A stretch of 64,000 nucleotides of DNA from a virus: IMG/VR virus record IMGVR_UViG_3300002835_000007, positions 25,748 through 89,747 of that record; one strand, written 5' to 3'. Of the stretch, positions 1 through 64,000 are shown piece after piece. The notes beneath the pieces were generated by a model that had not been told where the DNA came from, did not search any database, and worked only from the letters and a program-made list of their open reading frames with translations. The position numbers were made by a program, and so were the translations under genes. The stretch's first letter is position 1. Each line of letters begins with the position of its first letter.

Positions 1-1312
1 TGCAATCACACAAGAAGAATTAGATGAAGCATATGAGTACTTAGGTACTAAACATGGTGTATTTGGTCGTGATGATGTGTTTGATAAATCTAAATTCCAA
101 TACATTATAGATGTTCATGGTGGTAAACTACCAGTACGTATTAAAGCAGTACAAGAAGGTACAGTTGTAGGTGTTAAAAACGTTCTTATGACTATTGAGA
201 ACACTGACCCTAATTGTTATTGGTTAACTAACTTTTTAGAAACAATCATGATGCAATTATGGTATCCAATTACGGTTGCAACATTGTCACGTGAAGTTAA
301 GAAAATTGTTATCGAATACTACCAAAAAACATCTGCGTTACCACAACACATTATGGATACAGTTATTGAGTTCGTATTAAACGATTTCGGTTTTAGAGGT
401 GTATCATCAGTACAATCAGCTGGTTACGGTGGTTCAGCACACTTAATTAATTTTATGGGTTCTGACACAACAGTTGCATCAAAACGTATCTGTGAATACT
501 ATAATACTGACACAATATTTGGTTTATCAGTTCCAGCAACTGAACACTCTATCATGACAATGAAAGGTGAAGAAGGTGAAGTTGAAATGATGAGAAGAAC
601 ACTTGAGAAATACCCTACTGGAATTGTAGCGTGTGTATCTGACTCTTACCACATCTTACGTGCATGTTCTGAGAAATGGGGAACTGAGTTACGTGATTTG
701 ATTTTATCAAGACCATCAGAACCTGGAAATCAACTGGTTATTCGTCCAGATAGTGGTCACGTTGTCAACACATTAAAAGAAGTGTTTGCTATATTGTTTG
801 ATAAATTTGGTTACACTGTGAATGATAAAGGGTTCAAATTGTTACCACCACAAGTTCGTGTAATTCAAGGTGATGGTGTAAACATCAATTCAATTCGTGA
901 GATTTACGAAGAATTATACAGATTAGGTATTTCTGCTGAGAACATCGTGTTTGGTATGGGTGGTAAATTGTTACAAGCTGATATTAATAGAGATACACAA
1001 AACTTTGCAACTAAAGCATGTTTCGCTGTCGTAAATGGTGAACAACGTGATTTGGTTAAATCACCAACAGAAGTTGATGAAAATGGTGAATTAAAACCAT
1101 CATTCAAGAAATCTAAACAAGGTCGTTTGAAGTTGGTTAAACACTATACAAATGGTCAATACTACACTGTAACATCATTGGAAGATGGATATGAATCTGC
1201 ACATGATGAATTGAGAACTATTTTTGAAGATGGTAAACTATTGGTTGAAACGAAGTTTGAAGATATTCGTAGTAGAGCTAAAATTTTTAAATTAAACGTA
1301 GAATTAGTATAA
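1..1312 (+). CDS. nadV: nicotinamide phosphoribosyltransferase (NAMPT/NadV), 5' end truncated by window edge
   Basis: The frame is open from nt 2 (AITQEELDEAYEYLGTKHGVFGRDDV...) into the listed 77..1312 ORF. NAMPT-like motifs are present: GFRGVSS...GGSAHLINFMGSDT, IRPDSGH and GMGGKLLQ. About 436 aa are visible of an expected 470-490 aa. Confidence 0.85.
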   Translation, partial: AITQEELDEAYEYLGTKHGVFGRDDVFDKSKFQYIIDVHGGKLPVRIKAVQEGTVVGVKNVLMTIENTDPNCYWLTNFLETIMMQLWYPITVATLSREVKKIVIEYYQKTSALPQHIMDTVIEFVLNDFGFRGVSSVQSAGYGGSAHLINFMGSDTTVASKRICEYYNTDTIFGLSVPATEHSIMTMKGEEGEVEMMRRTLEKYPTGIVACVSDSYHILRACSEKWGTELRDLILSRPSEPGNQLVIRPDSGHVVNTLKEVFAILFDKFGYTVNDKGFKLLPPQVRVIQGDGVNINSIREIYEELYRLGISAENIVFGMGGKLLQADINRDTQNFATKACFAVVNGEQRDLVKSPTEVDENGELKPSFKKSKQGRLKLVKHYTNGQYYTVTSLEDGYESAHDELRTIFEDGKLLVETKFEDIRSRAKIFKLNVELV

Positions 1313-1800
1313 TGACAACAGATAAATTTATATTCTTTTGGGGAGGGACATACAGTCAATGGTGTCCTTCCACATTTGAAATCGGAGGTGTAAAATATAA
1401 TTGCTGCGAGCAATATATGATGGCACAAAAAGCATTATTATTCAATGACATAGAAAGTCACAAGATGATTATGTATGCTACTAGTCCACGTGACCAAAAA
1501 GCATTTGGACGTAGAGTAAAAGGGTTTGACAAAGACAAATGGGAAGCTGTTTGTAGAGAAATCGTTTACGATGCAAACTATGCCAAGTTTACTCAAAACC
1601 CATCTATGATGGCTGAGTTACTGGCAACTGGTGATAGAGAAATTGTAGAAGCTAGTCCAGAGGATAAAATCTGGGGAATTGGATTGCATGAAAACGATGC
1701 TAGAGTTCACGACAAGTCAAAATGGCAAGGAACCAATTGGTTAGGTGAAGCTATCATGCAAGTAAGAGAAAAATTAAGAACTATTAAAATAGAAATGTAA
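1312..1800 (+). CDS. NADAR (YbiA-like, DUF1768) ADP-ribose-processing hydrolase
   Basis: 162 aa with NADAR pattern (FFWG...EQYMMAQKA...DKIWGIG...GTNWLGEAIMQVREKL). The start overlaps the NAMPT stop (TAATG). Confidence 0.8.
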   Translation: MTTDKFIFFWGGTYSQWCPSTFEIGGVKYNCCEQYMMAQKALLFNDIESHKMIMYATSPRDQKAFGRRVKGFDKDKWEAVCREIVYDANYAKFTQNPSMMAELLATGDREIVEASPEDKIWGIGLHENDARVHDKSKWQGTNWLGEAIMQVREKLRTIKIEM

Positions 1801-2258
1801 TGATTAGATACGTAGAAGGCGATTTAGTGAAAATGGCCAAAGAAGGAGAATTCGATGTAATAGCACACGGTTGTAACTGTTTCTGTGCTATGGGTGCTGG
1901 TATTGCACCACAAATTAAAAATGCTTTTCCAGAAGCATATGAGGCTGATTGTGCAACAGTGGCTGGTGATGAATCAAAAATGGGTACTATTACTCATACG
2001 GTTAATTCTACACCGATAGTTGTAAACATTTATTCTCAATATGACACCAAAGGTAGACGTAGTGGTAACATGGATTTAGACTATGATGCTTTACGTTCTG
2101 GTTTAAAAGAGATGAAAGCTAAATTTTCTGGTAAAACAATTGGGTTACCGATGATTGGTGCTGGATTGGCTGGTGGTGATTGGGATATCATTGAGAAAAT
2201 AATTGAAGAAGAAATGATTGGTGAGTATGTAACAATCGTTCAATACGTTCCATGGTAA
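1800..2258 (+). CDS. macro domain protein (ADP-ribose / O-acetyl-ADP-ribose hydrolase family)
   Basis: 152 aa; glycine-rich macro signatures (HGCNCFCAMGAGIAPQI; GLPMIGAGLAGGDWDII). Translationally coupled to the upstream gene (TAATG). Confidence 0.75.
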   Translation: MIRYVEGDLVKMAKEGEFDVIAHGCNCFCAMGAGIAPQIKNAFPEAYEADCATVAGDESKMGTITHTVNSTPIVVNIYSQYDTKGRRSGNMDLDYDALRSGLKEMKAKFSGKTIGLPMIGAGLAGGDWDIIEKIIEEEMIGEYVTIVQYVPW

Positions 2259-2278
2259 TAATCTTTGTTAATAATCCA

Positions 2279-2551
2279 ATGCAAGATGCAAACACTCTTG
2301 AACCGCAATTAATTGATGGTAGAGTAGTTTATTGGACTGTGGTTAGTGAGTGTATGAAATCAAATGAAACATTCAAAGAATGGTTGGTTAGAAAGGAAGA
2401 AAGAATCAATACACATCCTAATTATAGTTCCATTGAAGGTCTTTTAATCTATGACATGCAACCAATTGTGTCTACCCCTTACGAAGGGGTGACACATGGT
2501 GGTATGATTATTAGGTATGCTTTTTTAAAGAAAAAAGAAGAAAACATTTGA
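2279..2551 (+). CDS. hypothetical protein, tandem paralogue of 2582..2839
   Basis: The track ORF 2252..2551 starts inside the macro gene. I chose the ATG at 2279 so the length matches its paralogue. Shared motifs: EGxxIYDxxxxxxxPY...HxGxIxxYxxLxK. Confidence 0.45.
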   Translation: MQDANTLEPQLIDGRVVYWTVVSECMKSNETFKEWLVRKEERINTHPNYSSIEGLLIYDMQPIVSTPYEGVTHGGMIIRYAFLKKKEENI

Positions 2552-2577
2552 TTTTTAATTTATTTTTAGTACATTTG
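2547..2577 (+). promoter_or_regulatory. Bacteroidota-type promoter (-33 TTTG / 19 nt / -7 TACATTTG); -7 box ends 4 nt before ATG 2582 (leaderless candidate)
   Basis: TTTG at 2547-2550 and TACATTTG at 2570-2577. Confidence 0.55.
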
Positions 2578-2581
2578 TAAC

Positions 2582-2839
2582 ATGAAAATAGTTTTTGAAA
2601 ATTTAGAAGAAGCGTTAAAAATACCATCTTCAGCATACACAATTAGAACTGAAACTCTTAAAGTTGAAGAGACTTTATTAGAGTGGATGAATAGAAAGAA
2701 TGAAATGTTATTAAATGACCCTAGATACGCTAACGTTGAAGGTGTTATTTTATATGACGTTGAGTCGTATTTTGATTCACCATACAAAGATAAGGTACAT
2801 AGTGGGTTAATCCTAAAATATAAGTATTTAAGAAAATGA
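2582..2839 (+). CDS. hypothetical protein, tandem paralogue of 2279..2551
   Basis: 85 aa; similar to the preceding ORF (VEGVILYDVESYFDSPYKDKVHSGLILKYKYLRK vs IEGLLIYDMQPIVSTPYEGVTHGGMIIRYAFLKK). The -7 box sits 4 nt upstream of the ATG. Confidence 0.5.
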   Translation: MKIVFENLEEALKIPSSAYTIRTETLKVEETLLEWMNRKNEMLLNDPRYANVEGVILYDVESYFDSPYKDKVHSGLILKYKYLRK

Positions 2840-3309
2840 AAGTAATATTTTTAGATATTGATGGAGTATTAGCAACAACATCTTGTTATGGTAAAGGAAA
2901 AAACAACAAGTGGGGTGCTTATATGTTTGACCAAAAAGCTGTTGTTTATCTCAATTTTATACTTAGTGAGACTGGTGCTGAAATCATTTTATCATCTGAT
3001 TGGCGAAATCAATATACTTTGCATGAAATGCGTGAAATTTTTTGTCATAACGGAGTGTTGAAAGGTCCGATAGGGTTTACACCATCGTTAAAAACATATA
3101 AGGGTGATAATCTTGAAGGTGGTCGTGCTGATGAAATAAATGCATGGTTAGAAATTAACGCATGGAAGAATGATATCAAATGGGTTGCCATTGATGATTT
3201 GAATATGGATGAATGGTTGTACCCTAACTTTGTTCATTGTCCTAATGAACATGAAGGAATCAAAAAACAAAACATAAAAGATAAAATAATACAAATATTA
3301 AATGGATAA
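2836..3309 (+). CDS. HAD-like hydrolase family protein
   Basis: 157 aa; N-terminal HAD motif I (VIFLDIDGVLATT). Start overlaps the upstream stop (ATGA). Confidence 0.5.
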   Translation: MKVIFLDIDGVLATTSCYGKGKNNKWGAYMFDQKAVVYLNFILSETGAEIILSSDWRNQYTLHEMREIFCHNGVLKGPIGFTPSLKTYKGDNLEGGRADEINAWLEINAWKNDIKWVAIDDLNMDEWLYPNFVHCPNEHEGIKKQNIKDKIIQILNG

Positions 3310-3736
3310 TTGGGATAAGAAGTTCATCAAGTTGTGTCAACACATTGCTGAATGGAGCAAGGATAAAAATAAAAAAGTTGGTGCTGTAATAGTTGATAAT
3401 GACAATGTAGTTATATCAATGGGTTATAATGGAATACCAAGAGGTTGTGATGATACTGAAGAGTGTCGTTATGAAAGACCAACAAAATATTTGTTCACAG
3501 AGCATGCTGAACGAAATGCAATATACCATGCAGCAAGACATGGTGTATCATTGAAAGATTGTAAAATGTATGTAACTTTGTTCCCATGTGCTGATTGTGC
3601 AAGAGCAATGATTCAATCTGGAATAACAAAAATAATAGCACCAGAACCAAATTTAGACCACGAAGTATGGGGTGTACACTTCAAGGCTGCGATTCAAATG
3701 ATGGAGGAAGCTAATATCGAAATAATTTTAATTTAA
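3302..3736 (+). CDS. dCMP deaminase (cytidine/deoxycytidylate deaminase family)
   Basis: 144 aa; zinc-binding deaminase motifs HAERNAI...PCADCARAMIQSGI. Confidence 0.85.
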   Translation: MDNWDKKFIKLCQHIAEWSKDKNKKVGAVIVDNDNVVISMGYNGIPRGCDDTEECRYERPTKYLFTEHAERNAIYHAARHGVSLKDCKMYVTLFPCADCARAMIQSGITKIIAPEPNLDHEVWGVHFKAAIQMMEEANIEIILI

Positions 3737-3912
3737 TGGAAACAGTTAAAGTAGGCTTGGCCAATGTTGGTGAAAAATTAATGCCAGTTGATATTGTCAT
3801 CAAATGGATGCCAACTGATATTGTATATGCTGGTGATACAGTGTTTTTTAAAAATGAAAAGTCCTATTATTCAATGAATTATATGGACTTTATGAGAATA
3901 TTTAATTTATAA
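3736..3912 (+). CDS. small hypothetical protein (58 aa, below track threshold)
   Basis: ATG overlaps the dCMP deaminase stop (TAATG). The ORF (METVKVGLANVGEKLMPVDIVIKW...) fills an otherwise empty 180-nt gap. Confidence 0.3.
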   Translation: METVKVGLANVGEKLMPVDIVIKWMPTDIVYAGDTVFFKNEKSYYSMNYMDFMRIFNL

Positions 3913-3915
3913 AAT

Positions 3916-4359
3916 ATGAGTATAGTAAGGTCAATAAAAATTAATCATTATGAACACATGGTTAATAGAAATTGGGATAAAACATATTGGGCGTTTGACA
4001 TCCATGGTACAATCCTAAAACCAAATTACGAGTATGGAAACATACCTAAAGAGTTTTACCCATTTGCTAAAGAAACACTTCAGTTTATTAGCAAGATGGA
4101 AGATGTTGTAATGATTCTTTACACATGTTCACATCCACATGAGATTGAACAATATATTGAGTATTTCAAAGAGAATGATATTCATTTTGATTACATAAAT
4201 GAAAACCCAGAGATAGCTACAAACCTAGAAGGTTATGGTAACTACGATAAAAAACCTTACATGAATGTATTATTTGAAGACAAAGCTGGATTCGATGGTG
4301 ACAGTGATTGGGATAGTGTTTTATGGTTATTAACTAGTAAAAATGGCGAGAATATCTGA
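3916..4359 (+). CDS. hypothetical protein
   Basis: 147 aa ORF; ATG start; co-directional and tightly packed. Confidence 0.5.
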   Translation: MSIVRSIKINHYEHMVNRNWDKTYWAFDIHGTILKPNYEYGNIPKEFYPFAKETLQFISKMEDVVMILYTCSHPHEIEQYIEYFKENDIHFDYINENPEIATNLEGYGNYDKKPYMNVLFEDKAGFDGDSDWDSVLWLLTSKNGENI

Positions 4360-4711
4360 CATACAAAGATACAATAAAGGTAGAAAAGATTTAACTAGGG
4401 ATAATGCCGATTTTGAAACATTAAGGTTTAAAAATGAAAATGGTGATGTTATGGTTATTAAACCACAAGAGGTTAGAGAAGTTTTACATGATTTTATTGA
4501 TAGTGAGATAGGTTTTTTGGGTGATGCAATGAAAACTCAAATAAAAGAAAGATTAGAGTTCAAAATTAAACAAGTTGAAAGAACTTTAATTGAACATTTA
4601 GATGATAAAATAAATAAAATTGCAGAATCAATATTAGAAAAAACTATTGATAGAATAGCAGAAGAAGAAATAAATAGAAGGGTTTTAGAAAAAATTAAAA
4701 AATGTTTATGA
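4343..4711 (+). CDS. hypothetical protein
   Basis: 122 aa ORF; charged helical C-terminus. Confidence 0.45.
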   Translation: MARISDIQRYNKGRKDLTRDNADFETLRFKNENGDVMVIKPQEVREVLHDFIDSEIGFLGDAMKTQIKERLEFKIKQVERTLIEHLDDKINKIAESILEKTIDRIAEEEINRRVLEKIKKCL

Positions 4712-5019
4712 AAAGAAGAAGAAGAATTGGTTTAATTATTTTTGCAATTGTAATTGCAATATTTTTGTTAAGTAGTTGTGCCGACACATCACATGTTAAA
4801 CAATGTTTACCACCAACAGAACACACTTATGGTTTCTGGGGTGGTACATGGCATGGTATGATAACAGTTCCATCATTTATTGGTAGTCTTATTTGGGACG
4901 ATGTTGCTGTATACGCAGTAAATAATAATGGTGGATGGTATGATTTTGGATTTGTAGGTGGATTATTTTTCATGCTAAAATTAGTTGGGATTGGTAATAA
5001 AAAAGTTAAAGAAAAATGA
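4702..5019 (+). CDS. hypothetical membrane protein
   Basis: 105 aa; basic N-terminus followed by hydrophobic segments (IGLIIFAIVIAIFLL; GGLFFMLKLVGI). Confidence 0.45.
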   Translation: MFMKRRRRIGLIIFAIVIAIFLLSSCADTSHVKQCLPPTEHTYGFWGGTWHGMITVPSFIGSLIWDDVAVYAVNNNGGWYDFGFVGGLFFMLKLVGIGNKKVKEK

Positions 5020-5780
5020 AAAAGAAAGTAGTAGTATTTAGTGGTGCTGGATTAGATAGAGAATCTGGTATCTTAACGTTTCGTGACTCTAAAGATGGGT
5101 TATGGAACAATTATAAAGTTGATGAAGTTGCGACAAAAGAAGGATGGTCTAAAAACCGTGAAAAAGTTTTGGCGTTTTACAACGAAAGACGTAGAGAATT
5201 ACCTAGTGTTGAACCAAACGATGCTCACAGAGCATTGGTGCGTTTAGAAGAAGGATATAGTGTATTAAACGTGACGCAAAACGTAACTGATTTGTTAGAA
5301 CGTGCTGGTGCAAGTGATATTATTCATTTACATGGTGAGTTAACCAAAGCAAGAGGTTGCTTCCATAAATCAGAAGGTTTTGACACTAATTACATTGTTA
5401 AAGAAATTGGTTATAACGACATTAACATCGGTGATAAATGTGAACATACTGATTCACAATTAAGACCACATGTTTGTTGGTTTGGTGAATGGCCTTATGA
5501 CACAGATAGAGCTTATGATGAAGTTCCATTTGCAGACATTCTTATCATTGTTGGTACAAGTTTAGAGATAACTTATACGTTATCAATGTTAGGTCAATTA
5601 AGACATAAAGTTTTAAGTGGTGAATGTGAAGTTTATTATGTTGACCCAAATCCATCAACTCACATGGAAGCTTATGGGATTAAACCTAATTACATTAGAA
5701 AAGTTGCTAGTGAAGGGTTAAATGAATTAGTTGACGAATTATTAAAAAGAGAAGAAAATCAAAAAAATATTGCTAATTAA
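5016..5780 (+). CDS. Sir2-family NAD-dependent protein deacylase / ADP-ribosyltransferase (sirtuin)
   Basis: 254 aa; sirtuin Rossmann signature VVFSGAGLDRESGILTFR...GLW, catalytic-region HLHGEL, and Cys pairs for a Zn ribbon. Confidence 0.8.
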   Translation: MKKKVVVFSGAGLDRESGILTFRDSKDGLWNNYKVDEVATKEGWSKNREKVLAFYNERRRELPSVEPNDAHRALVRLEEGYSVLNVTQNVTDLLERAGASDIIHLHGELTKARGCFHKSEGFDTNYIVKEIGYNDINIGDKCEHTDSQLRPHVCWFGEWPYDTDRAYDEVPFADILIIVGTSLEITYTLSMLGQLRHKVLSGECEVYYVDPNPSTHMEAYGIKPNYIRKVASEGLNELVDELLKREENQKNIAN

Positions 5781-5822
5781 TAATTTATTTAGTATATTTG
5801 AATTAATAAAATAAAAATAGAT

Positions 5823-6194
5823 ATGGAATATTACACGTTTGAAGGAGTTATCAAAGAGATTTTTGATACTCAAGAATTTAAAAACAATTTCAAGAAAAGA
5901 GAAGTTGTATTAGAAACAGAAGAGGATTATCCTCAATTAATAAAATTTGAGTTTACCGATGAAAATGGTATTAACAAATTAGATGACCATGCTGCTGGTG
6001 AAAAAGTTAAGATTGCTTTCTTACTAAAAGGTAGTGAATGGCAAGGTAAATATTTTACTAATTTAAGAGGTGTTGCAATTGCTTCATCAGAAGAACCAAC
6101 TTCTACTGATAAACCTAAAAAAGACACTAAGAAAGATGTTTTGTCTTCAATGACAAAAGTTAACAATAACGAAGAAGATGAATTACCATTCTAA
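5823..6194 (+). CDS. hypothetical protein (resembles Bacteroidota DUF3127-type small proteins)
   Basis: 123 aa; FDTQEF...KKREVVLET...WQGKYFTNL pattern. The family assignment is from memory only. Confidence 0.45.
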   Translation: MEYYTFEGVIKEIFDTQEFKNNFKKREVVLETEEDYPQLIKFEFTDENGINKLDDHAAGEKVKIAFLLKGSEWQGKYFTNLRGVAIASSEEPTSTDKPKKDTKKDVLSSMTKVNNNEEDELPF

Positions 6195-6196
6195 TC

Positions 6197-6550
6197 ATGA
6201 GTGTAGTTAAATTTGAATTGAAAGAAGAACACGTAAAGTTGTTAAAATATTTACGTTGGAGTAAATCAAAAGAACTTATTGTTAATATTTCTGATGATGA
6301 AGATTCTGTTCCATTTGGTTTTGATACTATCTATGAAGCAATAGATACAATATTAAACGGTAAACCAGAAGGGTTTGACCCATTTGAAGCAGATGATGTT
6401 ATTGAATATAGTGATGAACAAAAAGCTGAATGGGATAAATTATATGATGAGTTGCCAACAGCATTAGATGTCATATTACATAATCAATCATTTGATTTGG
6501 GGCGTTATAAGACCAAGTATCATGACAGAAACTGGAAAAAGATGAATTAA
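6197..6550 (+). CDS. hypothetical acidic protein
   Basis: 117 aa ORF. Confidence 0.45.
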   Translation: MSVVKFELKEEHVKLLKYLRWSKSKELIVNISDDEDSVPFGFDTIYEAIDTILNGKPEGFDPFEADDVIEYSDEQKAEWDKLYDELPTALDVILHNQSFDLGRYKTKYHDRNWKKMN

Positions 6551-6562
6551 TTTTCATCTTTT

Positions 6563-6594
6563 TTTGTTTATATGAAATATTATTCATACATTTG
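6563..6594 (+). promoter_or_regulatory. Bacteroidota-type promoter (TTTG / 20 nt / TACATTTG)
   Basis: TTTG 6563-6566; TACATTTG 6587-6594; ATG at 6618. Confidence 0.55.
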
Positions 6595-6617
6595 TAGAAA
6601 CTAAAAAATAAATAAAT

Positions 6618-6809
6618 ATGAAAAATGTAAAAAGTTACTGTATCATAAAGAAAGTGGTACAATCAAATGGGAAAACATTAAACGTGCTAATGTTAGATAT
6701 TAACACTGAAGTATTGGAATTCGATAATTTACAAGATGCTGAAAAATTTGCTGCATTGATGACACAAAACTCTGACTCTGGTTGGGAATACATCGTAAAA
6801 GAAATATAA
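6618..6809 (+). CDS. hypothetical protein
   Basis: 63 aa ORF with its own promoter (6563-6594). Confidence 0.4.
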   Translation: MKNVKSYCIIKKVVQSNGKTLNVLMLDINTEVLEFDNLQDAEKFAALMTQNSDSGWEYIVKEI

Positions 6810-6810
6810 T

Positions 6811-7857
6811 ATGAATCAATCGTTATTATTTACCTTAGATGGTAAAACAGAATTGGCTGAAGCCATTATTGACTCTGCTAATTTATTTAGCACGGAACAT
6901 GAAATTAGTTTAGGTTATTTAAACAAACAAAAATTCTCCGATGGTGAGTTATGTGTTGATTTCACTGACTCAGTTAGAGGTAAATCAGTGTTTTTGTTAT
7001 CTAGTCCAAACACATCAGATGCAATCATCAACTTAGCATTGGCTATTGATGCTGCAAAACGTGGTGGTGCTAAAGAGATTATACCTATCTTACCATATTT
7101 CCCATATGCTAGACAAGATAAGAAAGACCAAAGCAGAGGACCAATTGGTGCTAAGGTTATGGCTGAAATTATTGAACAACGTGGTGCAACATCAGTAATC
7201 ACTTTTGATTTACACGCTGACCAGATACAAGGGTTCTTTAATATACCAGTTACACACATTGAAGGTAAGCATGTTTTCGACAGTTACATCAACGATACTA
7301 TCAAAAACTTTACTGGTGGTGAAGTTGTATTGTGTGGACCAGATGCTGGTTCTGGTAAACGTGTTAAACGTATGCGTGACCAAATCAATAAAAGATATGG
7401 TGTTAACCTAAACATTGTCATGATTGACAAAACTAGGAAAAAAGCCAACGTGATTGATGAAATGATTATTATTGGTGATGTTAAAGGTAAACATGTTATC
7501 ATATTGGATGATATGGTTGATACTGCTGGTACGTTATGTAAAGCTGCTGAAGTATTGAAAGATGCTGGTGCGTTGACTGTAAGGGCGATAATTGCACATG
7601 GTGTGTTATCTGGGCCAGCAGTTGAACGAATTGGTGAAAGTAAATTAGCTGAATTAGTAATAAGTGATTCATTACCAATGAAAGATGCTAAAGAATTATG
7701 TCATAAAGAATTTAATGAAACAAAATGTCATCATATTATAAAAGGGTGCGAGAAAACAACTGTTATTAGTGTAGCACAACAAATTGGGATGGGAGTTTCT
7801 GCATCAATCAATAAACTAAGCTACGAAGCATTAAAATCAATTAAAGCAGTATATTAA
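6811..7857 (+). CDS. prs: ribose-phosphate pyrophosphokinase (PRPP synthetase)
   Basis: 348 aa; Prs signatures DLHADQIQGFFNIPVTHI and the PRPP-binding loop IILDDMVDTAGTLCKAAEVLKDAGA. Confidence 0.9.
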   Translation: MNQSLLFTLDGKTELAEAIIDSANLFSTEHEISLGYLNKQKFSDGELCVDFTDSVRGKSVFLLSSPNTSDAIINLALAIDAAKRGGAKEIIPILPYFPYARQDKKDQSRGPIGAKVMAEIIEQRGATSVITFDLHADQIQGFFNIPVTHIEGKHVFDSYINDTIKNFTGGEVVLCGPDAGSGKRVKRMRDQINKRYGVNLNIVMIDKTRKKANVIDEMIIIGDVKGKHVIILDDMVDTAGTLCKAAEVLKDAGALTVRAIIAHGVLSGPAVERIGESKLAELVISDSLPMKDAKELCHKEFNETKCHHIIKGCEKTTVISVAQQIGMGVSASINKLSYEALKSIKAVY

Positions 7858-7988
7858 TGAGTAAAAATAATTTTGACAACACAACGCTATTACAAATAGC
7901 ATTGGTTGGTGGTATTGTAACCCTAGCAGCATTGGGTGTGAATGGTTGGGGTTGGTTAGTTTTCGCACTAGTATTAACATTATAAAAA
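7857..7988 (+). CDS. small hydrophobic protein (43 aa, unannotated in track)
   Basis: ATG overlaps the prs stop (TAATG). MSKNNFDNTTLLQIALVGGIVTLAALGVNGWGWLVFALVLTL has two predicted TM segments. Confidence 0.3.
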
Positions 7989-7996
7989 ATAAAAAT

Positions 7997-8884
7997 ATGT
8001 CACATTTCGCAGTATTAGTTATCGGTGATAACGTTGAAGAACAATTGGCTAAATACGATGAAAGCATTGAAATGCCAAGGTATGTTAAACATACAAAAGA
8101 AGAATTGATTGTTGAAGAAAAACAATCAATTGAAGAGTATAAGAATGGTACTTATGCTCAATATTTAGCAGACCCAGTTAAGTATGCTGAGAATGTTAAT
8201 AATGAAAATCATTTGAAGTATGTATCAGAAGAGTTTCCTAAGAAATTGGAAATGAATGATGAGGAAATTTACCAACAAGCTATCAAATACTATGAAGAAG
8301 AATATTTAGGTCCAGATGGTGAAGTATATTCAACATATAACCCAGATTCTAAATGGGATTGGTATGAAGTAGGTGGTCGTTATGCTGGTCGTATTGCAGT
8401 GAAAGATGGTGTTGAAATTGATGAACCTAATTTCTCATGGGGTTGGCAAGAAGAAGATAAAGAAAAAGTAATTGCTGAAGGTTATAAAACTGATTCAGCA
8501 TACGTTGGAGATATTGATTTCTCTAAAATGCACAGAACTGAAGAAGATTACAATGAAGCTTTGCGTTATTGGGAACTAATTGTTGAAGGTGCTAAACCTA
8601 AAAACGAAGATGAAACAAACCAAGTTAAATGGAATTGGTATAAACCAGAGTATTACACTGAAAGATACAAAGATAAAGAAACGTATGCTAAATGTAATTC
8701 TTCATTCTCTATGTGGGCTGTTGTGAAAGATGGTGTGTGGTATGAGAAAGGTCAAATGGGTTGGTGGGCTATGTCCAATGAAACGCATGATGAAGCTTTG
8801 GATTGGGAAATGAATTTCTATGATAGATTCATCAAAGATTTACCAGAAGATACATTAATCACAGTTGTTGATTGTCACATTTAA
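7997..8884 (+). CDS. hypothetical protein
   Basis: The track ORF starts at a TTG (7946); the first ATG is at 7997 (MSHFAVLVIGDN...). About 295 aa; acidic and Trp-rich. Confidence 0.5.
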   Translation: MSHFAVLVIGDNVEEQLAKYDESIEMPRYVKHTKEELIVEEKQSIEEYKNGTYAQYLADPVKYAENVNNENHLKYVSEEFPKKLEMNDEEIYQQAIKYYEEEYLGPDGEVYSTYNPDSKWDWYEVGGRYAGRIAVKDGVEIDEPNFSWGWQEEDKEKVIAEGYKTDSAYVGDIDFSKMHRTEEDYNEALRYWELIVEGAKPKNEDETNQVKWNWYKPEYYTERYKDKETYAKCNSSFSMWAVVKDGVWYEKGQMGWWAMSNETHDEALDWEMNFYDRFIKDLPEDTLITVVDCHI

Positions 8885-8896
8885 AAAAAAAACATT

Positions 8897-9127
8897 ATGA
8901 GTGAAGAAAAAGAATATAAAGACGAAACATTCGTTTTGAGTGCTGCACAACACAAAAAGTACGATGAATGGAGGAAAGAAAAGAATGAAAAGGATGGGGA
9001 AGTATATGTAGGTGCCATTGGTGGTGCCTACTCCTTTTGTTTCACACCAACTGGATTGGGTGATATGGTAGTTGTTAAGTGTGCTGATGGTACACAATTA
9101 GATTTAACAGAATACGAATATTGGTGA
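8897..9127 (+). CDS. hypothetical protein
   Basis: 76 aa ORF. Confidence 0.4.
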   Translation: MSEEKEYKDETFVLSAAQHKKYDEWRKEKNEKDGEVYVGAIGGAYSFCFTPTGLGDMVVVKCADGTQLDLTEYEYW

Positions 9128-9129
9128 TT

Positions 9130-9672
9130 ATGAATGATAATGAATTATTTTGTGCTTGTGTAAAAGGTAATACACAAGCACAAGGTTTATTATATGAAAA
9201 ATATAATAAACATCTATTTAACATTTGTTTAAGATACCTAGGTAATGAATATGACGCTGATGATTGTCTTCAAGATGGGTTTTTACATATTTTAAACAAG
9301 TTAACTAAAATGGATGCCACAACTAATATTAAATTAAATGGTTGGTTAAGTGTGGTAATGAAAAACTATACATTAGATGTGTTAAGAAAGAAAAAGAATG
9401 AAATGTCATTTGAATCAGTTGAATATTTTACAACTGAAGTAGTTGATGAAGAGGAGTTTATGGTTTCTATTTCGCAAAATACATTATTAGAATTAATAAA
9501 TAATTTATCACCACAATTTAAGAAAGTGTTTGAAATGTATGCTATTGATGAATTACCACATAAAGATATTGCAAAAGAATTAGGTATTAGTGAGAGTACA
9601 TCTAAGACTAATTACCATAGAGCAAGAAAAAAATTAAAAAAAGCTTTATTTCATTTGGATATTATAAATTAA
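9130..9672 (+). CDS. ECF-type RNA polymerase sigma factor (sigma70 regions 2 and 4)
   Basis: Track start 9121 is a TTG; ATG at 9130. Region 2-like segment (LLYEKYNKHLFNICLRYLGNEYDADDCLQDGFLHIL...WLSVVMKNYTLDVLRK) and a region 4 helix-turn-helix (ELPHKDIAKELGISESTSKTNYHRARKKL). Confidence 0.7.
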   Translation: MNDNELFCACVKGNTQAQGLLYEKYNKHLFNICLRYLGNEYDADDCLQDGFLHILNKLTKMDATTNIKLNGWLSVVMKNYTLDVLRKKKNEMSFESVEYFTTEVVDEEEFMVSISQNTLLELINNLSPQFKKVFEMYAIDELPHKDIAKELGISESTSKTNYHRARKKLKKALFHLDIIN

Positions 9673-9701
9673 ATTAGTATTTTAGGGTAAAATATTTAAT
9701 T

Positions 9702-11282
9702 ATGAAATTTAAAGAATTAACGGATGAAGTAATCGAAAAAGCAAGACAAATCTACACTGATAAAAGTATCAGTTGGGACAATAGAATGTCACTGTTAACA
9801 AATTTACTTGGTCGTTCAGAAAGAACTGTTCGCAAATGGTGTTCAGAGAAACTAGGGTTTAAAGAAAAAGCTGAAGTAGAACCAGAACAATACACCCAAG
9901 CAAAAAGCAAAGTGTTTGATAAAGAAAAGAAAAGATTTATCATTACATGGGCCCAAAACAACACTCCAATACATGCTAAATTTCTTAAAAACATTGAGAA
10001 ATATGCTGAATTTATTGAAGCTGACATTCATGTTATTGCTGGACGATATAAAAACCCTACTAGTGTATGGTCTGCTGAACAAGAAAATGAAGAGTTTTGG
10101 GATGAAAGAGTTGTAAAATACTTAGATGCTAACAGACATGATATACACAAATATTTGTCTATATTATCTGATATTAAAATACCACCTACAGCGGTTAACC
10201 CTATGACTGGTATGCAAGCATTAAGTGGTGTCAATTCATGTGTTTTTGGTAGCCCTAAAGTGCAAATGGAGATGATTCCAGTGTTAGATGGTAACGCACC
10301 TAAAATGATGTTAACAACTGGTGCTGTAACGATGCAAAACTATACTGATTCAAAATCTGGTAAAGTTGGTGAGTTCCACCATACATTTGGGTTTGTTGTT
10401 GTTGAAATCAAAGATAATGAAATTTTCTTTGTTAGACAAGTAACTGCTGATGATAAGAATGGTAACTTTTCAGACCTATATTATAGAGTTGAAAATGGGT
10501 TAATCAAACCTATTAAAACAATGGAAGCCATCATATTAGGTGATTTACATTGTGGTCATCATGACATAGATGTGTTGAACACAACAATTAATATGATGTA
10601 TAAAATATTACCTAAACACGTAATATTACATGACGTATTTGATGGAGATTCTATTAGTCATCACCAAATGAAAGACCCATTTGTTCAATATGGTAAAGAA
10701 GTGCAAGGTACTAATGATTTAGGTAAGGAAATCGATGATATGATGGTTATATTAGATAACTTTAAAGAGTTTGAAAATGTAGTTATTGTTCGTTCAAACC
10801 ATGATGACTTTGTTGACCGATGGTTAAAGAATGAAGATTGGAAAAAACAACCTACATTTAAAAACGCACCATTGTATATGGACTTGAGTGCTAGACTTTT
10901 AAGACAATATGCAACTGGTGATGAAGTGATTGGTGTTATTCCAGAATTAATCAAAGAAAGATTCCCTAAGTTTAAAACATTGGGTAGAAGTGCTTCTTAT
11001 AGAGTTAAAGATTGGGAGTTGGGACAGCATGGTGATATTGGTTCTAACGGAAGTAGAGGTTCTTTGTTACAGTTTAGAAAATTGAACACAAAGATTGTAG
11101 TTGGACATTACCATTCTCCAGGTCGTAAAGATGGTGCATTAGCAGTAGGAACTACGACAAGACTTAGAGTTGGGTACAATAATGGACCTAGTACATGGTT
11201 ACAAAGTCACGTTATTATACACAATGATGGTAGAGCACAACATATTAATTTTATTAATGGTGAATTTACAACATTTGGGTAA
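9702..11282 (+). CDS. metallophosphoesterase-domain protein (calcineurin/Mre11-SbcD-like motifs) with an N-terminal HTH-like region
   Basis: 526 aa; motifs in order ILGDLHCGHHD, HDVFDGD, IVRSNHDDF, GHYHSPG in the C-terminal half. The N-terminal roughly 280 aa are unassigned. Confidence 0.55.
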   Translation: MKFKELTDEVIEKARQIYTDKSISWDNRMSLLTNLLGRSERTVRKWCSEKLGFKEKAEVEPEQYTQAKSKVFDKEKKRFIITWAQNNTPIHAKFLKNIEKYAEFIEADIHVIAGRYKNPTSVWSAEQENEEFWDERVVKYLDANRHDIHKYLSILSDIKIPPTAVNPMTGMQALSGVNSCVFGSPKVQMEMIPVLDGNAPKMMLTTGAVTMQNYTDSKSGKVGEFHHTFGFVVVEIKDNEIFFVRQVTADDKNGNFSDLYYRVENGLIKPIKTMEAIILGDLHCGHHDIDVLNTTINMMYKILPKHVILHDVFDGDSISHHQMKDPFVQYGKEVQGTNDLGKEIDDMMVILDNFKEFENVVIVRSNHDDFVDRWLKNEDWKKQPTFKNAPLYMDLSARLLRQYATGDEVIGVIPELIKERFPKFKTLGRSASYRVKDWELGQHGDIGSNGSRGSLLQFRKLNTKIVVGHYHSPGRKDGALAVGTTTRLRVGYNNGPSTWLQSHVIIHNDGRAQHINFINGEFTTFG

Positions 11283-11686
11283 TGAAAAAGAAATTTAAGA
11301 AGTATACAGAACTTACTAACATTAGAAAAAAAGAGTTAAATAAGTTGTTTAAATCTAAAATTGAATTATATGAATGGCAGCATCCAATTAGATGGTGCCA
11401 TAAGTATAGTGTTTCAAAAGAAGAGTGTAAGTTATGGTTGGCAGAATTAATTGCCAACCATGCTAAAACTCCAAAGAACACATTAGATTACGTACAATAC
11501 TGTTTAGGTGCTTGGGGTAAACATTTTGAAATGACTACTCAACAATTCGATGTGATTAAAGAATGTATTGATACTGGTGATGACGCTAAACAAATAGCTT
11601 TCAATGTCTTAAACACCGTTAAGTTTGACCAAATAGAATTAATTAGTACTGATGAACATTATTTTTTAGCTAAAGAATTAAAATAA
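11282..11686 (+). CDS. hypothetical protein
   Basis: 134 aa ORF; start overlaps the upstream stop (TAATG). Confidence 0.45.
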   Translation: MKKKFKKYTELTNIRKKELNKLFKSKIELYEWQHPIRWCHKYSVSKEECKLWLAELIANHAKTPKNTLDYVQYCLGAWGKHFEMTTQQFDVIKECIDTGDDAKQIAFNVLNTVKFDQIELISTDEHYFLAKELK

Positions 11687-11687
11687 T

Positions 11688-12140
11688 ATGATTAAAACAA
11701 TAGCAGCTGGTGTATTTATTATTAATAAAAATAATAAAGTATTGATTTGTCACCCAACAAATCATAAACCAAATACATGGAGCATACCAAAAGGTAAGAT
11801 TGAAGCATTAGAAACTTTTGCTGAAGCTTGTATAAGAGAAACTTTTGAAGAAACAAACATAGATTTATCAGATTATAAAGATAAATTGATTATGTTGGAT
11901 AGTGTGAACTATTCACATAAAAAGAAAATGTTAATTCCTTTTGTTTTATTTGAGAATGATTGTGAGTTATTAGATTTAACTATGGTAACTTTACAATGTA
12001 ACTCAAATGTTCCAGAAGATAGAGGTGGATTTCCAGAAATGGATGGTTATGATTGGGTTACAATTGATGAAGCAAGAAAACTATTACATCCAACACAAGT
12101 TGCATGTTTAGATAAGGTTAAACAATTATTTTCAAGATGA
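11688..12140 (+). CDS. Nudix hydrolase
   Basis: 150 aa; Nudix box GKIEALETFAEACIRETFEETNI fits Gx5Ex7REUxEExGU. Confidence 0.8.
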   Translation: MIKTIAAGVFIINKNNKVLICHPTNHKPNTWSIPKGKIEALETFAEACIRETFEETNIDLSDYKDKLIMLDSVNYSHKKKMLIPFVLFENDCELLDLTMVTLQCNSNVPEDRGGFPEMDGYDWVTIDEARKLLHPTQVACLDKVKQLFSR

Positions 12141-12355
12141 TGAGATTAGATTTACATGGGGTTAAACACCACGAAGTTTCCAGAAAAGTAGATGAATTTA
12201 TCTGGGAAACTATTCAGAAGAAGAAGACACAAGCTGTTATTATAACTGGCAAGTCTACACCAATGAAACAATTAGTTAAAGATTGTTTAAAAGATTATGA
12301 CGCTAAATGTTTTGATTTGTTTGATGGTGGAAGTTTAGTTGTAGATTTATTTTAA
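12137..12355 (+). CDS. Smr-domain protein (small MutS-related nuclease domain)
   Basis: 72 aa; LDLHGVKHHEV...AVIITGKS matches the Smr signature (LDLHG...ITGKG). Confidence 0.55.
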   Translation: MMRLDLHGVKHHEVSRKVDEFIWETIQKKKTQAVIITGKSTPMKQLVKDCLKDYDAKCFDLFDGGSLVVDLF

Positions 12356-12361
12356 AATAAA

Positions 12362-12393
12362 TTTGCAAAATAGAAAAAAAGTTAGTACATTTG
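12362..12393 (+). promoter_or_regulatory. Bacteroidota-type promoter (TTTG / 20 nt / TACATTTG)
   Basis: TTTG 12362-12365; TACATTTG 12386-12393; ATG 12418. Confidence 0.55.
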
Positions 12394-12417
12394 AGTATAT
12401 AATTAAAAAGTAAATAA

Positions 12418-13659
12418 ATGAGTGATGTAAAAAAAGTATGGAATGAAGATGATAGTAGATTATATCTTTCTTTTCCATCAAAAGAATTTGACCTATTAGA
12501 TAATGGTGCTGTTTACAGTATTGGTATTGATGAAATGGGCCGTTTCTTCTTAACGAAGAAAAGTGATGGTTATAAGTTTGATTACAAACTTTATGGTTTG
12601 GAAACAGATTTTGTTAACCGAGTTATTAAAACATACGGTAAAACACAAGGAAACTTGGGTATTTTATTGAATGGTATCAAAGGTACTGGTAAAACAGTTA
12701 GTTCTAAATTGATTGCAACAAAAATCAATTTGCCAATTATCGTAGTTGATAGAAAAATAGATGGTGTTCATACTTTCTTAAACACTATCACACAAGACAT
12801 CACAGTTTTTATTGATGAGTATGAAAAGATTTATGGTGAATCTTCTCAAATGTTAACCATTATGGATGGTGCGTTAAACTCAACATACAGACGTTTGTTT
12901 TTGTTAACTACCAACGAGTTATATGTTGATAGAAACATCATTGAACGTCCAAGTCGTGTACGTTATTTGAAAGTGTTTGGTAATCTTAAACCAGATGTAG
13001 TTGAAGAAATTGTTGATGATATTTTAGAATACACACAATTCAAAAAAGAATGCATTTCATTTATTTCTAGTCTTGAAACAATTACAATTGATATTGTAAA
13101 AGCAGTATTGAATGAAGTAAACATCCATGAAGAAGCTCCGTCTGCATTTGAAAACGTGTTCAACGTTAAGAAAATCAAAGGTAACTACAATGTTAACCTT
13201 GTTGAAGATGGAAGTTTAAGCAAATTGGCTAAAAACGTTAGAGTTTATCCAAAACCAACTTATGCTGATAATTCAATCGGTTACCACTTTGAAATTGATG
13301 GTCAATCAATCGGTATGATTACTAGAATCATTAACTGGACAACTATCGAGGTGTCACCATACACTGATAGAAAAGGTAAACTAGTAGGTTTTGATGAACC
13401 AATTATCTTAAAAATTGAAGATGCTGATACTGTTAACTACGCATACAGCTATGGTTCATTTGATGAGTTTGGTATTCCAACAAATGCAGCAGCAGTATCT
13501 ACAACAAAAGAAGTTTCACCAATTGCTAATAGAATTTTAAAAGCAATTGAAAAATCTGATGAAGAAGAAGATGAATCAGACAATGATGTTGTTGAAATGA
13601 AAGTATCATCTATACCATTAGTTGATGATAGTTTTGAATCTAAAACAATATGTGAATAA
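12418..13659 (+). CDS. AAA+ ATPase family protein
   Basis: 413 aa; Walker A GILLNGIKGTGKT and Walker B-like FIDEYE; acidic C-terminal tail. Confidence 0.6.
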   Translation: MSDVKKVWNEDDSRLYLSFPSKEFDLLDNGAVYSIGIDEMGRFFLTKKSDGYKFDYKLYGLETDFVNRVIKTYGKTQGNLGILLNGIKGTGKTVSSKLIATKINLPIIVVDRKIDGVHTFLNTITQDITVFIDEYEKIYGESSQMLTIMDGALNSTYRRLFLLTTNELYVDRNIIERPSRVRYLKVFGNLKPDVVEEIVDDILEYTQFKKECISFISSLETITIDIVKAVLNEVNIHEEAPSAFENVFNVKKIKGNYNVNLVEDGSLSKLAKNVRVYPKPTYADNSIGYHFEIDGQSIGMITRIINWTTIEVSPYTDRKGKLVGFDEPIILKIEDADTVNYAYSYGSFDEFGIPTNAAAVSTTKEVSPIANRILKAIEKSDEEEDESDNDVVEMKVSSIPLVDDSFESKTICE

Positions 13660-13668
13660 AAAATAAAT

Positions 13669-13689
13669 AAGGGGACAATTGTCCCCTTA
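13669..13689 (+). terminator. hairpin (possible terminator) after AAA ATPase gene
   Basis: Perfect palindrome AAGGGGACAATTGTCCCCTTA, followed by a T-rich tract. Confidence 0.55.
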
Positions 13690-13704
13690 TAAATTTAAAA
13701 TTAA

Positions 13705-14085
13705 ATGACTAATAAAGTTAAAATAAAATTAAAAGACATAGTTCAATCTAAAAAACAGATTCATTGGTCCAAAAAACAATTAAATATGATTGATGGGATT
13801 TCTGATAATTATGATGAGGATATAAGTTTAATATGGGTCACAAAATTTAACGAAATTATTGATGGACATCATAGATATGAAATATTGATTAATAAATTTG
13901 GTGGTGAACATGAGATAACGGTAAGACAATTTAATGTGTCAAAAAAAATATTTAAAACAATAGTTTATATTTTTTTACCATTATCTTTAATTATTTTATT
14001 ACCTTTGTATTTAATTATTGAACGTTTTAAATTTAAAAAATGGCAAAGAAAAAAAGAGAACATAGAATTAATGATGAAATCATAG
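13705..14085 (+). CDS. ParB-like nuclease-domain protein with C-terminal TM anchor
   Basis: 126 aa; DGHHR motif (IIDGHHRYEIL) followed by hydrophobic IVYIFLPLSLIILLPLYLII. Confidence 0.4.
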   Translation: MTNKVKIKLKDIVQSKKQIHWSKKQLNMIDGISDNYDEDISLIWVTKFNEIIDGHHRYEILINKFGGEHEITVRQFNVSKKIFKTIVYIFLPLSLIILLPLYLIIERFKFKKWQRKKENIELMMKS

Positions 14086-14537
14086 CAAGAACTGTAAGAG
14101 TTGATGGTGTTATTATGTCTATTCAAGAAGCATTACATAAAGCTGAACAATCTGAAATGGATTTGGTTTTAATTAATGATAATGCTGAACCTAAAATATG
14201 TCGCATATTAAACTATCAAAAGTTTTTATACGAACAAAAAAGAAAAGACAAAGAAAAGAGTAAATCACTTGAACTTAAAGAAATAAAGTTAGGACCAAAC
14301 ACATCTGAAAATGATTTATCTTATCGTTCTAAACACATTATTGAGTTTTTGGATAAAGGACATAAAGTAAAACTTACTATGCAGTTCAGAGGTCGTGAAA
14401 TGGCCTTTGTTTCCAAAGGTGAGTTGATTATGTTAAAATTGATTGATTCGATTTCAGAACATGGGTTGCCAGAAAGTATGCCAAAGATGGAGGGTAAAAG
14501 AATGCAATGTCTTCTAAAACCAAAAGTTAAGAAATAA
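14040..14537 (+). CDS. infC: translation initiation factor IF-3
   Basis: 165 aa. Colinear with bacterial IF3: N-domain INDEIIARTVRVDG...DLVLIN, linker, and C-domain KEIKLGPNTSENDLSYRSKHIIEFLDKGHKVKLTMQFRGREMAF. Overlaps the previous ORF by 46 nt. Confidence 0.85.
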   Translation: MAKKKREHRINDEIIARTVRVDGVIMSIQEALHKAEQSEMDLVLINDNAEPKICRILNYQKFLYEQKRKDKEKSKSLELKEIKLGPNTSENDLSYRSKHIIEFLDKGHKVKLTMQFRGREMAFVSKGELIMLKLIDSISEHGLPESMPKMEGKRMQCLLKPKVKK

Positions 14538-14573
14538 CCTTGACACTTTAAGAAAAAATACTTATTGTTGTGT

Positions 14574-15212
14574 ATGATTTTATTTATACAACAATATTTG
14601 TCGGAATACTACTATATTAAAACCAGTGAAGTTGGTAATGATGGAATTTATTCCATTATTGATGAAAGACGTATTCCGATACCATTCAATGGTGGCAAAC
14701 TCATAAAAGAGATTGTTACCATTTTTGGTTTAGAAGAAGATGTTTTAAAATCATATATAGAAAGTTGGGCTGTTTCAATAAAACCAGATGTAGATTTGGA
14801 ATTTTATTGGAAAACAACAGAAGACTTATTTGGTTTTCCAATTGCACACCAAATAGCAGCAACCACTATTGCTATGGATTTGGTTGCAGTACAACCGATG
14901 GACGGACCAAGAGGTGAGTTATTATATATGGATTTCCAATATGGTGTTGACACAGCAACTGGTGATTCACAAACAGTTACAGCAACAACTAGAAATGGTC
15001 GTGTTTATAATGAAGAAATATATAGACAGAGTTGGGGTGATATGGTAGCACAATTATCTGAAAACCAACAAAATCATATATTTGGAGAATTAGACCACCC
15101 AACACCAGCTATAAACATAACTGTAAATGATAGAGATGATTCGATAGTGTATAGTGCATTAAATAAATGGAAAGATATTATTGGGATATCTAGTAGAAAA
15201 TTTGGAGAATAG
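14574..15212 (+). CDS. hypothetical protein
   Basis: Track start 14565 is a TTG; ATG at 14574. Contains IAMDLVAVQPMDGPRGELLYMDF, which resembles the T4 gp23/gp24 signature (ICGVQPMNSPTGQVF). The protein is only about 212 aa. Confidence 0.45.
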   Translation: MILFIQQYLSEYYYIKTSEVGNDGIYSIIDERRIPIPFNGGKLIKEIVTIFGLEEDVLKSYIESWAVSIKPDVDLEFYWKTTEDLFGFPIAHQIAATTIAMDLVAVQPMDGPRGELLYMDFQYGVDTATGDSQTVTATTRNGRVYNEEIYRQSWGDMVAQLSENQQNHIFGELDHPTPAINITVNDRDDSIVYSALNKWKDIIGISSRKFGE

Positions 15213-15232
15213 AAAAGTTTTGTGTACATTTG
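15201..15232 (+). promoter_or_regulatory. Bacteroidota-type promoter (TTTG / 20 nt / TACATTTG)
   Basis: TTTG 15201-15204; TACATTTG 15225-15232; ATG 15248. Confidence 0.55.
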
Positions 15233-15247
15233 TAGATATTTACTAAT

Positions 15248-15595
15248 ATGAACGTTATGAATATGTTTAAAAGTAGGAAAGGTAAGATAAAAAGTGTTTT
15301 AGAATATAAACTTGGTAATAAGTTAGATGATAATGATATCAATGACATATTAGAAGTTTTTGATGTGTATCAAAAAGATAATTTAGATAGCATTGATAAA
15401 TTAAAGCGAGATAAAGTTTACGAAACAAAAAGAATTAGTGGTGCATTGAAACAAACAATCAATGCTCATGGACCAATTACTAAACAATTCATTGGTTCAG
15501 CAACCAAAAGGGTTTATGGGTCATTGTTAAACAACGAAAAGAAAGAAAGTTTTATAATAAGATTATGGAAAAAGATATGGAAAAAACAAAAATAG
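15248..15595 (+). CDS. hypothetical basic protein
   Basis: 115 aa ORF with its own promoter (15201-15232). Confidence 0.45.
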   Translation: MNVMNMFKSRKGKIKSVLEYKLGNKLDDNDINDILEVFDVYQKDNLDSIDKLKRDKVYETKRISGALKQTINAHGPITKQFIGSATKRVYGSLLNNEKKESFIIRLWKKIWKKQK

Positions 15596-16095
15596 CAATA
15601 TTTGATTTTGATGGGACATTGGTTAACACACCGATGCCAGATGAAGGTAAAGATTTATACAAAGAAAAGACTGGCAAAGAATGGCCGCATAAAGGTTGGT
15701 GGTCTAAACCAGAATCATTAGACTTAGATGTTTTTGAAATGCCTACAGTTGATGATGTAATTGTTGATTACGTATTAGAAGCAGCAACAAAAGATACAAT
15801 CATTGTTATGTTGACTGGTCGTATGCAAAACTTATCAGATAGTGTTAAAAAAATATTAGATGCACATGGTCTTATGTTTCACGAATACCATTTCAACAGA
15901 GGTGGCAGCACTGAATATGCTAAAATGAATACTATGGATGATTTACTTAATAAATACCCATCAGTTAGAGAAATAAAAATGTGGGATGATAGAGATGAAC
16001 ACATTCCAATCTTCAAAGAATGGGGAGATAAAAAAGTATCATCTGGTAGATTAGACAAGTTTAAAATTAAACATGTTATTCAAAATAGACATTGA
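15565..16095 (+). CDS. HAD-like hydrolase
   Basis: 176 aa; HAD motif I IAIFDFDGTLVNT. Confidence 0.5.
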   Translation: MEKDMEKTKIAIFDFDGTLVNTPMPDEGKDLYKEKTGKEWPHKGWWSKPESLDLDVFEMPTVDDVIVDYVLEAATKDTIIVMLTGRMQNLSDSVKKILDAHGLMFHEYHFNRGGSTEYAKMNTMDDLLNKYPSVREIKMWDDRDEHIPIFKEWGDKKVSSGRLDKFKIKHVIQNRH

Positions 16096-16100
16096 AAATG

Positions 16101-16130
16101 AACCCACTAAGAAATTAGTGGGTTTTTTAT
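16101..16130 (+). terminator. rho-independent terminator
   Basis: AACCCACTAAGAAATTAGTGGGTT followed by TTTTT; the next promoter's -33 box follows immediately. Confidence 0.8.
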
Positions 16131-16161
16131 TTGTAATTTAAGAATATTATACATACATTTG
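16130..16161 (+). promoter_or_regulatory. Bacteroidota-type promoter (TTTG / 20 nt / TACATTTG)
   Basis: TTTG 16130-16133, directly after terminator 16101-16130; TACATTTG 16154-16161; ATG 16183. Confidence 0.55.
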
Positions 16162-16182
16162 TAATAATTAATAATAAGAGTT

Positions 16183-16740
16183 ATGTTAAAAGAAAATTTT
16201 AAAAATAAGTTAATAGAAAGTTTCAATGATAATCAACATGATAATTTAAACGTTGGTGGGTTAATTTCATTTATGGAAAATTCAGATGTTAATTATTATA
16301 TGGCTGATTTGAATGGCCCTATGGGTATGGCAACTATTAATGGTGTTTATATAGATATTAACAATATATTATCTAAATTTGGGTTCCCAATTGGAACAAA
16401 CACTATGCTGCTTTATTTTATCATACTACACGAGACAGCTCATATGAAAAGAATAATTAAATTAGGTAAGGATAAAGTGTTAGAGAAATTATCATTAACA
16501 GACTTTAATGATTTTTTTGAACATATTATTAATGAAGAATTAATTGCTGATAATTATGGTTGTTTAATTTATTATCTTTTAAACAAAAAGAAATATCCTT
16601 CTTATTACACACAGAATTTAGGTGACGCAAAAAATAAAGAAAGATACAAACAAACTGCCAGAGGTTTTTACGGGCAAATACAAAATGATGAGACAAAATA
16701 TAACAAACTTGTCAATAGATTTATAAAAAAAATATATTAA
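16183..16740 (+). CDS. hypothetical protein with HExxH motif (possible metallopeptidase)
   Basis: 185 aa; ILHETAHM. Confidence 0.35.
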   Translation: MLKENFKNKLIESFNDNQHDNLNVGGLISFMENSDVNYYMADLNGPMGMATINGVYIDINNILSKFGFPIGTNTMLLYFIILHETAHMKRIIKLGKDKVLEKLSLTDFNDFFEHIINEELIADNYGCLIYYLLNKKKYPSYYTQNLGDAKNKERYKQTARGFYGQIQNDETKYNKLVNRFIKKIY

Positions 16741-18726
16741 ATGATTAAAATAAATGATATAATAGAAGGGAAGTTAAGTATGAACGCAAGTGGTTCTGCT
16801 TATTTGGTGAGTGAGAATATACCAAAAGATATTTACATACACAAATCTAAAACAAACAAAGCGTTACATTTAGATAAAGTTAAAATAGAGGTAATCCATG
16901 GACAAGGACGTTCTATAGAAGGTAAAGTAATTGAAATTGTAGAACGATTTAGAACAGAATTTGTAGGTACAATACAAATAAGTGAGAAGTTCGCTTTCTT
17001 TGTACCAGATTCAAATAAAATAATAATTGATTTCTTTATACCTTTGAATAAATTAAATGGTGCTATACATGGTCAAAAGGTTGTTGCAGCATTGACTGAA
17101 TGGAAAGAAGACGCTAAGAACCCTAATGGTAAAATAGTTAGAGTTATTGGTAATTCTGGTGAACACGAAACGGAAATACATTCAATCTTAGAAGAATACG
17201 GATTACCTTATGATTTCCCAGATGATGTAATAGCAGAGTCTGAAGCAATATCAGAAGAAATACTACAATCTGAAATAGAGAAACGTATAGATATGCGTGA
17301 TGTGTTGACATTTACCATTGACCCACATGATGCAAAAGATTTTGATGATGCGTTGAGTGTTAGATGGGTTGATGGAGTATTGGAAGTTGGTGTTCATATC
17401 GCTGATGTGGCACACTACATGCGACCAGAAACTGAATTGGATAGAGAAGCGTTTGCTAGAGGAACTAGTGTTTACCTAGTGGATAGATGCGTGCCAATGA
17501 TACCAGAGAAGCTTTCTAACGGACTTTGTTCACTAAGACCACACGAAGATAAGCTTTGCTTTTCAGTGGTGTTTAAAATCGACCAAAATGGACGTGTGAT
17601 GGATGAGTGGTTTGGTAGAACAGTAATACATTCTGACCATAGATTTACATATGAAGAAGCACAATCGATAATTGAGGTAGGTAAACTACCTAAAGATGCT
17701 ATCGCTGAAGGTGAAACCTTAATATTTGAAAAATCTGGGTTAGGTTCTGTTGTTGGATGGGATAAAGCAACCAATTTAGGTAATGCTATATTGGTGTTGG
17801 ATAAATACGCTAAGAAAATGCGTAAGGTAAGATTTAGCAAAGGTTCTATTTCATTTGACAAACATGAAGTTAGGTTCAAGTTAGATGAAAACAACAAACC
17901 AATTGATATTATATTCAAGATTGGTAAGGATTCCAACAAATTGATTGAAGAATACATGTTATTGGCTAACAGACATGTTGCTCAGTTTATTAATCAAAAA
18001 GGTTTACCAATGGTTAACAGAGCTCATGATAAGCCAGATGAAGCTAAATTAGAAAGTCTTAAAGATTTCATTCATCAATTTGGTTATGAGATTAAAGTTG
18101 ACACACCAGAAGAAACAACTAAATCTTTGAATAAGTTGCTGCGTGATGTAAGAGGTACTAGTGAAGAAGAAATGATTACTAATCTTGTAGTTAGAACAAT
18201 GCAGAAAGCTGATTATAGAACAAAGAATATTGGTCACTATGGTTTAGGTTTCAAACATTATGCTCACTTTACAAGTCCAATCAGACGTTATCCAGATGTT
18301 ATTGTACATAGATTGTTAGCGTTGTATTTAGATGATACTAGAAAGACTAACCCTAACATTGCTAAATTAGATGGTAAGTGTACACATTTATCTGAAAGAG
18401 AGAAGAAAGCACAAAAAGCTGAACGTGATAGCATTAAGTTCATGCAATGTGTTTATATGTCAGATAAGGTAGGTAAAGTTTACAAAGGTATGGTAACTAG
18501 TGTTGCTGAATTTGGGTTGTTTATTACTATCGAAGAGAATGGTTGTGATGGGTTAGTTAAATTATCTGACATAATGGGTGACACATTTGTTGCGGATACT
18601 GAAAATTACCGAGTTAAAGGTACTAAAACTGGTGCTTATTTACGTTTGGGGGATGAAGTTCATGTAGTCGTAACGTCTGTTGATATTGAAAAAAAGAACA
18701 TTAATTTATCATTAATTAACCTATAG
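16741..18726 (+). CDS. rnr: RNase R / RNase II-family 3'-5' exoribonuclease
   Basis: 661 aa; N-terminal OB/cold-shock-like region, RNB catalytic domain (DPHDAKDFDDALSV) and a C-terminal S1 domain (KGMVTSVAEFGLFITIEENGCDGLV). Confidence 0.85.
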   Translation: MIKINDIIEGKLSMNASGSAYLVSENIPKDIYIHKSKTNKALHLDKVKIEVIHGQGRSIEGKVIEIVERFRTEFVGTIQISEKFAFFVPDSNKIIIDFFIPLNKLNGAIHGQKVVAALTEWKEDAKNPNGKIVRVIGNSGEHETEIHSILEEYGLPYDFPDDVIAESEAISEEILQSEIEKRIDMRDVLTFTIDPHDAKDFDDALSVRWVDGVLEVGVHIADVAHYMRPETELDREAFARGTSVYLVDRCVPMIPEKLSNGLCSLRPHEDKLCFSVVFKIDQNGRVMDEWFGRTVIHSDHRFTYEEAQSIIEVGKLPKDAIAEGETLIFEKSGLGSVVGWDKATNLGNAILVLDKYAKKMRKVRFSKGSISFDKHEVRFKLDENNKPIDIIFKIGKDSNKLIEEYMLLANRHVAQFINQKGLPMVNRAHDKPDEAKLESLKDFIHQFGYEIKVDTPEETTKSLNKLLRDVRGTSEEEMITNLVVRTMQKADYRTKNIGHYGLGFKHYAHFTSPIRRYPDVIVHRLLALYLDDTRKTNPNIAKLDGKCTHLSEREKKAQKAERDSIKFMQCVYMSDKVGKVYKGMVTSVAEFGLFITIEENGCDGLVKLSDIMGDTFVADTENYRVKGTKTGAYLRLGDEVHVVVTSVDIEKKNINLSLINL

Positions 18727-18764
18727 ACTTTATTTTTTAAGTTTTATTTAGTATATTAGGGATT

Positions 18765-19568
18765 ATGAATGATGTTATATTTATTAATCAATATTTAGAT
18801 AAAAACTATACTGTTATTACTGGCAACCTTGATTATTTAATCAAGGATACTATAGATGATAAATCTATGGGGTTTTTAGATTTTAAAAAAGTTTTTATAA
18901 AAATATTTGGTGATTTTAAGTCAAGTGAAGAATCATCAACATCTATTATCATTTTAAATTCATGGTTTAATAATAAAAAAAGAATTTTAAATAAAAAACT
19001 ATTTGATTTATTTGATGAAGTTGATGATGGTAGTCTGAAAAGTCTTTTCCTATTAAATAAAATAAAAACTGTTTGTGATTCAGATTATAAATATGAATTT
19101 CACCATGATTTTATCACAAATGTGTTTATTGAATATTATAAAGATAAATACATGTTGCATAAATTAGAGAATTATGTTAAGACATTCAATACTGATTTTG
19201 GAAGTGTTAAAATGATGAACGATTTTCAAGATGATTTTATTTTAGAACATGAAAAAATAATATCATTCGCAAAAGAATATCTAAATAATTGGTATAGTGA
19301 AACTGTTATTGGTAGTAAAGTTAAAGATTTACTATCACAATTAGTATTGACACTAGGTTCTAGAAACTGGGTAGTGACTTGGATTGGTCATGGACCATTC
19401 AGCAAAAAAAGATTATTAGAAAAATTCATAAACGAAAGTACATATCATCATGATTACATATTAAATATGTATGACAAATGGTATGGAGATGCAGTTATTG
19501 ACGCATCTGAAAGAGTCATGGGAAGAAATCTAGGTATCTTTTCAAGTGGCAGAATAACATTACAATAA
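18765..19568 (+). CDS. hypothetical protein
   Basis: 267 aa ORF. Confidence 0.45.
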   Translation: MNDVIFINQYLDKNYTVITGNLDYLIKDTIDDKSMGFLDFKKVFIKIFGDFKSSEESSTSIIILNSWFNNKKRILNKKLFDLFDEVDDGSLKSLFLLNKIKTVCDSDYKYEFHHDFITNVFIEYYKDKYMLHKLENYVKTFNTDFGSVKMMNDFQDDFILEHEKIISFAKEYLNNWYSETVIGSKVKDLLSQLVLTLGSRNWVVTWIGHGPFSKKRLLEKFINESTYHHDYILNMYDKWYGDAVIDASERVMGRNLGIFSSGRITLQ

Positions 19569-19577
19569 AACTAAAAT

Positions 19578-19910
19578 ATGAAAACTATTATTAAAAAATT
19601 ATTAATTATAACCTTATCAATAGCATTACTATCATTTGATAATAAATCTGAACATCATTGCAAAGCAACGTGGTATGACACAGCACCACATCCAAGAGTA
19701 CATAGAAGCTATTCAACAGCAGCATTTAACATTTATCCAAGAGGAACATATTTATCAGTAACCAATAAAACCAATGGTAAAGTTGATACTGTTATGATAA
19801 CTGATATTCATGGTAAAGGTATTAACCACATTGATTTAAGTTTGAATTCATTTAAAAAGATTGCAAACCCAAAGGTTGGTGTAATAAACGTTGTAGTTAA
19901 AAAGTTATAA
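19578..19910 (+). CDS. RlpA-like double-psi beta-barrel (DPBB) protein, secreted/lipoprotein-like
   Basis: 110 aa; signal-like N-terminus, then ATWYD...HRSYSTAAFNIYPRGTYLSVTNKTNGKVDTVMITD, typical of the RlpA/3D domain. Confidence 0.55.
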   Translation: MKTIIKKLLIITLSIALLSFDNKSEHHCKATWYDTAPHPRVHRSYSTAAFNIYPRGTYLSVTNKTNGKVDTVMITDIHGKGINHIDLSLNSFKKIANPKVGVINVVVKKL

Positions 19911-19911
19911 A

Positions 19912-20277
19912 ATGAAACATTTTCTAATCGATATCGATGGAACTATATGTGATGATATAAAGAATGAAGATTCACATTTATACATAATAGCAAAGCCGAT
20001 AGAAGGTTCTATTGAACAAATAAATAAATGGTATGATGAAGGTCATACCATTACTTTTTTCACTGCACGTGAAGAAAAAGATAGAGGTCTGACAACATTT
20101 TGGTTAGATAAATATAAAATTAAATACCATGGTCTTATAATGGACAAACCTAGATGCGTCAACGATGATGATGAATACGTTTGGATTGACAACAGACCAG
20201 TTAGAGGTATTACCTATAAAGGTATCTGGGGTAATCTTAAAGAAGTTGTAAAAAAGATTTTAACTTTTGGTGATTAA
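19912..20277 (+). CDS. HAD-like hydrolase (possible nucleotidase)
   Basis: 121 aa; HAD motif I FLIDIDGTICDD. Confidence 0.45.
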   Translation: MKHFLIDIDGTICDDIKNEDSHLYIIAKPIEGSIEQINKWYDEGHTITFFTAREEKDRGLTTFWLDKYKIKYHGLIMDKPRCVNDDDEYVWIDNRPVRGITYKGIWGNLKEVVKKILTFGD

Positions 20278-20280
20278 AAA

Positions 20281-20311
20281 TTGTTTTATTAAAAATTTAT
20301 TCATACATTTG
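20281..20311 (+). promoter_or_regulatory. promoter with -7 TACATTTG and weak -33 (ATTG)
   Basis: TACATTTG 20304-20311; ATG 20332. Confidence 0.45.
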
Positions 20312-20331
20312 TAGAAACTAAATTATATTAT

Positions 20332-20880
20332 ATGAAGTATTCAATTAGAATTAGCGGATATGGTTCTGAGATAACCATAGGTGCCGTTTCAGAAGAAGAA
20401 AAAGCAATCCTTTCAAATACAGAAAAGGACTTACAAGAACTTGTATTTGAAGACCTAGAAGAAGTTTGTGGTTGGAGTGAGATTGATGACCAATTCCATT
20501 GCTTTGGTGCAACAACACCTTTTACAATTACAATTGAAGATGAAGAAGGTAAAGAGTTATATAAAATAGATGAAGAAAATATCTATGAATATGACACAGA
20601 AGAATTCTCATTGGTTGAGAATGAGTATCCAGAAATCGATGCAACACAAGACTTATTGATTTGTTACAGTGGTGAGAAAGGTTCTTTCTTCCTAGGGTAT
20701 GTTGAATTAGAAGGTGAGTTTGACATAACAAAATTAAAAATAGTTTTCTCCGATGTTGAAGTTGGTGATTTTTTCTATTTTGGCGATATCATTTCCAACG
20801 TTCTTTACGATGGTGAGGAATTAGATAACTGGGGTGGTGATACTAGTGGTAAATCATTTGACGTTCTTAAAAATTTTTAA
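20332..20880 (+). CDS. hypothetical acidic protein
   Basis: 182 aa ORF with its own promoter (20281-20311). Confidence 0.45.
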   Translation: MKYSIRISGYGSEITIGAVSEEEKAILSNTEKDLQELVFEDLEEVCGWSEIDDQFHCFGATTPFTITIEDEEGKELYKIDEENIYEYDTEEFSLVENEYPEIDATQDLLICYSGEKGSFFLGYVELEGEFDITKLKIVFSDVEVGDFFYFGDIISNVLYDGEELDNWGGDTSGKSFDVLKNF

Positions 20881-20881
20881 C

Positions 20882-22141
20882 ATGAGTTTATTAGATAGTT
20901 TTAAAAATACTTTTTTGTATTGTGATAAATACAAAACACATTCAGAAGCAGTAATTATTGCTTGTTATTTTAACCCACAAGGTAATCCTTATAGGAAAAT
21001 AGCGTTCAATAAGTTTTATGAATCAATTAAACATTTGAACCATAGAATAATTGAGTGCGTGATTGGTGATGCTGAAGCAGAATTACCAGAGAACAAATAC
21101 ATAAGTAGAGTTCATACATCTAATTTACTTTGGCATAAAGAATCTTTATTGAATAAAATCATATCTGAATTACCTAAGAAGTTTAAATACGTATTTTGGT
21201 TAGACACTGATGTATTGTTCACAAACAAAAAATGGTTAGTTGAAAGTGTTGAATCATTAAAAACTAACAAAATATTACAACCATTTGAATATTGTGTTCA
21301 TTTAGAAAAAGATTTGTATCAACCATTGTTTGATGTGGAAAAAGAAAAGAAATTTGTGGGTAATCCTACAACTAGACATCCAAAGATGTGGAGAAGTTTC
21401 TGTGCAAACCACAATACATCAAAATATATTTCATGTGACACAAACTATGACAAACATGGTCATGTTGGTTTTGCGTGGGGTGCTAGACGTGAAGTGTTAG
21501 ATGAAATGCCATTATACGATAAAGCACTTATAGGTGGTGCTGACCATATTATGGCACATGCTGCCGCTGGACAAATTGGTCACTCATGTATTACAAAAGC
21601 ATTTACTGATGACATTAAAGCAATTAATGATTGGTCTGTGTTGTTTTATAATGTAATCAATGGTGAGATTGGTTATGTTAAAGGTGAGTTGTACCATATT
21701 TGGCACGGTGATTTGGGTAAAAGACAATATTTAAAACGTATTCAAGACTTTACATCAAAAGCTAAAACTATTACTGAACGTGATGAAAATGGTTTGTTTA
21801 TCACAAAGAATGGTGATGATGAATATGTAAAACAATATTTTAATCATCGTGAAGATACAACTGAAGAAACATTAGTTGATGACGAAAGTAAGAATAAAAT
21901 AAGAGAAGAAGTACGCAAAAAACAAGCTCGTAATGTTCTTAGACAACAATACCCAGATGCTGATAATTCATTTATCGAATCTATGATTGTTGGTTATTTG
22001 AGTGATTCAACAATGTTGGGTACAGCAATAGGTGGTGATTTAACTGGTGCTATTATAGGAGACATGTTAAATTCCAATGATGATACTGATAAGTACAGCG
22101 GTGGTGATTTAAGTGAACATAACGAAGAAAACTTTTCATAA
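20882..22141 (+). CDS. hypothetical protein (possible nucleotide-sugar transferase-like, DxD-type LDTDV)
   Basis: Track start 20834 is a GTG inside the previous gene; ATG at 20882 (MSLLDSFKN...). 419 aa. Confidence 0.45.
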   Translation: MSLLDSFKNTFLYCDKYKTHSEAVIIACYFNPQGNPYRKIAFNKFYESIKHLNHRIIECVIGDAEAELPENKYISRVHTSNLLWHKESLLNKIISELPKKFKYVFWLDTDVLFTNKKWLVESVESLKTNKILQPFEYCVHLEKDLYQPLFDVEKEKKFVGNPTTRHPKMWRSFCANHNTSKYISCDTNYDKHGHVGFAWGARREVLDEMPLYDKALIGGADHIMAHAAAGQIGHSCITKAFTDDIKAINDWSVLFYNVINGEIGYVKGELYHIWHGDLGKRQYLKRIQDFTSKAKTITERDENGLFITKNGDDEYVKQYFNHREDTTEETLVDDESKNKIREEVRKKQARNVLRQQYPDADNSFIESMIVGYLSDSTMLGTAIGGDLTGAIIGDMLNSNDDTDKYSGGDLSEHNEENFS

Positions 22142-22144
22142 TAA

Positions 22145-22831
22145 ATGAATATAACATTCATAAGCGATACGCACAATCAACATAATCTTATCCCCAAAGA
22201 CTATTTGTCTGGTGGGGATATGATTATTCATGCTGGTGACATGACATCAAGAGGTGGTGAACATGAAATCGTAGCATTTTTAAATTGGTATAACGAATTA
22301 CCATATACATATAAAATACTGATAGCTGGTAATCATGATTTCTTTTTTGAAAGACCAGATAAAAAGATGATAACAAAACTATTATCCAAATACCCAAACA
22401 TTACTTATCTAAATGATAGTGGTGTTGAGATTGAAGGTATAAAGATTTGGGGTAGTCCAGTGCAACCTTATTTTGGTGGTTGGGCTTTTAATAGAGTTGG
22501 TGAAGAGATAAAGAAACATTGGGATTTGATTCCAAAAGACACAAACATCATTGTAACACATGGACCAATCTTTGGTTATTTGGATATGACGTTGGAAGGT
22601 GTTAGGACTGGTTGCGAGTATCTAAGAGAAATGTTACCAACGTTCACTGATTTAAAAATACATGTGTGTGGTCACATACATGAGCATTATGGTAGACATG
22701 AGTTTGCTGATGGTCAGTTGTTTCTTAACGCTAGTGTATTAAACAGACGTTATGAGATGCAGAATAGACCAATATTTTTAGAATATGGAAATAATTCTTC
22801 GTTAGAACTTGGTTATATTAAAAAAAATTAA
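22145..22831 (+). CDS. metallophosphoesterase (calcineurin-like phosphoesterase)
   Basis: 228 aa; motifs ISDTHNQHN, HAGD, AGNHDFF, VTHGP, GHIHEH. Confidence 0.7.
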   Translation: MNITFISDTHNQHNLIPKDYLSGGDMIIHAGDMTSRGGEHEIVAFLNWYNELPYTYKILIAGNHDFFFERPDKKMITKLLSKYPNITYLNDSGVEIEGIKIWGSPVQPYFGGWAFNRVGEEIKKHWDLIPKDTNIIVTHGPIFGYLDMTLEGVRTGCEYLREMLPTFTDLKIHVCGHIHEHYGRHEFADGQLFLNASVLNRRYEMQNRPIFLEYGNNSSLELGYIKKN

Positions 22832-22839
22832 TACATTTG
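22809..22839 (+). promoter_or_regulatory. promoter with -7 TACATTTG and weak -33 (CTTG)
   Basis: TACATTTG 22832-22839; ATG 22855. Confidence 0.45.
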
Positions 22840-22854
22840 TAAAAATAAATTATT

Positions 22855-23145
22855 ATGATGAATAACAAATACAAAGGGTTGCCTAGTGTTGTTCTATTGA
22901 ACTCTGAAGGTGACATACTAAAAGCATTTAAAACCGAACAAGGGTTTATGATTATGGACGAATATAAAGAAATCATTGCAACATTGAATCAAGATGAGTT
23001 GTTTGATTTTACACGTGGTAAATTAACACTTACAAACTCTAAGGATGAGTTCTTTGACTATACAACATTTTCTGGTGACATGAAACCAAATTTAAAGATG
23101 TTAGACGAGTTCATAGGAATAGATACTAATGGTTTAACTTATTAA
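22855..23145 (+). CDS. hypothetical protein
   Basis: 96 aa ORF. Confidence 0.45.
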   Translation: MMNNKYKGLPSVVLLNSEGDILKAFKTEQGFMIMDEYKEIIATLNQDELFDFTRGKLTLTNSKDEFFDYTTFSGDMKPNLKMLDEFIGIDTNGLTY

Positions 23146-23155
23146 AAATAGAATA

Positions 23156-23506
23156 ATGAAACAAAGAAGAAAAGCAATTGAAGGAAAATTGATAGGTGAG
23201 AGCAAGACCTCGCCTGGTTATTTTAAATACCAATTCACTATCTTAGAGTTAGATGGTACTACACATGAAATACCAGCATATGGTAAAGATATGGAAGATG
23301 CATTAGAACGTCTTGTATGGGTAGAAAGAACTGAAAAGAAACCATTCAACATTATGGTTATCACAGCATTGCTAACTATTATAGTCGTACCATCAATCAT
23401 TGCAGCGTTGACAAGTAATCCAGTTTGGGTATTGGGTGCATTAGGGTTGGCAATACTTTATGGTATTGTTATGGTAAGAGTTGATAAATACTTTAATAAG
23501 AAATAA
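23156..23506 (+). CDS. hypothetical membrane protein
   Basis: 116 aa; C-terminal TM helices. Confidence 0.45.
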   Translation: MKQRRKAIEGKLIGESKTSPGYFKYQFTILELDGTTHEIPAYGKDMEDALERLVWVERTEKKPFNIMVITALLTIIVVPSIIAALTSNPVWVLGALGLAILYGIVMVRVDKYFNKK

Positions 23507-23507
23507 T

Positions 23508-23705
23508 ATGTTTGACGGGTTAGCTACTTTACTTTTCGTAGGATTGGTATCCTTTGGTTTGTTGCTTATGGTAGGAGGGTATTTTTTGATTAATTATTTT
23601 TTTATAGAAGACACATATGAAGTATCAACACCCATAAAACCACAAATAAAATTGGTAACAGACGGAAAGACCGTTGACACCGTTTACGTATATAAATTTA
23701 ATTAA
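23508..23705 (+). CDS. small membrane protein
   Basis: Track start 23481 is a TTG; ATG at 23508 (MFDGLATLLFVGLVSFGLLLMVGGYFLI...). Confidence 0.4.
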   Translation: MFDGLATLLFVGLVSFGLLLMVGGYFLINYFFIEDTYEVSTPIKPQIKLVTDGKTVDTVYVYKFN

Positions 23706-23706
23706 G

Positions 23707-23901
23707 ATGAAATTAAGTAATAAAGTTTCGATTTGGGTATATTTCCTTGCTATGATTGCTGGTGTTTTTAATGCGTACCTATCTTATAAAGAAGGCAACG
23801 GTGATGCTGCATTCGCATGGATGGTATCAGCTGGTTTAGCTGGTGGTGCACTGGGTGCACATTTAGAAATTAAAGAAAATAAAGAAAACTATGACAAGTA
23901 G
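23707..23901 (+). CDS. small membrane protein
   Basis: Track start 23674 is a TTG; ATG at 23707 (MKLSNKVSIWVYFLAMIAG...). Confidence 0.4.
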   Translation: MKLSNKVSIWVYFLAMIAGVFNAYLSYKEGNGDAAFAWMVSAGLAGGALGAHLEIKENKENYDK

Positions 23902-24130
23902 AGATTTTGCATTCTGGTTGCAAGGCTTCTTTGAAGTTGCAAACCCAAGTACTATCGGCTCAAAAGAAACTGAATCGATTAAGAATCATTTAGCGTTAGT
24001 ATTTAAACATGAAATAGACCCAAGCATGGGTGATGAAAAACATCAGCAAATATTGAATGAAATTCATACTCCTAATAAATTTGATGGTTATTTAAGACCA
24101 CCTAATGAAGATGGTGTAATGCGTTGCTAA
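23891..24130 (+). CDS. hypothetical protein
   Basis: 79 aa ORF. Confidence 0.4.
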   Translation: MTSRDFAFWLQGFFEVANPSTIGSKETESIKNHLALVFKHEIDPSMGDEKHQQILNEIHTPNKFDGYLRPPNEDGVMRC

Positions 24131-24131
24131 T

Positions 24132-24326
24132 ATGGATAAGGTTGAAGTTATTGGATGTGAGGGTAAGATTTTTACACCTCACATCTTTTTAGATAGATTG
24201 GATACTAACATTACTAAAGGTGATTGGGTTGTATATTACGATGTTTTATATAAGTTTGATGATTCTTTCTTTTTGAGTAGACCAATAGTTGATTATAAAC
24301 AATTAATTAAAGTTAAATATGAGTGA
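24132..24326 (+). CDS. hypothetical protein
   Basis: 64 aa ORF. Confidence 0.35.
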   Translation: MDKVEVIGCEGKIFTPHIFLDRLDTNITKGDWVVYYDVLYKFDDSFFLSRPIVDYKQLIKVKYE

Positions 24327-24501
24327 ATTTCAAGTACACAATACTGCCGAATGTTCCGATGGACCAAAGTCTGGTGGTATAGTTTTAAAAGAATTTATCA
24401 TACGTTGGGATTACAACGGTGATGGAAAGATATTAGTTACATTGAATAATGAAAATGATAAACTAATACAAAGTATTGAACATGTAAAATCAAAAGCATA
24501 A
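24319..24501 (+). CDS. hypothetical protein
   Basis: 60 aa ORF. Confidence 0.35.
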   Translation: MSEFQVHNTAECSDGPKSGGIVLKEFIIRWDYNGDGKILVTLNNENDKLIQSIEHVKSKA

Positions 24502-25547
24502 TGGGAATCTGGGGTTTAATTGGAATGATAAGCGGTGCATTGGTATCAATATGGGCTGCATTTAAATTTATTATTGGTCAAAGTTTTAGATTAGATGATA
24601 ATCTTAGTAAGAATGTGCTGCCAATAGTACAAGGGTTAAAGTATAAGTTTGAGTTGAATAATGAAATTTCAATCAACAAAAGATACCCTAGCACATATAG
24701 TGCTTTTGCTTTCTTGGGTGGTATACCAATATACTTTACTAGAACTGAAAGGTTGTTAACTGCTGGTTGGCAATCAAAAGAATTAATTTCTGAAGTATAT
24801 TATTTCAGATGGCATCGTAAAAAGATTGAGAAAGTAATCAAAGATATTGCTGTTAATAAGAAACACACAAACGTTATGGCACTTATGCCATGGGGTTCTG
24901 ACAAGTTAGGTCAGATGACTAGGGAAAGTAACCCTAAAGTTTATATAGATGATAAACAATACAAGGATATTGAAAAGGATATTGAAGGTATCTTGGAAAG
25001 AAAGTCTGGTAAAACAAGTGCTTTATTACACGGAAAACCTGGTACTGGTAAGACAAGACTAATAAAATATCTGTCTTTGAAGTATGATTTACCTATATAT
25101 TCAATATTTTTGAATCCAGAGTACAATAACTTTGATATTTTAAGTATGTTTGCTGATGTACCAGAGAGATGTATTGTATTATTTGAAGATTTTGATAACT
25201 ATTTTAACAAAAGAGAATGCATAATGAAACATAATGAAGTTAAATTTACGTTCGATGTGTTACTTTCTGTGTTGGATGGCGTTTATAATGAATACAACCA
25301 AGTGTTTTTCGCTATGACATGCAACGATATTGAAAAAATAGATGATTCTTTGAAAGATAGACCATCAAGATTCAAGTTTGTAAGAGAAATTACTGGCCCA
25401 TCATACGCAAAACGATTAGAAATATTAGATGGGGATATAGAATTAGCCGAATTAACTGAAGGTTTAACTACTGATAAGGTATTCTTCGCTAAATCAATGT
25501 CTGGTTTATATAAAAATACTGAAATATTAGATAAAATAAAGGTATGA
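24501..25547 (+). CDS. AAA+ ATPase (BCS1-like) with N-terminal TM segment
   Basis: 348 aa; Walker A LLHGKPGTGKT and Walker B VLFEDFD; hydrophobic N-terminus. Confidence 0.65.
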   Translation: MGIWGLIGMISGALVSIWAAFKFIIGQSFRLDDNLSKNVLPIVQGLKYKFELNNEISINKRYPSTYSAFAFLGGIPIYFTRTERLLTAGWQSKELISEVYYFRWHRKKIEKVIKDIAVNKKHTNVMALMPWGSDKLGQMTRESNPKVYIDDKQYKDIEKDIEGILERKSGKTSALLHGKPGTGKTRLIKYLSLKYDLPIYSIFLNPEYNNFDILSMFADVPERCIVLFEDFDNYFNKRECIMKHNEVKFTFDVLLSVLDGVYNEYNQVFFAMTCNDIEKIDDSLKDRPSRFKFVREITGPSYAKRLEILDGDIELAELTEGLTTDKVFFAKSMSGLYKNTEILDKIKV

Positions 25548-25741
25548 AGATATTGAAAATAGAAGACCACAACTATAAAATCATCTATATAAACAATAAT
25601 GAAGTTTATAATGTGTATAGAAGATTAAGCAGCACTGGATGGGAAAAGTTTTCAGTTAATAGAAACAAATGGTACGCTGTTGAAGATAAAACAGATGTAC
25701 AAGAATTAGAAAAAGCATATGAAAATAGTAGCATTGGGTGA
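25544..25741 (+). CDS. hypothetical protein
   Basis: 65 aa ORF. Confidence 0.35.
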   Translation: MKILKIEDHNYKIIYINNNEVYNVYRRLSSTGWEKFSVNRNKWYAVEDKTDVQELEKAYENSSIG

Positions 25742-26423
25742 TACCCACGGAAGAGATAAATGGAAAGATATTGTAGCGAAAGAACTAGAATCTAGTGATA
25801 GGATAGTTTTTATTGGTGATTACTTTGATACACATGATGACGTTACACCAGAACAACAATTATCTAACTTCAATGAGATAATTGAATTCAAGAAAGCAAA
25901 CATAGATAAGGTTATCCTTTTAATAGGTAACCATGACTTCCATTATTTAAGTGGCATTAACGAAAGTTATTCTGGTTTTCAGTATGGTTGGTCTAAACAA
26001 TTTAATGAAGTTTTAGAGTCTGCATTAGCTGACGGGTTGATGCAGATGTGTTATGTATATGATAAGTATGTATTCACGCATGCTGGTGTTACCAACACAT
26101 GGTGTGTAACTTATAGTGTAAACAGATTACCTAACAAGATAGAAGATTCCATCAACAATTTGTTTAAAACTAATAAGTATGCGTTTTATTTCCAAATGGG
26201 TGAGAACTATAGTCAAAGTGGTAATGATGTAACGCAGTCACCTATATGGGTAAGAATTCCATCATTGTTCAGAGATGGAGTGGATGACTTTACGTTTGTA
26301 GTTGGTCATAGCACACTTAAAGAGCTGACTATCACTGATAGATTAATTGGTATTGACACATTGGGTGTGACTGGAGAATACTTAGTTATTAACAACGAAA
26401 AAATTACGGCAGAAATGCCGTAA
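25719..26423 (+). CDS. PPP-family Ser/Thr protein phosphatase (lambda-phosphatase-like metallophosphatase)
   Basis: 234 aa; GDTHGR, GDYFD and GNHDFHY motifs. Confidence 0.7.
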   Translation: MKIVALGDTHGRDKWKDIVAKELESSDRIVFIGDYFDTHDDVTPEQQLSNFNEIIEFKKANIDKVILLIGNHDFHYLSGINESYSGFQYGWSKQFNEVLESALADGLMQMCYVYDKYVFTHAGVTNTWCVTYSVNRLPNKIEDSINNLFKTNKYAFYFQMGENYSQSGNDVTQSPIWVRIPSLFRDGVDDFTFVVGHSTLKELTITDRLIGIDTLGVTGEYLVINNEKITAEMP

Positions 26424-26427
26424 AAAA

Positions 26428-26459
26428 TTTGTTTTAATCATTTTAATCTATTACATTTG
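26428..26459 (+). promoter_or_regulatory. Bacteroidota-type promoter (TTTG / 20 nt / TACATTTG); -7 box ends 4 nt before ATG 26464
   Basis: TTTG 26428-26431; TACATTTG 26452-26459. Confidence 0.55.
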
Positions 26460-26463
26460 CACT

Positions 26464-26670
26464 ATGGAAGAAAAAGATGAGATAGAATTATTACTAAAAA
26501 CACAATCGTTAGATATTGAAACCTTACGTAGGTTAAAATGTAGGTGTTTAAGTTTACGTGAATATGAATTAGCAGCAAAAATAATATTTGAGGAACGAAG
26601 GCTAAATGTTAGTAGATTAGAGAAGTTAGGACTAAATATAAAATCAAATGAAAACGATAGTAAAAAATAA
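26464..26670 (+). CDS. hypothetical protein
   Basis: 68 aa ORF; -7 box ends 4 nt before the ATG. Confidence 0.4.
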   Translation: MEEKDEIELLLKTQSLDIETLRRLKCRCLSLREYELAAKIIFEERRLNVSRLEKLGLNIKSNENDSKK

Positions 26671-27088
26671 GCGTGGGTACTATGAGTACACCATATTGGA
26701 GAAGTATGTTGCTGGAATCAAATTACAAGGTTCAGAAGTTAAATCTATTCGTTCTGGAAAGGTATCGATAGTTGAAGCATATTGTTTTATTGCCAACGAT
26801 GAAATCTTTATCAAAGGTATGCACATCGCAGAACACAAAGAGGGTGGTAAACATAACAACCACATACCAATTAGGGATAGAAAACTCCTTATGAATAAGA
26901 AAGAAATTGTTAAATTAAAACAACAAATTTCACAAAAAGGCTTGACTATTGTACCGTTAGAGGTTATATTAACTAATATTGGATTCATAAAGTTAGAGTT
27001 AGGTTTAGCCAAAGGTAAAAACTTACATGACAAAAGGGAGACAATAAAAGAAAAGGATTTAAAAAGAGAATTAGAACGTAATTTATAA
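26648..27088 (+). CDS. smpB: SsrA-binding protein SmpB
   Basis: 146 aa; colinear with bacterial SmpB (KNKRGYYEYTILEKYVAGIKLQGSEVKSIRSGKVSI...IPIRDRKLLMNKKEI...KLELGLAKGKNLHDKRETIKE). Confidence 0.9.
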   Translation: MKTIVKNKRGYYEYTILEKYVAGIKLQGSEVKSIRSGKVSIVEAYCFIANDEIFIKGMHIAEHKEGGKHNNHIPIRDRKLLMNKKEIVKLKQQISQKGLTIVPLEVILTNIGFIKLELGLAKGKNLHDKRETIKEKDLKRELERNL

Positions 27089-27110
27089 AAGTAAACTAAA
27101 AATAGAGAGT

Positions 27111-27971
27111 ATGAAACAAATTAAAATCGTAACAACAATTGCTAACATTGATGAAAATTCACTTAAATTTTATTTAAGAGATATCTATCAAGCAAAACCA
27201 TTCACAGTTGAAGAAGAATATGAATGTGCGTTAAGAGCACATAATGGTGATGAAAACGCTAGAGCTGAATTAATTTACCGAAACCTAAGATTTGTTGTTA
27301 CAGTTGCTAAACAATATTTAACTACAAATTTACATCTTGCTGATTTAATAAATGAGGGTAACATTGGATTGATATTGGCTGCCGATAGATTCCAACCAGA
27401 AAGAAATCTAAAGTTTATCTCTTATGCTGTTTGGTGGGTTAGAAAACTTATCGTTGAGTATATTGGTAAGAACGGTAAAATGATTAGATTACCATTCAAC
27501 AAAGTTCAATCAATGATTAAACTTAATAAAGTTTTATCTGAATTAGAACAAAAGAATGGTTACCATGTTAACGAATATGAAGCAGCAATCGAAACTAATG
27601 ATGAATCATTTAAATTGTTAGGTGAAATCAATTCAGTTAGAATGTTATCAATGGATAATCCATTGAGTGATGATGGTGATGGTTTAACGTTACATGAACT
27701 AATTAATGACCCAACAGCACAAACAACAGATTATTTAACAGTTAACTCTGATTTTAAAAGAGAAGTTAGAGAAAGTTTAAATATACTTAAACCTAATGAG
27801 AAAATAATAATTGAAGCTTTATTTGGTTTAGATGGTGGTGAACCTAAAACCTTAAAAGAGGTTAGTGAAATTGTTTTATTAACAAGAGAAAGAGTTAGAC
27901 AAATCAAAGAGAAATGTTTAATAAAACTCAGAGATAACAAAAAAATAATGGCAGCATATACTGATATTTAA
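27111..27971 (+). CDS. sigma70-family RNA polymerase sigma factor (SigA/RpoD-like)
   Basis: 286 aa; region 2 LRFVVTVAKQY...DLINEGNIGLILAADRFQPERNLKFISYAVWWVRKLI and a region 4 HTH (TLKEVSEIVLLTRERVRQIKEKCL). Confidence 0.85.
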   Translation: MKQIKIVTTIANIDENSLKFYLRDIYQAKPFTVEEEYECALRAHNGDENARAELIYRNLRFVVTVAKQYLTTNLHLADLINEGNIGLILAADRFQPERNLKFISYAVWWVRKLIVEYIGKNGKMIRLPFNKVQSMIKLNKVLSELEQKNGYHVNEYEAAIETNDESFKLLGEINSVRMLSMDNPLSDDGDGLTLHELINDPTAQTTDYLTVNSDFKREVRESLNILKPNEKIIIEALFGLDGGEPKTLKEVSEIVLLTRERVRQIKEKCLIKLRDNKKIMAAYTDI

Positions 27972-28318
27972 TGAAACAAATTGTTTTAAAATACTTAAAT
28001 GAAAATTATCTTATGACCCTTTCAACTTATGTTTCTTATAAGTTGAAGGACAAACATAAGAACGAAGATGTTTCATTAAAAGAGGTTTTAATTCAAATAG
28101 AAACCATTTTCGCATTAAATGAAGAAGAGCAGCGAATAATATTTGATGAATGGGCTGATTCAAAATCAGTTGAGTTAAATAACATCATTGTTGAAATTCA
28201 AGAAAAAATATACAGATTAACTGGTAAAGAAATATCTATTAACCCATCAGAAATGAATGGGTTAATAGATACACCAGATAATTTGGATAATTTCATTAGA
28301 AATTATATAGTTTTATAG
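27971..28318 (+). CDS. hypothetical protein
   Basis: 115 aa ORF; start overlaps the sigma factor stop. Confidence 0.45.
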   Translation: MKQIVLKYLNENYLMTLSTYVSYKLKDKHKNEDVSLKEVLIQIETIFALNEEEQRIIFDEWADSKSVELNNIIVEIQEKIYRLTGKEISINPSEMNGLIDTPDNLDNFIRNYIVL

Positions 28319-28347
28319 TTTTTGTAATATTTATAATAAAAAGAACT

Positions 28348-28731
28348 ATGAACAAGGAAGATATAAAAAAAATACTTAGAGAATCTATTTTTAGTTTAGG
28401 TGAAGCTGAAGAGCAATCACAAGGTGGTGATGATAAAGAAGTAGGACCTAAGAAAAAGAAAAAATTGGATGCTCAAGCTGTTGAGATTAAAAACAATGTC
28501 GGTCCAGGCAAGCCACTAAAATACACTCAAGTGTTAAGAGCTGCAAAGATTATAAAACCTGGTGATAGTGAAACTGATGTTGATACAAAGGTTAGTTTAT
28601 ACAGAAAAAAAATATTAAATAAGAGTGAAAAAATTGAAGGTAGTAAAGTAACTAGAAGTTTAAATCCTAAAGAAGCTGATAGTATTTACAAGGTAATTAA
28701 AAACCCAACTGCATTTAAAACTGCTGGTTAA
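28348..28731 (+). CDS. hypothetical basic protein
   Basis: 127 aa ORF followed by a strong terminator. Confidence 0.45.
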   Translation: MNKEDIKKILRESIFSLGEAEEQSQGGDDKEVGPKKKKKLDAQAVEIKNNVGPGKPLKYTQVLRAAKIIKPGDSETDVDTKVSLYRKKILNKSEKIEGSKVTRSLNPKEADSIYKVIKNPTAFKTAG

Positions 28732-28752
28732 TTATTAACCAGCAGTTTTTTT
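28719..28752 (+). terminator. rho-independent terminator
   Basis: AAACTGCTGGTTAATTATTAACCAGCAGTTTTTTT; the stem includes the stop codon of 28348..28731. Confidence 0.85.
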
Positions 28753-28772
28753 GTAAAAAAAATTAAAAAATA

Positions 28773-28804
28773 TTTGTTTTATTCTAGGTTTATCCATACA
28801 TTTG
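28773..28804 (+). promoter_or_regulatory. Bacteroidota-type promoter (TTTG / 20 nt / TACATTTG)
   Basis: TTTG 28773-28776; TACATTTG 28797-28804; ATG 28831. Confidence 0.55.
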
Positions 28805-28830
28805 TCATATAAATATTAAAACTAAAAGAT

Positions 28831-29484
28831 ATGGCAACTGAAATCAAGAAAATAGCAGAATTAGATTTTTCATCAACAATAACATTAGGTGTTATTGATA
28901 GAGATGAAGTCCTAAAAGAAATCTTTACAGATGAAATCAAATTACCTTTCTCAGTTTTATATAAACTATCAGAAGAAGGTCAGTTAAATGAACGCACACT
29001 TGAATTACTAACTGAAATCTTTGAAGGGTTAATCCTAACCAAAAAAGATTTGATTGACAAATACCTTAGAATCGCTAAAGCCAGCGACATAAATATTAGT
29101 TACCATAGAGAAGTCGAAATAGAGGTCGAAGAACCTAATTTAGAGGAAGAGGAAGAAGATAAAGTGGTTGTACCAACCATTGAGTCGCCAAAGCCAAAAA
29201 AGTCCGTTAAAAAGGAGAAAACTGGTAAAGAATTACCAAAGTGGTATGGTAAAGACAAAATCAACAAAGACATAGAAAGACAAGGTGGTAAACCAACCTC
29301 AGTGCAACGTGCAATGCTTAAATTAAACGATTTAAAGAACCTTTATTTTAATTTGAATACAAGGGGTATCAAAGATATGTTAGCTGATTCTAATACGTTA
29401 TCTGATGAAGATTGTCGTAAGATTGCTGCTGCTGTCACTACATTTGAAAGACAAATGGAAGATATTTTAAAAAATAAAAAATAA
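28831..29484 (+). CDS. hypothetical protein
   Basis: 217 aa ORF with its own promoter (28773-28804). Confidence 0.45.
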   Translation: MATEIKKIAELDFSSTITLGVIDRDEVLKEIFTDEIKLPFSVLYKLSEEGQLNERTLELLTEIFEGLILTKKDLIDKYLRIAKASDINISYHREVEIEVEEPNLEEEEEDKVVVPTIESPKPKKSVKKEKTGKELPKWYGKDKINKDIERQGGKPTSVQRAMLKLNDLKNLYFNLNTRGIKDMLADSNTLSDEDCRKIAAAVTTFERQMEDILKNKK

Positions 29485-29496
29485 TTTCATTGAAAG

Positions 29497-29528
29497 TTTG
29501 TATAATTAAAATATTATTTATACATTTG
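29497..29528 (+). promoter_or_regulatory. Bacteroidota-type promoter (TTTG / 20 nt / TACATTTG)
   Basis: TTTG 29497-29500; TACATTTG 29521-29528; ATG 29555. Confidence 0.55.
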
Positions 29529-29554
29529 TAATATAAATTTAAAAACCAGGAATT

Positions 29555-29788
29555 ATGTCAAATTCATTAAAAACACCAAAAGAGATGACGAGTGATATTT
29601 TATCATCGTTAAGAGACGAAAACAACCCATTAGCTATATTGATTGAGAGCTATTTGGAGAAATGCATCAAAGACCACGTTAGAGCTGCTAAAAACGAGTT
29701 AAAAGTTGGTATTTTACCTTTAATTGAAAACGAAAATGGTGAGTCTGTTATTTACGATGTTAAAACATTAAGTGAATTACTTGATTAA
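29555..29788 (+). CDS. hypothetical protein
   Basis: 77 aa ORF with its own promoter. Confidence 0.4.
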   Translation: MSNSLKTPKEMTSDILSSLRDENNPLAILIESYLEKCIKDHVRAAKNELKVGILPLIENENGESVIYDVKTLSELLD

Positions 29789-29840
29789 AAAATTTGTTTT
29801 TGTCAAAAAAAATCCGTACCTTTATTAAAAATTAATTATA

Positions 29841-30125
29841 ATGGATAAAATAAATAAAAAATTATTTGATTTAAATCAAGTTTATATGAAATTTTCACAT
29901 GGTGAAATTTGGAATAACTTAATCAAATTAAGAAACACTAGATTAGCATTTAATGAAATAATTAATGAAACTAATGATATTTTAGAGAAAAAAATATTAA
30001 AAGAACAATTAATTTATGTTATTAAAAACATAAGAACATTTGAAGATGCATTACTTTGTCATGAAACAAAGTTTACTGAAAAAAGAACATCGTTAGGTGA
30101 ATTAGGAATATTCATATTAAATTAA
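29841..30125 (+). CDS. hypothetical protein
   Basis: 94 aa ORF. Confidence 0.4.
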   Translation: MDKINKKLFDLNQVYMKFSHGEIWNNLIKLRNTRLAFNEIINETNDILEKKILKEQLIYVIKNIRTFEDALLCHETKFTEKRTSLGELGIFILN

Positions 30126-30132
30126 ATCAATC

Positions 30133-30552
30133 ATGAAAGGAATAAATTTTGTGCTACTTAATATATTAGCATTTACTGGTGGAATTATTGTTTCATCTAT
30201 TTTAATAACTAAATCAAATAGTTGGGTGTATACATCACCTATATTTTTAACAGCGTTAATTATTTTAATTATTAATTTAATTAAAACCAAACGTAGTGTT
30301 GCTAAAATAAACAACATAGAAAAAGTGAGAATTGAATATAATCAAAATGATGGTAATTTTCATTTCAATGATATAACTAATATTAAATTAGGTGTTGGTT
30401 ATAAATTAGTATGTCCAAATGTTAACTTAGATAAAGCAATTGAGTTTACTCATCATTTATCAAATAAGTTTGACGCATTCAACAGTGGTAATAAGCCTTA
30501 CCCAACATATTCAACAGTTTTAAAAGAATTTAATGATTTTGTTAGAAAATAA
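30133..30552 (+). CDS. hypothetical membrane protein
   Basis: 139 aa; two N-terminal TM helices. Confidence 0.45.
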   Translation: MKGINFVLLNILAFTGGIIVSSILITKSNSWVYTSPIFLTALIILIINLIKTKRSVAKINNIEKVRIEYNQNDGNFHFNDITNIKLGVGYKLVCPNVNLDKAIEFTHHLSNKFDAFNSGNKPYPTYSTVLKEFNDFVRK

Positions 30553-30630
30553 TAGTTTATTAAAATTATCATTTAGTTAATTATTAACTTAAAAACAAAA
30601 ATAATTTAATATTTATATATAAAAGAAACT

Positions 30631-31131
30631 ATGAGCGAAGATATAAGAAAAATGATTGATAAAGTTAAGAACTTTAAACAATTTGTAAATGAAAATTTAG
30701 AATTAACAAAATTCATAAATCTAAGTGAAAATGACATTGAAACCATGATTGATAAACATACAGAATTAGATGAATATCAATTTGATAATTCTAAAAATGC
30801 ATTATTAAATTTACAAAAAGTTTTAAAAACAAATACTAATCTTAAATTATATAGAGTTTTATCTGTAGCAAATATAGATGATATTAATACTAATGAACTT
30901 GGTAATCACTACACATTATCGTTGGATAATTTAGATGATGTCACTTTATTTGATATAGGTATTAATAAAGATGATAAATTATATTCTGTAGAAATAACTT
31001 CACCAATTAATAATATTGATGTTGAAGAAACTATAGATGCTAATATAAATTATCCTTTTGAACAAGAAATTTTTTTAAAAAGTTATGATAATATTAAAAT
31101 AATAACTGTATCACCATTTAAAAATGTTTAA
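30631..31131 (+). CDS. hypothetical protein
   Basis: 166 aa ORF. Confidence 0.45.
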   Translation: MSEDIRKMIDKVKNFKQFVNENLELTKFINLSENDIETMIDKHTELDEYQFDNSKNALLNLQKVLKTNTNLKLYRVLSVANIDDINTNELGNHYTLSLDNLDDVTLFDIGINKDDKLYSVEITSPINNIDVEETIDANINYPFEQEIFLKSYDNIKIITVSPFKNV

Positions 31132-31239
31132 AAGTTAATGAATAATTTATTTTAGATAAAATTGAAATTTGTCCATTTTAAATTAGGAATATCTAAATAA
31201 GATTCTTACATTTGTCAAATCTAATTAAAACTTTATATC

Positions 31240-31545
31240 ATGTCAAGAAAGAAAAAAACATTTGATGTATTAGCATTTAAAGAATACGTCAACATTCAAC
31301 TAGCAAGAACTGATGAACATGCAACAGAAGACTTTAAATGTGGTTTGTCTGTCGCTTTGGGAGAAGTGTTGCATCGTACTGGTAACTATAATGGGTTTAC
31401 CCATTTGTATTGGAACGAAATTGGTTGGCAAGAGTGGAGAACTATTGGTAAAGAAACCGAAGTTTGGGAAGAAAAGAAATTGTTTATCTACGGAACACCA
31501 GACAGCAAATATAAAGGAAGTAGATACGCTTTAAGATATTATTAA
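31240..31545 (+). CDS. hypothetical protein
   Basis: 101 aa ORF. Confidence 0.45.
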   Translation: MSRKKKTFDVLAFKEYVNIQLARTDEHATEDFKCGLSVALGEVLHRTGNYNGFTHLYWNEIGWQEWRTIGKETEVWEEKKLFIYGTPDSKYKGSRYALRYY

Positions 31546-31618
31546 TGATAATAGGGGACGCTGAAAACCTAGACAGAGTAGGCAAATAATAAAAGTTAAA
31601 TAAAAAAAAAAGAAAAAA

Positions 31619-32401
31619 ATGAGAAAAGTTTTAGGATTAGTAATGTTAGTAGTTGTATTAGCATCATGTTCAAGAGTGGAACCAAATTATGAAGGTATCC
31701 TTATGGAAAATTATGGTAGAAATGGAAAGTCTGATTTCCATATTGTTACTGGTAAACAATGGACAATGGCTCCAGGTACGCAATTGTATCAAGTGCCTAT
31801 GTTTGAGGCAAGTGGTGATGCAGAAGCTGTTAATATTAGTGCTTTGGATGCTGGTCAGTTCTCTGTAGACCCAGTTTATCAATACCAACCATTACGAGGA
31901 AAAGGTATTGACATCGTGTTCAACTATAAACACTTGGGTGTTGATGAACCAGAAGTTATGTTGAATAATGTTGAAGCAAGTATTTTAAATCGATTAGTAG
32001 TTAATGCATATAGAGAAGAAGCACGTAATTATACTACTGATAGTCTTATGACAAACTTGAATAAATTTGAAGCTCAAGTACAAGCAAGACTTAAACGTGA
32101 GTTTGCTGAGAAATATTTTGATTTGAATGAAGTTACATCTGGGTTAACACCTCCAGAGTCTATGAGAAAAGCTATCGAAACTCGTAACAACGCAATTCAA
32201 GAAGCTAACACAGTTCAGAATGAGTTAAGAGTATCTAAGATGAAGTTAGAGAAAGCAAAGATTGACGCTGAAGCAAACAAAATACGTTCAGTTGGTTTGA
32301 CTAAGGAAGTGTTAACTAAACAATGGATTGAAGCAGTTCGTTATTCTAAGAACAAAGTTATTATCACTGATGGTAAAACACCAATGATTTATAATAACTA
32401 A
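31619..32401 (+). CDS. putative lipoprotein
   Basis: 260 aa; lipoprotein signal peptide with lipobox (LVMLVVVLASCS). Confidence 0.5.
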   Translation: MRKVLGLVMLVVVLASCSRVEPNYEGILMENYGRNGKSDFHIVTGKQWTMAPGTQLYQVPMFEASGDAEAVNISALDAGQFSVDPVYQYQPLRGKGIDIVFNYKHLGVDEPEVMLNNVEASILNRLVVNAYREEARNYTTDSLMTNLNKFEAQVQARLKREFAEKYFDLNEVTSGLTPPESMRKAIETRNNAIQEANTVQNELRVSKMKLEKAKIDAEANKIRSVGLTKEVLTKQWIEAVRYSKNKVIITDGKTPMIYNN

Positions 32402-32577
32402 TGAGAAATACCATAACAAAAATGCTAGGATTTATACTTATGAACCTAGCATTTGTTTGGATTCATAGAGTATGTTTCCAATTCGAACCAATCATGGCTT
32501 TAATAAGTGTATTAATACACATATTAATATTAATTTATTTCCCTTACAAAGGATTAAAACCAAAAGAGGATTAATTT
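32401..32577 (+). CDS. small hydrophobic protein (58 aa, below track threshold)
   Basis: ATG overlaps the previous stop (TAATG). MRNTITKMLGFILMNLAFVWIHRVCF...; followed by terminator 32564-32592. Confidence 0.3.
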
Positions 32578-32592
32578 CCTCTTTTTTTTTTT
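32564..32592 (+). terminator. rho-independent terminator
   Basis: AAGAGGATTAATTTCCTCTT followed by T10. Confidence 0.85.
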
Positions 32593-32600
32593 ACAAAAAG

Positions 32601-32632
32601 TTTGCATAATTAAAAAACATTAACTACATTTG
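32601..32632 (+). promoter_or_regulatory. Bacteroidota-type promoter (TTTG / 20 nt / TACATTTG)
   Basis: Follows terminator 32564-32592; TTTG 32601-32604; TACATTTG 32625-32632; ATG 32656. Confidence 0.55.
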
Positions 32633-32655
32633 TATTATAAATAAAAATAATAGTT

Positions 32656-32883
32656 ATGGAAACAACATTTAACAACAGAGTATTGAATAATGACATTAGA
32701 GAACTTATGTCTAATTTAGAGAATTTTGAATTCTCAGTAGGTAAAGTTAGCGGCAACTCAATTGAAGTATACGATAAAAGTAATCAATCACAAGGTAGTT
32801 ATGTTTATAATAAAAACATTAAACACAGAGATGAAGATTATAATACTTTATTAGAAGTTATCGAAAATAATTTGGTTAATTAA
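32656..32883 (+). CDS. hypothetical protein
   Basis: 75 aa ORF. Confidence 0.4.
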   Translation: METTFNNRVLNNDIRELMSNLENFEFSVGKVSGNSIEVYDKSNQSQGSYVYNKNIKHRDEDYNTLLEVIENNLVN

Positions 32884-32902
32884 AAAATTTTACATACATT
32901 TG
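32871..32902 (+). promoter_or_regulatory. Bacteroidota-type promoter; -7 box ends 4 nt before ATG 32907 (leaderless candidate)
   Basis: TTTG 32871-32874; TACATTTG 32895-32902. Confidence 0.55.
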
Positions 32903-32906
32903 TACT

Positions 32907-33377
32907 ATGAATATATTTGTTTTAGATACCGACCCAAGAACATGTGCTGTTTATCACAATGACAAGCACGTTGTTAAAATGATACTTGAGACAGCACAGT
33001 TATTATGTGGTGTACATCATGCGACTGATAGTCAATATGACATACCATACAAGTTATCACATAAAAATCATCCATGTGCTATTTGGGCTCGTGAGTGTTA
33101 TGAGAATTACATTTGGTTATGTGATTTAGGTTTAGAATTGTGTGCTGAATACACATATCGTTATGGTAAACGTCACAAATCAGAAGACATCATTGAATGG
33201 TGCTTGCTGCATAAACCAAACATACCAGAGAAAGGTGATATTACACCATTTGCATTGGCAATGCCAGACGAATGCAAGGTAGGTGATGCAGTTGCATCAT
33301 ACAGAGCATACTATATGGTAGAGAAACGTGGGTTTGCTGTATGGAAGAATAGAGAAGTACCACAATGGTTTAATTAA
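32907..33377 (+). CDS. hypothetical protein
   Basis: 156 aa; Cys/His-rich; -7 box ends 4 nt before the ATG. Confidence 0.45.
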   Translation: MNIFVLDTDPRTCAVYHNDKHVVKMILETAQLLCGVHHATDSQYDIPYKLSHKNHPCAIWARECYENYIWLCDLGLELCAEYTYRYGKRHKSEDIIEWCLLHKPNIPEKGDITPFALAMPDECKVGDAVASYRAYYMVEKRGFAVWKNREVPQWFN

Positions 33378-33387
33378 AAATAGAATA

Positions 33388-33582
33388 ATGAATGATATAT
33401 TTTACGTTATTTTTATTGCATTGTTCACATTATTGGGTGCTTGGTATGCACCTAAAATGACATTGGCAATGTATTTGTTTGGTATTGGTTTAACTCCAAT
33501 AGCTATTGTTGTTATGATTATGAGTCTTATGACTGAAATAACAATAAAATTTGATAAAAAAGATTTGGATAATCTAAATTAA
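33388..33582 (+). CDS. small membrane protein
   Basis: The track ORF 33328 starts inside the previous gene; ATG at 33388 (MNDIFYVIFIALFTLLGAWY...). Confidence 0.4.
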   Translation: MNDIFYVIFIALFTLLGAWYAPKMTLAMYLFGIGLTPIAIVVMIMSLMTEITIKFDKKDLDNLN

Positions 33583-33621
33583 TTTTATACCTTTGTATTA
33601 TAAATTTTAAAACTAAAAAAA

Positions 33622-33942
33622 ATGGAAGCGAAAATTTTTAAATTCGAAAAAGAAAAGAATAATAAATGGTACATTGTGTTACCAGAATGGCAAGGCGACA
33701 AAGAAGAACTAGAAATGGTTGCTGGTGCTGACAAATTGTTAGATATCTTATCTAACAAAACAAACGAAGTTGATGTTAAGTTTGGTGCAGAACCATTTGA
33801 TGGTTGCAACACATTAACGCATGATAGCAACGGTAACTATTTGAACGATGCTGAACATGGACCTAACAAGGTTTGGTTATGCCACGTTACTAAGTTCGTT
33901 TTTGGTGATTACCCAGATAACATTTATTACTCTAAAAACTAA
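33622..33942 (+). CDS. hypothetical protein
   Basis: 106 aa ORF. Confidence 0.45.
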   Translation: MEAKIFKFEKEKNNKWYIVLPEWQGDKEELEMVAGADKLLDILSNKTNEVDVKFGAEPFDGCNTLTHDSNGNYLNDAEHGPNKVWLCHVTKFVFGDYPDNIYYSKN

Positions 33943-33946
33943 AATT

Positions 33947-34117
33947 ATGAAAAAATATCTAATTAGTTCGTTTGTTTGGTACCTTATTTTATCTTTTGGT
34001 ATGTTTGTAATCTGGTTGTTAACTGGTATAACTGGTCTTATTTTAATCAGAGTTATTGTGTCATTGATACTAGGTTATTTTAAACCAATACAAAATTTAA
34101 ATTTACCTTTTAAATAA
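33947..34117 (+). CDS. small membrane protein (56 aa)
   Basis: Track ORF 33848..34117 lies almost entirely inside the previous gene in another frame. I started at the ATG at 33947, just after the upstream stop (MKKYLISSFVWYLILSF...). Confidence 0.35.
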   Translation: MKKYLISSFVWYLILSFGMFVIWLLTGITGLILIRVIVSLILGYFKPIQNLNLPFK

Positions 34118-34118
34118 A

Positions 34119-34370
34119 ATGGAAAAATATAGAATTATATCAGAGAATCCTAGTGATGTAACAAAAACTGAATGGTTCATTCAACGCAAAAAGTTTTGGG
34201 GTTGGAGAACTATTGAAGTAAATGAAAACAATAGGTCAACAGAATTATCTTTTGGTTCATTGGGTGAAGCTGAATTCTATATGTATAAAAATTATTTCAG
34301 AGATGGGTGGGTTTATCAACCAACACCTAACGAATATCGGTATGAACGTAACACTTATTATGGTTATTAA
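34119..34370 (+). CDS. hypothetical protein
   Basis: 83 aa ORF. Confidence 0.4.
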   Translation: MEKYRIISENPSDVTKTEWFIQRKKFWGWRTIEVNENNRSTELSFGSLGEAEFYMYKNYFRDGWVYQPTPNEYRYERNTYYGY

Positions 34371-34372
34371 TT

Positions 34373-34666
34373 ATGAAGACATTAAACGTAAACGGTAGAG
34401 AATTTCAATATGAAGTTGAAACTTATATGGGGGAGTTTGGTACTTTCGAAGAAACTGTATTTTATGAGGGTTTTAAAACTTATAGTAGAAAGAGATATTT
34501 TTTATTTGGTGATATGATAACCATATCAAAACCAATATGGGTTTTTACTATCCATTGTAATATTGAAAGTGAAGGATATACTAAATCTGAAATCAAAGAA
34601 AAAATAGATAGACAGATACAATTGTTGGAACGTAAAAAACAAATAGAAAATGGAGAAATCATTTAA
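34373..34666 (+). CDS. hypothetical protein
   Basis: 97 aa ORF. Confidence 0.4.
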   Translation: MKTLNVNGREFQYEVETYMGEFGTFEETVFYEGFKTYSRKRYFLFGDMITISKPIWVFTIHCNIESEGYTKSEIKEKIDRQIQLLERKKQIENGEII

Positions 34667-34943
34667 CTTTGAAACACTGGAAGAACGTTATTTAAAACAA
34701 ATGGCTAACTCCATTACAGTTTCAGTGGAAGACTTAACAGACAACGAAAGAACTCTTATAAGAGAATCTTTTGATTTGTTTGAAGCAAAATTGGAAGAGA
34801 TTAAAACGCTGCAAGATGATGTTAAACGTTTGTCAATTGATTTAGCTAACATCAAAGTGATGCATGAGGATGCTTATAAACCTAGACATAAAGATGATTA
34901 TGATGATAGTACATTTGATTCACACGACTTAGATTATAAATAA
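34650..34943 (+). CDS. hypothetical acidic protein
   Basis: 97 aa ORF. Confidence 0.4.
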   Translation: MEKSFNFETLEERYLKQMANSITVSVEDLTDNERTLIRESFDLFEAKLEEIKTLQDDVKRLSIDLANIKVMHEDAYKPRHKDDYDDSTFDSHDLDYK

Positions 34944-34944
34944 T

Positions 34945-35262
34945 ATGGAAAATTTTAAAGAAGAAAATTTTTTTGAAAGAATATCTAATTCATTTAAAAA
35001 GAAATTAGTATTAAAAATAGGTCAATTAGGTGTTTATCACGATAAGTTAGCGTTTTACACTGAGAACGATGGGTCTGATGTCATTAAGCATAATATTTAT
35101 GTAAAGATAAAGATTGTGGAGGTATACGACCAACTGGTTGAAATTGAAGTATTGGATTTTACTATATCAGATTCAGCTAGTCAAGACATAATAAACTTAG
35201 TTAAAAACAACATGCCTAAATATGTTAATCCAAGAATAGTTAGGTGGCAAAAATTAGATTAA
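34945..35262 (+). CDS. hypothetical protein
   Basis: 105 aa ORF. Confidence 0.4.
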   Translation: MENFKEENFFERISNSFKKKLVLKIGQLGVYHDKLAFYTENDGSDVIKHNIYVKIKIVEVYDQLVEIEVLDFTISDSASQDIINLVKNNMPKYVNPRIVRWQKLD

Positions 35263-35348
35263 TATGGTAGCAATTGGCATTATAACATTGATTGGTTTCT
35301 CATTGGTAGCATGGTGGATTATTGATGGTGAACGTAAACTTAGAAAAA

Positions 35349-35651
35349 ATGATTAACTGGGAACATTATGAATTCAATGATGAACAAGAAGTTCAGATTA
35401 TTGATGGAGATAAAACTTTTACATTGAAAGTTAAACTAATCGAATATGAATGGTCGCTGCACAGAGAACCTTATCTTGCAGACTTAAAGGTTATTGATAC
35501 TACCAATGAAGAAGAATATCCATTAGAAAGCATAATGCGTTTGCCAATAGAAACAAAAGATTATGTTAATTTCTTATTGTTTGCACCAACTGATAAAGCA
35601 CCTGGACGTGAGTTAAAAAGAAAAGGTAACATTACATTGTTAAACTTATGA
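35349..35651 (+). CDS. hypothetical protein
   Basis: Track start 35322 is a TTG. The ATG at 35349 follows a 31-aa TM mini-ORF (35264..35359). Confidence 0.4.
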   Translation: MINWEHYEFNDEQEVQIIDGDKTFTLKVKLIEYEWSLHREPYLADLKVIDTTNEEEYPLESIMRLPIETKDYVNFLLFAPTDKAPGRELKRKGNITLLNL

Positions 35652-35998
35652 TTAAACAAGAAGCAACTTACTATGATAACTATAACATTAAAACATCTTC
35701 AGAATATAATGAAGGTGTTTTAGTTGCTTATGCAAAATACAACGAGAAAGGTAATGTAATCTTAAATAATGTTATTGATGAATACGAAGAAAGATTTGAG
35801 TATGATAAGAAAAATAGATTGGTAAGATGGTCTTGTATTTATTCTACAAAAGAAAATTCATGGAAAACATTTTCTTATTCAAAAGATAAAATGACAATTC
35901 TACATAGAAGGATAGGAAACCCACCAGTTATACATAAAATGGTATTTGGACCAGAAGAAAACGGTATGCGAGATATGATTTCTGAAAAATTTCTATAA
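35648..35998 (+). CDS. hypothetical protein, member of a 3-copy paralogue family (MORN/YwqK-like repeats?)
   Basis: 116 aa; the N-terminus MIKQEATYYDNYNIK... is shared with 38627..39271 and 50953..51330. Confidence 0.45.
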   Translation: MIKQEATYYDNYNIKTSSEYNEGVLVAYAKYNEKGNVILNNVIDEYEERFEYDKKNRLVRWSCIYSTKENSWKTFSYSKDKMTILHRRIGNPPVIHKMVFGPEENGMRDMISEKFL

Positions 35999-36003
35999 TT
36001 TTA

Positions 36004-36035
36004 TTTGGTGGATTAAAAAAGAATTTGTACATTTG
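36004..36035 (+). promoter_or_regulatory. Bacteroidota-type promoter (TTTG / 20 nt / TACATTTG)
   Basis: TTTG 36004-36007; TACATTTG 36028-36035; ATG 36052. Confidence 0.55.
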
Positions 36036-36051
36036 TTAAAAATAAAACAAT

Positions 36052-36420
36052 ATGAAAAAGGTTTCAATTAAAACTGGTATGTTAGCCACAGATTTAGGTT
36101 ATCGTGACTCTAATGATATGTGGTTGTTTAAAACAGAAAAGGGTAGTTTGTATGGTACTAACACTAGAGGTGGTATCAGTGGCAAAGAAAAGACATTCAA
36201 ACAACCTACTCAAACTGAATTACAATCATGGTTAAGAAAGAAAGGTATCGATGTATATGCTATCCCAACAACTTATGAAGGTGATAAGACATATGCAGCA
36301 GTGTTGCATACTGGAGATAAAATGGAGTATGTTAAGACTGGTGTTAAATCATATGAAAAAGCAATTGAGTTAGGTTTGAAGGACGCATTACTAATCTTAA
36401 AACAAAAGAAAAATGGATAA
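36052..36420 (+). CDS. hypothetical protein
   Basis: 122 aa ORF with its own promoter. Confidence 0.45.
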   Translation: MKKVSIKTGMLATDLGYRDSNDMWLFKTEKGSLYGTNTRGGISGKEKTFKQPTQTELQSWLRKKGIDVYAIPTTYEGDKTYAAVLHTGDKMEYVKTGVKSYEKAIELGLKDALLILKQKKNG

Positions 36421-36634
36421 TAGTAGAAGAATAGTATTTGTTGTGATTTTTATAGTGGCAGTACTCACGTTACTTGGTATTGTTAGTAAATCACATAGAC
36501 AGAATAATATTGTAATCAGAACAGCAACACAAGAATTTATTGTTAATGATTATTATCAAGATGAAAATTGTATTGAGTTTAATTATGATGGTGAATTGAG
36601 AACCATTTGTGGTGACTACGAAATAATAGAATGA
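36413..36634 (+). CDS. small membrane protein
   Basis: 73 aa; N-terminal TM helix. Confidence 0.4.
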   Translation: MDNSRRIVFVVIFIVAVLTLLGIVSKSHRQNNIVIRTATQEFIVNDYYQDENCIEFNYDGELRTICGDYEIIE

Positions 36635-36855
36635 GTAGGTGTGATGAATGGAATGGGACATATGGTCACATTGCTAATTACCTTATAGACAAAAAAGGTA
36701 TGCCAGATAGAAAAGCATTTGCTGCCGCTAAAACATTGGTGTATAAATACACTGATTCAGTTAAGTTCAAAGGTTCTTTCAGCGACAGAGTTATGTATGT
36801 CAGAAAGAATTATAGTAGTTTTATGAATTATTTAAATAATAATTTGGTTGTTTAA
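36631..36855 (+). CDS. hypothetical protein
   Basis: 74 aa ORF. Confidence 0.4.
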   Translation: MSRCDEWNGTYGHIANYLIDKKGMPDRKAFAAAKTLVYKYTDSVKFKGSFSDRVMYVRKNYSSFMNYLNNNLVV

Positions 36856-36874
36856 ATTATTATTAGTACATTTG
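36843..36874 (+). promoter_or_regulatory. Bacteroidota-type promoter; -7 box ends 4 nt before ATG 36879 (leaderless candidate)
   Basis: TTTG 36843-36846; TACATTTG 36867-36874. Confidence 0.55.
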
Positions 36875-36878
36875 TTTT

Positions 36879-37211
36879 ATGAAAAGATTTATAATTTTAT
36901 TGTTTTTAATTTCAACGAATTTTTCTTTTACTCAAGTATCAAAAGGAAAAATAATTGACAGCGTATATTCTTATGTTAAAATAACAAAGATTGATGAAGG
37001 TAAGTATACTAAAATCGAAGGTATAGGAAAATACAAAGACAAAGATATCACAGTTTACAATAATTGGTATGAACCACTTTGGCCAATATACAGTTTAAGT
37101 GTAGGAATATATATTTATCGTAAGATTTATATTGTAAAAGAAACAAAAAATGGTAAAACGATAAAATTTGGAAGAACTAATTATATTGATTTTATAGTTC
37201 CAGCAGAATAA
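36879..37211 (+). CDS. secreted hypothetical protein
   Basis: 110 aa; N-terminal signal peptide (MKRFIILLFLISTNFSF). The -7 box ends 4 nt before the ATG. Confidence 0.45.
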   Translation: MKRFIILLFLISTNFSFTQVSKGKIIDSVYSYVKITKIDEGKYTKIEGIGKYKDKDITVYNNWYEPLWPIYSLSVGIYIYRKIYIVKETKNGKTIKFGRTNYIDFIVPAE

Positions 37212-37226
37212 TTAAAAATAAATTTT

Positions 37227-37748
37227 ATGAAGTTAACATTATTAATGATATTACTATCATTCACATTATTTGGTCAAGATTCTATTGAAGTTGTAGAAAG
37301 AACTTATTTAGATAAAAACACATTAACTTTTAGTGATTTTAAAGGTTGTGACTCTAATCAAACAATTAGAGTTGTTTATGATTATGATATATCAACTGCT
37401 GTTTCTTCTATTTTATCTGAAAGATATAAAAAATTTGAAGTCTTTCATGAAGATATCGTTGAAGGTAACTATTATTTTATTAAACGAGCAGCAATTGATT
37501 CTAATAAAAATGTTTTAGCTATAAACATATTCTCAAATGGTCTTGAAGATTTTATTCAATACGTTATATGTAATGTTGAAAGCGATAATGAAATCATGAC
37601 TGATTTGCTAAGACGCAGAACAAAAAAGATTTATGTTAATTACTTTCAAGTGATATCGAAAAACAATGAGCAAAGTGAGTTTGTTGCTGTTACTATTGAA
37701 AGAAGAATGTCAATAGAAAAGTATTTACTGTTTAATAAAAAAGAATGA
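37227..37748 (+). CDS. secreted hypothetical protein
   Basis: 173 aa; signal peptide (MKLTLLMILLSFTLFGQ). Confidence 0.45.
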   Translation: MKLTLLMILLSFTLFGQDSIEVVERTYLDKNTLTFSDFKGCDSNQTIRVVYDYDISTAVSSILSERYKKFEVFHEDIVEGNYYFIKRAAIDSNKNVLAINIFSNGLEDFIQYVICNVESDNEIMTDLLRRRTKKIYVNYFQVISKNNEQSEFVAVTIERRMSIEKYLLFNKKE

Positions 37749-37948
37749 ATATGATATTAGTTTGGACACTTAGAATTATAACTTTTATATTAGGTATAGT
37801 ACCTCTTATATTAGCAATACCAGCTGGATTGTTATATGTAATCTCAGAAGGTTTAGAGGATTATCTTTACTTTAAGGAGATTAAAGATAAAGATAGATTT
37901 CAAAAAGAAATGTTAGATAACATAAAAGAAAAATCAAAAAACCTATGA
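37745..37948 (+). CDS. small membrane protein
   Basis: 67 aa with a TM helix. Confidence 0.4.
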   Translation: MNMILVWTLRIITFILGIVPLILAIPAGLLYVISEGLEDYLYFKEIKDKDRFQKEMLDNIKEKSKNL

Positions 37949-38622
37949 AGTGGTTAATTGTGTTTTTATTATTGGTTAGTTTTAAAAGTGTTGGTCAGAC
38001 TTATAATTTGAGCAACACTTTAGGTTTTAACTATACCGATAATCAAGTTAAAGCTTATTCTGGTTCTTTCATTTCATCTAATGGTTATGAAAAAAAATGG
38101 TTTTCTATTAATAATTCATTGAATGAAAACATTACATACGTAGGTAAAATAACACAACATGAATTCGCTAATAAACTAACGTTGGCTTTATCACAAGGAA
38201 AACATAGTGCGTTCATTAACTATCAGACAAACTATTCGTTGACCAGAAATTTAAACATGGATAACTTATTAGGGATTGGTTATGGCAGACGTGATTCTAT
38301 TGGTTCATTTAAAATAAGATATTCATATGGTGTGTTGTATCAAAAGATAAACAATACTGGTGCAACATATCTTAGACATTCAGTTAGGTTGAAGTTAAAT
38401 CACACTATAAATAAGTTTACACTATCTTCTGAATACTACTACCAACCATATATTATGAATATTAGAAACACAACACTATATGGTACTACTACTATTAGTT
38501 ACAAACTTAAATACATTTCAATTAGTATTGTTGACGTATTGAATGTTTTTACCATATCTAATATTAAAACAATTCACTCCTTATCCATAGGTTTAAGTTA
38601 TCAAACAAATTTTACAAAATAG
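37945..38622 (+). CDS. secreted beta-rich protein (possible outer-membrane beta-barrel)
   Basis: 225 aa; signal peptide (MKWLIVFLLLVSFKSVGQ), alternating amphipathic Tyr/Ser/Thr-rich segments, and an aromatic C-terminus. Confidence 0.4.
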   Translation: MKWLIVFLLLVSFKSVGQTYNLSNTLGFNYTDNQVKAYSGSFISSNGYEKKWFSINNSLNENITYVGKITQHEFANKLTLALSQGKHSAFINYQTNYSLTRNLNMDNLLGIGYGRRDSIGSFKIRYSYGVLYQKINNTGATYLRHSVRLKLNHTINKFTLSSEYYYQPYIMNIRNTTLYGTTTISYKLKYISISIVDVLNVFTISNIKTIHSLSIGLSYQTNFTK

Positions 38623-38626
38623 CGTT

Positions 38627-39271
38627 ATGATTAAACAAGAATGTACTTTTTATCCAGAAACTTATAACATAAAAAGTTATAAAGAGTTTAATGATGATAA
38701 TCTTATTGTTCATACGGAATACGATGAAGATAACAATAAGGTTTACATGGAATTTAACTACCCAGATAAACCAACTGAATGGATGAGAAGAAAATTTAAA
38801 GAAGGTACTAAAAACGAAAATGGTGAAATAGTATTTTATGAGGATAATAAAGGTATATTCAAACATGTCTATTATGAAAAAGATGTTAGAATATCTGTTA
38901 AAAATGGTTTTGATACTATCAATAGACTTAATTACACTAAGAGAATTGAAACCGTAGATGTAAGTATCAATGGCGAAGATTTAAATATTAAATTTCAAGC
39001 AATACTTGAAATAGATAAAGATTATTTATTTTATACTAATAGATATGAGCACCACTCTACTTATATGTCAATAGAGTACAATAGTGGTTATTTTGAAGAA
39101 ATATATTATAAAGACTTACATAATAATAAAACAATAATACATTCTGATTTATTATATGACTTATTTAATTATAAATGGATATTGGATAAGTATAGAATTG
39201 TTCTGCATTCTAACAATTATAGAAAAGATAATTATTTTTCTAGAGAAAATAACCGATTGTACTTGTATTAA
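38627..39271 (+). CDS. hypothetical protein, paralogue of 35648..35998 and 50953..51330
   Basis: 214 aa; MIKQECTFYPETYNIKSYKEFNDDNLIV... Confidence 0.45.
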   Translation: MIKQECTFYPETYNIKSYKEFNDDNLIVHTEYDEDNNKVYMEFNYPDKPTEWMRRKFKEGTKNENGEIVFYEDNKGIFKHVYYEKDVRISVKNGFDTINRLNYTKRIETVDVSINGEDLNIKFQAILEIDKDYLFYTNRYEHHSTYMSIEYNSGYFEEIYYKDLHNNKTIIHSDLLYDLFNYKWILDKYRIVLHSNNYRKDNYFSRENNRLYLY

Positions 39272-39310
39272 TTACTATTATTTTGTACATTTGTAGAAAC
39301 AATTAAAAAT

Positions 39311-39538
39311 ATGGAATCATTTAACCAATACATGAAAGACTTTTTACTTATGCAGCAAAAAGCAATGGGGTTTATGTATGAAAATACACCAACTCCAGTA
39401 TCGATTACAAAAGATTTTGATAAATTCGTTAAAAACAGCATAGAGTTTCATCTTGCTGCACAAGATTATCACAAATCAATAGTTAAAATGTTAGAATCTA
39501 TGAAAAATATATCTGACATTTACAAAATAAAACCTTAA
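39311..39538 (+). CDS. hypothetical protein
   Basis: 75 aa ORF with its own promoter. Confidence 0.4.
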   Translation: MESFNQYMKDFLLMQQKAMGFMYENTPTPVSITKDFDKFVKNSIEFHLAAQDYHKSIVKMLESMKNISDIYKIKP

Positions 39539-39549
39539 TACTTAGTATC

Positions 39550-39945
39550 ATGTTAGAAATATTACTTATGGATGATGAACTCACTAGCAGAATAGCTAGG
39601 CTCATCATACACGCAGAAGCAAATCCGTTTGATTTTGACACAATGAAACATGCGTCTGAAAACAGATTACCTATTATACCAGAAGGTTGTGATGATTTTG
39701 AAATATTATTACCATTAGATATTAGAGTTGTCTATACAGTGGAAGAACATCCAAAAGGTGTTTGTAAACACATATCTATATCACAAGATATGGACAGCCC
39801 AAGTAATGGTAATTTGTTAGTTATTTTAAATCATTTTGGGTTTAATACTAATTTAAAAGATAGCAAAGCTTATGCTTACATTGAAAACTGTATTGTTAAT
39901 GGTGTGAAGTGTAAAGCAGTTAATGTAATTGAAAACTTATATTAA
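39550..39945 (+). CDS. hypothetical protein
   Basis: 131 aa ORF. Confidence 0.45.
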   Translation: MLEILLMDDELTSRIARLIIHAEANPFDFDTMKHASENRLPIIPEGCDDFEILLPLDIRVVYTVEEHPKGVCKHISISQDMDSPSNGNLLVILNHFGFNTNLKDSKAYAYIENCIVNGVKCKAVNVIENLY

Positions 39946-39946
39946 T

Positions 39947-40504
39947 ATGGATGATATATTAAAAGAAATTTATAATTTTTCTAGTCAAAAATGTATTAAT
40001 AATACGTTATTCGATTATGGTATTGTTGGGAGTGAAGGGTATGGCGAAACTGGGTATAAATCTTTTAATATAATCATTGATAACTATAAAGAATATTTTA
40101 ATGAAGATACCGTTTTTTATGATTTAGGTTCTGGTTTGGGGAAATTAGTTTTCCATGTAGGAATCATGTGCAATGCTAAAAAATCATGCGGCATTGAATA
40201 TAGTGAAAGACGATATCAACATTCAATTAATACTTTAAACCAATATAAGTTTGATAATATAAGTTTTATTAATGACAATTTTATAAACGTTGATATATCT
40301 GATGCGACAGTAATTTATTTAGATAACACTTTGTTTCCAACACATATTGATGAACAAATTTATAATAAAATACCTAAAGATTGTATTGTATTTTCAAGAA
40401 AAATGTTTAAGCAATCAAAATTAAATGGTGAATTAATCAGAAAAAGAATAGCAGCAATTACTGAATATTGTACTATTGATGTTTACACAATGATAAAAAA
40501 ATAA
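39947..40504 (+). CDS. class I SAM-dependent methyltransferase-like protein
   Basis: Track start 39929 is a TTG; ATG at 39947. SAM motif I VFYDLGSGLGKLV. Confidence 0.5.
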   Translation: MDDILKEIYNFSSQKCINNTLFDYGIVGSEGYGETGYKSFNIIIDNYKEYFNEDTVFYDLGSGLGKLVFHVGIMCNAKKSCGIEYSERRYQHSINTLNQYKFDNISFINDNFINVDISDATVIYLDNTLFPTHIDEQIYNKIPKDCIVFSRKMFKQSKLNGELIRKRIAAITEYCTIDVYTMIKK

Positions 40505-40505
40505 T

Positions 40506-40670
40506 ATGAAACAACCTTGTAAATTTGACCATAATGGTGAATGTTTAATTTGTGATAATTGGATTAGTGATTGTGCCTATATTCGTATGCTGAATAAAGA
40601 TTACAAATACGAAACAAAAGAAGAATTAGAAGAAATGTTTAAAGATGAATTAGATGAAGAGAGTTTATGA
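40506..40670 (+). CDS. small Cys-containing protein (54 aa, below track threshold)
   Basis: MKQPCKFDHNGECLICDNWISDCAY...; fills the gap between 40504 and the next gene and overlaps the 40654 ORF by 17 nt. Confidence 0.3.
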   Translation: MKQPCKFDHNGECLICDNWISDCAYIRMLNKDYKYETKEELEEMFKDELDEESL

Positions 40671-41163
40671 ATATTTCAGTACTTATAAAACTGAAGACAC
40701 TTTAAAAAGACATGGCAGAGTAACACAACTTGATATTGATTTTATAGATAGTTTAGAATTAATTGACTTACACTACGATGGAGAAAAATATACTTGGAAA
40801 GATGAAGCAACAAACATATATAGTACGACTATAATTGTTTGCACCGAAGATGAGTTAAATAGAATAAAACAAATTGATTTTAACTTACATCATGATGCAG
40901 AAGGATATTCAAAAGTATCTGAAGTTACTGAAGAAGTATTGATGGGAATATATAATTACGATAAGTTTGGTTTTGCCAGAGAAAACGTAATGATTATGCT
41001 GCATGGTTGGAGAAAGATTTATCTAGAAGAAGATGATGTGTTGGATAAAATAAGCAGATATGGTGCTGACTCATTAACACAACAAGAAAAAGATTTTTTG
41101 GAAACTGGTGTATTAAATAATCCTTTTTTATACGAAATTATTGAAGATGATTTGGAAGATTAA
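40654..41163 (+). CDS. hypothetical protein
   Basis: 169 aa ORF. Confidence 0.45.
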   Translation: MKRVYEYFSTYKTEDTLKRHGRVTQLDIDFIDSLELIDLHYDGEKYTWKDEATNIYSTTIIVCTEDELNRIKQIDFNLHHDAEGYSKVSEVTEEVLMGIYNYDKFGFARENVMIMLHGWRKIYLEEDDVLDKISRYGADSLTQQEKDFLETGVLNNPFLYEIIEDDLED

Positions 41164-41182
41164 AATATTCTTCTTACATTTG
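41151..41182 (+). promoter_or_regulatory. Bacteroidota-type promoter (TTTG / 20 nt / TACATTTG)
   Basis: TTTG 41151-41154; TACATTTG 41175-41182; ATG 41202. Confidence 0.55.
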
Positions 41183-41201
41183 TAATATAAATTTAAAAAC
41201 T

Positions 41202-41417
41202 ATGGGAATAATAATTTTTGCAGCATTGATAATAACAATAGTTAATATCTTTAATACTAAAGAACTAACAGATGTTTTAAGTGAAACTATGTTTGATAAT
41301 AAAACATTTTATAGAATATGTCTTATACCTCCAATCGGTCTTATCACATATTGTATATTTATTATACTAATACTTATAGTGTCTTTAGTAGAAACCATTA
41401 TAAATATTTGGAAGTAA
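41202..41417 (+). CDS. small membrane protein
   Basis: 71 aa; two TM helices. Confidence 0.4.
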   Translation: MGIIIFAALIITIVNIFNTKELTDVLSETMFDNKTFYRICLIPPIGLITYCIFIILILIVSLVETIINIWK

Positions 41418-41532
41418 TATGAAACATAAAATATATGGTATAATAGGTGACATCCTAATTATAACTGGCGGCATCATGATTGGTATCGGACTTATTTCTG
41501 TGATAATGCTTTGGAAGATTAAATAAAACTGT

Positions 41533-42162
41533 ATGAAACTACTAAAAGACAATAACGAATATAGTCTTATCAATATTGATAGATTTTTAGTTGCAACCAC
41601 AGATAAAACTATATTAAAAACATCACCAGAGAAGTACAAACTTTCCAAAACTCAATGCGATGAAATCTTTGAGTTTGTTGATATTGAAAAACTAGGTGAA
41701 GAACTGGCATGGAAAATATCAAACAAAACCAATCATGGGTTATCAAGGTTTAATATAATTAGGTCGTCATTTATCAATGGCTACCATAATTGTCAAGAAG
41801 TGCAAGGGTTTAAATTTAAAGCCTCTGACATGATTGAATTTGCTGCTTGGATGAACAAGTTAACTCCAGCTCAAAAAGTCTCTGTATGGTCAAAAAATGG
41901 TGAGCATAAAGGGTTGTTCACAATGGATGAAGAACAACTATTTGAAAAATGGTTGCATGAAAAAAGCGAGATAAGAGTTAAGTATGAATTAGACTTGGAT
42001 GCACCTTGTCCTACATGTGGTGAATCAGAAAATCTACATGGTAACTATGATTATGCTCAGAAAGATAGACCATTAATAGAAACATTGTGTAACGAATGTG
42101 GAAACATATATGCTACACCATTGTTAGATAAAAACGGATGTATAACATTGATAAAACTATGA
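41533..42162 (+). CDS. hypothetical protein with C-terminal Cys4 zinc-ribbon-like motif
   Basis: 209 aa; CPTCGES...CNECGN. Confidence 0.45.
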   Translation: MKLLKDNNEYSLINIDRFLVATTDKTILKTSPEKYKLSKTQCDEIFEFVDIEKLGEELAWKISNKTNHGLSRFNIIRSSFINGYHNCQEVQGFKFKASDMIEFAAWMNKLTPAQKVSVWSKNGEHKGLFTMDEEQLFEKWLHEKSEIRVKYELDLDAPCPTCGESENLHGNYDYAQKDRPLIETLCNECGNIYATPLLDKNGCITLIKL

Positions 42163-42434
42163 GTACTAATAAACGTGTAAAAGAAACTTTTGATAAGTTG
42201 GGTAAAGATTTGATTATATCTAAACAAGGGTGTGATACAAAGAAGATGTTGGAAGATATAAAAAACAAAGTAGAAATCAAAAAAGCTGTCGGTGAAATAA
42301 TTGATATGTTAACAGAAGATTCTATAATGGTTGATGCATGGTGGACTGATTTAACCGATGAACAAGAACAAGAAATTTATGGTAAATTGGAAGAAATAAT
42401 CACCAGAAGATTTGGTAAAATAAAAAATTATTAG
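42159..42434 (+). CDS. hypothetical protein
   Basis: Track start 42138 is inside the upstream gene. I prefer the ATG at 42159, which overlaps the upstream stop (ATGA). The start is uncertain. Confidence 0.4.
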   Translation: MSTNKRVKETFDKLGKDLIISKQGCDTKKMLEDIKNKVEIKKAVGEIIDMLTEDSIMVDAWWTDLTDEQEQEIYGKLEEIITRRFGKIKNY

Positions 42435-42457
42435 TACATTTATAAAAAATAAATATT

Positions 42458-42637
42458 ATGACAATAGAAATGGAAGAAGGGTTTGAATTAACCCAAGAGA
42501 TTAAAGATATGGCTAGAGGCTATGACGCATACTATAGGTATATTGATAACTATGGTCAGATGAAAGACGCTGAATACGAAAATGAGAGAATAATGAAAAC
42601 ATTAAGACCTCTAGGTGTCAAACGTATAACTCAATAA
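42458..42637 (+). CDS. small hypothetical protein (59 aa, below track threshold)
   Basis: Preceded by a TACATTTA promoter-like box at 42435-42442. MTIEMEEGFELTQEIKDMARGYDAYY... Confidence 0.3.
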   Translation: MTIEMEEGFELTQEIKDMARGYDAYYRYIDNYGQMKDAEYENERIMKTLRPLGVKRITQ

Positions 42638-42640
42638 GTC

Positions 42641-42877
42641 ATGACACCAGAAGAAGCAGATAAGCTCAATTTAGAAGCAGCATTAGAAAATGGAGATGCT
42701 TTAGCTTTTCCATTTATTTCTAAATATGAAAGCCAAGAAGGTTTAACTAAAAGAGAATATATGGCAACTCAATTAATGTCTGGTTTGCTATCACATGGAC
42801 ATGATACTAGAACTGCTCTTGAGTATTCGGTAAAATCCGTTGATTTATTATTAGTTGAATTAAATAAAAATAAATAA
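42641..42877 (+). CDS. hypothetical protein
   Basis: 78 aa ORF. Confidence 0.4.
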   Translation: MTPEEADKLNLEAALENGDALAFPFISKYESQEGLTKREYMATQLMSGLLSHGHDTRTALEYSVKSVDLLLVELNKNK

Positions 42878-43027
42878 GATAGATGATAACTTATACTGAA
42901 GAAGATTTAATGAAAGCTATTAATCTTGCACAAGAACCAATCACTATGAAAGATAAAATTTGGGGGTTGCATAATGTGTATAGAACTATAGGTGAAATTA
43001 TTGAACAGATTAATTTAGAAAAAGAAA

Positions 43028-43492
43028 ATGAAGAAAATTGAATTAAATAATAGAACAATAGAAAATAAACAACTATATAATTTCTTTATGGTTGACCTTT
43101 TAATTGATGGCGAAACTATTGATACTGGCAACGCACCTAACGGTTCTTATTACTTCTGGAAAGACCTAGAAGAAGCAAGTCAAAAAGCTATGAAACGTCT
43201 TGAAGATAACAATGATGAAAAAATGAAAAGAACATTTCATGTTGGTGGGCTGCAATCAATTATGTTAACCAAAGAACAACGAGACACACAATTCAAAAAC
43301 TTTATGGTTAAACGCTATGATAACTTAGATATTGATAAATTAACTGGTATTATTAATCATGCAATCGATTCAATTGAACTGAAGGGACCAACTAATGGTG
43401 AACATCCAAATCCATTCCTTAAATTTAAATTGACAGATGATTTTATAAAAACAATCATTGCTAACGTTGTTTCAGAATATATTAAAGAATAA
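43028..43492 (+). CDS. hypothetical protein
   Basis: 154 aa ORF. Confidence 0.45.
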   Translation: MKKIELNNRTIENKQLYNFFMVDLLIDGETIDTGNAPNGSYYFWKDLEEASQKAMKRLEDNNDEKMKRTFHVGGLQSIMLTKEQRDTQFKNFMVKRYDNLDIDKLTGIINHAIDSIELKGPTNGEHPNPFLKFKLTDDFIKTIIANVVSEYIKE

Positions 43493-43494
43493 CT

Positions 43495-43677
43495 ATGATT
43501 ACATTAACTATCTTGTGTATCCTATACACATTCTTCGCTTTTAGAAGATTTAAAACTATTTATGGTACTTATGATATTTTTCATAAACCACCAAAAGTTT
43601 GGACGATTGCTTTGGTTTTGACAACTGCTTGGTCAATAAGTTCTGGTATTGTTTTTTGTTTAATTTATTTACCATAA
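43495..43677 (+). CDS. small membrane protein
   Basis: 60 aa; two TM helices; ends at the bidirectional terminator. Confidence 0.4.
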   Translation: MITLTILCILYTFFAFRRFKTIYGTYDIFHKPPKVWTIALVLTTAWSISSGIVFCLIYLP

Positions 43678-43710
43678 AAAAAAGTGGAGACTTAATCTCC
43701 ACTTTTTTTT
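43675..43710. terminator. bidirectional rho-independent terminator between convergent transcription units
   Basis: A8-GTGGAGACTTAATCTCCAC-T8; A-run on one side and T-run on the other; sits between the plus gene ending 43677 and the minus gene ending 43712. Confidence 0.9.
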
Positions 43711-43711
43711 A

Positions 43712-45151
43712 TTAGTTTAATTCAAATGGTTGGTTGCCAAAGGTCAATTCGACACCACCAATTCCATGTTTTAAATTCAGACCTAAAGATGATGAGTTTA
43801 TGTTTCTTATAATTTCGGTTGCATCTTCTTGGCTAACGCCAGTGATTGCAATTGTATCATTTGTTGGGTTATTAATCGTTACTTTATCTCTAATTTGACT
43901 AGACATTAATGCTTTATATAAATTAGGCAATTTGAAATATAAGTTTGAGTTTGTATTTATTTTAATTTTTAATACTTGATTACGTCTAGCTTCTTCAGCT
44001 CTTTGTCTAGCTTCTTCCTCTTCTCTTTCTATACGTCTTGCTTCTTCTCGTTCAGCTCTTTTTCTAGCCTCTTCTTCATCAGCAATTCTTTTTTCCTCTT
44101 TAGATTCTTCAGCTCTAAGTTTGTCATAAATACCAGATTCACTATAATATTTGAATTTAACAAAGTTCTTTAATAAAGGGTTTGTTGCAATTTGTTCATC
44201 ATAAGTTCTATTATATAGATTTTCCCTCATGGTACCTTCTCTTGCATCTATATCACGTGGATTTCTTTCTGCATTTCTAACTAAGTTTTCAGCATAAGTT
44301 GGTTCTCTGAAAACTTTATCACGTAATTTTGTTAAAATTCCTTTTGCGATATCATCTTCTAATGGATTTTCTACACCTAATGCTGCTATTTCTCGTTTTA
44401 CTTTTTCAGTTAAATTTCTTAATTTAAAATTATCATCAAACATACTTAAAAAAACAAATTCTGCTTTTGGACGCATACTTTGAAGTAAATCTCTTTTATC
44501 ACTATATTGACTTTGTTCATCATTAGTCATTTCATATTCACCGTATATGATATAATCTCTAAGTTTCTCGTAATAACTAGTTAATGTTTTTAAAATTCTT
44601 ACATAGTCTTTAACTTCTCTTTCAGCTAATTTACGGTCTGTAATTAAACGGTTTAATCTGTTGAAAGCTTCTTTTCTATCTCTATCGTTATCATCAGTTA
44701 TAGGTGATGAATATAACATAATAAGACGTTTACCATCATTATGTTTTTCATTAATAAATTCATTTATTGCATCACGATTAGTTGCCATTATTCTTGCAGC
44801 TTGACCACCATTTAAAGTAGGGTACATAGTAATATTAGGTCCATTAATACTAAAACTAATTTCTAAAGCATAATCGTTTTCACCCATATATTCGATACCA
44901 ACATCAGTTAATTTACCATCATGTTGAAAAGAATATCTTTCTTTAAGATATATTTTTAAAAATACATTTAATAAACCATATTGTTCTGTTTTTATTTCAT
45001 ATTTAACAGTTCTATAATCATCGCCTTCATGTGCAATAGTATAAGGTGCTGCTTGACCGATTTCTGTCATTAACATTCTTTCAAAAATGAAATATTGCTC
45101 CAACCTCAAATTAGCTTCACGTATATTTTTCTTTTTATCAAATCTTCTCAT
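43712..45151 (-). CDS. paralogue family protein, long form (479 aa) with ER/K-rich single-helix segment
   Basis: Minus-strand ORF. N-terminus MRRFDKKKNIREANLRLEQ is shared with three neighbours. Conserved core (GQAARIMATNRDAINEF...KRLIMLYSSPITDD), a C-terminal module (RENLYNRTYDEQIATNPLLKNFVKFK...SGIYDKL), then EEARKRAEREEARRIEREEEEARQRAEEARR. Confidence 0.7.
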   Translation of the reverse strand: MRRFDKKKNIREANLRLEQYFIFERMLMTEIGQAAPYTIAHEGDDYRTVKYEIKTEQYGLLNVFLKIYLKERYSFQHDGKLTDVGIEYMGENDYALEISFSINGPNITMYPTLNGGQAARIMATNRDAINEFINEKHNDGKRLIMLYSSPITDDNDRDRKEAFNRLNRLITDRKLAEREVKDYVRILKTLTSYYEKLRDYIIYGEYEMTNDEQSQYSDKRDLLQSMRPKAEFVFLSMFDDNFKLRNLTEKVKREIAALGVENPLEDDIAKGILTKLRDKVFREPTYAENLVRNAERNPRDIDAREGTMRENLYNRTYDEQIATNPLLKNFVKFKYYSESGIYDKLRAEESKEEKRIADEEEARKRAEREEARRIEREEEEARQRAEEARRNQVLKIKINTNSNLYFKLPNLYKALMSSQIRDKVTINNPTNDTIAITGVSQEDATEIIRNINSSSLGLNLKHGIGGVELTFGNQPFELN

Positions 45152-45170
45152 TGTTTTATATTAGTTTAAA

Positions 45171-46166
45171 TTAATTTATTTCTTCAATATTTTTTATTGT
45201 TTTATTATCATAATAAACAATAGCTTTATATGCCTTAAATAAATCATAACCAGTTTTCTCATTAAAATATTGAAAAAAGTTTTTAGCCTCAGTTGCTGTT
45301 ACAGATTTTAATAGGTATTCCATATATTCAATACTACCTTGTTGTTTAGGCTCTAATTTACCTTTTTGTACAAAGAAACTATCTTTATCTTCATCGAACA
45401 TTTTTATAAATGCATTGTAGAAATCTTCATCATCCAAATCCATTGAACCACGTTTTATCACGTGAATCATTAAATTTGCTTTTTTCTCATAATTTTTCAT
45501 TTCATCAGATAACAAATCAACATTAAAGATACCAGAAAGACTACGTATTCTAAATTTTTTAAAGTTATTCATTATTTTTGACCTTTTAATTTCAATATCA
45601 TAATATAAATTATAAAGTTTTTCTCTTAAATCAGTTTCTTTTTTACCACCAGTTACTGGATATGAATAAACCACTACTAATCTTTTACCTTCTTGAATAG
45701 TTTTTTCTACCACTTCTAAAATTGCTGCTCTTACAGTTGCCATAATAGAAAAAACTTTGTTAGTATTTAATTCTGGGAAAGAAACGTTACCACTTTCATC
45801 TTTAAAAACTCCAAATGAAATATAAACACCAAAGATATCATCTGGTAAATTTTCACCTTCAAAACCTAATTCTCTAATTAATGATTCAAAATCTGGGTCA
45901 AAACCAGAATACAAACTCTTTGCTTTAATACTAATAGATACAAACATGTTCCACTCTGTTGATGGGTCTTCATCAGTTATCTCATTTTCATCTTTTGGTA
46001 CTTTAAAACCAACTCTATGACCCATACTGCCCCAATCACTTACCACTTCATATGGATACCCTTTTGAATCTGCGATTTCATTCAAGGTTATCATTTCAAA
46101 TAAACGGTCTTGTTCCAATCTTAAATTGGCTTCATGTATAATTTTCTTTTTATCAAATCTTCTCAT
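45171..46166 (-). CDS. paralogue family protein, short form (331 aa)
   Basis: MRRFDKKKIIHEANLRLEQ...; core KVFSIMATVRAAILEVVEKTIQEGKRLVVVYSYPVTGG; module REKLYNLYYDIEIKRSKIMNNFKKF...SGIFNVDLL. Confidence 0.7.
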   Translation of the reverse strand: MRRFDKKKIIHEANLRLEQDRLFEMITLNEIADSKGYPYEVVSDWGSMGHRVGFKVPKDENEITDEDPSTEWNMFVSISIKAKSLYSGFDPDFESLIRELGFEGENLPDDIFGVYISFGVFKDESGNVSFPELNTNKVFSIMATVRAAILEVVEKTIQEGKRLVVVYSYPVTGGKKETDLREKLYNLYYDIEIKRSKIMNNFKKFRIRSLSGIFNVDLLSDEMKNYEKKANLMIHVIKRGSMDLDDEDFYNAFIKMFDEDKDSFFVQKGKLEPKQQGSIEYMEYLLKSVTATEAKNFFQYFNEKTGYDLFKAYKAIVYYDNKTIKNIEEIN

Positions 46167-46172
46167 ATTGTT

Positions 46173-47168
46173 TTAATTATTTAAATAAGGGTCATTTACA
46201 TCAGAAATAATTTTATTACCATGTTTTATTTCAACTCCATTATTAACATCACTTTTAAGTTCTGCATTAAATTTTTCTCTAAATTTATTTAAAAATGTTT
46301 TAACACTTTCTTTTGATAACATTCTTATACTAGAATAGATGTATGTTCTACCATTAACTTCAGAAAAGTTTACATTCAAATTTGGATAAGTATTGTTATC
46401 ATTTAACACATCTAAATATTTCCAAAATTTATTATATAATTCTTCATCACCATCTTTAAAAATTGTAACTTCAAAAGGTTTTGAATCCAATGTTTTAACA
46501 TTAGCATGAACACTATCATTAGGTTTTAATAAATCAGCATTATAAATCCCACTATACCCCCCATAATTGAATTTTTTGAATCGACTTAATATTTTTGACC
46601 TTTTAATTTCCATATCGAAATATGTATTATAAAGTTTTTCTCTTAAATAACCATCTTTACCACCAGATAATGGATATGACCATATTATTAATAATTGTTT
46701 ATTATCAGCAAGTTGTCTCAAAATAAATTCATTAATTGCTGCTTTTACAGTTCCCATAATAGACAAAACTCTTCTACCTTTTAATTCTGGGTAATGCGTA
46801 GTATCATATTCATCAATCACACCAAATGATACTTCAATACCAAATATGTTATTTGGTAAATTGTTAAACGTTTCAGTATCGTTATCGATTATTCTAAGTA
46901 TAAAGTTTTCAAGACCTAATTTATTTCTACCATCAACACTTATATACATATTCCATTCTGTTGACGGGTCTATAGCAGTTATCTCATTTTCATCTTTTGG
47001 TACTTTAAAACTTACTTTATATCCATTAGAACCCCAATCTTTTAATATTTCATATGGATATCCTTTTGAATCTGCGATTTCATTTAAGTCTATCATTTCA
47101 AATAAACGGTTAGCTTCTAATCTCAAGTTAGCTTCAAATATATTTTTCTTTTTATCAAATTTTCTCAT
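46173..47168 (-). CDS. paralogue family protein, short form (331 aa)
   Basis: MRKFDKKKNIFEANLRLEA...; core RVLSIMGTVKAAINEFILRQLADNKQLLIIWSYPLSGG; module REKLYNTYFDMEIKRSKILSRFKKF...SGIYNADLL. Confidence 0.7.
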   Translation of the reverse strand: MRKFDKKKNIFEANLRLEANRLFEMIDLNEIADSKGYPYEILKDWGSNGYKVSFKVPKDENEITAIDPSTEWNMYISVDGRNKLGLENFILRIIDNDTETFNNLPNNIFGIEVSFGVIDEYDTTHYPELKGRRVLSIMGTVKAAINEFILRQLADNKQLLIIWSYPLSGGKDGYLREKLYNTYFDMEIKRSKILSRFKKFNYGGYSGIYNADLLKPNDSVHANVKTLDSKPFEVTIFKDGDEELYNKFWKYLDVLNDNNTYPNLNVNFSEVNGRTYIYSSIRMLSKESVKTFLNKFREKFNAELKSDVNNGVEIKHGNKIISDVNDPYLNN

Positions 47169-47177
47169 TGTTTTATT

Positions 47178-48617
47178 TTAATTATTTGGAACGTCAAATG
47201 GTTGACCCCCATAAGTTATTTCTACATGGTCTTGACCATTATTAAAGTCAGAGTTTAAAGCTGCTCTTATTTCTCTAACTATGCTTTCAGCAACATTTCT
47301 ATCAATATCTTTTATCTCTATAGAATTACCAATAGTACTTAAAAGATGGTTTAAAGATGGACGATTCCTCTTTAAACTATTTAAAACACTAATTAATCTA
47401 CTGTTATCTGAATTTAAATCATATAAACTAGATTGTTCACCTATTTTAATTATTAACTTTTGAGCGTTTAATGCATTTGTTATATCGGCATCAATTTCTG
47501 CATTAGTCTTTACTGGTTTGTCTTCACCAACAGCTTTAAGATAATCATAGATACCTATCTCACCACCTTTCTTGAATTTCACAAAGTTTTTTAATAATGA
47601 GTTTGACGCAATTTGTTCATCAAAATATTTATTGTATAAACGTTCTCTCATAGAACTTTCATCTGCTGGTAAAGCTGTTGATGATACTGGAGCGTTAGCA
47701 ACTAAATTTTGAATATAATCTACATCGGTTGAATCTATTTTATCACGTAAAAAACGTAATACTGAAAAATAAGTTTTAATGTTAATAATATCTTCATTGT
47801 CACCCTCTTGAGTTTGTGTTGCAGCTTCTCTTTTTGCTTGTTTTAGTAAATTATCTAAATTATATTGTTTATCATATAAACATAACAAGATTCCTTTTTT
47901 TGAACCAGCAATATTAAGATTATTAATAAAAGTCTGAGTATTATTCTCATATTTTTCACTTTCATCACCAGTCATTTTAGGACGATATTCACCGTCAATT
48001 AATATTGCTCTAAAAATAATTTCATAATAATAATCCAATAATTTTTGAATTTTAACATAATTTCTAACCTCTCTTTCAGAAACTGGTCTATTATTCGAAA
48101 CATAACCTTTTAAAGTGTCTATAGCCCTTTCTCTAGCCTTATCATTATTATCTTCAACTGGAGATGAAAATACCATAATTAGACGATAACCTTTAGCTGC
48201 CATCTCATCAATATATTCACTAGTAGCTTTAGTGTTTGTCGCCATGATTTGTGCTGCTTGAGAGTTTATTGTACCGTAAGTACTAATATTACTCTTTTCA
48301 GTTGTTTTAACACCAAAACTAATACCAATACAATAATCTTTTTCATCCATTTCTTCAATACCAACACGGTCAAATCTATATTCTAGTCTGTTAAAATCAC
48401 TTTTAAAATATTTAGAAATAGTTAATTCCATAGTTACTAAACCATATTGTTCTGTTTTTATTTCATATCTAACGTTTCTATAACCGTCATCTTCATATGA
48501 AATAGTATAAGGTGCTGCTTCACCAATTTCTGTCATTAACATTCTTTCAAAAACAAATTCTTGCTCTAATCTCAAATTGGCTTCACGTATAATCTTCTTT
48601 TTGTCAAATCTTCTCAT
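47178..48617 (-). CDS. paralogue family protein, long form (479 aa)
   Basis: MRRFDKKKIIREANLRLEQEFVFERMLMTEIGEAAPYTI... is near-identical at the 5' nucleotide level to 43712..45151. Core SQAAQIMATNTKATSEY...YRLIMVFSSPVEDN; module RERLYNKYFDEQIASNSLLKNFVKFK...IGIYDYL. Confidence 0.7.
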   Translation of the reverse strand: MRRFDKKKIIREANLRLEQEFVFERMLMTEIGEAAPYTISYEDDGYRNVRYEIKTEQYGLVTMELTISKYFKSDFNRLEYRFDRVGIEEMDEKDYCIGISFGVKTTEKSNISTYGTINSQAAQIMATNTKATSEYIDEMAAKGYRLIMVFSSPVEDNNDKARERAIDTLKGYVSNNRPVSEREVRNYVKIQKLLDYYYEIIFRAILIDGEYRPKMTGDESEKYENNTQTFINNLNIAGSKKGILLCLYDKQYNLDNLLKQAKREAATQTQEGDNEDIINIKTYFSVLRFLRDKIDSTDVDYIQNLVANAPVSSTALPADESSMRERLYNKYFDEQIASNSLLKNFVKFKKGGEIGIYDYLKAVGEDKPVKTNAEIDADITNALNAQKLIIKIGEQSSLYDLNSDNSRLISVLNSLKRNRPSLNHLLSTIGNSIEIKDIDRNVAESIVREIRAALNSDFNNGQDHVEITYGGQPFDVPNN

Positions 48618-48730
48618 TAATAAATTATTTATTTATAAATATAACAAATTATTGTATAAATGGAATATTATTTGTAAATTTGTATCATTAAATTAATATT
48701 TATGACGCAAGAAGAATATAAAGAATTAGT

Positions 48731-48988
48731 ATGGGAAAGATATTAACAGCAGAAGAGTTTTTAATCATTAATGATGATAAAGATTTTAGATTATCAATGT
48801 CGGGTAGATATGTTTCTGAAATGATGATTGCATTTGCTAAAGTTCATGTAGAAGCTGCATTGAAAGAAGCAAGTGAGAATGCTGAAACAGAGGAAGGAAT
48901 AGGTAATCCTTATGACCCAAACGACATATATTATGTAGTAGATAAAGATTCAATCTTAAATAGTTACCCATTAACTAATATAAAATAG
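48731..48988 (+). CDS. hypothetical protein
   Basis: 85 aa ORF; divergent from the minus-strand cassette. Confidence 0.45.
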   Translation: MGKILTAEEFLIINDDKDFRLSMSGRYVSEMMIAFAKVHVEAALKEASENAETEEGIGNPYDPNDIYYVVDKDSILNSYPLTNIK

Positions 48989-49055
48989 TATGGAATATAC
49001 AGAGAAATATACCCCATGGGAATTGAAAGAATTATTGAAAAATGGTAAACTTTAA

Positions 49056-49087
49056 TTTGTTTTATTAAAATATTATTCATACATTTG
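49056..49087 (+). promoter_or_regulatory. Bacteroidota-type promoter (TTTG / 20 nt / TACATTTG)
   Basis: TTTG 49056-49059; TACATTTG 49080-49087; first downstream ATG at 49109. Confidence 0.55.
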
Positions 49088-49108
49088 TATTATAAAATAA
49101 CCAATGAT

Positions 49109-49519
49109 ATGGAAAAATTCGTAACATACGAACAAGCACTAGCACTAAAAGAAATTGGGTATGATAAATACTCATGGTTTGGTATGGAATACTCACTATA
49201 CAAAGCAGATGGTAAACATACTTTCTATGCTAATGGTATTGGTGATGAAACTTATATCTCTGCACCACTTAAATCAGAAGTTATGAATTGGTTTGAAACC
49301 GAACATCAGTTATTTGGCGACATACATACTGATTGTACAACTGAACCTAAGTTTTGTTATGTTGTTAATAAATTCTTTGGCTATCCAAATGATTTAACAG
49401 AAAAAGAATGGCGATGGGAACTTGGAAACTATTCTGTTTTATATAGAACAAGAGAACAAGCACAAAATGAACTTATAGATTATCTAATCGATATTGTTAA
49501 ATATAATTTGGATAAGTAA
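49109..49519 (+). CDS. hypothetical protein
   Basis: Track start 49085 is a TTG inside the -7 promoter box; the first ATG is at 49109 (MEKFVTYEQALALKEIGYDK...). Confidence 0.45.
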   Translation: MEKFVTYEQALALKEIGYDKYSWFGMEYSLYKADGKHTFYANGIGDETYISAPLKSEVMNWFETEHQLFGDIHTDCTTEPKFCYVVNKFFGYPNDLTEKEWRWELGNYSVLYRTREQAQNELIDYLIDIVKYNLDK

Positions 49520-49538
49520 AATATTATTCATACATTTG
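49507..49538 (+). promoter_or_regulatory. Bacteroidota-type promoter (TTTG / 20 nt / TACATTTG)
   Basis: TTTG 49507-49510; TACATTTG 49531-49538; ATG 49558. The block ATATTATTCATACATTTGTATTATAAAAT is shared with 49060-49095. Confidence 0.55.
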
Positions 49539-49557
49539 TATTATAAAATTAAAAGAT

Positions 49558-49860
49558 ATGATGTTAACTTTAAATAAAATAACAGAAAGAATCACTTTAA
49601 TAGTAGAACAATTAAGAGCAACAGATTGGAGAGATGCTATTCCACATTATGAATATGATTTAGCAAAAAGTTTGGAAGCTCAATTGATAATGTTTACTGC
49701 TGGATTTAAAGCATGTCAAGATGCTGTTATATTTGAAGCAAATCATGTGCTTGACCCAGAAACAGAAATCGAAGTTCCCAAACAATGGGAACAATATTTT
49801 GAAAAGGAACAAAAAGAATACCAAGAGTATTTAAGACTTAAAGCAAAATACGAAAAGTAA
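49558..49860 (+). CDS. hypothetical protein
   Basis: 100 aa ORF with its own promoter (49507-49538). Confidence 0.45.
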   Translation: MMLTLNKITERITLIVEQLRATDWRDAIPHYEYDLAKSLEAQLIMFTAGFKACQDAVIFEANHVLDPETEIEVPKQWEQYFEKEQKEYQEYLRLKAKYEK

Positions 49861-49901
49861 AATGTAAAATATTTAAACACTCATTAAAATACTATAACTA
49901 A

Positions 49902-50069
49902 TGTATAAACTACCTATATCAGAATTAAAGCAGATTAAAAACTCTTTAATTCAAACAAATAATTCTTTAATTGAATGTGAAGAAATATTAAAAAATTATA
50001 AGGTCGTTGATTTGATAAAAGAAAATCAACGATTAATAGAGTTACTAACAACTAAATATTACATATGAA
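49902..50069 (+). CDS. small hypothetical protein (55 aa, below track threshold)
   Basis: MYKLPISELKQIKNSLIQTNNSLIECEEILKNYKVVDLIKENQRLIELL... fills a 200-nt gap; the stop overlaps the next ATG (ATGA). Confidence 0.3.
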
Positions 50070-50289
50070 AACATTTAAAAGAAAATACCGAATAGTTAAA
50101 GATGACTATTTAGGATATGAAGTTCAATCACGTATATGGTGGTTTCCTTTCTGGTTGCAATGTAGAAGTAGTATAGGTGCTGCAAATACACACCCTACAA
50201 TTGAAAAGGCTAAAGAATTTATTTATAGACGAGTTAATGGACTCCACACACGTGTGGTAATGGAATACAATCCTCATTTAGAAAAGTAA
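50065..50289 (+). CDS. hypothetical protein
   Basis: 74 aa ORF. Confidence 0.4.
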   Translation: MKTFKRKYRIVKDDYLGYEVQSRIWWFPFWLQCRSSIGAANTHPTIEKAKEFIYRRVNGLHTRVVMEYNPHLEK

Positions 50290-50293
50290 TAGT

Positions 50294-50539
50294 ATGGAAA
50301 ATAATAACATTATAGGTGCAATCTTTGGGATGATTATTGTTGGTTGTTTATTTACACTTATTGGTGTTGATATACATAAAGACTTAACAGTAATCGATAC
50401 TCGTGTGCAAACAATTGATGGCAAAACATATGATTGTACCGAAGCACATGCACATAATAATGGTATGACGTATATAAGAAAACCTTATTATATGCAAATA
50501 CCAACAAAAACTGTTAAACTAATTAAAAGATTAGATTGA
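50294..50539 (+). CDS. small membrane protein
   Basis: 81 aa; N-terminal TM helix. Confidence 0.4.
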   Translation: MENNNIIGAIFGMIIVGCLFTLIGVDIHKDLTVIDTRVQTIDGKTYDCTEAHAHNNGMTYIRKPYYMQIPTKTVKLIKRLD

Positions 50540-50540
50540 T

Positions 50541-50777
50541 ATGAAAAAAGAAACATTAGAAGAAGCTGCTGAAAGACATGACGCAGATAGAGATTCATTT
50601 ATTGCTGGTGCTAAATACATGACTGAAAGAATGTATTCAGAAGAAGAAGTAAGAGCTATGATTGAGAAAGCATTGACTCATAATGATTATAATTTTTGTG
50701 GGTCATTGGTTACAGCACAAGGTGAAATAAGAACTGCCAATTTTGGAATCTGGTTTGAAGAAAATAAAAAGAAATAA
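50541..50777 (+). CDS. hypothetical protein
   Basis: 78 aa ORF. Confidence 0.4.
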   Translation: MKKETLEEAAERHDADRDSFIAGAKYMTERMYSEEEVRAMIEKALTHNDYNFCGSLVTAQGEIRTANFGIWFEENKKK

Positions 50778-50778
50778 G

Positions 50779-50949
50779 ATGAGACATGTTAAATTTACTT
50801 TTCACGATGATGAAATAAAAGAAGGCGTAATCGTTGAAGATGTACACTTCGCTGGTGGGTATAAAGTAATACACGAAAACTGCATCCTAGCACTACACCT
50901 AGTTACAATAATAGAAGAACAAACATCTCAACCCAAAGAAGAAGAATAA
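50779..50949 (+). CDS. small hypothetical protein (56 aa)
   Basis: Track start 50743 is a TTG; ATG at 50779 (MRHVKFTFHDDEIKEG...). Confidence 0.35.
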   Translation: MRHVKFTFHDDEIKEGVIVEDVHFAGGYKVIHENCILALHLVTIIEEQTSQPKEEE

Positions 50950-50952
50950 TCA

Positions 50953-51330
50953 ATGTATAGACAAGAAACAATACTATATAAAGATACATACAATATACAC
51001 ATAACAAAAGACTATGTAGATAATATCCTTATAGAAGAAATTCACTATAATAGAAACAATAGAATAATATATAAGAACAATATTGAATGTGAAGTAAAAT
51101 ATTTCTATGATGTAAATGTAAAATATGAACTACAGTTATCTAAAAATATTAAACAAGAAAATATCTTACGTAAAATAACACAAGATACAAAAAACTTTGG
51201 TAGTGAAAAACATTATATAATAAATGATAACACTTGTACATATTTCTGTACAATGAATAATCATGACGCAATAAAATACATAAAAGAATATATAAAAACA
51301 TATATACTAAAATCTAACAATCTTATATGA
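50953..51330 (+). CDS. hypothetical protein, paralogue of 35648..35998 and 38627..39271
   Basis: 125 aa; MYRQETILYKDTYNIHITKDYVDNILIEEIHYN... Confidence 0.45.
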   Translation: MYRQETILYKDTYNIHITKDYVDNILIEEIHYNRNNRIIYKNNIECEVKYFYDVNVKYELQLSKNIKQENILRKITQDTKNFGSEKHYIINDNTCTYFCTMNNHDAIKYIKEYIKTYILKSNNLI

Positions 51331-51557
51331 ATAATAACGCAAATAAGTATATAAGAAAAAAGTTTAAAGTATTCTTTGGCAATATGAAATCACCCACAAT
51401 GTACGCAGAACTTAATAACGGAAAATATACAAAAACATTCCAGAATGAACATGGTAATATAGTGTCAGATTTTATTACCATAGAAGAATATGCAGCAGCA
51501 CTAGGGCATATCCTCCTAAGAGAAAATGGCTACAAATACTTTGAGAATAAAACATAA
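51327..51557 (+). CDS. hypothetical protein
   Basis: 76 aa ORF; last gene before the 1-kb non-coding region. Confidence 0.4.
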   Translation: MNNNANKYIRKKFKVFFGNMKSPTMYAELNNGKYTKTFQNEHGNIVSDFITIEEYAAALGHILLRENGYKYFENKT

Positions 51558-52270
51558 CTATACTATGTCACATGTATACATACATAACAATTTTTATATG
51601 ACAATACTAATATCATCATATAACTTATACGATAATTTAATAGTAATATAACACCAGTGTACCACATACCCATATACTGTGGGGAACGTAGTTCCCATCA
51701 AGTACAACTTGTACAGATTTCTGTACAAGGTATGGATATGACGTACTTATTTGTACCTACATTAGCACGCAAATATTATGTGGCGATTTTGAGCCAAAAA
51801 ACGGGTTTTTGTGGTAAAAAGTGGTAAATAGTGTAAGTAAATGGTACAAAGAATTAGTAAATGGCGTTTTTTACCTAAAAATAGGGTATGGACATAGATT
51901 TTCCATAGGGGAAAATAAGTTAAAGAAACCTTTATGCCCTTTAAAAACACGCAACCACTTTTTCAGCCGAAATTTACGGACACAATGTTTCACGTGGAAC
52001 ATTACCACAAAAACGTGCATAGTAAGTCAGCCCAGCCCAGTAAAAATATTGGCACAAGTTATTGCCCCTACTTAAAAAAGTAAGGGTATAAATTTATGCA
52101 CCAAATCTCGTGGAAAGGGTGTGCAAATATAATATGTCAAATTTCACTTTGTCATAAGCGTTAAAATTAATATTTAAATTTCAGTATACAAATGTAAGCA
52201 TAATATTTTAATCTACCAAACTTTTTTGCAATTTATAATCATTCTAAATAAGGGTTGTTAAAAAAAGTTT
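51558..52270. other. ~1-kb non-coding region with palindromes and iteron-like direct repeats (candidate replication origin / regulatory hub)
   Basis: No convincing ORF. Perfect palindromes GTACAACTTGTAC (~51702) and TGTACACGTGTACA (~52425). TGGGGAACGTAGTTCCCA inverted repeat. Direct repeats GTGGTAAAAA / GTGGTAAATA / GTAAGTAAATGGTAC / AGTAAATGGCG (51800-51870). Repeated GGTATGGAYAT. Locally higher GC than the flanks. Confidence 0.5.
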
Positions 52271-52360
52271 AGGGTAGGTTGGAGTCTACTCTTCTGAAAC
52301 TTGTTAAGTCAGCACGTATCTCTTTCAAACCTACAATACAAATGTAGGTATAATAAATTT
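52271..52360 (+). repeat. ~90-bp intergenic repeat, copy A (GGTTGGAGTCTACTCTTC...GCACGTATC...CTACAATACAAATGTAG..ATAATAAATT)
   Basis: Shares the GGAGTCTACTCTT core, a CACGTAT motif, the palindrome CCTACAATACAAATGTAGG and an ATAATAAATT box with copies at 53786, 54991 and 59546. Confidence 0.65.
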
Positions 52361-52469
52361 AATATCCTAATAAAAAAAATTTTTTTATTAATTATTTTTT
52401 TATTATATTACACACGCACATATGTACACGTGTACATTTATAGAATAGTGGTATTAAAATTTTTTTTAA

Positions 52470-52540
52470 TTATTTTTTATAAAGTAGTAGGATATTAAAA
52501 AAGTTTATATATCTTTGTAGGGTATTAATCAATTAAAACA
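52470..52540 (+). promoter_or_regulatory. promoter of a distinct class: upstream GTAGTAGGATATTAAAAAAG, -7 TATCTTTG, downstream GTATTAATCAATTAAAAC
   Basis: -7 box TATCTTTG at 52509-52516 with no -33 TTTG. The same extended pattern occurs at 53295-53355, 53930-53985 and 60385-60445. Confidence 0.45.
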
Positions 52541-52547
52541 ATTACAT

Positions 52548-53264
52548 ATGAGTTTGGTATTTAAACACAAAGACACTATTCAAGTTGTTACGTTAGCAAC
52601 AACAAAGAATGACAAAATTGAATCTAATAAGAAACGTAAGATAGTACAAACGTACACGTTTTCTTATAAGCAATTTGAGTTAGTTAAGAAACGTTTTGAA
52701 ACGAATGAAGCAATTGGCATGAAAAACTTTTTTAGTAACGCAGATAGCAATTGTTTGGATTGTCCTTTCAATTCTTATGGCAAATGTTATACACATAAAT
52801 TTAATCAATACGTTGGTTTTATTTCATCTTTAAAAAGTGTATTTAGAAAGTTTGGTAGTATAGACAATATACCTAACTTTGATATTTCAATGTTAGACAA
52901 AGTTACCAAAATGAGCAAAGGTACTTATGTACGTTTCGGAACGTATGGTGAACCAAGTTTGCACCCAATTGAATTAATTCGTTCTATGGTAAAAGTATGC
53001 GACAATTGGACGGGTTATACGCACCAATGGAATAAAACTAATTTAGGTGATTATTTTATGGCAAGTACGCATACAACAAGTGAGCAACAAAGTGCTGAAA
53101 TTTTAGGTTATAGGTCGTTTGTAGCAACTGAAAATAAGTTAGGGTATGTTGGTTGCCCAGCGAGTAAAGAAATGGGTTATAAGTCGAGTTGTAGTGCTTG
53201 TAATTTATGTAGTGGAAAGTTAGGAACTAAAACAAATAAAAGTATAGAAATTATCCTACATTAA
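52548..53264 (+). CDS. hypothetical Cys-rich protein
   Basis: 238 aa; several CxxC pairs (CLDCP...CSACNLCSG). Confidence 0.45.
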   Translation: MSLVFKHKDTIQVVTLATTKNDKIESNKKRKIVQTYTFSYKQFELVKKRFETNEAIGMKNFFSNADSNCLDCPFNSYGKCYTHKFNQYVGFISSLKSVFRKFGSIDNIPNFDISMLDKVTKMSKGTYVRFGTYGEPSLHPIELIRSMVKVCDNWTGYTHQWNKTNLGDYFMASTHTTSEQQSAEILGYRSFVATENKLGYVGCPASKEMGYKSSCSACNLCSGKLGTKTNKSIEIILH

Positions 53265-53294
53265 TGTAGGGTAATTTTTTTTAAAACTTTTTAT

Positions 53295-53355
53295 ATAAAG
53301 TAGTAGGAAATTAAAAAAGAATGTTTATATTTGTAATGTATTAATCAATTAAATA
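53295..53355 (+). promoter_or_regulatory. promoter, GGAAATTAAAAAA / TATATTTG / GTATTAATCAAT class
   Basis: AGTAGGAAATTAAAAAAG 53301-53318; TATATTTG 53326-53333; GTATTAATCAATTAAAT downstream; ATG 53365. Confidence 0.45.
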
Positions 53356-53364
53356 AAATAAATT

Positions 53365-53724
53365 ATGGGACGTTATTATTCGGGTGACATTGAAGGAAAG
53401 TTTTGGTTTGCACTACAATCTTCGGATTGTGCAGATAGGTTTGGTGTAAGTGGACAACAACCAAACATATTAGAGTACTATTACGAAGAAAGTGATTTAG
53501 AAGGTGTGGAAGAAGAAATTGCTAATATTGAGCAAAGTTTGGGTGAACAAATAAAAGTCATAGAAGACTTTTTTAGAACAAACAATGGTTACAATGATAG
53601 TATGTTGGCAGAGGCAAATATTACCACAAGTGAATTAAGTGATTACGCAGATTTATGTTTGGGTATACAAATAAGGGATTGTATAAAAGAAAATGGTGCT
53701 TGTCGTTTTGACGCAGAATGTTAA
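53365..53724 (+). CDS. hypothetical acidic protein
   Basis: 119 aa ORF followed by terminator 53733-53765. Confidence 0.45.
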   Translation: MGRYYSGDIEGKFWFALQSSDCADRFGVSGQQPNILEYYYEESDLEGVEEEIANIEQSLGEQIKVIEDFFRTNNGYNDSMLAEANITTSELSDYADLCLGIQIRDCIKENGACRFDAEC

Positions 53725-53732
53725 AAAATTAT

Positions 53733-53765
53733 CCCCTACTAAAATAGTAGGGGTTTTTGTTTTTA
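53733..53765 (+). terminator. rho-independent terminator
   Basis: CCCCTACTAAAATAGTAGGGG followed by TTTTT. Confidence 0.85.
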
Positions 53766-53785
53766 ATTTTTATTTTTTTTATATG

Positions 53786-53880
53786 GACGTGACGGAGTCT
53801 AGTCTTCCATTCCCACGGCACGTATCGATTATCAATCATCTACAATACAAATGTAGAAATAATAAATTAGATATGCAAGA
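53786..53880 (+). repeat. ~90-bp intergenic repeat, copy B
   Basis: GACGGAGTCTAGTCTTCCATTCCCACGGCACGTATCG...TCTACAATACAAATGTAGAAATAATAAATT; follows terminator 53733-53765. Confidence 0.65.
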
Positions 53881-53933
53881 AAAAAGTGATTAAAAATAAA
53901 AATAATTTTTTTTTCATTATTTTATATAAAAAG

Positions 53934-53985
53934 TTTGGAAATTAAAAAAAAAGCGTTACATTTGTAATGTATTAATAATCTAAAA
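53934..53985 (+). promoter_or_regulatory. promoter, TTTGGAAATTAAAAAAAAG / TACATTTG / GTATTAATAATC class
   Basis: TTTG 53934-53937; TACATTTG 53957-53964; ATG 53996. Confidence 0.5.
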
Positions 53986-53995
53986 AACAAATAAG

Positions 53996-54880
53996 ATGAA
54001 CACACAAGAAAAAGTACAAGAAATTTTAAAGTCTAATGGATTAGATTTTACAATTGAAAAAGCACCTATGATGGCTTTAAATTCTAATGGTATCTATGTA
54101 CCAAGTGAGTATTTCGGTTTGATTAATTCAAGCACGAATGAAGTGATTAACACCGTAAAAGAGGGTTATACGGTATCTCAAAACGAAGAGGTTGTTGAGT
54201 TGGTTATGCGTGGAATTGAACCTTTCGGAAACGATATTCAAGTTACCAAAGGTGGTGCGTTGAATGGTGGACGCAAAGTGTTTTTACAACTTGCTATCAA
54301 TGGTGACGGCAAAGTTAATGGTGACACTATTAAGAAGTATATTACTATCGTGGATAGTAATGACGGCAGTACGGGTCTATCGGTAGGTATTGGTGATTTA
54401 ACTATGAGTTGCAGTAACCAATTTTTTAAGTTCTACAAAAGTGGACAATCTAAATTTCGTCATACGGCAAGTTTGGAACGTAGAATCAAAGAAATTCCTT
54501 TCCTTATTGAAACGGCTTTATCTGAATCATTAAGACAAATTGAAATCTACAATCAATTTGCAAGTACGCAAGTTTCACGTGATTTGGCACACAAAATGGT
54601 TAAACACTTATTAGGGTTTGACAAAGTGTATACAAGTGTAAAAGACTTGTCAGATAAGTCTACACGTAGTATAAACAAAATGGATGCTTTATACAACGCT
54701 ATTGAACGTGAAATGAATAGCAAAGGTGACACGTTGTGGGGTTTACATAGTGGAATTACATATTACACTACACACGAATTGTCAGCACCAAAACGTGACA
54801 ATGGTAAAGTTGAAACTTTGTTACAAGGAACGGGTTACAATATGAACCAAGCAAGTTTGGAATTTGCTTTAAATTACTAA
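53996..54880 (+). CDS. hypothetical protein (possibly DUF932 / phage-plasmid TIGR03299-like)
   Basis: 294 aa; N-terminal LKSNGLDFTIEKAPMMA...; the family call is from memory only. Confidence 0.4.
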   Translation: MNTQEKVQEILKSNGLDFTIEKAPMMALNSNGIYVPSEYFGLINSSTNEVINTVKEGYTVSQNEEVVELVMRGIEPFGNDIQVTKGGALNGGRKVFLQLAINGDGKVNGDTIKKYITIVDSNDGSTGLSVGIGDLTMSCSNQFFKFYKSGQSKFRHTASLERRIKEIPFLIETALSESLRQIEIYNQFASTQVSRDLAHKMVKHLLGFDKVYTSVKDLSDKSTRSINKMDALYNAIEREMNSKGDTLWGLHSGITYYTTHELSAPKRDNGKVETLLQGTGYNMNQASLEFALNY

Positions 54881-54888
54881 CAAAGTTA

Positions 54889-54913
54889 CAAGGGGGTTAT
54901 CAACACCCCCTTG
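54889..54913 (+). terminator. hairpin (probable terminator)
   Basis: CAAGGGGGTTATCAACACCCCCTTG immediately after the stop of 53996..54880. Confidence 0.6.
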
Positions 54914-54990
54914 TAAATAACTTTATTTGCAAAGGTCGAATTTATTTTGTACCTTTGCAAATTTTTTTCTTATATGGTAAAAAAAATATA

Positions 54991-55078
54991 AGGTAGGTTG
55001 GAGTCTACTCTTTCAAGATTTCCCTCGACCCGTTTCGGTTATCACCACCAACAAAACAAAGGTAGGGATAATATATTT
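54991..55078 (+). repeat. ~90-bp intergenic repeat, copy C (more diverged)
   Basis: AGGTAGGTTGGAGTCTACTCTTTC...CCCGTTTCGG...AACAAAGGTAGGGATAATATATTT; follows hairpin 54889-54913. Confidence 0.55.
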
Positions 55079-55130
55079 AAAAAACAAACTTTTGTTGCAT
55101 AAAAAAAAATAATTATTTTCTCACAAAATA

Positions 55131-55161
55131 GTTGCAGAATTAAAAATAATGTTTATCTTTG
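55131..55161 (+). promoter_or_regulatory. promoter (-7 TATCTTTG 55154-55161, weak -33 GTTG)
   Basis: GCAGAATTAAAAATAATG upstream element; ATG 55186. Confidence 0.45.
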
Positions 55162-55185
55162 TAGGGAACAATAAAACAAAACACA

Positions 55186-55725
55186 ATGAAAAATTTAAAT
55201 GACGTAAGATTAATGGCAGAAACATTAATGACAAAACAATTCACGTTTAACACGTACCATGGGGTTTATACATTGAGTGGTGAACAATTAGGTTATACGT
55301 TTAAGTTTGATAGTGCAAAACGTAGATTTGGTTGCTGTAGTTATGGTAAAAAAACTATTGGTTTATCTATGCCACTATGTAATGAAAATTTAGATAAAAT
55401 AGACACAAAGATTACTGACACTATGTTGCACGAATTGGCACACGCATTTTGTGTTCACGTGTATGGTGTAAGGGACGGAAGAGGTCATGGGTACAATTGG
55501 CAACATATTGCAAAACAAATTGGTTGTGACGCTAAAAGATGTTTTAGTAGTGATAGTGTTAATTTACCTAAATCAAAATATACTTTGTTATGTGAGAGTT
55601 GTGGTAAAGAAACACCAAAACACAAAGTGATTAGAAAGACTTATGCTTGTGCTAAATGTTGTGATGAACATAACAACGGAAAATTCAGTTATGATTATCA
55701 ATTAAAATTAGTTACGAATTATTAA
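55186..55725 (+). CDS. SprT-like zinc metalloprotease-domain protein with C-terminal zinc ribbon
   Basis: 179 aa; HExxH in an SprT context (TMLHELAHAFCVHVYG...GHGYNWQ) and CESCGKE...CAKCC. Confidence 0.55.
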   Translation: MKNLNDVRLMAETLMTKQFTFNTYHGVYTLSGEQLGYTFKFDSAKRRFGCCSYGKKTIGLSMPLCNENLDKIDTKITDTMLHELAHAFCVHVYGVRDGRGHGYNWQHIAKQIGCDAKRCFSSDSVNLPKSKYTLLCESCGKETPKHKVIRKTYACAKCCDEHNNGKFSYDYQLKLVTNY

Positions 55726-55763
55726 AAAAGATTTGCATAAGTGAAAACTTATGCTTATCTTTG
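55725..55763 (+). repeat. 40-bp repeated promoter element, copy 1: AAAAAGATTTG-[GCATAAGTGAAAACTTATGC]-TTATCTTTG
   Basis: -33 TTTG 55732-55735; perfect 7-bp-stem hairpin 55735-55754 inside the 20-nt spacer; -7 TATCTTTG 55756-55763. Identical copies at 58855-58894 and 60115-60155. Confidence 0.7.
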
Positions 55764-55785
55764 ATTAAACAAAACAATAAAAGTT

Positions 55786-56016
55786 ATGAAAGATTTATTT
55801 GAAACACCAGAGTTGATACCAAACGAAGTACAAGCAATATTGGAATCATTTGATGAGGATAGTGGAAACACCTATTTTGAGTTAGATAGGATATTGAGTG
55901 AGATAGAACCATTGGGTTATACCTTTGATTACTATTTGGACGCAGAACCATATGGGTTAAGACCTATGGGTATGGAATTGGAAGAGTTAGAGGGTTGGGA
56001 ACATATTAATGATTAA
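55786..56016 (+). CDS. hypothetical acidic protein
   Basis: 76 aa ORF; promoter with a hairpin-containing spacer upstream. Confidence 0.4.
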   Translation: MKDLFETPELIPNEVQAILESFDEDSGNTYFELDRILSEIEPLGYTFDYYLDAEPYGLRPMGMELEELEGWEHIND

Positions 56017-56278
56017 TGTTATGAAAATAGTTAAAAGTTGTTTACGTAGTACTGACGATATAAAATACGAGAGGGTATTAGAAACAAGTACACACATTTA
56101 TTTTTATCCAATGGGCGACCACAAAGATAAAAAATTATTTGCTAAAAAACATAATAGGGTTATGAATCTAATTGCCGAGGGTGATTATGTTGATAATGAG
56201 ATAATGGAAATTTTTGCAAGTGGGAATTATAGTTGGGTAAGTAAGAAATTTGAAAATAAATTTGGAAAATTGAAATAG
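56009..56278 (+). CDS. hypothetical protein
   Basis: 89 aa ORF. Confidence 0.4.
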   Translation: MINVMKIVKSCLRSTDDIKYERVLETSTHIYFYPMGDHKDKKLFAKKHNRVMNLIAEGDYVDNEIMEIFASGNYSWVSKKFENKFGKLK

Positions 56279-56292
56279 TTTATTTATCTTTG
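56260..56292 (+). promoter_or_regulatory. Bacteroidota-type promoter (TTTG / 21 nt / TATCTTTG)
   Basis: TTTG 56260-56263; TATCTTTG 56285-56292; ATG 56317. Confidence 0.5.
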
Positions 56293-56316
56293 TTGAAACA
56301 ATTAAAAACAAATATT

Positions 56317-57156
56317 ATGAGAAATGAATTTAACAATTTAGTAGAAACTTTAAAACGTTGGGACTTGTATCAAATAGGTGATGAAGTTGATATGGCGTTG
56401 ACAGATTTGTCTGATAAGATAGCAGAAGTTGAAAAACGTATTGAATGTGTTAAACGTACTAATGTTGATAGTCACGAGATACTATTTACTAATCAAGTTA
56501 AATTGGAAGAAAGTATTGGGTATGATAATGTAGAGATACTACAAAGAAGTGTTACTGATATTAACATTGCATTAGATTTAACCATTAATGAACCAATAGA
56601 GTGTAATTGGTATGGTTTATTCGAAGAACCAAAAGAAGAAATAGAGGATAAATTTAAACCTAGAAGTGTAGCAGAATATGTTGCAACATTACCCAAGGAA
56701 GAACCAAAGGTATTAATACCAAAAGATAGTATTGTTGAGTGGAAAGAAACAAGACAATATTATAGTGTTAATGGTGGTGCTAAAGCGAGAGTAACCGAAG
56801 ACTATACAACGGAACACGAAAGTAACGATAATTGTGTTAAAGTTGAATGGTTGGATGAAAAAGCAAATAACCAACAAAATGGTGGCTATTTTAGAGATAT
56901 GTTTAAAGAAGACTTTGAGTTACCAAGTGTACCAACTTTTTTATGTTATTCAGATGATAACCATAATATTGTAAAAGACATTATTGCGAAGTTAAAAGTA
57001 ATTGATGTTGACGGAGAAACTATGCAGTATATCTTAAAGGAAGTTGGTATGGAAGACCAAATGTTAAGGCAACTAATAATGAGTAGTACTGAAAGTAATA
57101 CAAAAGATTTGTTGGAAGAGAAACGAATTTTGAGTAACCAAGGTAAATTAGTTTAA
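56317..57156 (+). CDS. hypothetical protein
   Basis: Track start 56290 is a TTG inside the -7 box; ATG at 56317 (MRNEFNNLVETLKRW...). Confidence 0.45.
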   Translation: MRNEFNNLVETLKRWDLYQIGDEVDMALTDLSDKIAEVEKRIECVKRTNVDSHEILFTNQVKLEESIGYDNVEILQRSVTDINIALDLTINEPIECNWYGLFEEPKEEIEDKFKPRSVAEYVATLPKEEPKVLIPKDSIVEWKETRQYYSVNGGAKARVTEDYTTEHESNDNCVKVEWLDEKANNQQNGGYFRDMFKEDFELPSVPTFLCYSDDNHNIVKDIIAKLKVIDVDGETMQYILKEVGMEDQMLRQLIMSSTESNTKDLLEEKRILSNQGKLV

Positions 57157-57169
57157 AATAAAATTAAAA

Positions 57170-57216
57170 AGATTGGATGAATGTTATTGTTTATCCAATC
57201 TTTATTCTTATATTTG
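57170..57216 (+). promoter_or_regulatory. hairpin (AGATTGGAT...ATCCAATCT) followed by -7 TATATTTG
   Basis: 9-bp stem 57170-57178/57193-57201; TATATTTG 57209-57216; preceded by AAAAAGATTGG. Confidence 0.45.
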
Positions 57217-57246
57217 TTAAACAAACCAATTAAAACTTTAGAACCT

Positions 57247-57441
57247 ATGGATTATAGTATGTATTTATTTAGCAACCTTATCAAATTTTATGACAAGGAA
57301 TTTGCTGACGCTTGTTATGACGAGCAATGGGATGATTTGCCAAGTTTATATGATGAGTATGACAAAAGCAAATTCAATGTTGACACCAAAGGTGAATACG
57401 AATGTATGGAAAATTTCTTAAAAGATAAGTACAACAAATAA
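57247..57441 (+). CDS. small acidic protein
   Basis: Track start 57181 is inside a hairpin; ATG at 57247 (MDYSMYLFSNLIKFYDKEF...). Confidence 0.35.
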   Translation: MDYSMYLFSNLIKFYDKEFADACYDEQWDDLPSLYDEYDKSKFNVDTKGEYECMENFLKDKYNK

Positions 57442-57444
57442 TTT

Positions 57445-57495
57445 AATAATAATCCAATTTATATTTGGTAGATTGGATTATTATTCTTATATTTG
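57445..57495 (+). repeat. hairpin-promoter element, copy 1 (AATAATCCAAT-TTATATTTGGTAG-ATTGGATTATT + TATATTTG)
   Basis: 11-bp stem 57448-57458/57472-57482 with the -33 TTTG (57465-57468) in the loop; -7 at 57488-57495. Near-identical copy at 61908-61958. Confidence 0.65.
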
Positions 57496-57517
57496 TTAAA
57501 CATTAAAAATAAAGATT

Positions 57518-57955
57518 ATGGGAAGTTTTAGTTGGAACAAAGCAGATGAATTAACGAACACTGAAAATGTTGCTTATGGTACACCTTTTAAATTCTTAAT
57601 ACCAAAAGAATTTGGTGGTGGGTTTATCAAAGATTACTATCAAGATTATGGTGAACTAGGAACAAAAGAAATTAGTGGTGAACCTAAATACGATATGTAT
57701 GAACTATTAGCATTTTGGAACAATGCAGAGGATTTGAAATTTGAGGGTGAATATCCATTGATGAAACAAATTGATGAACATACTGATTACAATAGAAGTA
57801 AAGGTATTGACATTGGTTGTTACGATGAACAAATATTAAAACTTAAATACCCTTTAAAATTAGTTTCAGCTTCATTCAAAGGTACGTATGAAGATTTGGA
57901 GACTTGTAGTTTAGGTGACCCCGACCAAGGGTTTTTTCCAAGAAGAAGAAATTAA
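57518..57955 (+). CDS. hypothetical protein
   Basis: 145 aa ORF. Confidence 0.45.
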   Translation: MGSFSWNKADELTNTENVAYGTPFKFLIPKEFGGGFIKDYYQDYGELGTKEISGEPKYDMYELLAFWNNAEDLKFEGEYPLMKQIDEHTDYNRSKGIDIGCYDEQILKLKYPLKLVSASFKGTYEDLETCSLGDPDQGFFPRRRN

Positions 57956-57969
57956 AAATAATTTAAAAA

Positions 57970-58015
57970 TAACCTATCAAATATTTGGTAGGTTATTTTA
58001 TTTTTACTATATTTG
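57970..58015 (+). promoter_or_regulatory. hairpin with -33 in loop (TAACCTA-TCAAATATTTGG-TAGGTTA) + -7 TATATTTG
   Basis: TTTG 57985-57988; TATATTTG 58008-58015; ATG 58039. Confidence 0.5.
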
Positions 58016-58038
58016 TATTGTAATCAAAAACAAACATT

Positions 58039-58455
58039 ATGAAAACTAAAAGAGAATTAGCAGAAAAACAAATTGAGTTACAAAACAGAGTTAATGCAGT
58101 AGCAAGTATTAATATTGTAACGTGTGGAAATTGTGGTAGTGTATTATTACACGATAGAATGGATTCTGAAATTGAATGTGCGTGTTGCAAGTCAGTAATG
58201 GATTTATCTGATTGTCCCGATTTATGGTATGAGGGTTGCCAAAATAATAGTGAGTTTGACGAAGAAGAAATCTTAACAAAACAAATTAGTGTTGAAGACG
58301 TTGTAAGGGTTGCTATGGATTTAAAAATGAATCCGAGTATTGCAGAGATTAACGAAGTATTAAAATACTACGATAGTGAAGCAGAGGAAGACAAAACGGC
58401 AACGTGGGAATTGATTGTGGAGAACTTATTGTATAATTGTGTTGCACCAAAATAA
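58039..58455 (+). CDS. hypothetical protein with Cys4 zinc-ribbon motif
   Basis: 138 aa; CGNCGS...CACC. Confidence 0.45.
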   Translation: MKTKRELAEKQIELQNRVNAVASINIVTCGNCGSVLLHDRMDSEIECACCKSVMDLSDCPDLWYEGCQNNSEFDEEEILTKQISVEDVVRVAMDLKMNPSIAEINEVLKYYDSEAEEDKTATWELIVENLLYNCVAPK

Positions 58456-58477
58456 TTTAAAATAAAATAACAAAAGA

Positions 58478-58509
58478 TTTGGATAATCGAAATATTATCC
58501 TTATCTTTG
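58478..58509 (+). promoter_or_regulatory. promoter AAAAGATTTG-[GGATAATCGAAATATTATCC]-TTATCTTTG
   Basis: TTTG 58478-58481; 7-bp-stem hairpin 58481-58500 in the spacer; TATCTTTG 58502-58509; ATG 58537. Confidence 0.5.
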
Positions 58510-58536
58510 TTTCACAAACAAATTAAAACTAATATT

Positions 58537-58845
58537 ATGAATGACATCGCAAAATTAAAAAGTTTAATATCTGAAGTTAAAGATATTGATAGACCAAAGT
58601 TTGACAGAGTATACAATGAAGTACTTTTTCCAAGAATGGTTAACGTGGCAGAAAAATGGAAAAAAAATGAATTGTCCATTGGTAGTTATCAAAATGATGA
58701 TACACACAACAAAGTAGTTGGTGAATTATTTGATGATAGCAATCTACAAAGATTGGTTGAAACCAAAATGAAACCTTACCTTGAAGAAAAAGGATTCAAA
58801 GTTGTTATTTGCAGTCCGAGTTATTATGTTTATATTCGTTGGTAA
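58537..58845 (+). CDS. hypothetical protein
   Basis: Track start 58507 is a TTG inside the -7 box; ATG at 58537 (MNDIAKLKSLISEV...). Confidence 0.4.
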   Translation: MNDIAKLKSLISEVKDIDRPKFDRVYNEVLFPRMVNVAEKWKKNELSIGSYQNDDTHNKVVGELFDDSNLQRLVETKMKPYLEEKGFKVVICSPSYYVYIRW

Positions 58846-58854
58846 AATAAATTA

Positions 58855-58894
58855 AAAAAAGATTTGCATAAGTGAAAACTTATGCTTATCTTTG
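58855..58894 (+). repeat. 40-bp repeated promoter element, copy 2
   Basis: AAAAAAAGATTTGCATAAGTGAAAACTTATGCTTATCTTTG; -33 58863-58866; hairpin 58866-58885; -7 58887-58894. Confidence 0.7.
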
Positions 58895-58920
58895 TTTCAC
58901 AAACAAAAACAATAAGAGTT

Positions 58921-59184
58921 ATGGCAACAATGACAAAGACAGAATTTTTCGCAAAGTATGGTGGTGGATTGGTAGTGGCAGAAGAGGATAGTGTAGAATA
59001 TGGTGACTATCTTTTTTTACACCCCGAAGAAATTGATAGGGTGAAAGAATTTGATACGGAAGAGTATCAAGTTGTATCGGTACACGAAACCGAGGACGGA
59101 GAAGACATCGTTGATATGGGCGACATTGACTATGGTACACAACCATACAAATATGGTTATTTTGTAATTGAAAAAGGAATTTAG
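58921..59184 (+). CDS. small acidic protein
   Basis: Track start 58882 is inside the repeated hairpin; ATG at 58921 (MATMTKTEFFAKYGG...). Confidence 0.4.
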   Translation: MATMTKTEFFAKYGGGLVVAEEDSVEYGDYLFLHPEEIDRVKEFDTEEYQVVSVHETEDGEDIVDMGDIDYGTQPYKYGYFVIEKGI

Positions 59185-59187
59185 ATT

Positions 59188-59514
59188 ATGACACCAAGTG
59201 AAGTAAGAAACAAGTTAGAACTATTAGGGTTAATAGTGAATAACAAAGCAGTATCTTTTACAAAGTTTAAGAGTATTGCAGACGCACACCAATATGGTAG
59301 CAGAGGGAATAAAATCTACATAGTATTTTATGGACACCCAAAAGAAAATATGTTTGCGTTTTATCCCCCACAAACGACTAAAAAAGAGTCTATGGATATA
59401 GCATACCAATATTATCTTACAATGGTTGAGAACGCAGATATAAACGAATTTACCTATGGTAACGTTTGTTGGACTGATAGGGGTTATCCATTAAACTATC
59501 GCAAAGTGGGGTGA
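59188..59514 (+). CDS. hypothetical protein
   Basis: 108 aa ORF; the stop lies inside the terminator hairpin. Confidence 0.45.
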   Translation: MTPSEVRNKLELLGLIVNNKAVSFTKFKSIADAHQYGSRGNKIYIVFYGHPKENMFAFYPPQTTKKESMDIAYQYYLTMVENADINEFTYGNVCWTDRGYPLNYRKVG

Positions 59515-59527
59515 CCCACTTTTTTTG
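59505..59527 (+). terminator. rho-independent terminator
   Basis: GTGGGGTGACCCAC followed by TTTTTTT; overlaps the stop codon. Confidence 0.8.
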
Positions 59528-59545
59528 TGCGTGTAAAAAAATAAA

Positions 59546-59636
59546 AGGCACGTTGGAGTCTACTCTTCCATTCCCACGGCACGTCTAACTTGACAATACA
59601 AAGATTGCAATAATAATTGACATATGCAAGTAAAAT
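59546..59636 (+). repeat. ~90-bp intergenic repeat, copy D
   Basis: GGCACGTTGGAGTCTACTCTTCCATTCCCACGGCACGTCT...GACAATACAAAGATTGCAATAATAATTGACATATGCAAG; follows terminator 59505-59527. The tail TATGCAAG is shared with copy B. Confidence 0.65.
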
Positions 59637-59673
59637 AGCAAAAAAAATAATTTTATTTTTTTTTAATAAAAGT

Positions 59674-59704
59674 GTTGTGGGAATGGAAATAATTACTATC
59701 TTTG
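59674..59704 (+). promoter_or_regulatory. promoter (-7 TATCTTTG 59697-59704; weak -33 GTTG; upstream GGGAATGGAAATAAT)
   Basis: ATG at 59729. Confidence 0.45.
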
Positions 59705-59728
59705 TAGAGAACAATTAAACAAACGATT

Positions 59729-60106
59729 ATGAAACGAATTAAAGTTAGATTCAATTTAGGTAGAGGTAAGAACTTTATGAAATGGAAAGTTCAATACCCT
59801 AATGGTGAAGTTGAATATTATGACCCTACAAGCACTCAATTGGTGATGGTGAATTGTCAGTTAGGCAACCATAAGAAAGTCGCTGAAAAGATTTATAATG
59901 GGGGTGAAAAAGTTGTGTGTGCGTGGGTATTGTGTGAATCAATTGTGATTAACACAAATAAGTTTTTACAACTTGATACCTATTGTCATAGAATTAAATA
60001 CAATCCAAGGGTGCAACCAAATTGGTTGTTAAATGGTGAAGTAGTGGATAATCAAAAGTATGAACAAATTGGTAGTGTTGATTTTGGTTTATATAAAATA
60101 ATATAA
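59729..60106 (+). CDS. hypothetical protein
   Basis: 125 aa ORF. Confidence 0.45.
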   Translation: MKRIKVRFNLGRGKNFMKWKVQYPNGEVEYYDPTSTQLVMVNCQLGNHKKVAEKIYNGGEKVVCAWVLCESIVINTNKFLQLDTYCHRIKYNPRVQPNWLLNGEVVDNQKYEQIGSVDFGLYKII

Positions 60107-60114
60107 AACATTTT

Positions 60115-60155
60115 TAAAAAAGATTTGCATAAGTGAAAACTTATGCTTATCTTTG
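60115..60155 (+). repeat. 40-bp repeated promoter element, copy 3
   Basis: AAAAAAGATTTGCATAAGTGAAAACTTATGCTTATCTTTG; -33 60124-60127; hairpin 60127-60146; -7 60148-60155; ATG 60178. Confidence 0.7.
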
Positions 60156-60177
60156 ATAAACATTAAAACAAAACATT

Positions 60178-60390
60178 ATGAGTGAAGAAAAAGTTTATTT
60201 AGGACAAATTGAAAAAGGGTTAACAAAAGTAAAAGTATATTACAATCCGAATGGTTACGTAATTGACATTTACTTTAATGGTAGAATCCAAGCAGAGTGT
60301 GAGTTATTAGATGACGACCACGTATGGAGAGAATTGAAAGAAAGAGGTTTTAAAAAATCTTTTATAAAAGTTATAATTTCTATGTTATAA
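60178..60390 (+). CDS. hypothetical protein
   Basis: 70 aa ORF. Confidence 0.4.
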   Translation: MSEEKVYLGQIEKGLTKVKVYYNPNGYVIDIYFNGRIQAECELLDDDHVWRELKERGFKKSFIKVIISML

Positions 60391-60391
60391 A

Positions 60392-60445
60392 TTTGGAATT
60401 AACAAAAATAGTAATTATATTTGTAGTGTATTAATCAATAAAAAT
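60392..60445 (+). promoter_or_regulatory. promoter ATTTGGAATTAACAAAAATAG / TATATTTG / GTATTAATCAATAAAAAT class
   Basis: TTTG 60392-60395; TATATTTG 60416-60423; ATG 60454. Confidence 0.5.
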
Positions 60446-60453
60446 AAATAGTT

Positions 60454-61293
60454 ATGCCAAACTGGATTACAAACAACGTAAGAATCATTGCTGATGAAAC
60501 TTTATTAGCAAAGATTAGAGAAGAAGTAAAAGGAACACCATATAGTAATGGTGAAGACAAAGAATTTGATTTTAATCAAATTGCACCAATACCAACTGAA
60601 TTGGTAGGTACAACAAGTCCTTGTCGCATTATTACACAAGAGGAATACGATATACAAGAGGAACGTATTACCAAAGGTGAATTAACGGAAAGTGAAGTAC
60701 GTTTTGGAGTATCGAGAGGTATTACAAAAGAAATGCACGATGATTTTATTGAACGATTTGGTTATGCTGATTGGTATGGGTGGCAAATTAGTAATTGGGG
60801 TACAAAGTGGAACGCAAGTGATGTGTATTGGAGTGATGATAATGAGAGTGTAAGTTTTAATACTGCGTGGAGTACACCTTTCAACTTATTTTTAAAACTA
60901 TCTGAAAAATATCCCGAAGCACGTATTGAAGTTGAATATGCTGATGAAGACTTTGGTTACAATGTAGGAACTTATACTTTGGTAGGTGGAGTTGAAATTG
61001 AAGAAAATGTACCCGAAGGTGGCACACGTGAAGCATACGAAATGGCTCTTAATATTCAAGGTGGTGAAGACTATTATTTAGGTGATGATTTTTGTGATGT
61101 AGATGAAGACGAGGAATTATCAAAGTTTACAAATTCAATGATTGAAATTGCATACGATAGAGATTATATGCCAACCGAGGATTGTGGCTATGCAAGGAAT
61201 GTGTTGGAACGATTTAAAGAGATTGCGTTGGCAAATGAAAACTTTGAGTTGGTTGCAACAATACAAAAGGAATTAGAAAAAGTAGAAAAATAA
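60454..61293 (+). CDS. hypothetical acidic protein
   Basis: 279 aa; MPNWITNNV...; strongly acidic. Confidence 0.45.
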   Translation: MPNWITNNVRIIADETLLAKIREEVKGTPYSNGEDKEFDFNQIAPIPTELVGTTSPCRIITQEEYDIQEERITKGELTESEVRFGVSRGITKEMHDDFIERFGYADWYGWQISNWGTKWNASDVYWSDDNESVSFNTAWSTPFNLFLKLSEKYPEARIEVEYADEDFGYNVGTYTLVGGVEIEENVPEGGTREAYEMALNIQGGEDYYLGDDFCDVDEDEELSKFTNSMIEIAYDRDYMPTEDCGYARNVLERFKEIALANENFELVATIQKELEKVEK

Positions 61294-61300
61294 TTTAAAA

Positions 61301-61346
61301 TAATGGCACTATCATTTGGTAGTGTCATTTCTTTTTACTATCTTTG
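61301..61346 (+). promoter_or_regulatory. hairpin with -33 in loop (AATGGCACTA-TCATTTGG-TAGTGTCATT, one G:T pair) + -7 TATCTTTG
   Basis: TTTG 61315-61318; TATCTTTG 61339-61346; ATG 61372. Confidence 0.5.
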
Positions 61347-61371
61347 TTATAACAAATAAAACATAGAACTT

Positions 61372-61611
61372 ATGACAAACGGAGATTTAAACTTTGACAT
61401 TGATAAAATCAAATGGAATCAAGAATCAATTGAGAATGATATAACTAAAATGGCTATATCAAAAGAAGAGGATTTTAATTTAGATTTTCCTTATCTTATT
61501 GATGTGGAAGATACAAGTTACTCTTATGCTACGGAAGAAGAACGAGATAATGACTATGAAGAATTGTGTAAAATTTTAACAAAAAATACTCAAAAATATT
61601 TTTATAATTGA
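61372..61611 (+). CDS. hypothetical acidic protein
   Basis: 79 aa ORF. Confidence 0.4.
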   Translation: MTNGDLNFDIDKIKWNQESIENDITKMAISKEEDFNLDFPYLIDVEDTSYSYATEEERDNDYEELCKILTKNTQKYFYN

Positions 61612-61652
61612 AATATTATACTTATCTTTGTTAAAACAAAACAATAGAACTT

Positions 61653-61901
61653 ATGAGCAAGCCAAGATTTTTTCAAGCAGTATTAAAAGAAGTAAAAGGA
61701 AATGTGTTAGACCACGTTTACCCTTATTTGAAAGGTGCAGACCAATTAACATTAGAAGAACGTATGGGTAGTTTTAACGCTAATTGTCCAGAGTGTGATT
61801 GTAATAGTTGGATTTTATTACCAAAAGAAAGTGTAGCAGTTACACAAGGTGGGAAACCATATTGTGAGTGTATGAATTGTGGGTTAATGACGCACCTATA
61901 A
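61653..61901 (+). CDS. small zinc-ribbon protein
   Basis: 82 aa; CPECDC...CECMNCG. Confidence 0.4.
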   Translation: MSKPRFFQAVLKEVKGNVLDHVYPYLKGADQLTLEERMGSFNANCPECDCNSWILLPKESVAVTQGGKPYCECMNCGLMTHL

Positions 61902-61907
61902 AATTAT

Positions 61908-61958
61908 TAAAATAATCCAATTTATATTTGGTAGATTGGATTATTATTCTTATCTTTG
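61908..61958 (+). repeat. hairpin-promoter element, copy 2 (near-identical to 57445-57495)
   Basis: AATAATCCAATTTATATTTGGTAGATTGGATTATTATTCTTATCTTTG; -33 61927-61930; -7 61951-61958; ATG 61982. Confidence 0.65.
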
Positions 61959-61981
61959 TTAAAACAATAAAATAAAACAAT

Positions 61982-62494
61982 ATGAAAATCGAATTGAAAA
62001 ACTTAAAAGTTAATGTAGCGTTTAGTGAAGAAACAACTTGTTTTATTGCTGACGTATTTGTAAACGGAAAGAAAGTTGCACACGCTAAAAATGACGGACG
62101 TGGTGGTTGCACCGACTATTATCCTTATGAGGGGCAAAGAGAGTTGTTAAAACAAGCAGAATTATTTTGCAAAGGGTTACCAAAACGAGAATTTACCTTT
62201 GGAGATAAAACACACGAGTTTGACCAAACATTAGAAAGCGTTATTGATGATTTAGTATTTGCCAAAGAAAAAGAAAAAGAGCAAAAAAAGATTGATAAAT
62301 TATGTGAAAACCATATTGTTTGGGGTAAACCTAACGGATATAGTTATAAACAAATTTCATTCAAGGGCAATCCTAAATTTGCAGAGATTAAAAAATCTAT
62401 TACGGGACAAAAATCGTTGGAAAGATTAATTGACCGAGTAAAAGGGGAATTGAAAGTTGGGGAAATTATTTTCAATAAAAATTTGGAATTGTAA
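61982..62494 (+). CDS. hypothetical protein
   Basis: 170 aa ORF. Confidence 0.45.
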   Translation: MKIELKNLKVNVAFSEETTCFIADVFVNGKKVAHAKNDGRGGCTDYYPYEGQRELLKQAELFCKGLPKREFTFGDKTHEFDQTLESVIDDLVFAKEKEKEQKKIDKLCENHIVWGKPNGYSYKQISFKGNPKFAEIKKSITGQKSLERLIDRVKGELKVGEIIFNKNLEL

Positions 62495-62513
62495 TTTCTA
62501 ATTATTATCTTTG
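62482..62513 (+). promoter_or_regulatory. Bacteroidota-type promoter (TTTG / 20 nt / TATCTTTG)
   Basis: TTTG 62482-62485; TATCTTTG 62506-62513; ATG 62542. Confidence 0.5.
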
Positions 62514-62541
62514 ATATTATAAATCAATTAAAACAAATATT

Positions 62542-62835
62542 ATGAACGTAGAAGAAGCAAAAGCAGTATTGAAAGCAAATGGTTACTTTGTAGATAACCT
62601 TTGGCACGTGGAAGACGTTAAGTCTAAATTCAATTGTGATGATGATGAAGCACAATACATTTTGGAGCAGTCTTTGACCAATGAAGCAACAATGGAGCAG
62701 ATTTGGTTTAGTATTGATGAATTTGGAGAAATGGAAAATTTAAAACAAGTAAATGACGATGAAGAAGACCGAAAATTTGTTGATGAAAATTTGGAAGAGT
62801 TTAAAAAAATTGCAGAGCAATTAAAAAAGAAATAA
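62542..62835 (+). CDS. hypothetical acidic protein
   Basis: 97 aa ORF. Confidence 0.4.
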   Translation: MNVEEAKAVLKANGYFVDNLWHVEDVKSKFNCDDDEAQYILEQSLTNEATMEQIWFSIDEFGEMENLKQVNDDEEDRKFVDENLEEFKKIAEQLKKK

Positions 62836-62839
62836 AAAT

Positions 62840-62884
62840 ATATCCCATATTATTTGGTAGTATGGGATATTATTCTTATCTTTG
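62840..62884 (+). promoter_or_regulatory. hairpin with -33 in loop (ATATCCCATA-TTATTTGGTAG-TATGGGATAT) + -7 TATCTTTG
   Basis: 10-bp stem 62840-62849/62861-62870; TTTG 62853-62856; -7 62877-62884; first ATG downstream at 62910. Confidence 0.5.
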
Positions 62885-62909
62885 TATTATAAATAAAACA
62901 ACAAACATT

Positions 62910-63173
62910 ATGAAAACTTTAAAAATTAAAACGGCAGATTTTATCAATTGGATGTATAATAGTGGTGCAGACCAAGACCAAGAGGATATGGCGTTAAACT
63001 TAGGTTATAGAATCATTGAGGGATTATTAGACGGAGGTATAACAATTATGCCACAAGAAATTTTAGATGAGTGTAATCAAGATATTATACCTTTGAGTAT
63101 TGTTATAGGGTACGAAAATTCTGATGAGGAAATTGGTGAAGTATTTGATGACTATGAAGTTGAACTAATCTAA
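62910..63173 (+). CDS. hypothetical acidic protein
   Basis: Track start 62862 is inside a hairpin; ATG at 62910 (MKTLKIKTADFINW...). Confidence 0.4.
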   Translation: MKTLKIKTADFINWMYNSGADQDQEDMALNLGYRIIEGLLDGGITIMPQEILDECNQDIIPLSIVIGYENSDEEIGEVFDDYEVELI

Positions 63174-63182
63174 TCAAACGTT

Positions 63183-63470
63183 ATGAAAGCAGAAATCAAA
63201 ATTAGCAGCAGTTATGGGTTTGACCATAATTGGACACTAGAAGTATCAACACCTAAAAAGACTAAAAGTTTTTATTTAGGACAAGATGTTAAGTTTTGTA
63301 ATAGAGTGTTGGGAATGGAACCAAGTTATATTATAGAGCAAATTGGTACACGTGAAATTGACCAAGGGACTATAGGGAATAAAAAGTTAGCAGAATTCAT
63401 TTGCAAGCGTTTAAATGTAAACGGACGAACAATGACTAGTATTGAACCATGGGGTTTGTGTGCACAATAA
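63183..63470 (+). CDS. hypothetical protein
   Basis: 95 aa ORF. Confidence 0.4.
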   Translation: MKAEIKISSSYGFDHNWTLEVSTPKKTKSFYLGQDVKFCNRVLGMEPSYIIEQIGTREIDQGTIGNKKLAEFICKRLNVNGRTMTSIEPWGLCAQ

Positions 63471-63496
63471 AATATTAACTATAAAACTAAATCAAA

Positions 63497-63700
63497 ATGG
63501 GAATCGAAGAATTATGTATACGAAAAATAGAAAGTGGTATTAGAGCATTAAAATTCAAAAGTAAAAAACCAAGTGAGTTGAATCTTTCTCAATACTTTGA
63601 AAAACTTAAAAAAACAAATGAGGGTATGCACGATGACTTATTTGAAAAGTATCGTGGAGCATTAAAAATTTATAAAGAAAGTTTCGAAAACGTTTGGTAG
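63497..63700 (+). CDS. hypothetical protein
   Basis: 67 aa ORF. Confidence 0.4.
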   Translation: MGIEELCIRKIESGIRALKFKSKKPSELNLSQYFEKLKKTNEGMHDDLFEKYRGALKIYKESFENVW

Positions 63701-63724
63701 ATTAAAAAAAGAATAGTACATTTG
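63693..63724 (+). promoter_or_regulatory. Bacteroidota-type promoter (TTTG / 20 nt / TACATTTG)
   Basis: TTTG 63693-63696; TACATTTG 63717-63724; ATG 63750. Confidence 0.55.
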
Positions 63725-63749
63725 TAGAAACAACTAAACAATACAAGTT

Positions 63750-63956
63750 ATGAAAGTAAAAGATTTAATTAAACAATTAGAAAAAATTGAAAACCAAGAC
63801 GCTGAAATAAATTTATTAGGCAACATTGGACACCCCGAAGACGAAGACACCGATATGTATTTTAACTTTTTGGAACTTTGGGATGATGGTGAAGAAAGCA
63901 TTACATTATTTGTTGGGTTAACACCCGAAAATAATAAAGAAACTATTTGCGAGTAG
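63750..63956 (+). CDS. hypothetical acidic protein
   Basis: 68 aa ORF with its own promoter (63693-63724). Confidence 0.4.
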   Translation: MKVKDLIKQLEKIENQDAEINLLGNIGHPEDEDTDMYFNFLELWDDGEESITLFVGLTPENNKETICE

Positions 63957-64000
63957 TGTTTGTTTTGATTGATGGGAGAATGGGTGGTAGCAATACCACT

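Follow-up and report, generated by a model that had tools for sequence, protein, structure and literature searches.

A conserved non-coding region with predicted parS and MraZ sites in a phage probably infecting Bacteroidota: a candidate docking hub for host proteins

What is a phage with densely packed genes doing with nearly 1 kb of DNA that appears to encode nothing? The question was raised by a 64-kb window (the whole stretch of viral DNA analysed here), whose source is a large phage, probably a jumbo phage of Flavobacterium-like Bacteroidota. When ATG-initiated ORFs of at least 50 aa were mapped, the longest ORF-free gap was 990 nt (51558-52547) and the next longest was 380 nt, which agreed with an earlier note that this was the only long gap in a gene-dense window. 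That note, based on the sequence, offered three readings of the gap: a replication origin, a pac/cos-proximal regulatory region or a binding array for a phage DNA-binding protein.

The coding potential of the gap was investigated. Six ORFs lay within it, and none kept its frame in the related contigs L227 or L001, where in-frame stops and indels of 1, 7, 11 and 34 nt broke them. None of the six matched PHROGs. A coding gene in the gap was therefore ruled out, so the protein-coding gene with homologues that would have spoken against the earlier readings is not there. A scan for tRNA and tmRNA found none in the gap. The GC content was described as locally higher; this held for the core (51650-52160, 36.4%) and failed for the gap as a whole (28.8%, against 29.7% in the window). 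The reported change of promoter style across the gap was reproduced. Upstream, the plus-strand -7 boxes were mostly TACATTTG (23 copies), with TATCTTTG absent from the six commonest types; downstream they were mostly TATCTTTG (13) or TATATTTG (7). The gap occupied the exact switch point between the TACATTTG promoter block and the TATCTTTG block. The features of the gap and its borders were as follows.

51232-51253, no strand assigned: double-TGTACA palindrome A, CTTGTACATATTTCTGTACAAT, within the 3' end of a 125-aa ORF.
51327-51557, plus strand: 76-aa gene, immediately 5' of the gap.
51681-51696, no strand assigned: palindrome GGGGAAC-GTA-GTTCCC, read from the sequence.
51707-51729, no strand assigned: double-TGTACA palindrome B, also terminator-like on the minus strand.
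51811-51844, plus strand: predicted MraZ-binding repeats, GTGG-N6-GTGG-N6-GTGT and then -N6-ATGG.
51945-51984, no strand assigned: conserved block before parS, AAACAC..TTTTTCAGCC.AAATTT..GGACACA, the invariant columns of a six-sequence alignment.
51986-52001, no strand assigned: predicted canonical chromosomal-type parS, TGTTTCACGTGGAACA (minus strand TGTTCCACGTGAAACA), 15/16 to TGTTTCACGTGAAACA.
52065-52086, minus strand: hairpin or inverted repeat CCCCTAC-N8-GTAAGGG, pairing better on the minus strand.
52181-52232, minus strand: predicted leftward promoter P1(-), GTTTGGTAGATTAAAATATTATGCTTACATTTGTA, reading into the core with no ORF after it.
52240-52252, no strand assigned: conserved box CATTCTAAATAAG, between the end of the small RNA and P1(-).
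52258-52331, minus strand: small-RNA-like gene with the invariant motif AGAGUAGACUCCAAC at 52278-52293.
52350-52547, plus strand: AT-rich tract, 15.7% GC, containing the palindrome ATGTACACGTGTACAT and the promoter of gene 52548-53264.

Six related contigs retained conserved islands of the gap, and more distant ones kept its overall layout. Between the window and L227, identity was 96% in H1-H2, 95% in the MraZ boxes, 86% in the parS block and 87% in the H6 block; the spacers reached 39-57% and the flanking coding DNA 80-89%. The conserved islands are probably protein-docking sites, judged from their sequence, with fast-evolving spacers between them. In L223 the order of elements was repeated (TGTACA palindromes, MraZ boxes, parS, leftward promoter, box, small RNA and rightward promoter), although its linked 76-aa protein was only 53% identical. 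Both MraZ boxes and parS were present in L200. The repeats were thus conserved in related phages, a point on which the earlier reading had been made to depend. In INPHARED, which covers cultured phages, the gap had no DNA relative and the MraZ-box segment gave weak matches only.

The 76-aa gene is linked to the region: besides L223, homologues occurred in L227 (81% aa identity) and L001 (72%), each adjoining the upstream side of the corresponding non-coding region. The 76-aa protein had no significant Pfam or PDB match, a PDB sequence search with the 238-aa neighbour gave no match, and the upstream 125-aa protein, used to find relatives, had no viral matches.

The 18-nt inverted repeat reported earlier was confirmed as ATGTTTCACGTGGAACAT (51985-52002), in which 16 of the 18 positions can pair. 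The parS consensus is TGTTTCACGTGAAACA (PMC7383237), and by its letters the repeat is a canonical chromosomal parS, so the suggestion that the fragment be tried with ParB-like proteins was apt. It was the only parS site with at most one mismatch in the window. The site was unchanged in L226, L227, L001, L232 and L230. Copy number varied: L001 had two extra copies, L230 had extra copies, L223 had two perfect sites and L200 had one. L183 kept the MraZ boxes but had TGTTC-N6-GAACA in place of parS. L223 had two copies of a 63-nt unit homologous to the block at 51945-51984, and a separate parS went with each. Like the chromosomal parS/ParB (Spo0J) centromere, the site is a strictly conserved 16-bp palindrome. 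Unlike it, the site is phage-borne, stands as a single copy here (two or three in some relatives) and adjoins MraZ boxes; no cognate parA or parB was found within the window.

The direct repeats of the earlier note were also present, GTGGTAAA twice (51811, 51821) and AGTAAATGG twice. An MraZ box is GTG(G/T) with a 6-nt spacer (PMC12957436; bioRxiv 10.1101/2022.02.09.479790). The array at 51811-51834 reads GTGG-TAAAAA-GTGG-TAAATA-GTGT, and the fourth box is ATGG. The pattern GTGG-N6-GTGG-N6-GTGK had a single occurrence in the window, and none of 100 shuffles contained it. By sequence, the supposed GTGGTAAA iterons are MraZ boxes, forming a predicted operator of three to four boxes that matches the one before host mraZ. 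The third repeated unit, GGTATGGA, did occur twice (51729, 51885); it was not conserved in L226 or L227, and its repetition is probably due to chance.

The array pattern TGTGGTAAAAAGTGGKRAA (window version TGTGGTAAAAAGTGGTAAA) matched at least 120 genome loci, mostly of Bacteroidota. Among the 120 loci listed, 106 were non-coding, and 95 of these lay at most 120 nt upstream of an ORF; where the distance was measured, 95 of 97 host non-coding sites had their next same-strand ORF at most 120 nt away. In both loci tested (L338, L313), Pfam identified the downstream ORF as MraZ, followed by MraW. A 19-22-mer of the array sits 40-120 nt before mraZ-mraW in Bacteroidota, presumably in more than 100 of their genomes, with exact matches of 22-28 nt upstream of mraZ in Flavobacterium, Pedobacter, Polaribacter, Tenacibaculum and others. 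The array thus resembles the Pmra operator of the mraZ-mraW dcw cluster in its three or four GTG(G/T) boxes, its 6-nt spacers and a sequence, TGTGGTAAAAAGTGGTAAA, identical to the Bacteroidota operator. It differs in that it overlaps no recognisable promoter, has no gene 40-120 nt downstream and shares host similarity only within the box array. Capture of a host promoter was rejected, since similarity to host DNA ended at the boxes (about 22-33 nt) and no TAnnTTTG box followed them.

The arrays of viruses were further from genes. The distance to the next same-strand ORF was mostly >200 nt in viral arrays and about 700 nt in the window. Phage MraZ boxes are therefore not promoter-proximal, unlike those of hosts, and the known repressor logic is not directly transferable to them. 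About half of the viral 15-mer matches fell in non-coding gaps, many of 700-1400 nt; in low-GC IMG/VR contigs, the array was present in about 50 large gaps without coding sequence. Otherwise such arrays were very scarce, and parS-bearing viral loci had one MraZ-box-like array per 1.07 Mb. No array lay within 800 nt of parS in any of 120 parS-bearing IMG/VR loci, so the idea that parS and MraZ boxes generally go together was rejected and the pairing appears specific to this phage group.

The TGTACA-core palindromes of the earlier note were found as CTTGTACAGATTTCTGTACAAG at 51708-51729 and a perfect 16-mer, ATGTACACGTGTACAT, at 52422-52437. The 64 kb contained just three paired TGTACA sites (51235, 51710 and 52423), and these double palindromes bracket the region. 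Single TGTACA was not enriched in the window (17 observed, 20 expected). L001 had ATGTACACAATTGTGTACAT at the positions of both palindromes A and B. At the position of B the inverted repeat was kept while its sequence changed (ATGTACACAATTGTGTACAT in L001, ATGTACACATTTGTGTACA in L223, ATGTACACTTTTGTGTACAT in L183). The motifs of Bacteroidetes LexA, GGA-N5-TCC and CTAA-N5-TTAG (PMC8565304), do not account for the palindromes. The GGGGAAC-GTA-GTTCCC unit was present in three tandem copies in L227 and absent from L001.

Of the three readings in the earlier note, the binding array came closest. The best-conserved islands are sites of a protein-binding type; the part naming a phage protein fared less well, for the recognisable sites are of host type. 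The gap, conserved and non-coding, may act in cis as a hub where host ParB and MraZ dock at the border of two transcriptional blocks, a reading to which we give even chances. To judge by the sites, the phage probably recruits host cell-cycle proteins here or sequesters them.

The sites might instead serve ParB-like and AbrB/MraZ-like proteins that the phage encodes outside the window, the hub then being its own partition or regulatory site. There is room for such genes: the window covers 64 kb of a genome of maybe about 250 kb (the closest IMG/VR relative is on a contig of 246,795 nt), and many window ORFs lack annotation. Against this, no ParB (ParBc) or MraZ Pfam domain was found in the roughly 75 ORFs of the window. 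The box array is letter for letter the host operator across unrelated phages; L070 and L119 share a common 22-mer of the array, yet their flanking proteins cannot be aligned. A conserved host protein fits this better than co-evolving phage proteins do, and phage-encoded binders appear unlikely. The partition sites of plasmid prophages, P1 parS and N15 sopC, are specific to phage-encoded ParB or SopB and are accompanied by par genes. The present site resembles them as a centromere-like site on a phage genome; it differs in having the host chromosomal consensus and in that par genes were not seen in the window.

An RNA product was also considered. P1(-), predicted to be a strong consensus leftward promoter, has its -7 box at 52189 and is a reverse-oriented match to the plus-strand promoters preceding many window genes. 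Its TTTGG and TAnnTTTG elements were retained in all relatives, and the promoter was duplicated in L001 and L230. If the main product were RNA, P1(-) would drive a non-coding transcript of about 470 nt over the core (about 52180 to 51708), and the matches to protein sites would be secondary. A conserved leftward promoter and a GC-rich core (36% against 30% for the genome) suit an RNA product as well as a hub. The core gave folding z-scores of -4.1 (minus strand) and -3.9 (plus strand), and a terminator-like hairpin stands on the minus strand at 51729-51708. The hairpin at 52065-52086 changed on both sides with better pairing on the minus strand: pair 4 was U-G, G-U, U-A or U-U among relatives and pair 1 went from C-G to U-A in L227, while on the plus strand RNAalifold had to skip position 4. 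However, the terminator-like hairpin has no U-tract, and the core folds equally well on both strands. Compensatory pairs in RNAalifold were few (3/31 on the minus strand, 6/40 on the plus strand). A 13-nt long-range pairing (51805/52002) was lost in L227 and deleted in L001. Conservation was island-like, broken by 39-57% spacers and large indels, and no Rfam family matched the core. One large structured RNA was rejected, given the weak RNAalifold consensus on both strands and the unconserved long-range pairing. RNA as the main product seems improbable, on a par with the phage-encoded binders.

A smaller RNA may be made beside the core. The conserved box CATTCTAAATAAG was single in the window and occurred in L001 (twice), L226, L227, L230 (twice), L232, L040 and L108, in a block 83-88% conserved. 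The adjoining small-RNA-like gene ends in a U-run, and a TACATTTG box lies at 52339 on the minus strand. The RNA is predicted to be about 74 nt long and to start near 52331, and the window has four copies of such genes. The family was found in 96 IMG/VR stretches, with many contigs multi-copy, and its 53 distinct copies had in common the motif AGAGUAGACUCCAAC, a U-run and a promoter of the form TTTGG-N19-TAnnTTTG. A hairpin adjoined the motif in most copies, apparently with modest covariation: cognate arms paired over a mean of 4.10 bp and swapped arms over 3.77 bp, and 59 of 5000 permutations reached the observed mean. RNAalifold detected nothing on a MAFFT alignment of the copies, in which MAFFT failed to align the variable hairpin arms, and folding z-scores were about 0. 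Against all Rfam models the copies had no scoring match, even at E up to 10. This is apparently an undescribed, multi-copy small-RNA family of Bacteroidota phages. It resembles the Rfam DUF805b motif (RF02914), in whose 3' half a hairpin is followed by AAaAGAGUAGGcA, as the small-RNA hairpin is by AGAGUAGAC. Unlike DUF805b, the copies are free-standing, with their own promoter and U-run, and are not 5' leaders. The Rfam search for structured RNA proposed earlier (Rfam 15) gave no match at the gathering threshold and only chance-level hits (E 3-9) at 51300-52800. Elsewhere in the window, a true DUF805b match was located at 31551-31584.

A replication origin was the next alternative, in which the repeats would be initiator iterons, the AT-rich tract would unwind, and the inward promoter would activate or prime replication. 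The direct repeats are in 10-bp phase, the 15.7% GC tract lies 300 nt away, an inward-facing promoter at the gap fits an origin, and bacterial parS sites are located near oriC (PMC7383237). However, the repeats are already accounted for as MraZ boxes. No consensus DnaA box (TTWTNCACA) was present in the gap, and the 6 one-mismatch boxes in its 990 nt were no enrichment over the window-wide 4.0 per kb. Among the genes recognised in the window there was no polymerase, primase, helicase or initiator. The cumulative GC skew, a check proposed earlier, had no extremum or inflection at 52 kb and followed gene strand. The AT-rich tract, with its TATCTTTG box at 52511-52518 for gene 52548-53264, resembles the ordinary downstream intergenic modules at 53273-53353, 53904-53985 and 55110-55183. 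An origin here is thus quite improbable.

Slightly less credible still is an injection stop like that of T5, where host DNA-binding proteins would grip a repeat-rich untranslated region and pause incoming DNA at the end of the first-transferred segment. The T5 iss is an untranslated region of 1.2-1.7 kb with repeats, palindromes and host DnaA boxes, better conserved than neighbouring ORFs, and the DnaA model for the stop itself is a hypothesis (bioRxiv 10.1101/866236). The present gap likewise separates two gene blocks, has predicted host-protein sites and is more conserved than nearby ORFs. An A1-like DNA transfer protein is encoded in the window at 9702-11282 (phrog_1745, E 3e-152), with 45% identity to Flavobacterium phage A1-like proteins. 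However, this gene is 40 kb from the gap and no A2 was identified. The sites here are for ParB and MraZ, whereas T5 Repeat Region 3 has DnaA boxes; these are absent from the gap, as are paired boxes inside inverted repeats. The pac/cos-proximal reading had nothing in its favour.

With the docking hub as the preferred reading, host ParB would load at the phage parS and a host MraZ oligomer would bind the boxes on phage DNA. The outcome would be either recruitment of these proteins, or their titration from the host centromere and dcw promoter once phage DNA is multi-copy. Recruited proteins might help to organise or position the genome by way of ParB/SMC/ParA, or might form a nucleoprotein boundary that divides the two transcription blocks. 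The TGTACA palindromes may be used by a phage regulator, and leftward transcription over the sites may modulate their occupancy. The benefit to the phage is speculative. A more specific version is tentative and the less likely side of the matter: a dedicated host-factor trap in large Bacteroidota phages, a DNA mimic of parS and the MraZ operator kept with antisense promoters and the small RNA, that captures or titrates ParB and MraZ. Such a trap would control host chromosome segregation and division, or would borrow ParB/SMC for a large phage genome.

As chromosomal elements, parS and MraZ boxes are familiar from textbooks and, to our knowledge, the dcw promoter of MraZ itself is its sole well-established target. 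Box arrays on phage DNA would add a second class of natural MraZ sites and offer a handle on what MraZ senses. With a host-type parS in a window that has no par genes, hitch-hiking on host ParABS/SMC can be tested directly. An origin should not be the default reading of gaps with iterons and palindromes. The two sites side by side in the largest non-coding region of the phage suggest that host cell-cycle proteins are manipulated or borrowed via DNA sites alone. If true, this would be host takeover by binding-site mimicry, without a protein effector.

The region 51558-52547 was the longest ORF-free gap of the window at 990 nt, and the second longest was 380 nt, consistent with the earlier note, which described it as the only long gap. 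Six short ORFs within it had no PHROG match, and stops and frameshifting indels interrupted them in two related IMG/VR contigs, L227 and L001; a protein-coding gene was thereby rejected. The palindromes and repeats listed in the earlier note were all present where it placed them. The GGTATGGA repeat was present but not conserved, and probably arose by chance. The GC content, claimed to be locally higher, was raised only in the core at 51650-52160 (36%, versus about 30% across the window), whereas the tail at 52350-52547 had 16% GC. The change of promoter type across the gap was real: TACATTTG prevailed upstream, and TATCTTTG or TATATTTG downstream. Four independent metagenome contigs (L226, L227, L230, and L232) terminated inside the gap or at most about 330 nt away. 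These ends may be assembly breaks at repeats or strain-level variation; since the break points differ among the four contigs, they are no evidence for a genome terminus.

Sites, promoters, and small-RNA-like units in and downstream of the gap
51811-51844: MraZ boxes, GTGG-N6-GTGG-N6-GTGT, then -N6-ATGG
51986-52001: parS, TGTTTCACGTGGAACA
52230-52186, minus strand: leftward promoter, GTTTGGTAGATTAAAATATTATGCTTACATTTGTA
about 52331 to 52258, minus strand: small-RNA-like unit with its own TACATTTG box, the invariant AGAGUAGACUCCAAC motif, and a U-run, adjoining the leftward promoter
54975-55065, 59535-59605, and about 53776-53846 (diverged), minus strand: further small-RNA copies, ends approximate
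55720-55770, 57160-57225, 57450-57500, 58480-58520, 60120-60160, 61300-61345, and 61915-61960: promoters of the TATCTTTG class with spacer repeats

The 18-nt inverted repeat is by its sequence a parS, with one mismatch to the idealised ParB site TGTTTCACGTGAAACA (PMC7383237). It was the sole such site in the window and was invariant in all six aligned sequences. The minus-strand reading, TGTTCCACGTGAAACA, fits the consensus of Lin and Grossman, reportedly TGTTNCACGTGAAACA. L001 and L230 had two more copies just after the gene of the 238-aa protein. In the viral stretch L223 (9500-10700, minus strand), a 63-nt unit was duplicated and parS was thus present twice, both times perfect; another stretch, L200, had one copy. 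Canonical parS alone was common in viral contigs (at least 120 loci in IMG/VR), and none of the 120 IMG/VR parS matches listed had MraZ boxes nearby. Cultured phages in INPHARED, of Pseudomonas, Listeria, Clostridium, and others, also had parS-like matches. Such candidate sites occurred, for example, in Pseudomonas phages XD2 and psageK4 (in the latter at 108-131, some 100 nt into the record), in phages of Clostridium perfringens and of Listeria, and in 'bajarodino' microviruses; some records had 4-10 parS-like places each.

The repeats described as iteron-like match the MraZ boxes of Bacteroidota and are identified as such. By definition, these boxes are GTG(G/T) with 6-nt spacers (PMC12957436; bioRxiv 10.1101/2022.02.09.479790). 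The pattern occurred once in the window and in 0 of 100 shuffles. In species-representative genomes, TGTGGTAAAAAGTGGKRAA was found at no fewer than 120 loci, overwhelmingly of Bacteroidota (including Pedobacter, Flavobacterium, Tenacibaculum, Polaribacter, Aquimarina, and Chitinophaga), with a few from other phyla among the matches listed. The host array was non-coding in 106 of the 120 listed loci, and 95 of those lay at most 120 nt upstream of an ORF. This ORF was MraZ, followed by MraW, in both loci tested. The similarity between window and host DNA stopped at the end of the array, and phage arrays, in contrast to host arrays, were not promoter-proximal. Therefore, the phage arrays are neither captured host promoters nor obvious gene-specific operators. 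The 15-mer TGTGGTAAAAAGTGG matched 107 IMG/VR stretches, about half of them in non-coding gaps; many of these gaps were 700-1400 nt long, and GTGG frequently recurred there a third or fourth time at intervals of 10-11 nt. Many coding matches (e.g., L160, L167, L171, L205, L209, and L210) encoded a recurring C-G-K-K-W peptide at the ORF end (…LICGKKWK). The peptide, a conserved protein motif with no relation to MraZ boxes, inflates raw TGTGGTAAAAAGTGG counts.

The two kinds of site, parS and MraZ boxes, occur together in this phage group. The L223 homologue of the upstream 76-aa protein was just 53% identical, yet the element order was the same as in the window: TGTACA palindromes, MraZ boxes, parS (twice), leftward promoter, CATTCTAAATAAG-like box, small RNA, AT-rich tract, and rightward promoter. 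In L200, a GTGG array of four repeats lay about 310 nt from parS, and the DUF932 gene shared 50% identity with that of the window. A third stretch, L183, kept the palindrome, the TTGTAC..ATTAGCACG block, and the boxes, with TGTTC-N6-GAACA where parS would be. A gap of about 1.1 kb in L070 (3294-4415; also in L119), a 78-kb phage contig otherwise unalignable, contained the exact 22-mer TTTTGTGGTAAAAAGTGGTAAA, a third GTGG box, and ACACAAATGTGTAC-type palindromes, with a small-RNA copy about 500 nt off and a distant DUF932-like gene (22% identity, E 0.03).

Relatives were retrieved with the 238-aa protein encoded downstream of the gap as query. L226 had a protein 97% identical to the query and gap DNA 97% identical over 1261 nt. 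Gap identity was 72% over the full length in L227 and 65-68% in L001; L232 and L230 were partial contigs. Between the window and L227, identity was 96% in the hairpin block, 95% in the GTGG array, 86% in the 18-nt-repeat block, and 87% in the 52061-52150 block, versus 39-57% in spacers and 80-89% in flanking coding DNA. Apart from GGTATGGA, the repeats were conserved in related phages. Islands were also amplified: L227 had three tandem GGGGAACGCAGTTCCC units and a run of ACCCATTAGAT-like 11-mers (about 430-560 and 770-830), and in L001 and L230 the leftward promoter was duplicated along with its CATTCTAAATAAG box.

The leftward promoter matches promoters ahead of many rightward genes. It aims into the core with no ORF after it and was kept in every relative. 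Each small-RNA copy consisted of a canonical TTTGG-N19-TAnnTTTG promoter, a variable 5' part, a short hairpin, the invariant motif, and a U-run. All window copies were antisense to surrounding rightward genes, and in this part of the window they explain the gaps that come next in size. Copies occurred in L001 (5725, 7321, and 8548) and at many IMG/VR loci among L026-L121. A 15-mer from the motif matched 96 IMG/VR stretches, with several copies in many contigs; the motif was absent from the 120 host mraZ loci and 120 viral parS loci among the matches listed. These units form a multi-copy, small-RNA-like family of Bacteroidota phages, with modest structural support and no Rfam model match. The window's only Rfam match at gathering score was a DUF805b motif at 31551-31584 on the plus strand (35.8 bits, cutoff 35.6), which falls within the leader of a lipoprotein-like gene (31619-32401, phrog_200). 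In its 3' half (AGAGUAGGCA), the consensus of this motif is similar to the core of the small RNA, AGAGUAGAC.

Double-TGTACA palindromes were confined to 51232, 51707, and 52420 in the whole window. Their sequence shifts in step within each relative, which suggests a dimeric regulator. LexA was rejected, as published Bacteroidetes LexA motifs do not fit (PMC8565304). Downstream promoters of the TATCTTTG class had an inverted repeat over the -33 to -7 spacer (e.g., TTTGCATAAGTGAAAACTTATGCTTATCTTTG and AATCCAATTTATATTTGGTAGATTGGATT). With two sigma factors encoded by the phage (9121-9672, ECF-like, and 27111-27971), different holoenzymes may read the two promoter classes, or a protein that binds the spacer may gate them.

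Promoters of Bacteroidetes type (TTTGG-N19-TAnnTTTG) drive transcription of the window, almost wholly in the rightward direction. Annotated products included NAD-salvage enzymes, an SprT-like protein, and an A1-like DNA transfer protein, the last 45% identical to Flavobacterium and Maribacter phage counterparts. L001, the closest relative among viruses, belongs to an IMG/VR contig of 246,795 nt, and the window is therefore inferred to be a piece of a large, probably jumbo, phage with a Flavobacterium-like host. Genes for translation and RNA quality control at 14040-14537, 16741-18726, and 26648-27088 encoded IF3, an RNase R-like protein of full length with RNB, cold-shock, and S1 domains, and SmpB; the window yielded no tmRNA gene. 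The sole leftward block (43712-48617, minus strand) contained four mutually related paralogous ORFs in the order 479-331-331-479 aa (outer pair 40% identical, inner pair 45%), without Pfam or PHROG match. The DUF932 protein (53996-54880) was 94-96% identical to its L227 and L001 homologues, versus 56-87% for neighbouring proteins, a sign that the gene is under unusually strong constraint or was recently exchanged. An NAD/ADP-ribose cluster (77-2258, 5016-5780, 6811-7857, and 11688-12140) comprised nicotinamide phosphoribosyltransferase, NADAR, Macro domain, Sir2-like, ribose-phosphate pyrophosphokinase-like, and NUDIX proteins, and would fit a counter-measure against NAD-depleting host defences.

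The T5 injection-stop region is a striking analogue of the gap. Its untranslated sequence abounds in repeats and palindromes, includes host-protein boxes, and is better conserved than its neighbours, in a phage with A1 (bioRxiv 10.1101/866236). The gap is likewise untranslated and rich in repeats and palindromes, with host-type protein sites; however, the A1-like gene of the window lies 40 kb away, and the DnaA boxes that define the T5 region are absent. Support for one long structured RNA is weak at best: the two strands folded about equally well (z about -4), compensatory pairs were few, a 13-nt long-range pairing was lineage-specific, and the mosaic conservation fits discrete binding sites better. 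A replication origin, proposed in the earlier note, is not supported, since the gap had no consensus DnaA boxes, the cumulative GC skew of the window had no extremum there, and no replication genes lay nearby.

Sequence evidence establishes what the parS and MraZ-box sites are and that they are conserved, as well as the promoters and the place of the gap at a boundary; that host ParB and MraZ bind these sites, and with what effect, is inferred. No ParB or MraZ domain was found by Pfam in about 75 window ORFs, most of the genome lying outside the window, and the array equals the host operator letter for letter; the simplest ligand would thus be a host protein. In full-text literature of incomplete coverage, nothing relevant was found on MraZ repeats in phages or host-type parS on phage genomes, so any novelty is provisional. 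Recruitment and titration are considered the most plausible consequences. By recruitment, ParB clamps, and via them SMC or ParA, would organise or position the large phage chromosome, and complexes of MraZ and ParB would also act as insulators between the two transcription blocks. By titration, multi-copy phage DNA would pull ParB and scarce MraZ off the host centromere and dcw promoter. A possible role of the conserved leftward promoter is to clear these sites or tune their occupancy.

Follow-up and report, generated by a model that had tools for sequence, protein, structure and literature searches.

Four dispersed repeats in a phage genome are predicted small-RNA genes of a new family in viruses of Bacteroidetes

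Four copies of an intergenic element of ~90 bp lie within a 64-kb stretch of viral DNA (the window), and we predict that they are independent small-RNA genes, neither operators nor mobile-element remnants. The RNAs, of ~60-75 nt, would be transcribed from the minus strand and act in trans through an invariant motif that binds a conserved partner, probably as a protein decoy; we hold this joint reading tentatively, at slightly less than an even chance. The four copies and their ~90-bp extent were claimed in the original prediction and are confirmed here, and the starts it gave (52271, 53786, 54991 and 59546) are accurate to ~10 nt. The pattern GGAGTCTA[C/G]TCTT has four exact sites on the plus strand, at 52281, 53794, 55000 and 59555 (0.59 expected by chance), and no further site anywhere else in the window. 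A covariance model built from relatives and run unfiltered over all 64 kb recognized the same four places only, with scores of 50.4 to 71 bits and E values of 7e-21 to 4e-14 (Table 1), the next-best match in the window reaching 13.7 bits. The spacing between the copies is 1.2-4.6 kb.

The direction of transcription follows from the base pairs of the helices. Read on the minus strand, these contain 103 G·U pairs against 28 A·C pairs, an excess that fixes the strand as minus. Among the three options originally proposed, transcribed small RNAs are the one supported, but the strand had been wrongly assigned. The "GC-rich head" corresponds to the portion of the minus-strand RNA that is conserved towards its 3' end, and the "AT box" and "inverted repeat" belong neither to the RNA nor to a TATA-like element but are the spacer and -7 box of a minus-strand promoter. 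The inverted repeat around ATACAAA, described as perfect, is so in copies 1 and 2 but not in copies 3 and 4, and the CACGT motif is missing from copy 3 but present in the other three. A minus-strand promoter of the host's type, Bacteroidetes sigma-A (TTG-N20-TAnnTTTG), stands upstream of each copy at a fixed distance; the -33 G and the -7 box occupy identical positions in all four, ~100 relatives are arranged alike, and the 20-nt spacing is that of the phage's own plus-strand promoters. Since the -7 box TAnnTTTG of flavobacteria spans -12 to -5 (PMC9723704), +1 falls on the conserved G that opens the first helix, and we infer the start site of the RNA from this position. As for the surroundings, terminator-like hairpins do precede copies 2, 3 and 4, whereas copy 1 lies ~190 nt past the preceding gene; the next plus-strand promoter does lie near, at ~40-130 nt by our measurement instead of 60-110 nt.

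Table 1. Predicted features of the four copies and the hairpins preceding them (window positions)
Feature	Position	Strand	Remarks
Copy 1, promoter	52339-52370	-	TTAG-N20-TACATTTG, -33 and -7 boxes
Copy 1, predicted RNA, ~75 nt	52260-52334	-	covariance model 69.2 bits, E 2.5e-20
Copy 1, helices	P1 52316-52334; GUG 52313-52315; P2 52294-52312	-	
Copy 1, 3' part	52278-52293; U7 52260-52266	-	invariant AAGAGUAGACUCCAAC; tail CCUACCC; U7
Copy 2, promoter	53848-53879	-	CTTG-N20-TACATTTG; spacing as in other copies
Copy 2, predicted RNA	53780-53843	-	covariance model 50.4 bits, E 4e-14
Copy 2, helices	P1 53822-53843; GUG 53819-53821; P2 53807-53818	-	P2 CCGU-GGGA-AUGG
Copy 2, 3' part	53791-53806	-	motif AAGACUAGACUCCGUC; tail ACGUCCAUAUA
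Copy 3, promoter	55057-55088	-	TTTG-N20-TACCTTTG
Copy 3, predicted RNA, ~74 nt	54979-55052	-	best in window, 71 bits, E 7e-21
Copy 3, parts	P1 55032-55052; GGG 55029-55031; P2 55013-55028; 54997-55012; U8 54979-54986	-	AAGAGUAGACUCCAAC at 54997-55012
Copy 4, promoter	59599-59630	-	CTTG-N20-AATCTTTG; -7 box weaker (AAtcTTTG)
Copy 4, predicted RNA, ~60 nt	59535-59594	-	covariance model 52.6 bits, E 8e-15
Copy 4, helices	P1 59583-59594; GUG 59580-59582; P2 59568-59579	-	short P1, GUC-AAGUUA-GAC
Copy 4, 3' part	59552-59567; then to 59535	-	invariant AAGAGUAGACUCCAAC; then UUUUAUUUUUUU
Terminator-like hairpin before copy 2	53733-53753		
Terminator-like hairpin before copy 3	54886-54916		
Terminator-like hairpin before copy 4	59503-59522		

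From 5' to 3', the RNA consists of a hairpin P1, the trinucleotide GGG, a hairpin P2, the sequence AGNGUAGACUCCRAC and a U-run. The helix loops are of the GNRA and UNCG types, and conservation extends to the junction nucleotides; GGG, which is GUG in three of the four window copies, hardly varies across the family, and neither does the block AGNG-UAGACUCC-RAC. A 12-nt block is constant through 128 distinct copies, and a scan in which CUCC was left free found no family member with another sequence there. Copy 2, whose P2 is identical to that of copy 4, departs from the invariant block at one position (G to C in AAGAC). A U-run comes after the 3' hairpin in every window copy except copy 2; the 3' end of copy 2 is therefore uncertain, and its transcript could extend to the bidirectional terminator at 53733-53753. 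Folded alone, copy 3 adopts as its minimum-energy structure P1, P2 and a 3' hairpin, AAG.GUAG-ACUCCAAC-CUACCUU, followed by AUAUUUUUUUU. Such a local 3' hairpin, with CUCC in an 8-nt loop, was obtained by minimum-energy folding for about half of the family. In class C, ACUCCAA lies inside a perfect 7-bp hairpin.

P1 and P2 are strongly supported as helices maintained by compensatory changes. In an unfitted MAFFT alignment (A2), 83% of the cells were paired, compared to 68% in shuffles, and the covariation score was 0.359 versus 0.145 in shuffles, a value reached by none of 500; slid controls gave 0.082 at most. For the 128 distinct covariance-model hits the score was 0.395 versus 0.143. One base pair of P2 is C-G in 67 copies and U-A in 53, and one of P1 is A-U in 35, C-G in 33 and U-A in 28. 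In a mutual-information scan of all 2,295 column pairs of A2, which is unbiased as to structure, the P1 and P2 helices ranked top. Thus the covariation that had been suggested as a check is there, but RNAalifold predicted no consensus structure on A2. The stability of the single-sequence folds of copies 1, 3 and 4 was no better than that of shuffles (z -0.9 to +0.3), and the z of -3.27 for copy 2 is due to the downstream terminator hairpin included in the fold. For this reason the structural case rests on covariation, which here concerns helices of 3-6 bp and does not reach the invariant block, as this never varies. No tertiary contact or pseudoknot was supported by covariation.

These observations also bear on a role of the DNA itself: the repeats could serve a phage regulator as operators or descend from a miniature transposable element. 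We judge this extremely unlikely. The repeats are dispersed and intergenic, copies 1, 2 and 4 have CACGT-containing half-sites, copy 1 has a separate palindrome (TGTACACGTGTACA) close by, and three relatives carry UAGACUCC twice, on either side of an inserted hairpin, all of which would suit such a role. However, compensatory changes keep the pairing and not the sequence, and the G·U-over-A·C excess is strand-specific, the G·U pairs being present on the minus strand only, which argues against operator arrays. The idea of mobile-element remnants is not supported either, since the copies share neither terminal inverted repeats nor target-site duplications (the sole flanking inverted repeats are A/T runs) and each is a complete promoter-RNA unit with the promoter at a fixed distance.

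The 128 distinct copies come from ~70 uncultured phage contigs of ~18 to 360 kb, four MAG contigs and one isolate, Tenacibaculum phage Larrie, the sole cultured carrier found, in whose genome the elements are unannotated. Up to nine copies occur per genome; one contig holds nine within 16.5 kb and another six within 4.7 kb. The element is thus kept in many related genomes and covaries, the opposite of what had been named as grounds for abandoning it. Among 185,579 species genomes, exact matches to a conserved 18-mer were restricted to the four MAG contigs. Judged by its sequence distribution, the predicted family is phage-restricted, not host-derived, and widespread in viruses of Bacteroidetes bacteria. 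On this exact-match scan, a CRISPR-repeat mimic of the Racr type was rejected. Rfam 15 gave no match on the window elements, whether cut at the gathering threshold or relaxed to an E value of 10, nor in 18 loci holding ~30 copies; the family is new, without an Rfam entry. ARAGORN detected neither tRNA nor tmRNA genes in the window. A C/D-box-like or k-turn RNA, which calls for conserved tandem G·A pairs after a 3-nt bulge, was discarded because the would-be G1b and A2b are variable and show Watson-Crick covariation.

We then consider whether the element could act in cis on transcription, through nut- or put-like antitermination, as an insulator, as a primer-forming origin transcript, or as an attenuator in which a hairpin P3 (RAG-NGUAGA-CUC) competes with the GUAG/CUAC terminator. 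Its place directly downstream of a promoter, the two mutually exclusive 3' foldings that can be drawn, the boxB-like, GNRA-type pentaloops (GACAA) of some P2 hairpins and the A/T-rich DNA beyond it are compatible with this. However, all four window copies are opposed in direction to the flanking genes, with strong bidirectional terminators 30-70 nt beyond them, and across the family orientation relative to the neighbours is random, the gene downstream reading the same way as the RNA in 24 cases and the other way in 20. Where a downstream gene shares the direction of the RNA, a separate promoter for it lies beyond the RNA's U-run, and as many as four to nine origins or nut sites crowded into a few kb are implausible. 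We regard action in cis as very unlikely. The mixed orientation and the separate promoters indicate that the RNA units are independent. No protein family is consistently adjacent, the commonest neighbour family occurring at no more than 14 loci, and together with the orientations this led us to reject a riboswitch or cis-regulatory leader. The copies cluster among small genes that have individual promoters. In the window their neighbours are phrog_2554, DUF932, SprT-like and L5 gp82-like genes; given these neighbours and the lack of a tandem array, a type III antitoxin (ToxI-like) was dismissed.

If the RNAs act in trans, they might do so by base pairing, the C-rich UAGACUCCRAC in the terminator loop being the seed for a GGAG-containing, G-rich RNA, with P1 and P2 merely stabilizing. 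The most conserved stretch is indeed short, C-rich and, in about half of the members, exposed in a hairpin loop of 8 nt, and the paralogous genes have separate promoters and putative terminators. Moreover, the 12-mer GUAGACUCCAAC can pair over 11 contiguous nt with E. coli 16S rRNA 1306-1316 (helix 43, 5' strand); the duplex has -18.7 kcal/mol, versus -11.9 at the next rRNA site, and is equalled by 1.4% of shuffled 12-mers. Against this, the Flavobacteriaceae-type 16S variant is CGGAGUCUGC (one paper, two Algibacter 16S sequences), with which the majority variant CUCCAAC would pair over 9 bp only, no better than chance, and helix 43 closes within ~10 nt of transcription, leaving little opening for an antisense RNA. 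Nor was a target site found in the window, and an mRNA target would not remain invariant over phages so diverse. Shine-Dalgarno sequences are largely absent from Bacteroidetes (PMC7797042), and this phage's genes are without them. The locking of ACUCCAA in the class C hairpin also speaks against a seed, and the conserved GGG and helix junctions would be unusual in an sRNA acting by its seed only. We consider base pairing fairly unlikely.

Alternatively, P1, P2, GGG and the invariant block could form the pocket of a small-molecule aptamer, either a sponge (for example, of a host-immunity nucleotide signal) or an orphan riboswitch. The RNA is compact, with stable tetraloop-capped helices and invariant junction nucleotides, and is probably expressed early from many gene copies; SprT-like and DUF932 genes are plentiful around the copies, and the phage carries NAD-salvage and Sir2 genes. 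This proposal would rest on analogy, has no Rfam riboswitch match, no covariation-supported tertiary contact and no conserved gene association to its credit, and carries in our view an even smaller probability than action in cis.

Our best guess remains an abundant early RNA whose invariant motif binds a conserved partner. Host RNA polymerase would transcribe the small-RNA genes upon entry of the DNA into the cell, each RNA beginning at the first base of P1 and ending at the 3' hairpin and U-run. The capped helices and conserved junction nucleotides suggest a defined fold and not just an exposed seed for pairing; P1 and P2 would be the scaffold, and the invariant 3' block, in or beside the terminal hairpin, would form together with GGG the surface for a highly conserved partner. 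Strict conservation across otherwise unrelated phages implies that this partner is strongly constrained. It would most likely be a protein, with the RNA as decoy or titrating RNA working in trans and the many gene copies providing dosage. In a bolder version, which we consider unlikely, Bacteroidetes phages would use the RNA as a device for takeover or counter-defence: several gene copies would flood the cell with it just after DNA entry, and its invariant UAGACUCC surface would sequester a conserved host component. This may be a protein that serves defence or binds RNA, a nucleotide that signals in immunity, or a part of the ribosome reached through mimicry of, or pairing with, 16S helix 43; if true, the decoys would be of a class unrelated to CRISPR-repeat mimics.

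Flavobacteriia and other Bacteroidetes have a major part in marine and freshwater carbon turnover. Phage small RNAs are known, but few families have been defined, to our knowledge none for phages of these bacteria. Naming the partner would reveal what phages need in quantity at the onset of infection, and Tenacibaculum phage Larrie is a cultured carrier open to experiment. The covariance model and the strand assignment enable annotation of the units, which account for several "empty" intergenic regions and divergent promoters in such genomes.

LhrC1-5 of Listeria, RsaE/RoxS and the streptococcal csRNAs are RNAs of ~60-150 nt from paralogous genes with their own promoters and intrinsic terminators, and have a conserved C-rich stretch that can lie in the terminator loop. 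The phage RNA resembles them in its shortness, its several paralogous genes and its conserved C-rich element, without sequence or structural homology. They are chromosomal and pair with Shine-Dalgarno regions, whereas the phage family is phage-restricted, its hosts are largely without Shine-Dalgarno sequences, and it has in addition conserved junction nucleotides and two covarying scaffold helices. With CsrB/RsmZ and 6S RNA it would share, under our proposal, the stoichiometric presentation of a conserved motif to a protein by an abundant structured RNA, capacity being raised by copies or repeated motifs; it differs in having no GGA-loop repeats, no 6S-like open-promoter mimic and no Rfam match, and two motif copies within one RNA occur in three relatives only. 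Like the Racr RNA anti-CRISPRs, it is a small phage RNA with its own promoter, in early or anti-defence gene regions, and a proposed decoy of a host protein; Racr is a recognisable copy of the host CRISPR repeat, and the RNA described here does not have the form of a repeat. Finally, like HK022 put and lambda nut, it is a two-hairpin RNA directly downstream of a phage promoter, in some cases with boxB-like P2 loops. However, put and nut act in cis on downstream genes, while the units described here are predicted to end at U-runs and terminators, point in either direction and number four to nine per genome.

The window is that of a phage of Bacteroidetes type, whose genes carry upstream promoters of the form TTTG-N19-21-TAnnTTTG (repeat families D1-D6; 65 relaxed matches on the plus strand). 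TAnnTTTG is the flavobacterial sigma-A -7 box, located at -12 to -5 (PMC9723704). The original prediction had described four copies of an intergenic element, read on the plus strand, with an inverted repeat around ATACAAA, an AT box and a GC-rich head. On the minus strand the inverted repeat reads TACATTTG, TACCTTTG or AATCTTTG, the AT box is a promoter spacer, with TTG or TTAG at a constant 20 nt upstream in each of the four copies, and the GC-rich head is the conserved 3' part of the unit. Since the -7 box, the spacer and TTG/TTAG occur on the minus strand in each copy, we conclude that these are predicted minus-strand transcription units; from a -7 box that ends at -5, the start is expected at the first base of the first hairpin, a conserved G. 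The helices themselves also identify the transcribed strand, G.U pairs outnumbering A.C pairs by 103 to 28. A plus-strand reading was rejected, as it would turn the G.U pairs of the helices into A.C and the sole promoter lies on the minus strand. The small-RNA option offered originally was therefore right as to the kind of element but wrong as to its strand.

The motif GGAGTCTA[C/G]TCTT occurs four times in the whole window (plus strand, 52281, 53794, 55000 and 59555) and nowhere else in it, and the alignment of the four regions spans ~90 nt. When R1, a covariance model built from relatives, was run over the whole window without filters, it returned the same four places (71, 69.2, 52.6 and 50.4 bits) and no other match above 13.7 bits. 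Both searches thus confirm the four-copy repeat. As to its finer features, the inverted repeat is perfect in copies 1 and 2 but not in copies 3 and 4, and the CACGT motif is present in copies 1, 2 and 4 but not in copy 3. A 12-mer of copy 4, GTGGGAATGGAA, taken from the second hairpin (P2), recurs inversely ~90 nt away at 59675-59688, within the plus-strand promoter spacer of the gene at 59729-60106 (inverted repeat I1, 82% over 22 nt); this has the look of an incomplete, degenerate duplicate of the RNA gene.

The RNA consists of two hairpins, P1 and P2, followed by a conserved block. The outer stem of P1, GUN/NAC, covaries as GUC/GAC, GUU/AAC, GUA/UAC and GAC/GUC; it is followed by a small internal loop (RR opposite G) and an inner stem, commonly with a GNRA cap. 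The hairpins are joined by GGG; window copies 1, 2 and 4 and a minority of relatives have GUG instead. In P2, one base pair alternates between C-G (67 sequences) and U-A (53), and the loops are GNRA, UNCG, GACAA or CUAACAA. Downstream lies the block R-A-G-N-G-U-A-G-A-C-U-C-C-R-A-C, in which AG and GUAGACUCC are kept at 96-100%; when CUCC was replaced by NNNN in a pattern scan, only unrelated coding sequences were returned. The tail is of the CCUAC or the CACGUC type, and a U-run or an AU-rich palindrome usually comes after it. Two foldings of the invariant block can be drawn. In one it forms P3, a small hairpin of the form (G)AG-NGUAGA-CU(C) that is a perfect 7-bp hairpin in one subclass; in the other it belongs to a terminator hairpin (GUAG-ACUCCAAC-CUAC or UAGAC-UCCGACAC-GUCUA), of which it makes up the 5' strand and the loop of 8 nt. 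Covariation cannot decide between the two drawings because the block never varies. In three relatives (see table), UAGACUCC occurs twice per RNA, flanking an inserted hairpin (GUUGUGCAAC...GUUGC). The extra motif could serve as another site of binding, or the arrangement could stem from an insertion that duplicated 8 nt.

The helices of P1 and P2 were first derived by eye and then specified for pairing tests. On the unfitted MAFFT alignment, A2, 83% of the cells in the specified helices were paired, compared with 68% in shuffles. The covariation score was 0.359 against 0.145 in shuffles, none of the 500 shuffles reaching the observed value, and slid controls scored 0.082 at most. The corresponding scores on A3, the model-fitted alignment, were 0.395 and 0.143. 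Because the helices had been derived by eye, an all-against-all mutual-information scan of A2 (2,295 column pairs) was also run, and pairs of P1 and P2 took the first two ranks and made up most of the top of the list. RNAalifold gave no consensus structure on the seed alignment A2, and single-sequence folds of copies 1, 3 and 4 were not more stable than those of shuffled sequences; the fold of copy 3 nevertheless is exactly the family structure. No long-range covariation was found outside P1 and P2. A k-turn or C/D-box in the P1 internal loop was rejected, since the relevant positions covary as Watson-Crick pairs, as was a closing helix formed by GGG-CUCC or ACGUG-CACGU, which shows no covariation. 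U59 accompanies CACGU tails in 7/24 cases and CCUAC tails in 2/46, an enrichment that is suggestive only.

Related loci were gathered by exact-pattern scans of IMG/VR and of one genome per species, and R1 was then run on them. It gave 146 matches, 128 of them distinct, located on 4 MAG contigs and on ~70 viral contigs that range in length from about 18 to 360 kb. The sole cultured carrier found is Tenacibaculum phage Larrie (ON950054), a Cbastvirus, in which the copies lie in unannotated intergenic DNA, near 16.9-17.0, 18.76-18.84 and 19.39-19.47 kb; a short-query blastn returned this phage only, and megablast of the 8-kb region found no close relatives among cultured phages. The conserved 18-mer was present in 4 of 185,579 species genomes, all four of them MAG contigs, and the RNA is therefore phage-restricted. 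The same scan rules out that it copies a host RNA or is perfectly complementary to one. IMGVR_UViG_3300044530_001678 carries nine copies in the last 16.5 kb of its 47.8-kb contig (locus L189, 31289-47813), L173 has six within 4.7 kb, and L186 has five. Many clusters are located near contig ends (e.g. L002, L018, L189), which could mean that they mark the end of the genome first to go into the cell, or that assemblies broke at the repeats. Rfam searches, at the gathering threshold and with E up to 10, gave no match to the element in the window or in 18 related loci, a tRNA search gave none, and literature searches on the sequence and on flavobacterial-phage small RNAs yielded neither relevant work nor a description of the element. 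These results point to a genuine family of structured small-RNA genes, confined to phages and not annotated before.

In the window, all four units oppose their flanking plus-strand genes (phrog_2554, DUF932, SprT-like and L5 gp82-like). Across the family, co-orientation with the neighbor is about as frequent as opposition, and a co-oriented next gene has its own promoter, located after the U-run of the RNA. The mixed orientation and these promoters speak against the element being a riboswitch, a leader or part of a 3' UTR, and make a nut/put-like role unlikely. Remnants of a mobile element had also been proposed; terminal inverted repeats or target duplications common to the copies were not found, and a MITE is therefore excluded. 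When 1,026 flanking ORFs were clustered to look for a conserved protein partner encoded nearby, none of the families proved universal. SprT-like metalloprotease genes and DUF932 genes are found close to the RNA genes in 7-8 unrelated contigs, as in the window, at no fixed position.

Other features were seen around the copies. A fifth minus-strand promoter of Bacteroidetes type, TTTGGTAGATTAAAATATTATGCTTACATTTG (last G at 52189), lies just downstream of copy 1 and may drive a different small RNA containing GCACACCCUUUCC and ending at a hairpin near 52064-52088 (window 52060-52220); in phage Larrie (L096, ~6790-6800 and 6960-6975), stretches resembling it, ACACCCUUUCC and ACACCCUUUUC, come after minus-strand promoters. 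The motif TTTATAATCATTCTAAATAAGG adjoins copy 1 (52232-52253) and the related strings CATTCTAAAT and TTCTAGATAAG adjoin family members in unrelated contigs (L014, L034, L123, L164); this type of motif may be a second conserved element travelling with the RNA genes. A perfect 14-bp palindrome, TGTACACGTGTACA (52427-52440), found at copy 1 only, between its promoter and the next plus-strand promoter, is a candidate operator. Compact terminator-promoter fusions, in which the promoter of the next gene has a terminator-like hairpin (e.g. GCATAAGTGAAAACTTATGC) separating its -33 TTTG from its -7 TATCTTTG, are repeated ahead of many small genes. The only Rfam gathering-threshold match in the window is a DUF805b RNA (RF02914; 31551-31584, plus strand; 35.8 bits, cutoff 35.6). 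The phage also encodes a NAPRTase-family enzyme, a Sir2-family protein, a PRPP synthetase, a sigma-70-family factor, a full-length RNase II/R-type exoribonuclease (cold-shock, RNB and S1 domains), two calcineurin-like phosphoesterases and two AAA ATPases. Its sole minus-strand gene block, 43712-48617, holds two paralogous ORF pairs in the order 479, 331, 331, 479 aa, with DNA repeats 75-88% identical between the ORFs and no Pfam match.

Locations of the predicted RNA genes and associated features (window coordinates unless a related locus, L, is named)
Feature	Location	Strand
Small RNA, copy 1	52260-52334	-
Small RNA, copy 2	53780-53843	-
Small RNA, copy 3	54979-55052	-
Small RNA, copy 4	59535-59594	-
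RNA with doubled UAGACUCC	L174, 2857-2948	-
RNA with doubled UAGACUCC	L177, 256-340	+
RNA with doubled UAGACUCC	L187, 3712-3796	+
DUF932 gene	53996-54880	+
SprT-like gene	55186-55725	+
SprT-like / DUF932 recurrence	L005, L007, L017, L039, L040, L047; L008, L040, L062, L116, L139, L195	
Terminator-promoter fusions	55729-55763, 58860-58894, 60121-60155; also 57450-57495, 61913-61958	
Enzyme and sigma-70-family gene set	77-1312, 5016-5780, 6811-7857, 16741-18726, 27111-27971	

The RNA genes have host-type promoters and are surrounded by small genes with individual promoters, an arrangement consistent with expression in the immediate-early phase. Amplification has brought them to 4-9 copies, neither the 12-nt block nor the GGG junction varies across phages that otherwise share little, and the helices are capped by stable tetraloops, a trait of RNAs with a defined architecture. 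The promoters, copy number, invariance and caps together favor a trans-acting, partner-binding RNA. Such an RNA would stoichiometrically bind a conserved, probably abundant partner, for which a protein is the likeliest candidate. The leading alternative is an sRNA that acts by base pairing through a C-rich seed. GUAGACUCCAA could form 11 base pairs with positions 1306-1316 of E. coli 16S rRNA, on the 5' strand of helix 43, a pairing matched by only 1.4% of shuffled 12-mers. This lead is weak, however, because it was noticed post hoc, during a search for a conserved RNA partner; because the CGGAGUCUGC...GACUCCG variant, found in a single paper and there in two Algibacter (Flavobacteriaceae) 16S sequences, would leave the majority variant CUCCAAC only 9 paired positions; because A and G variants of the block are both present within a single phage; and because helix 43 closes almost immediately on transcription. 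Helix 43 was consequently set aside as target or model, the nominally significant E. coli match being weakened by the Flavobacteriaceae variant and the A/G co-occurrence.

The element has no Rfam match, k-turn or tandem arrangement. RNA anti-CRISPRs are alike in genomic context, but the element shows no CRISPR-repeat identity by exact 18-mer matching and is not one of them. Although a member of neither group, it is closest in mode of action to the multi-copy C-rich-loop sRNAs (LhrC, RsaE, csRNAs) and to the protein-titrating RNAs (CsrB, 6S).
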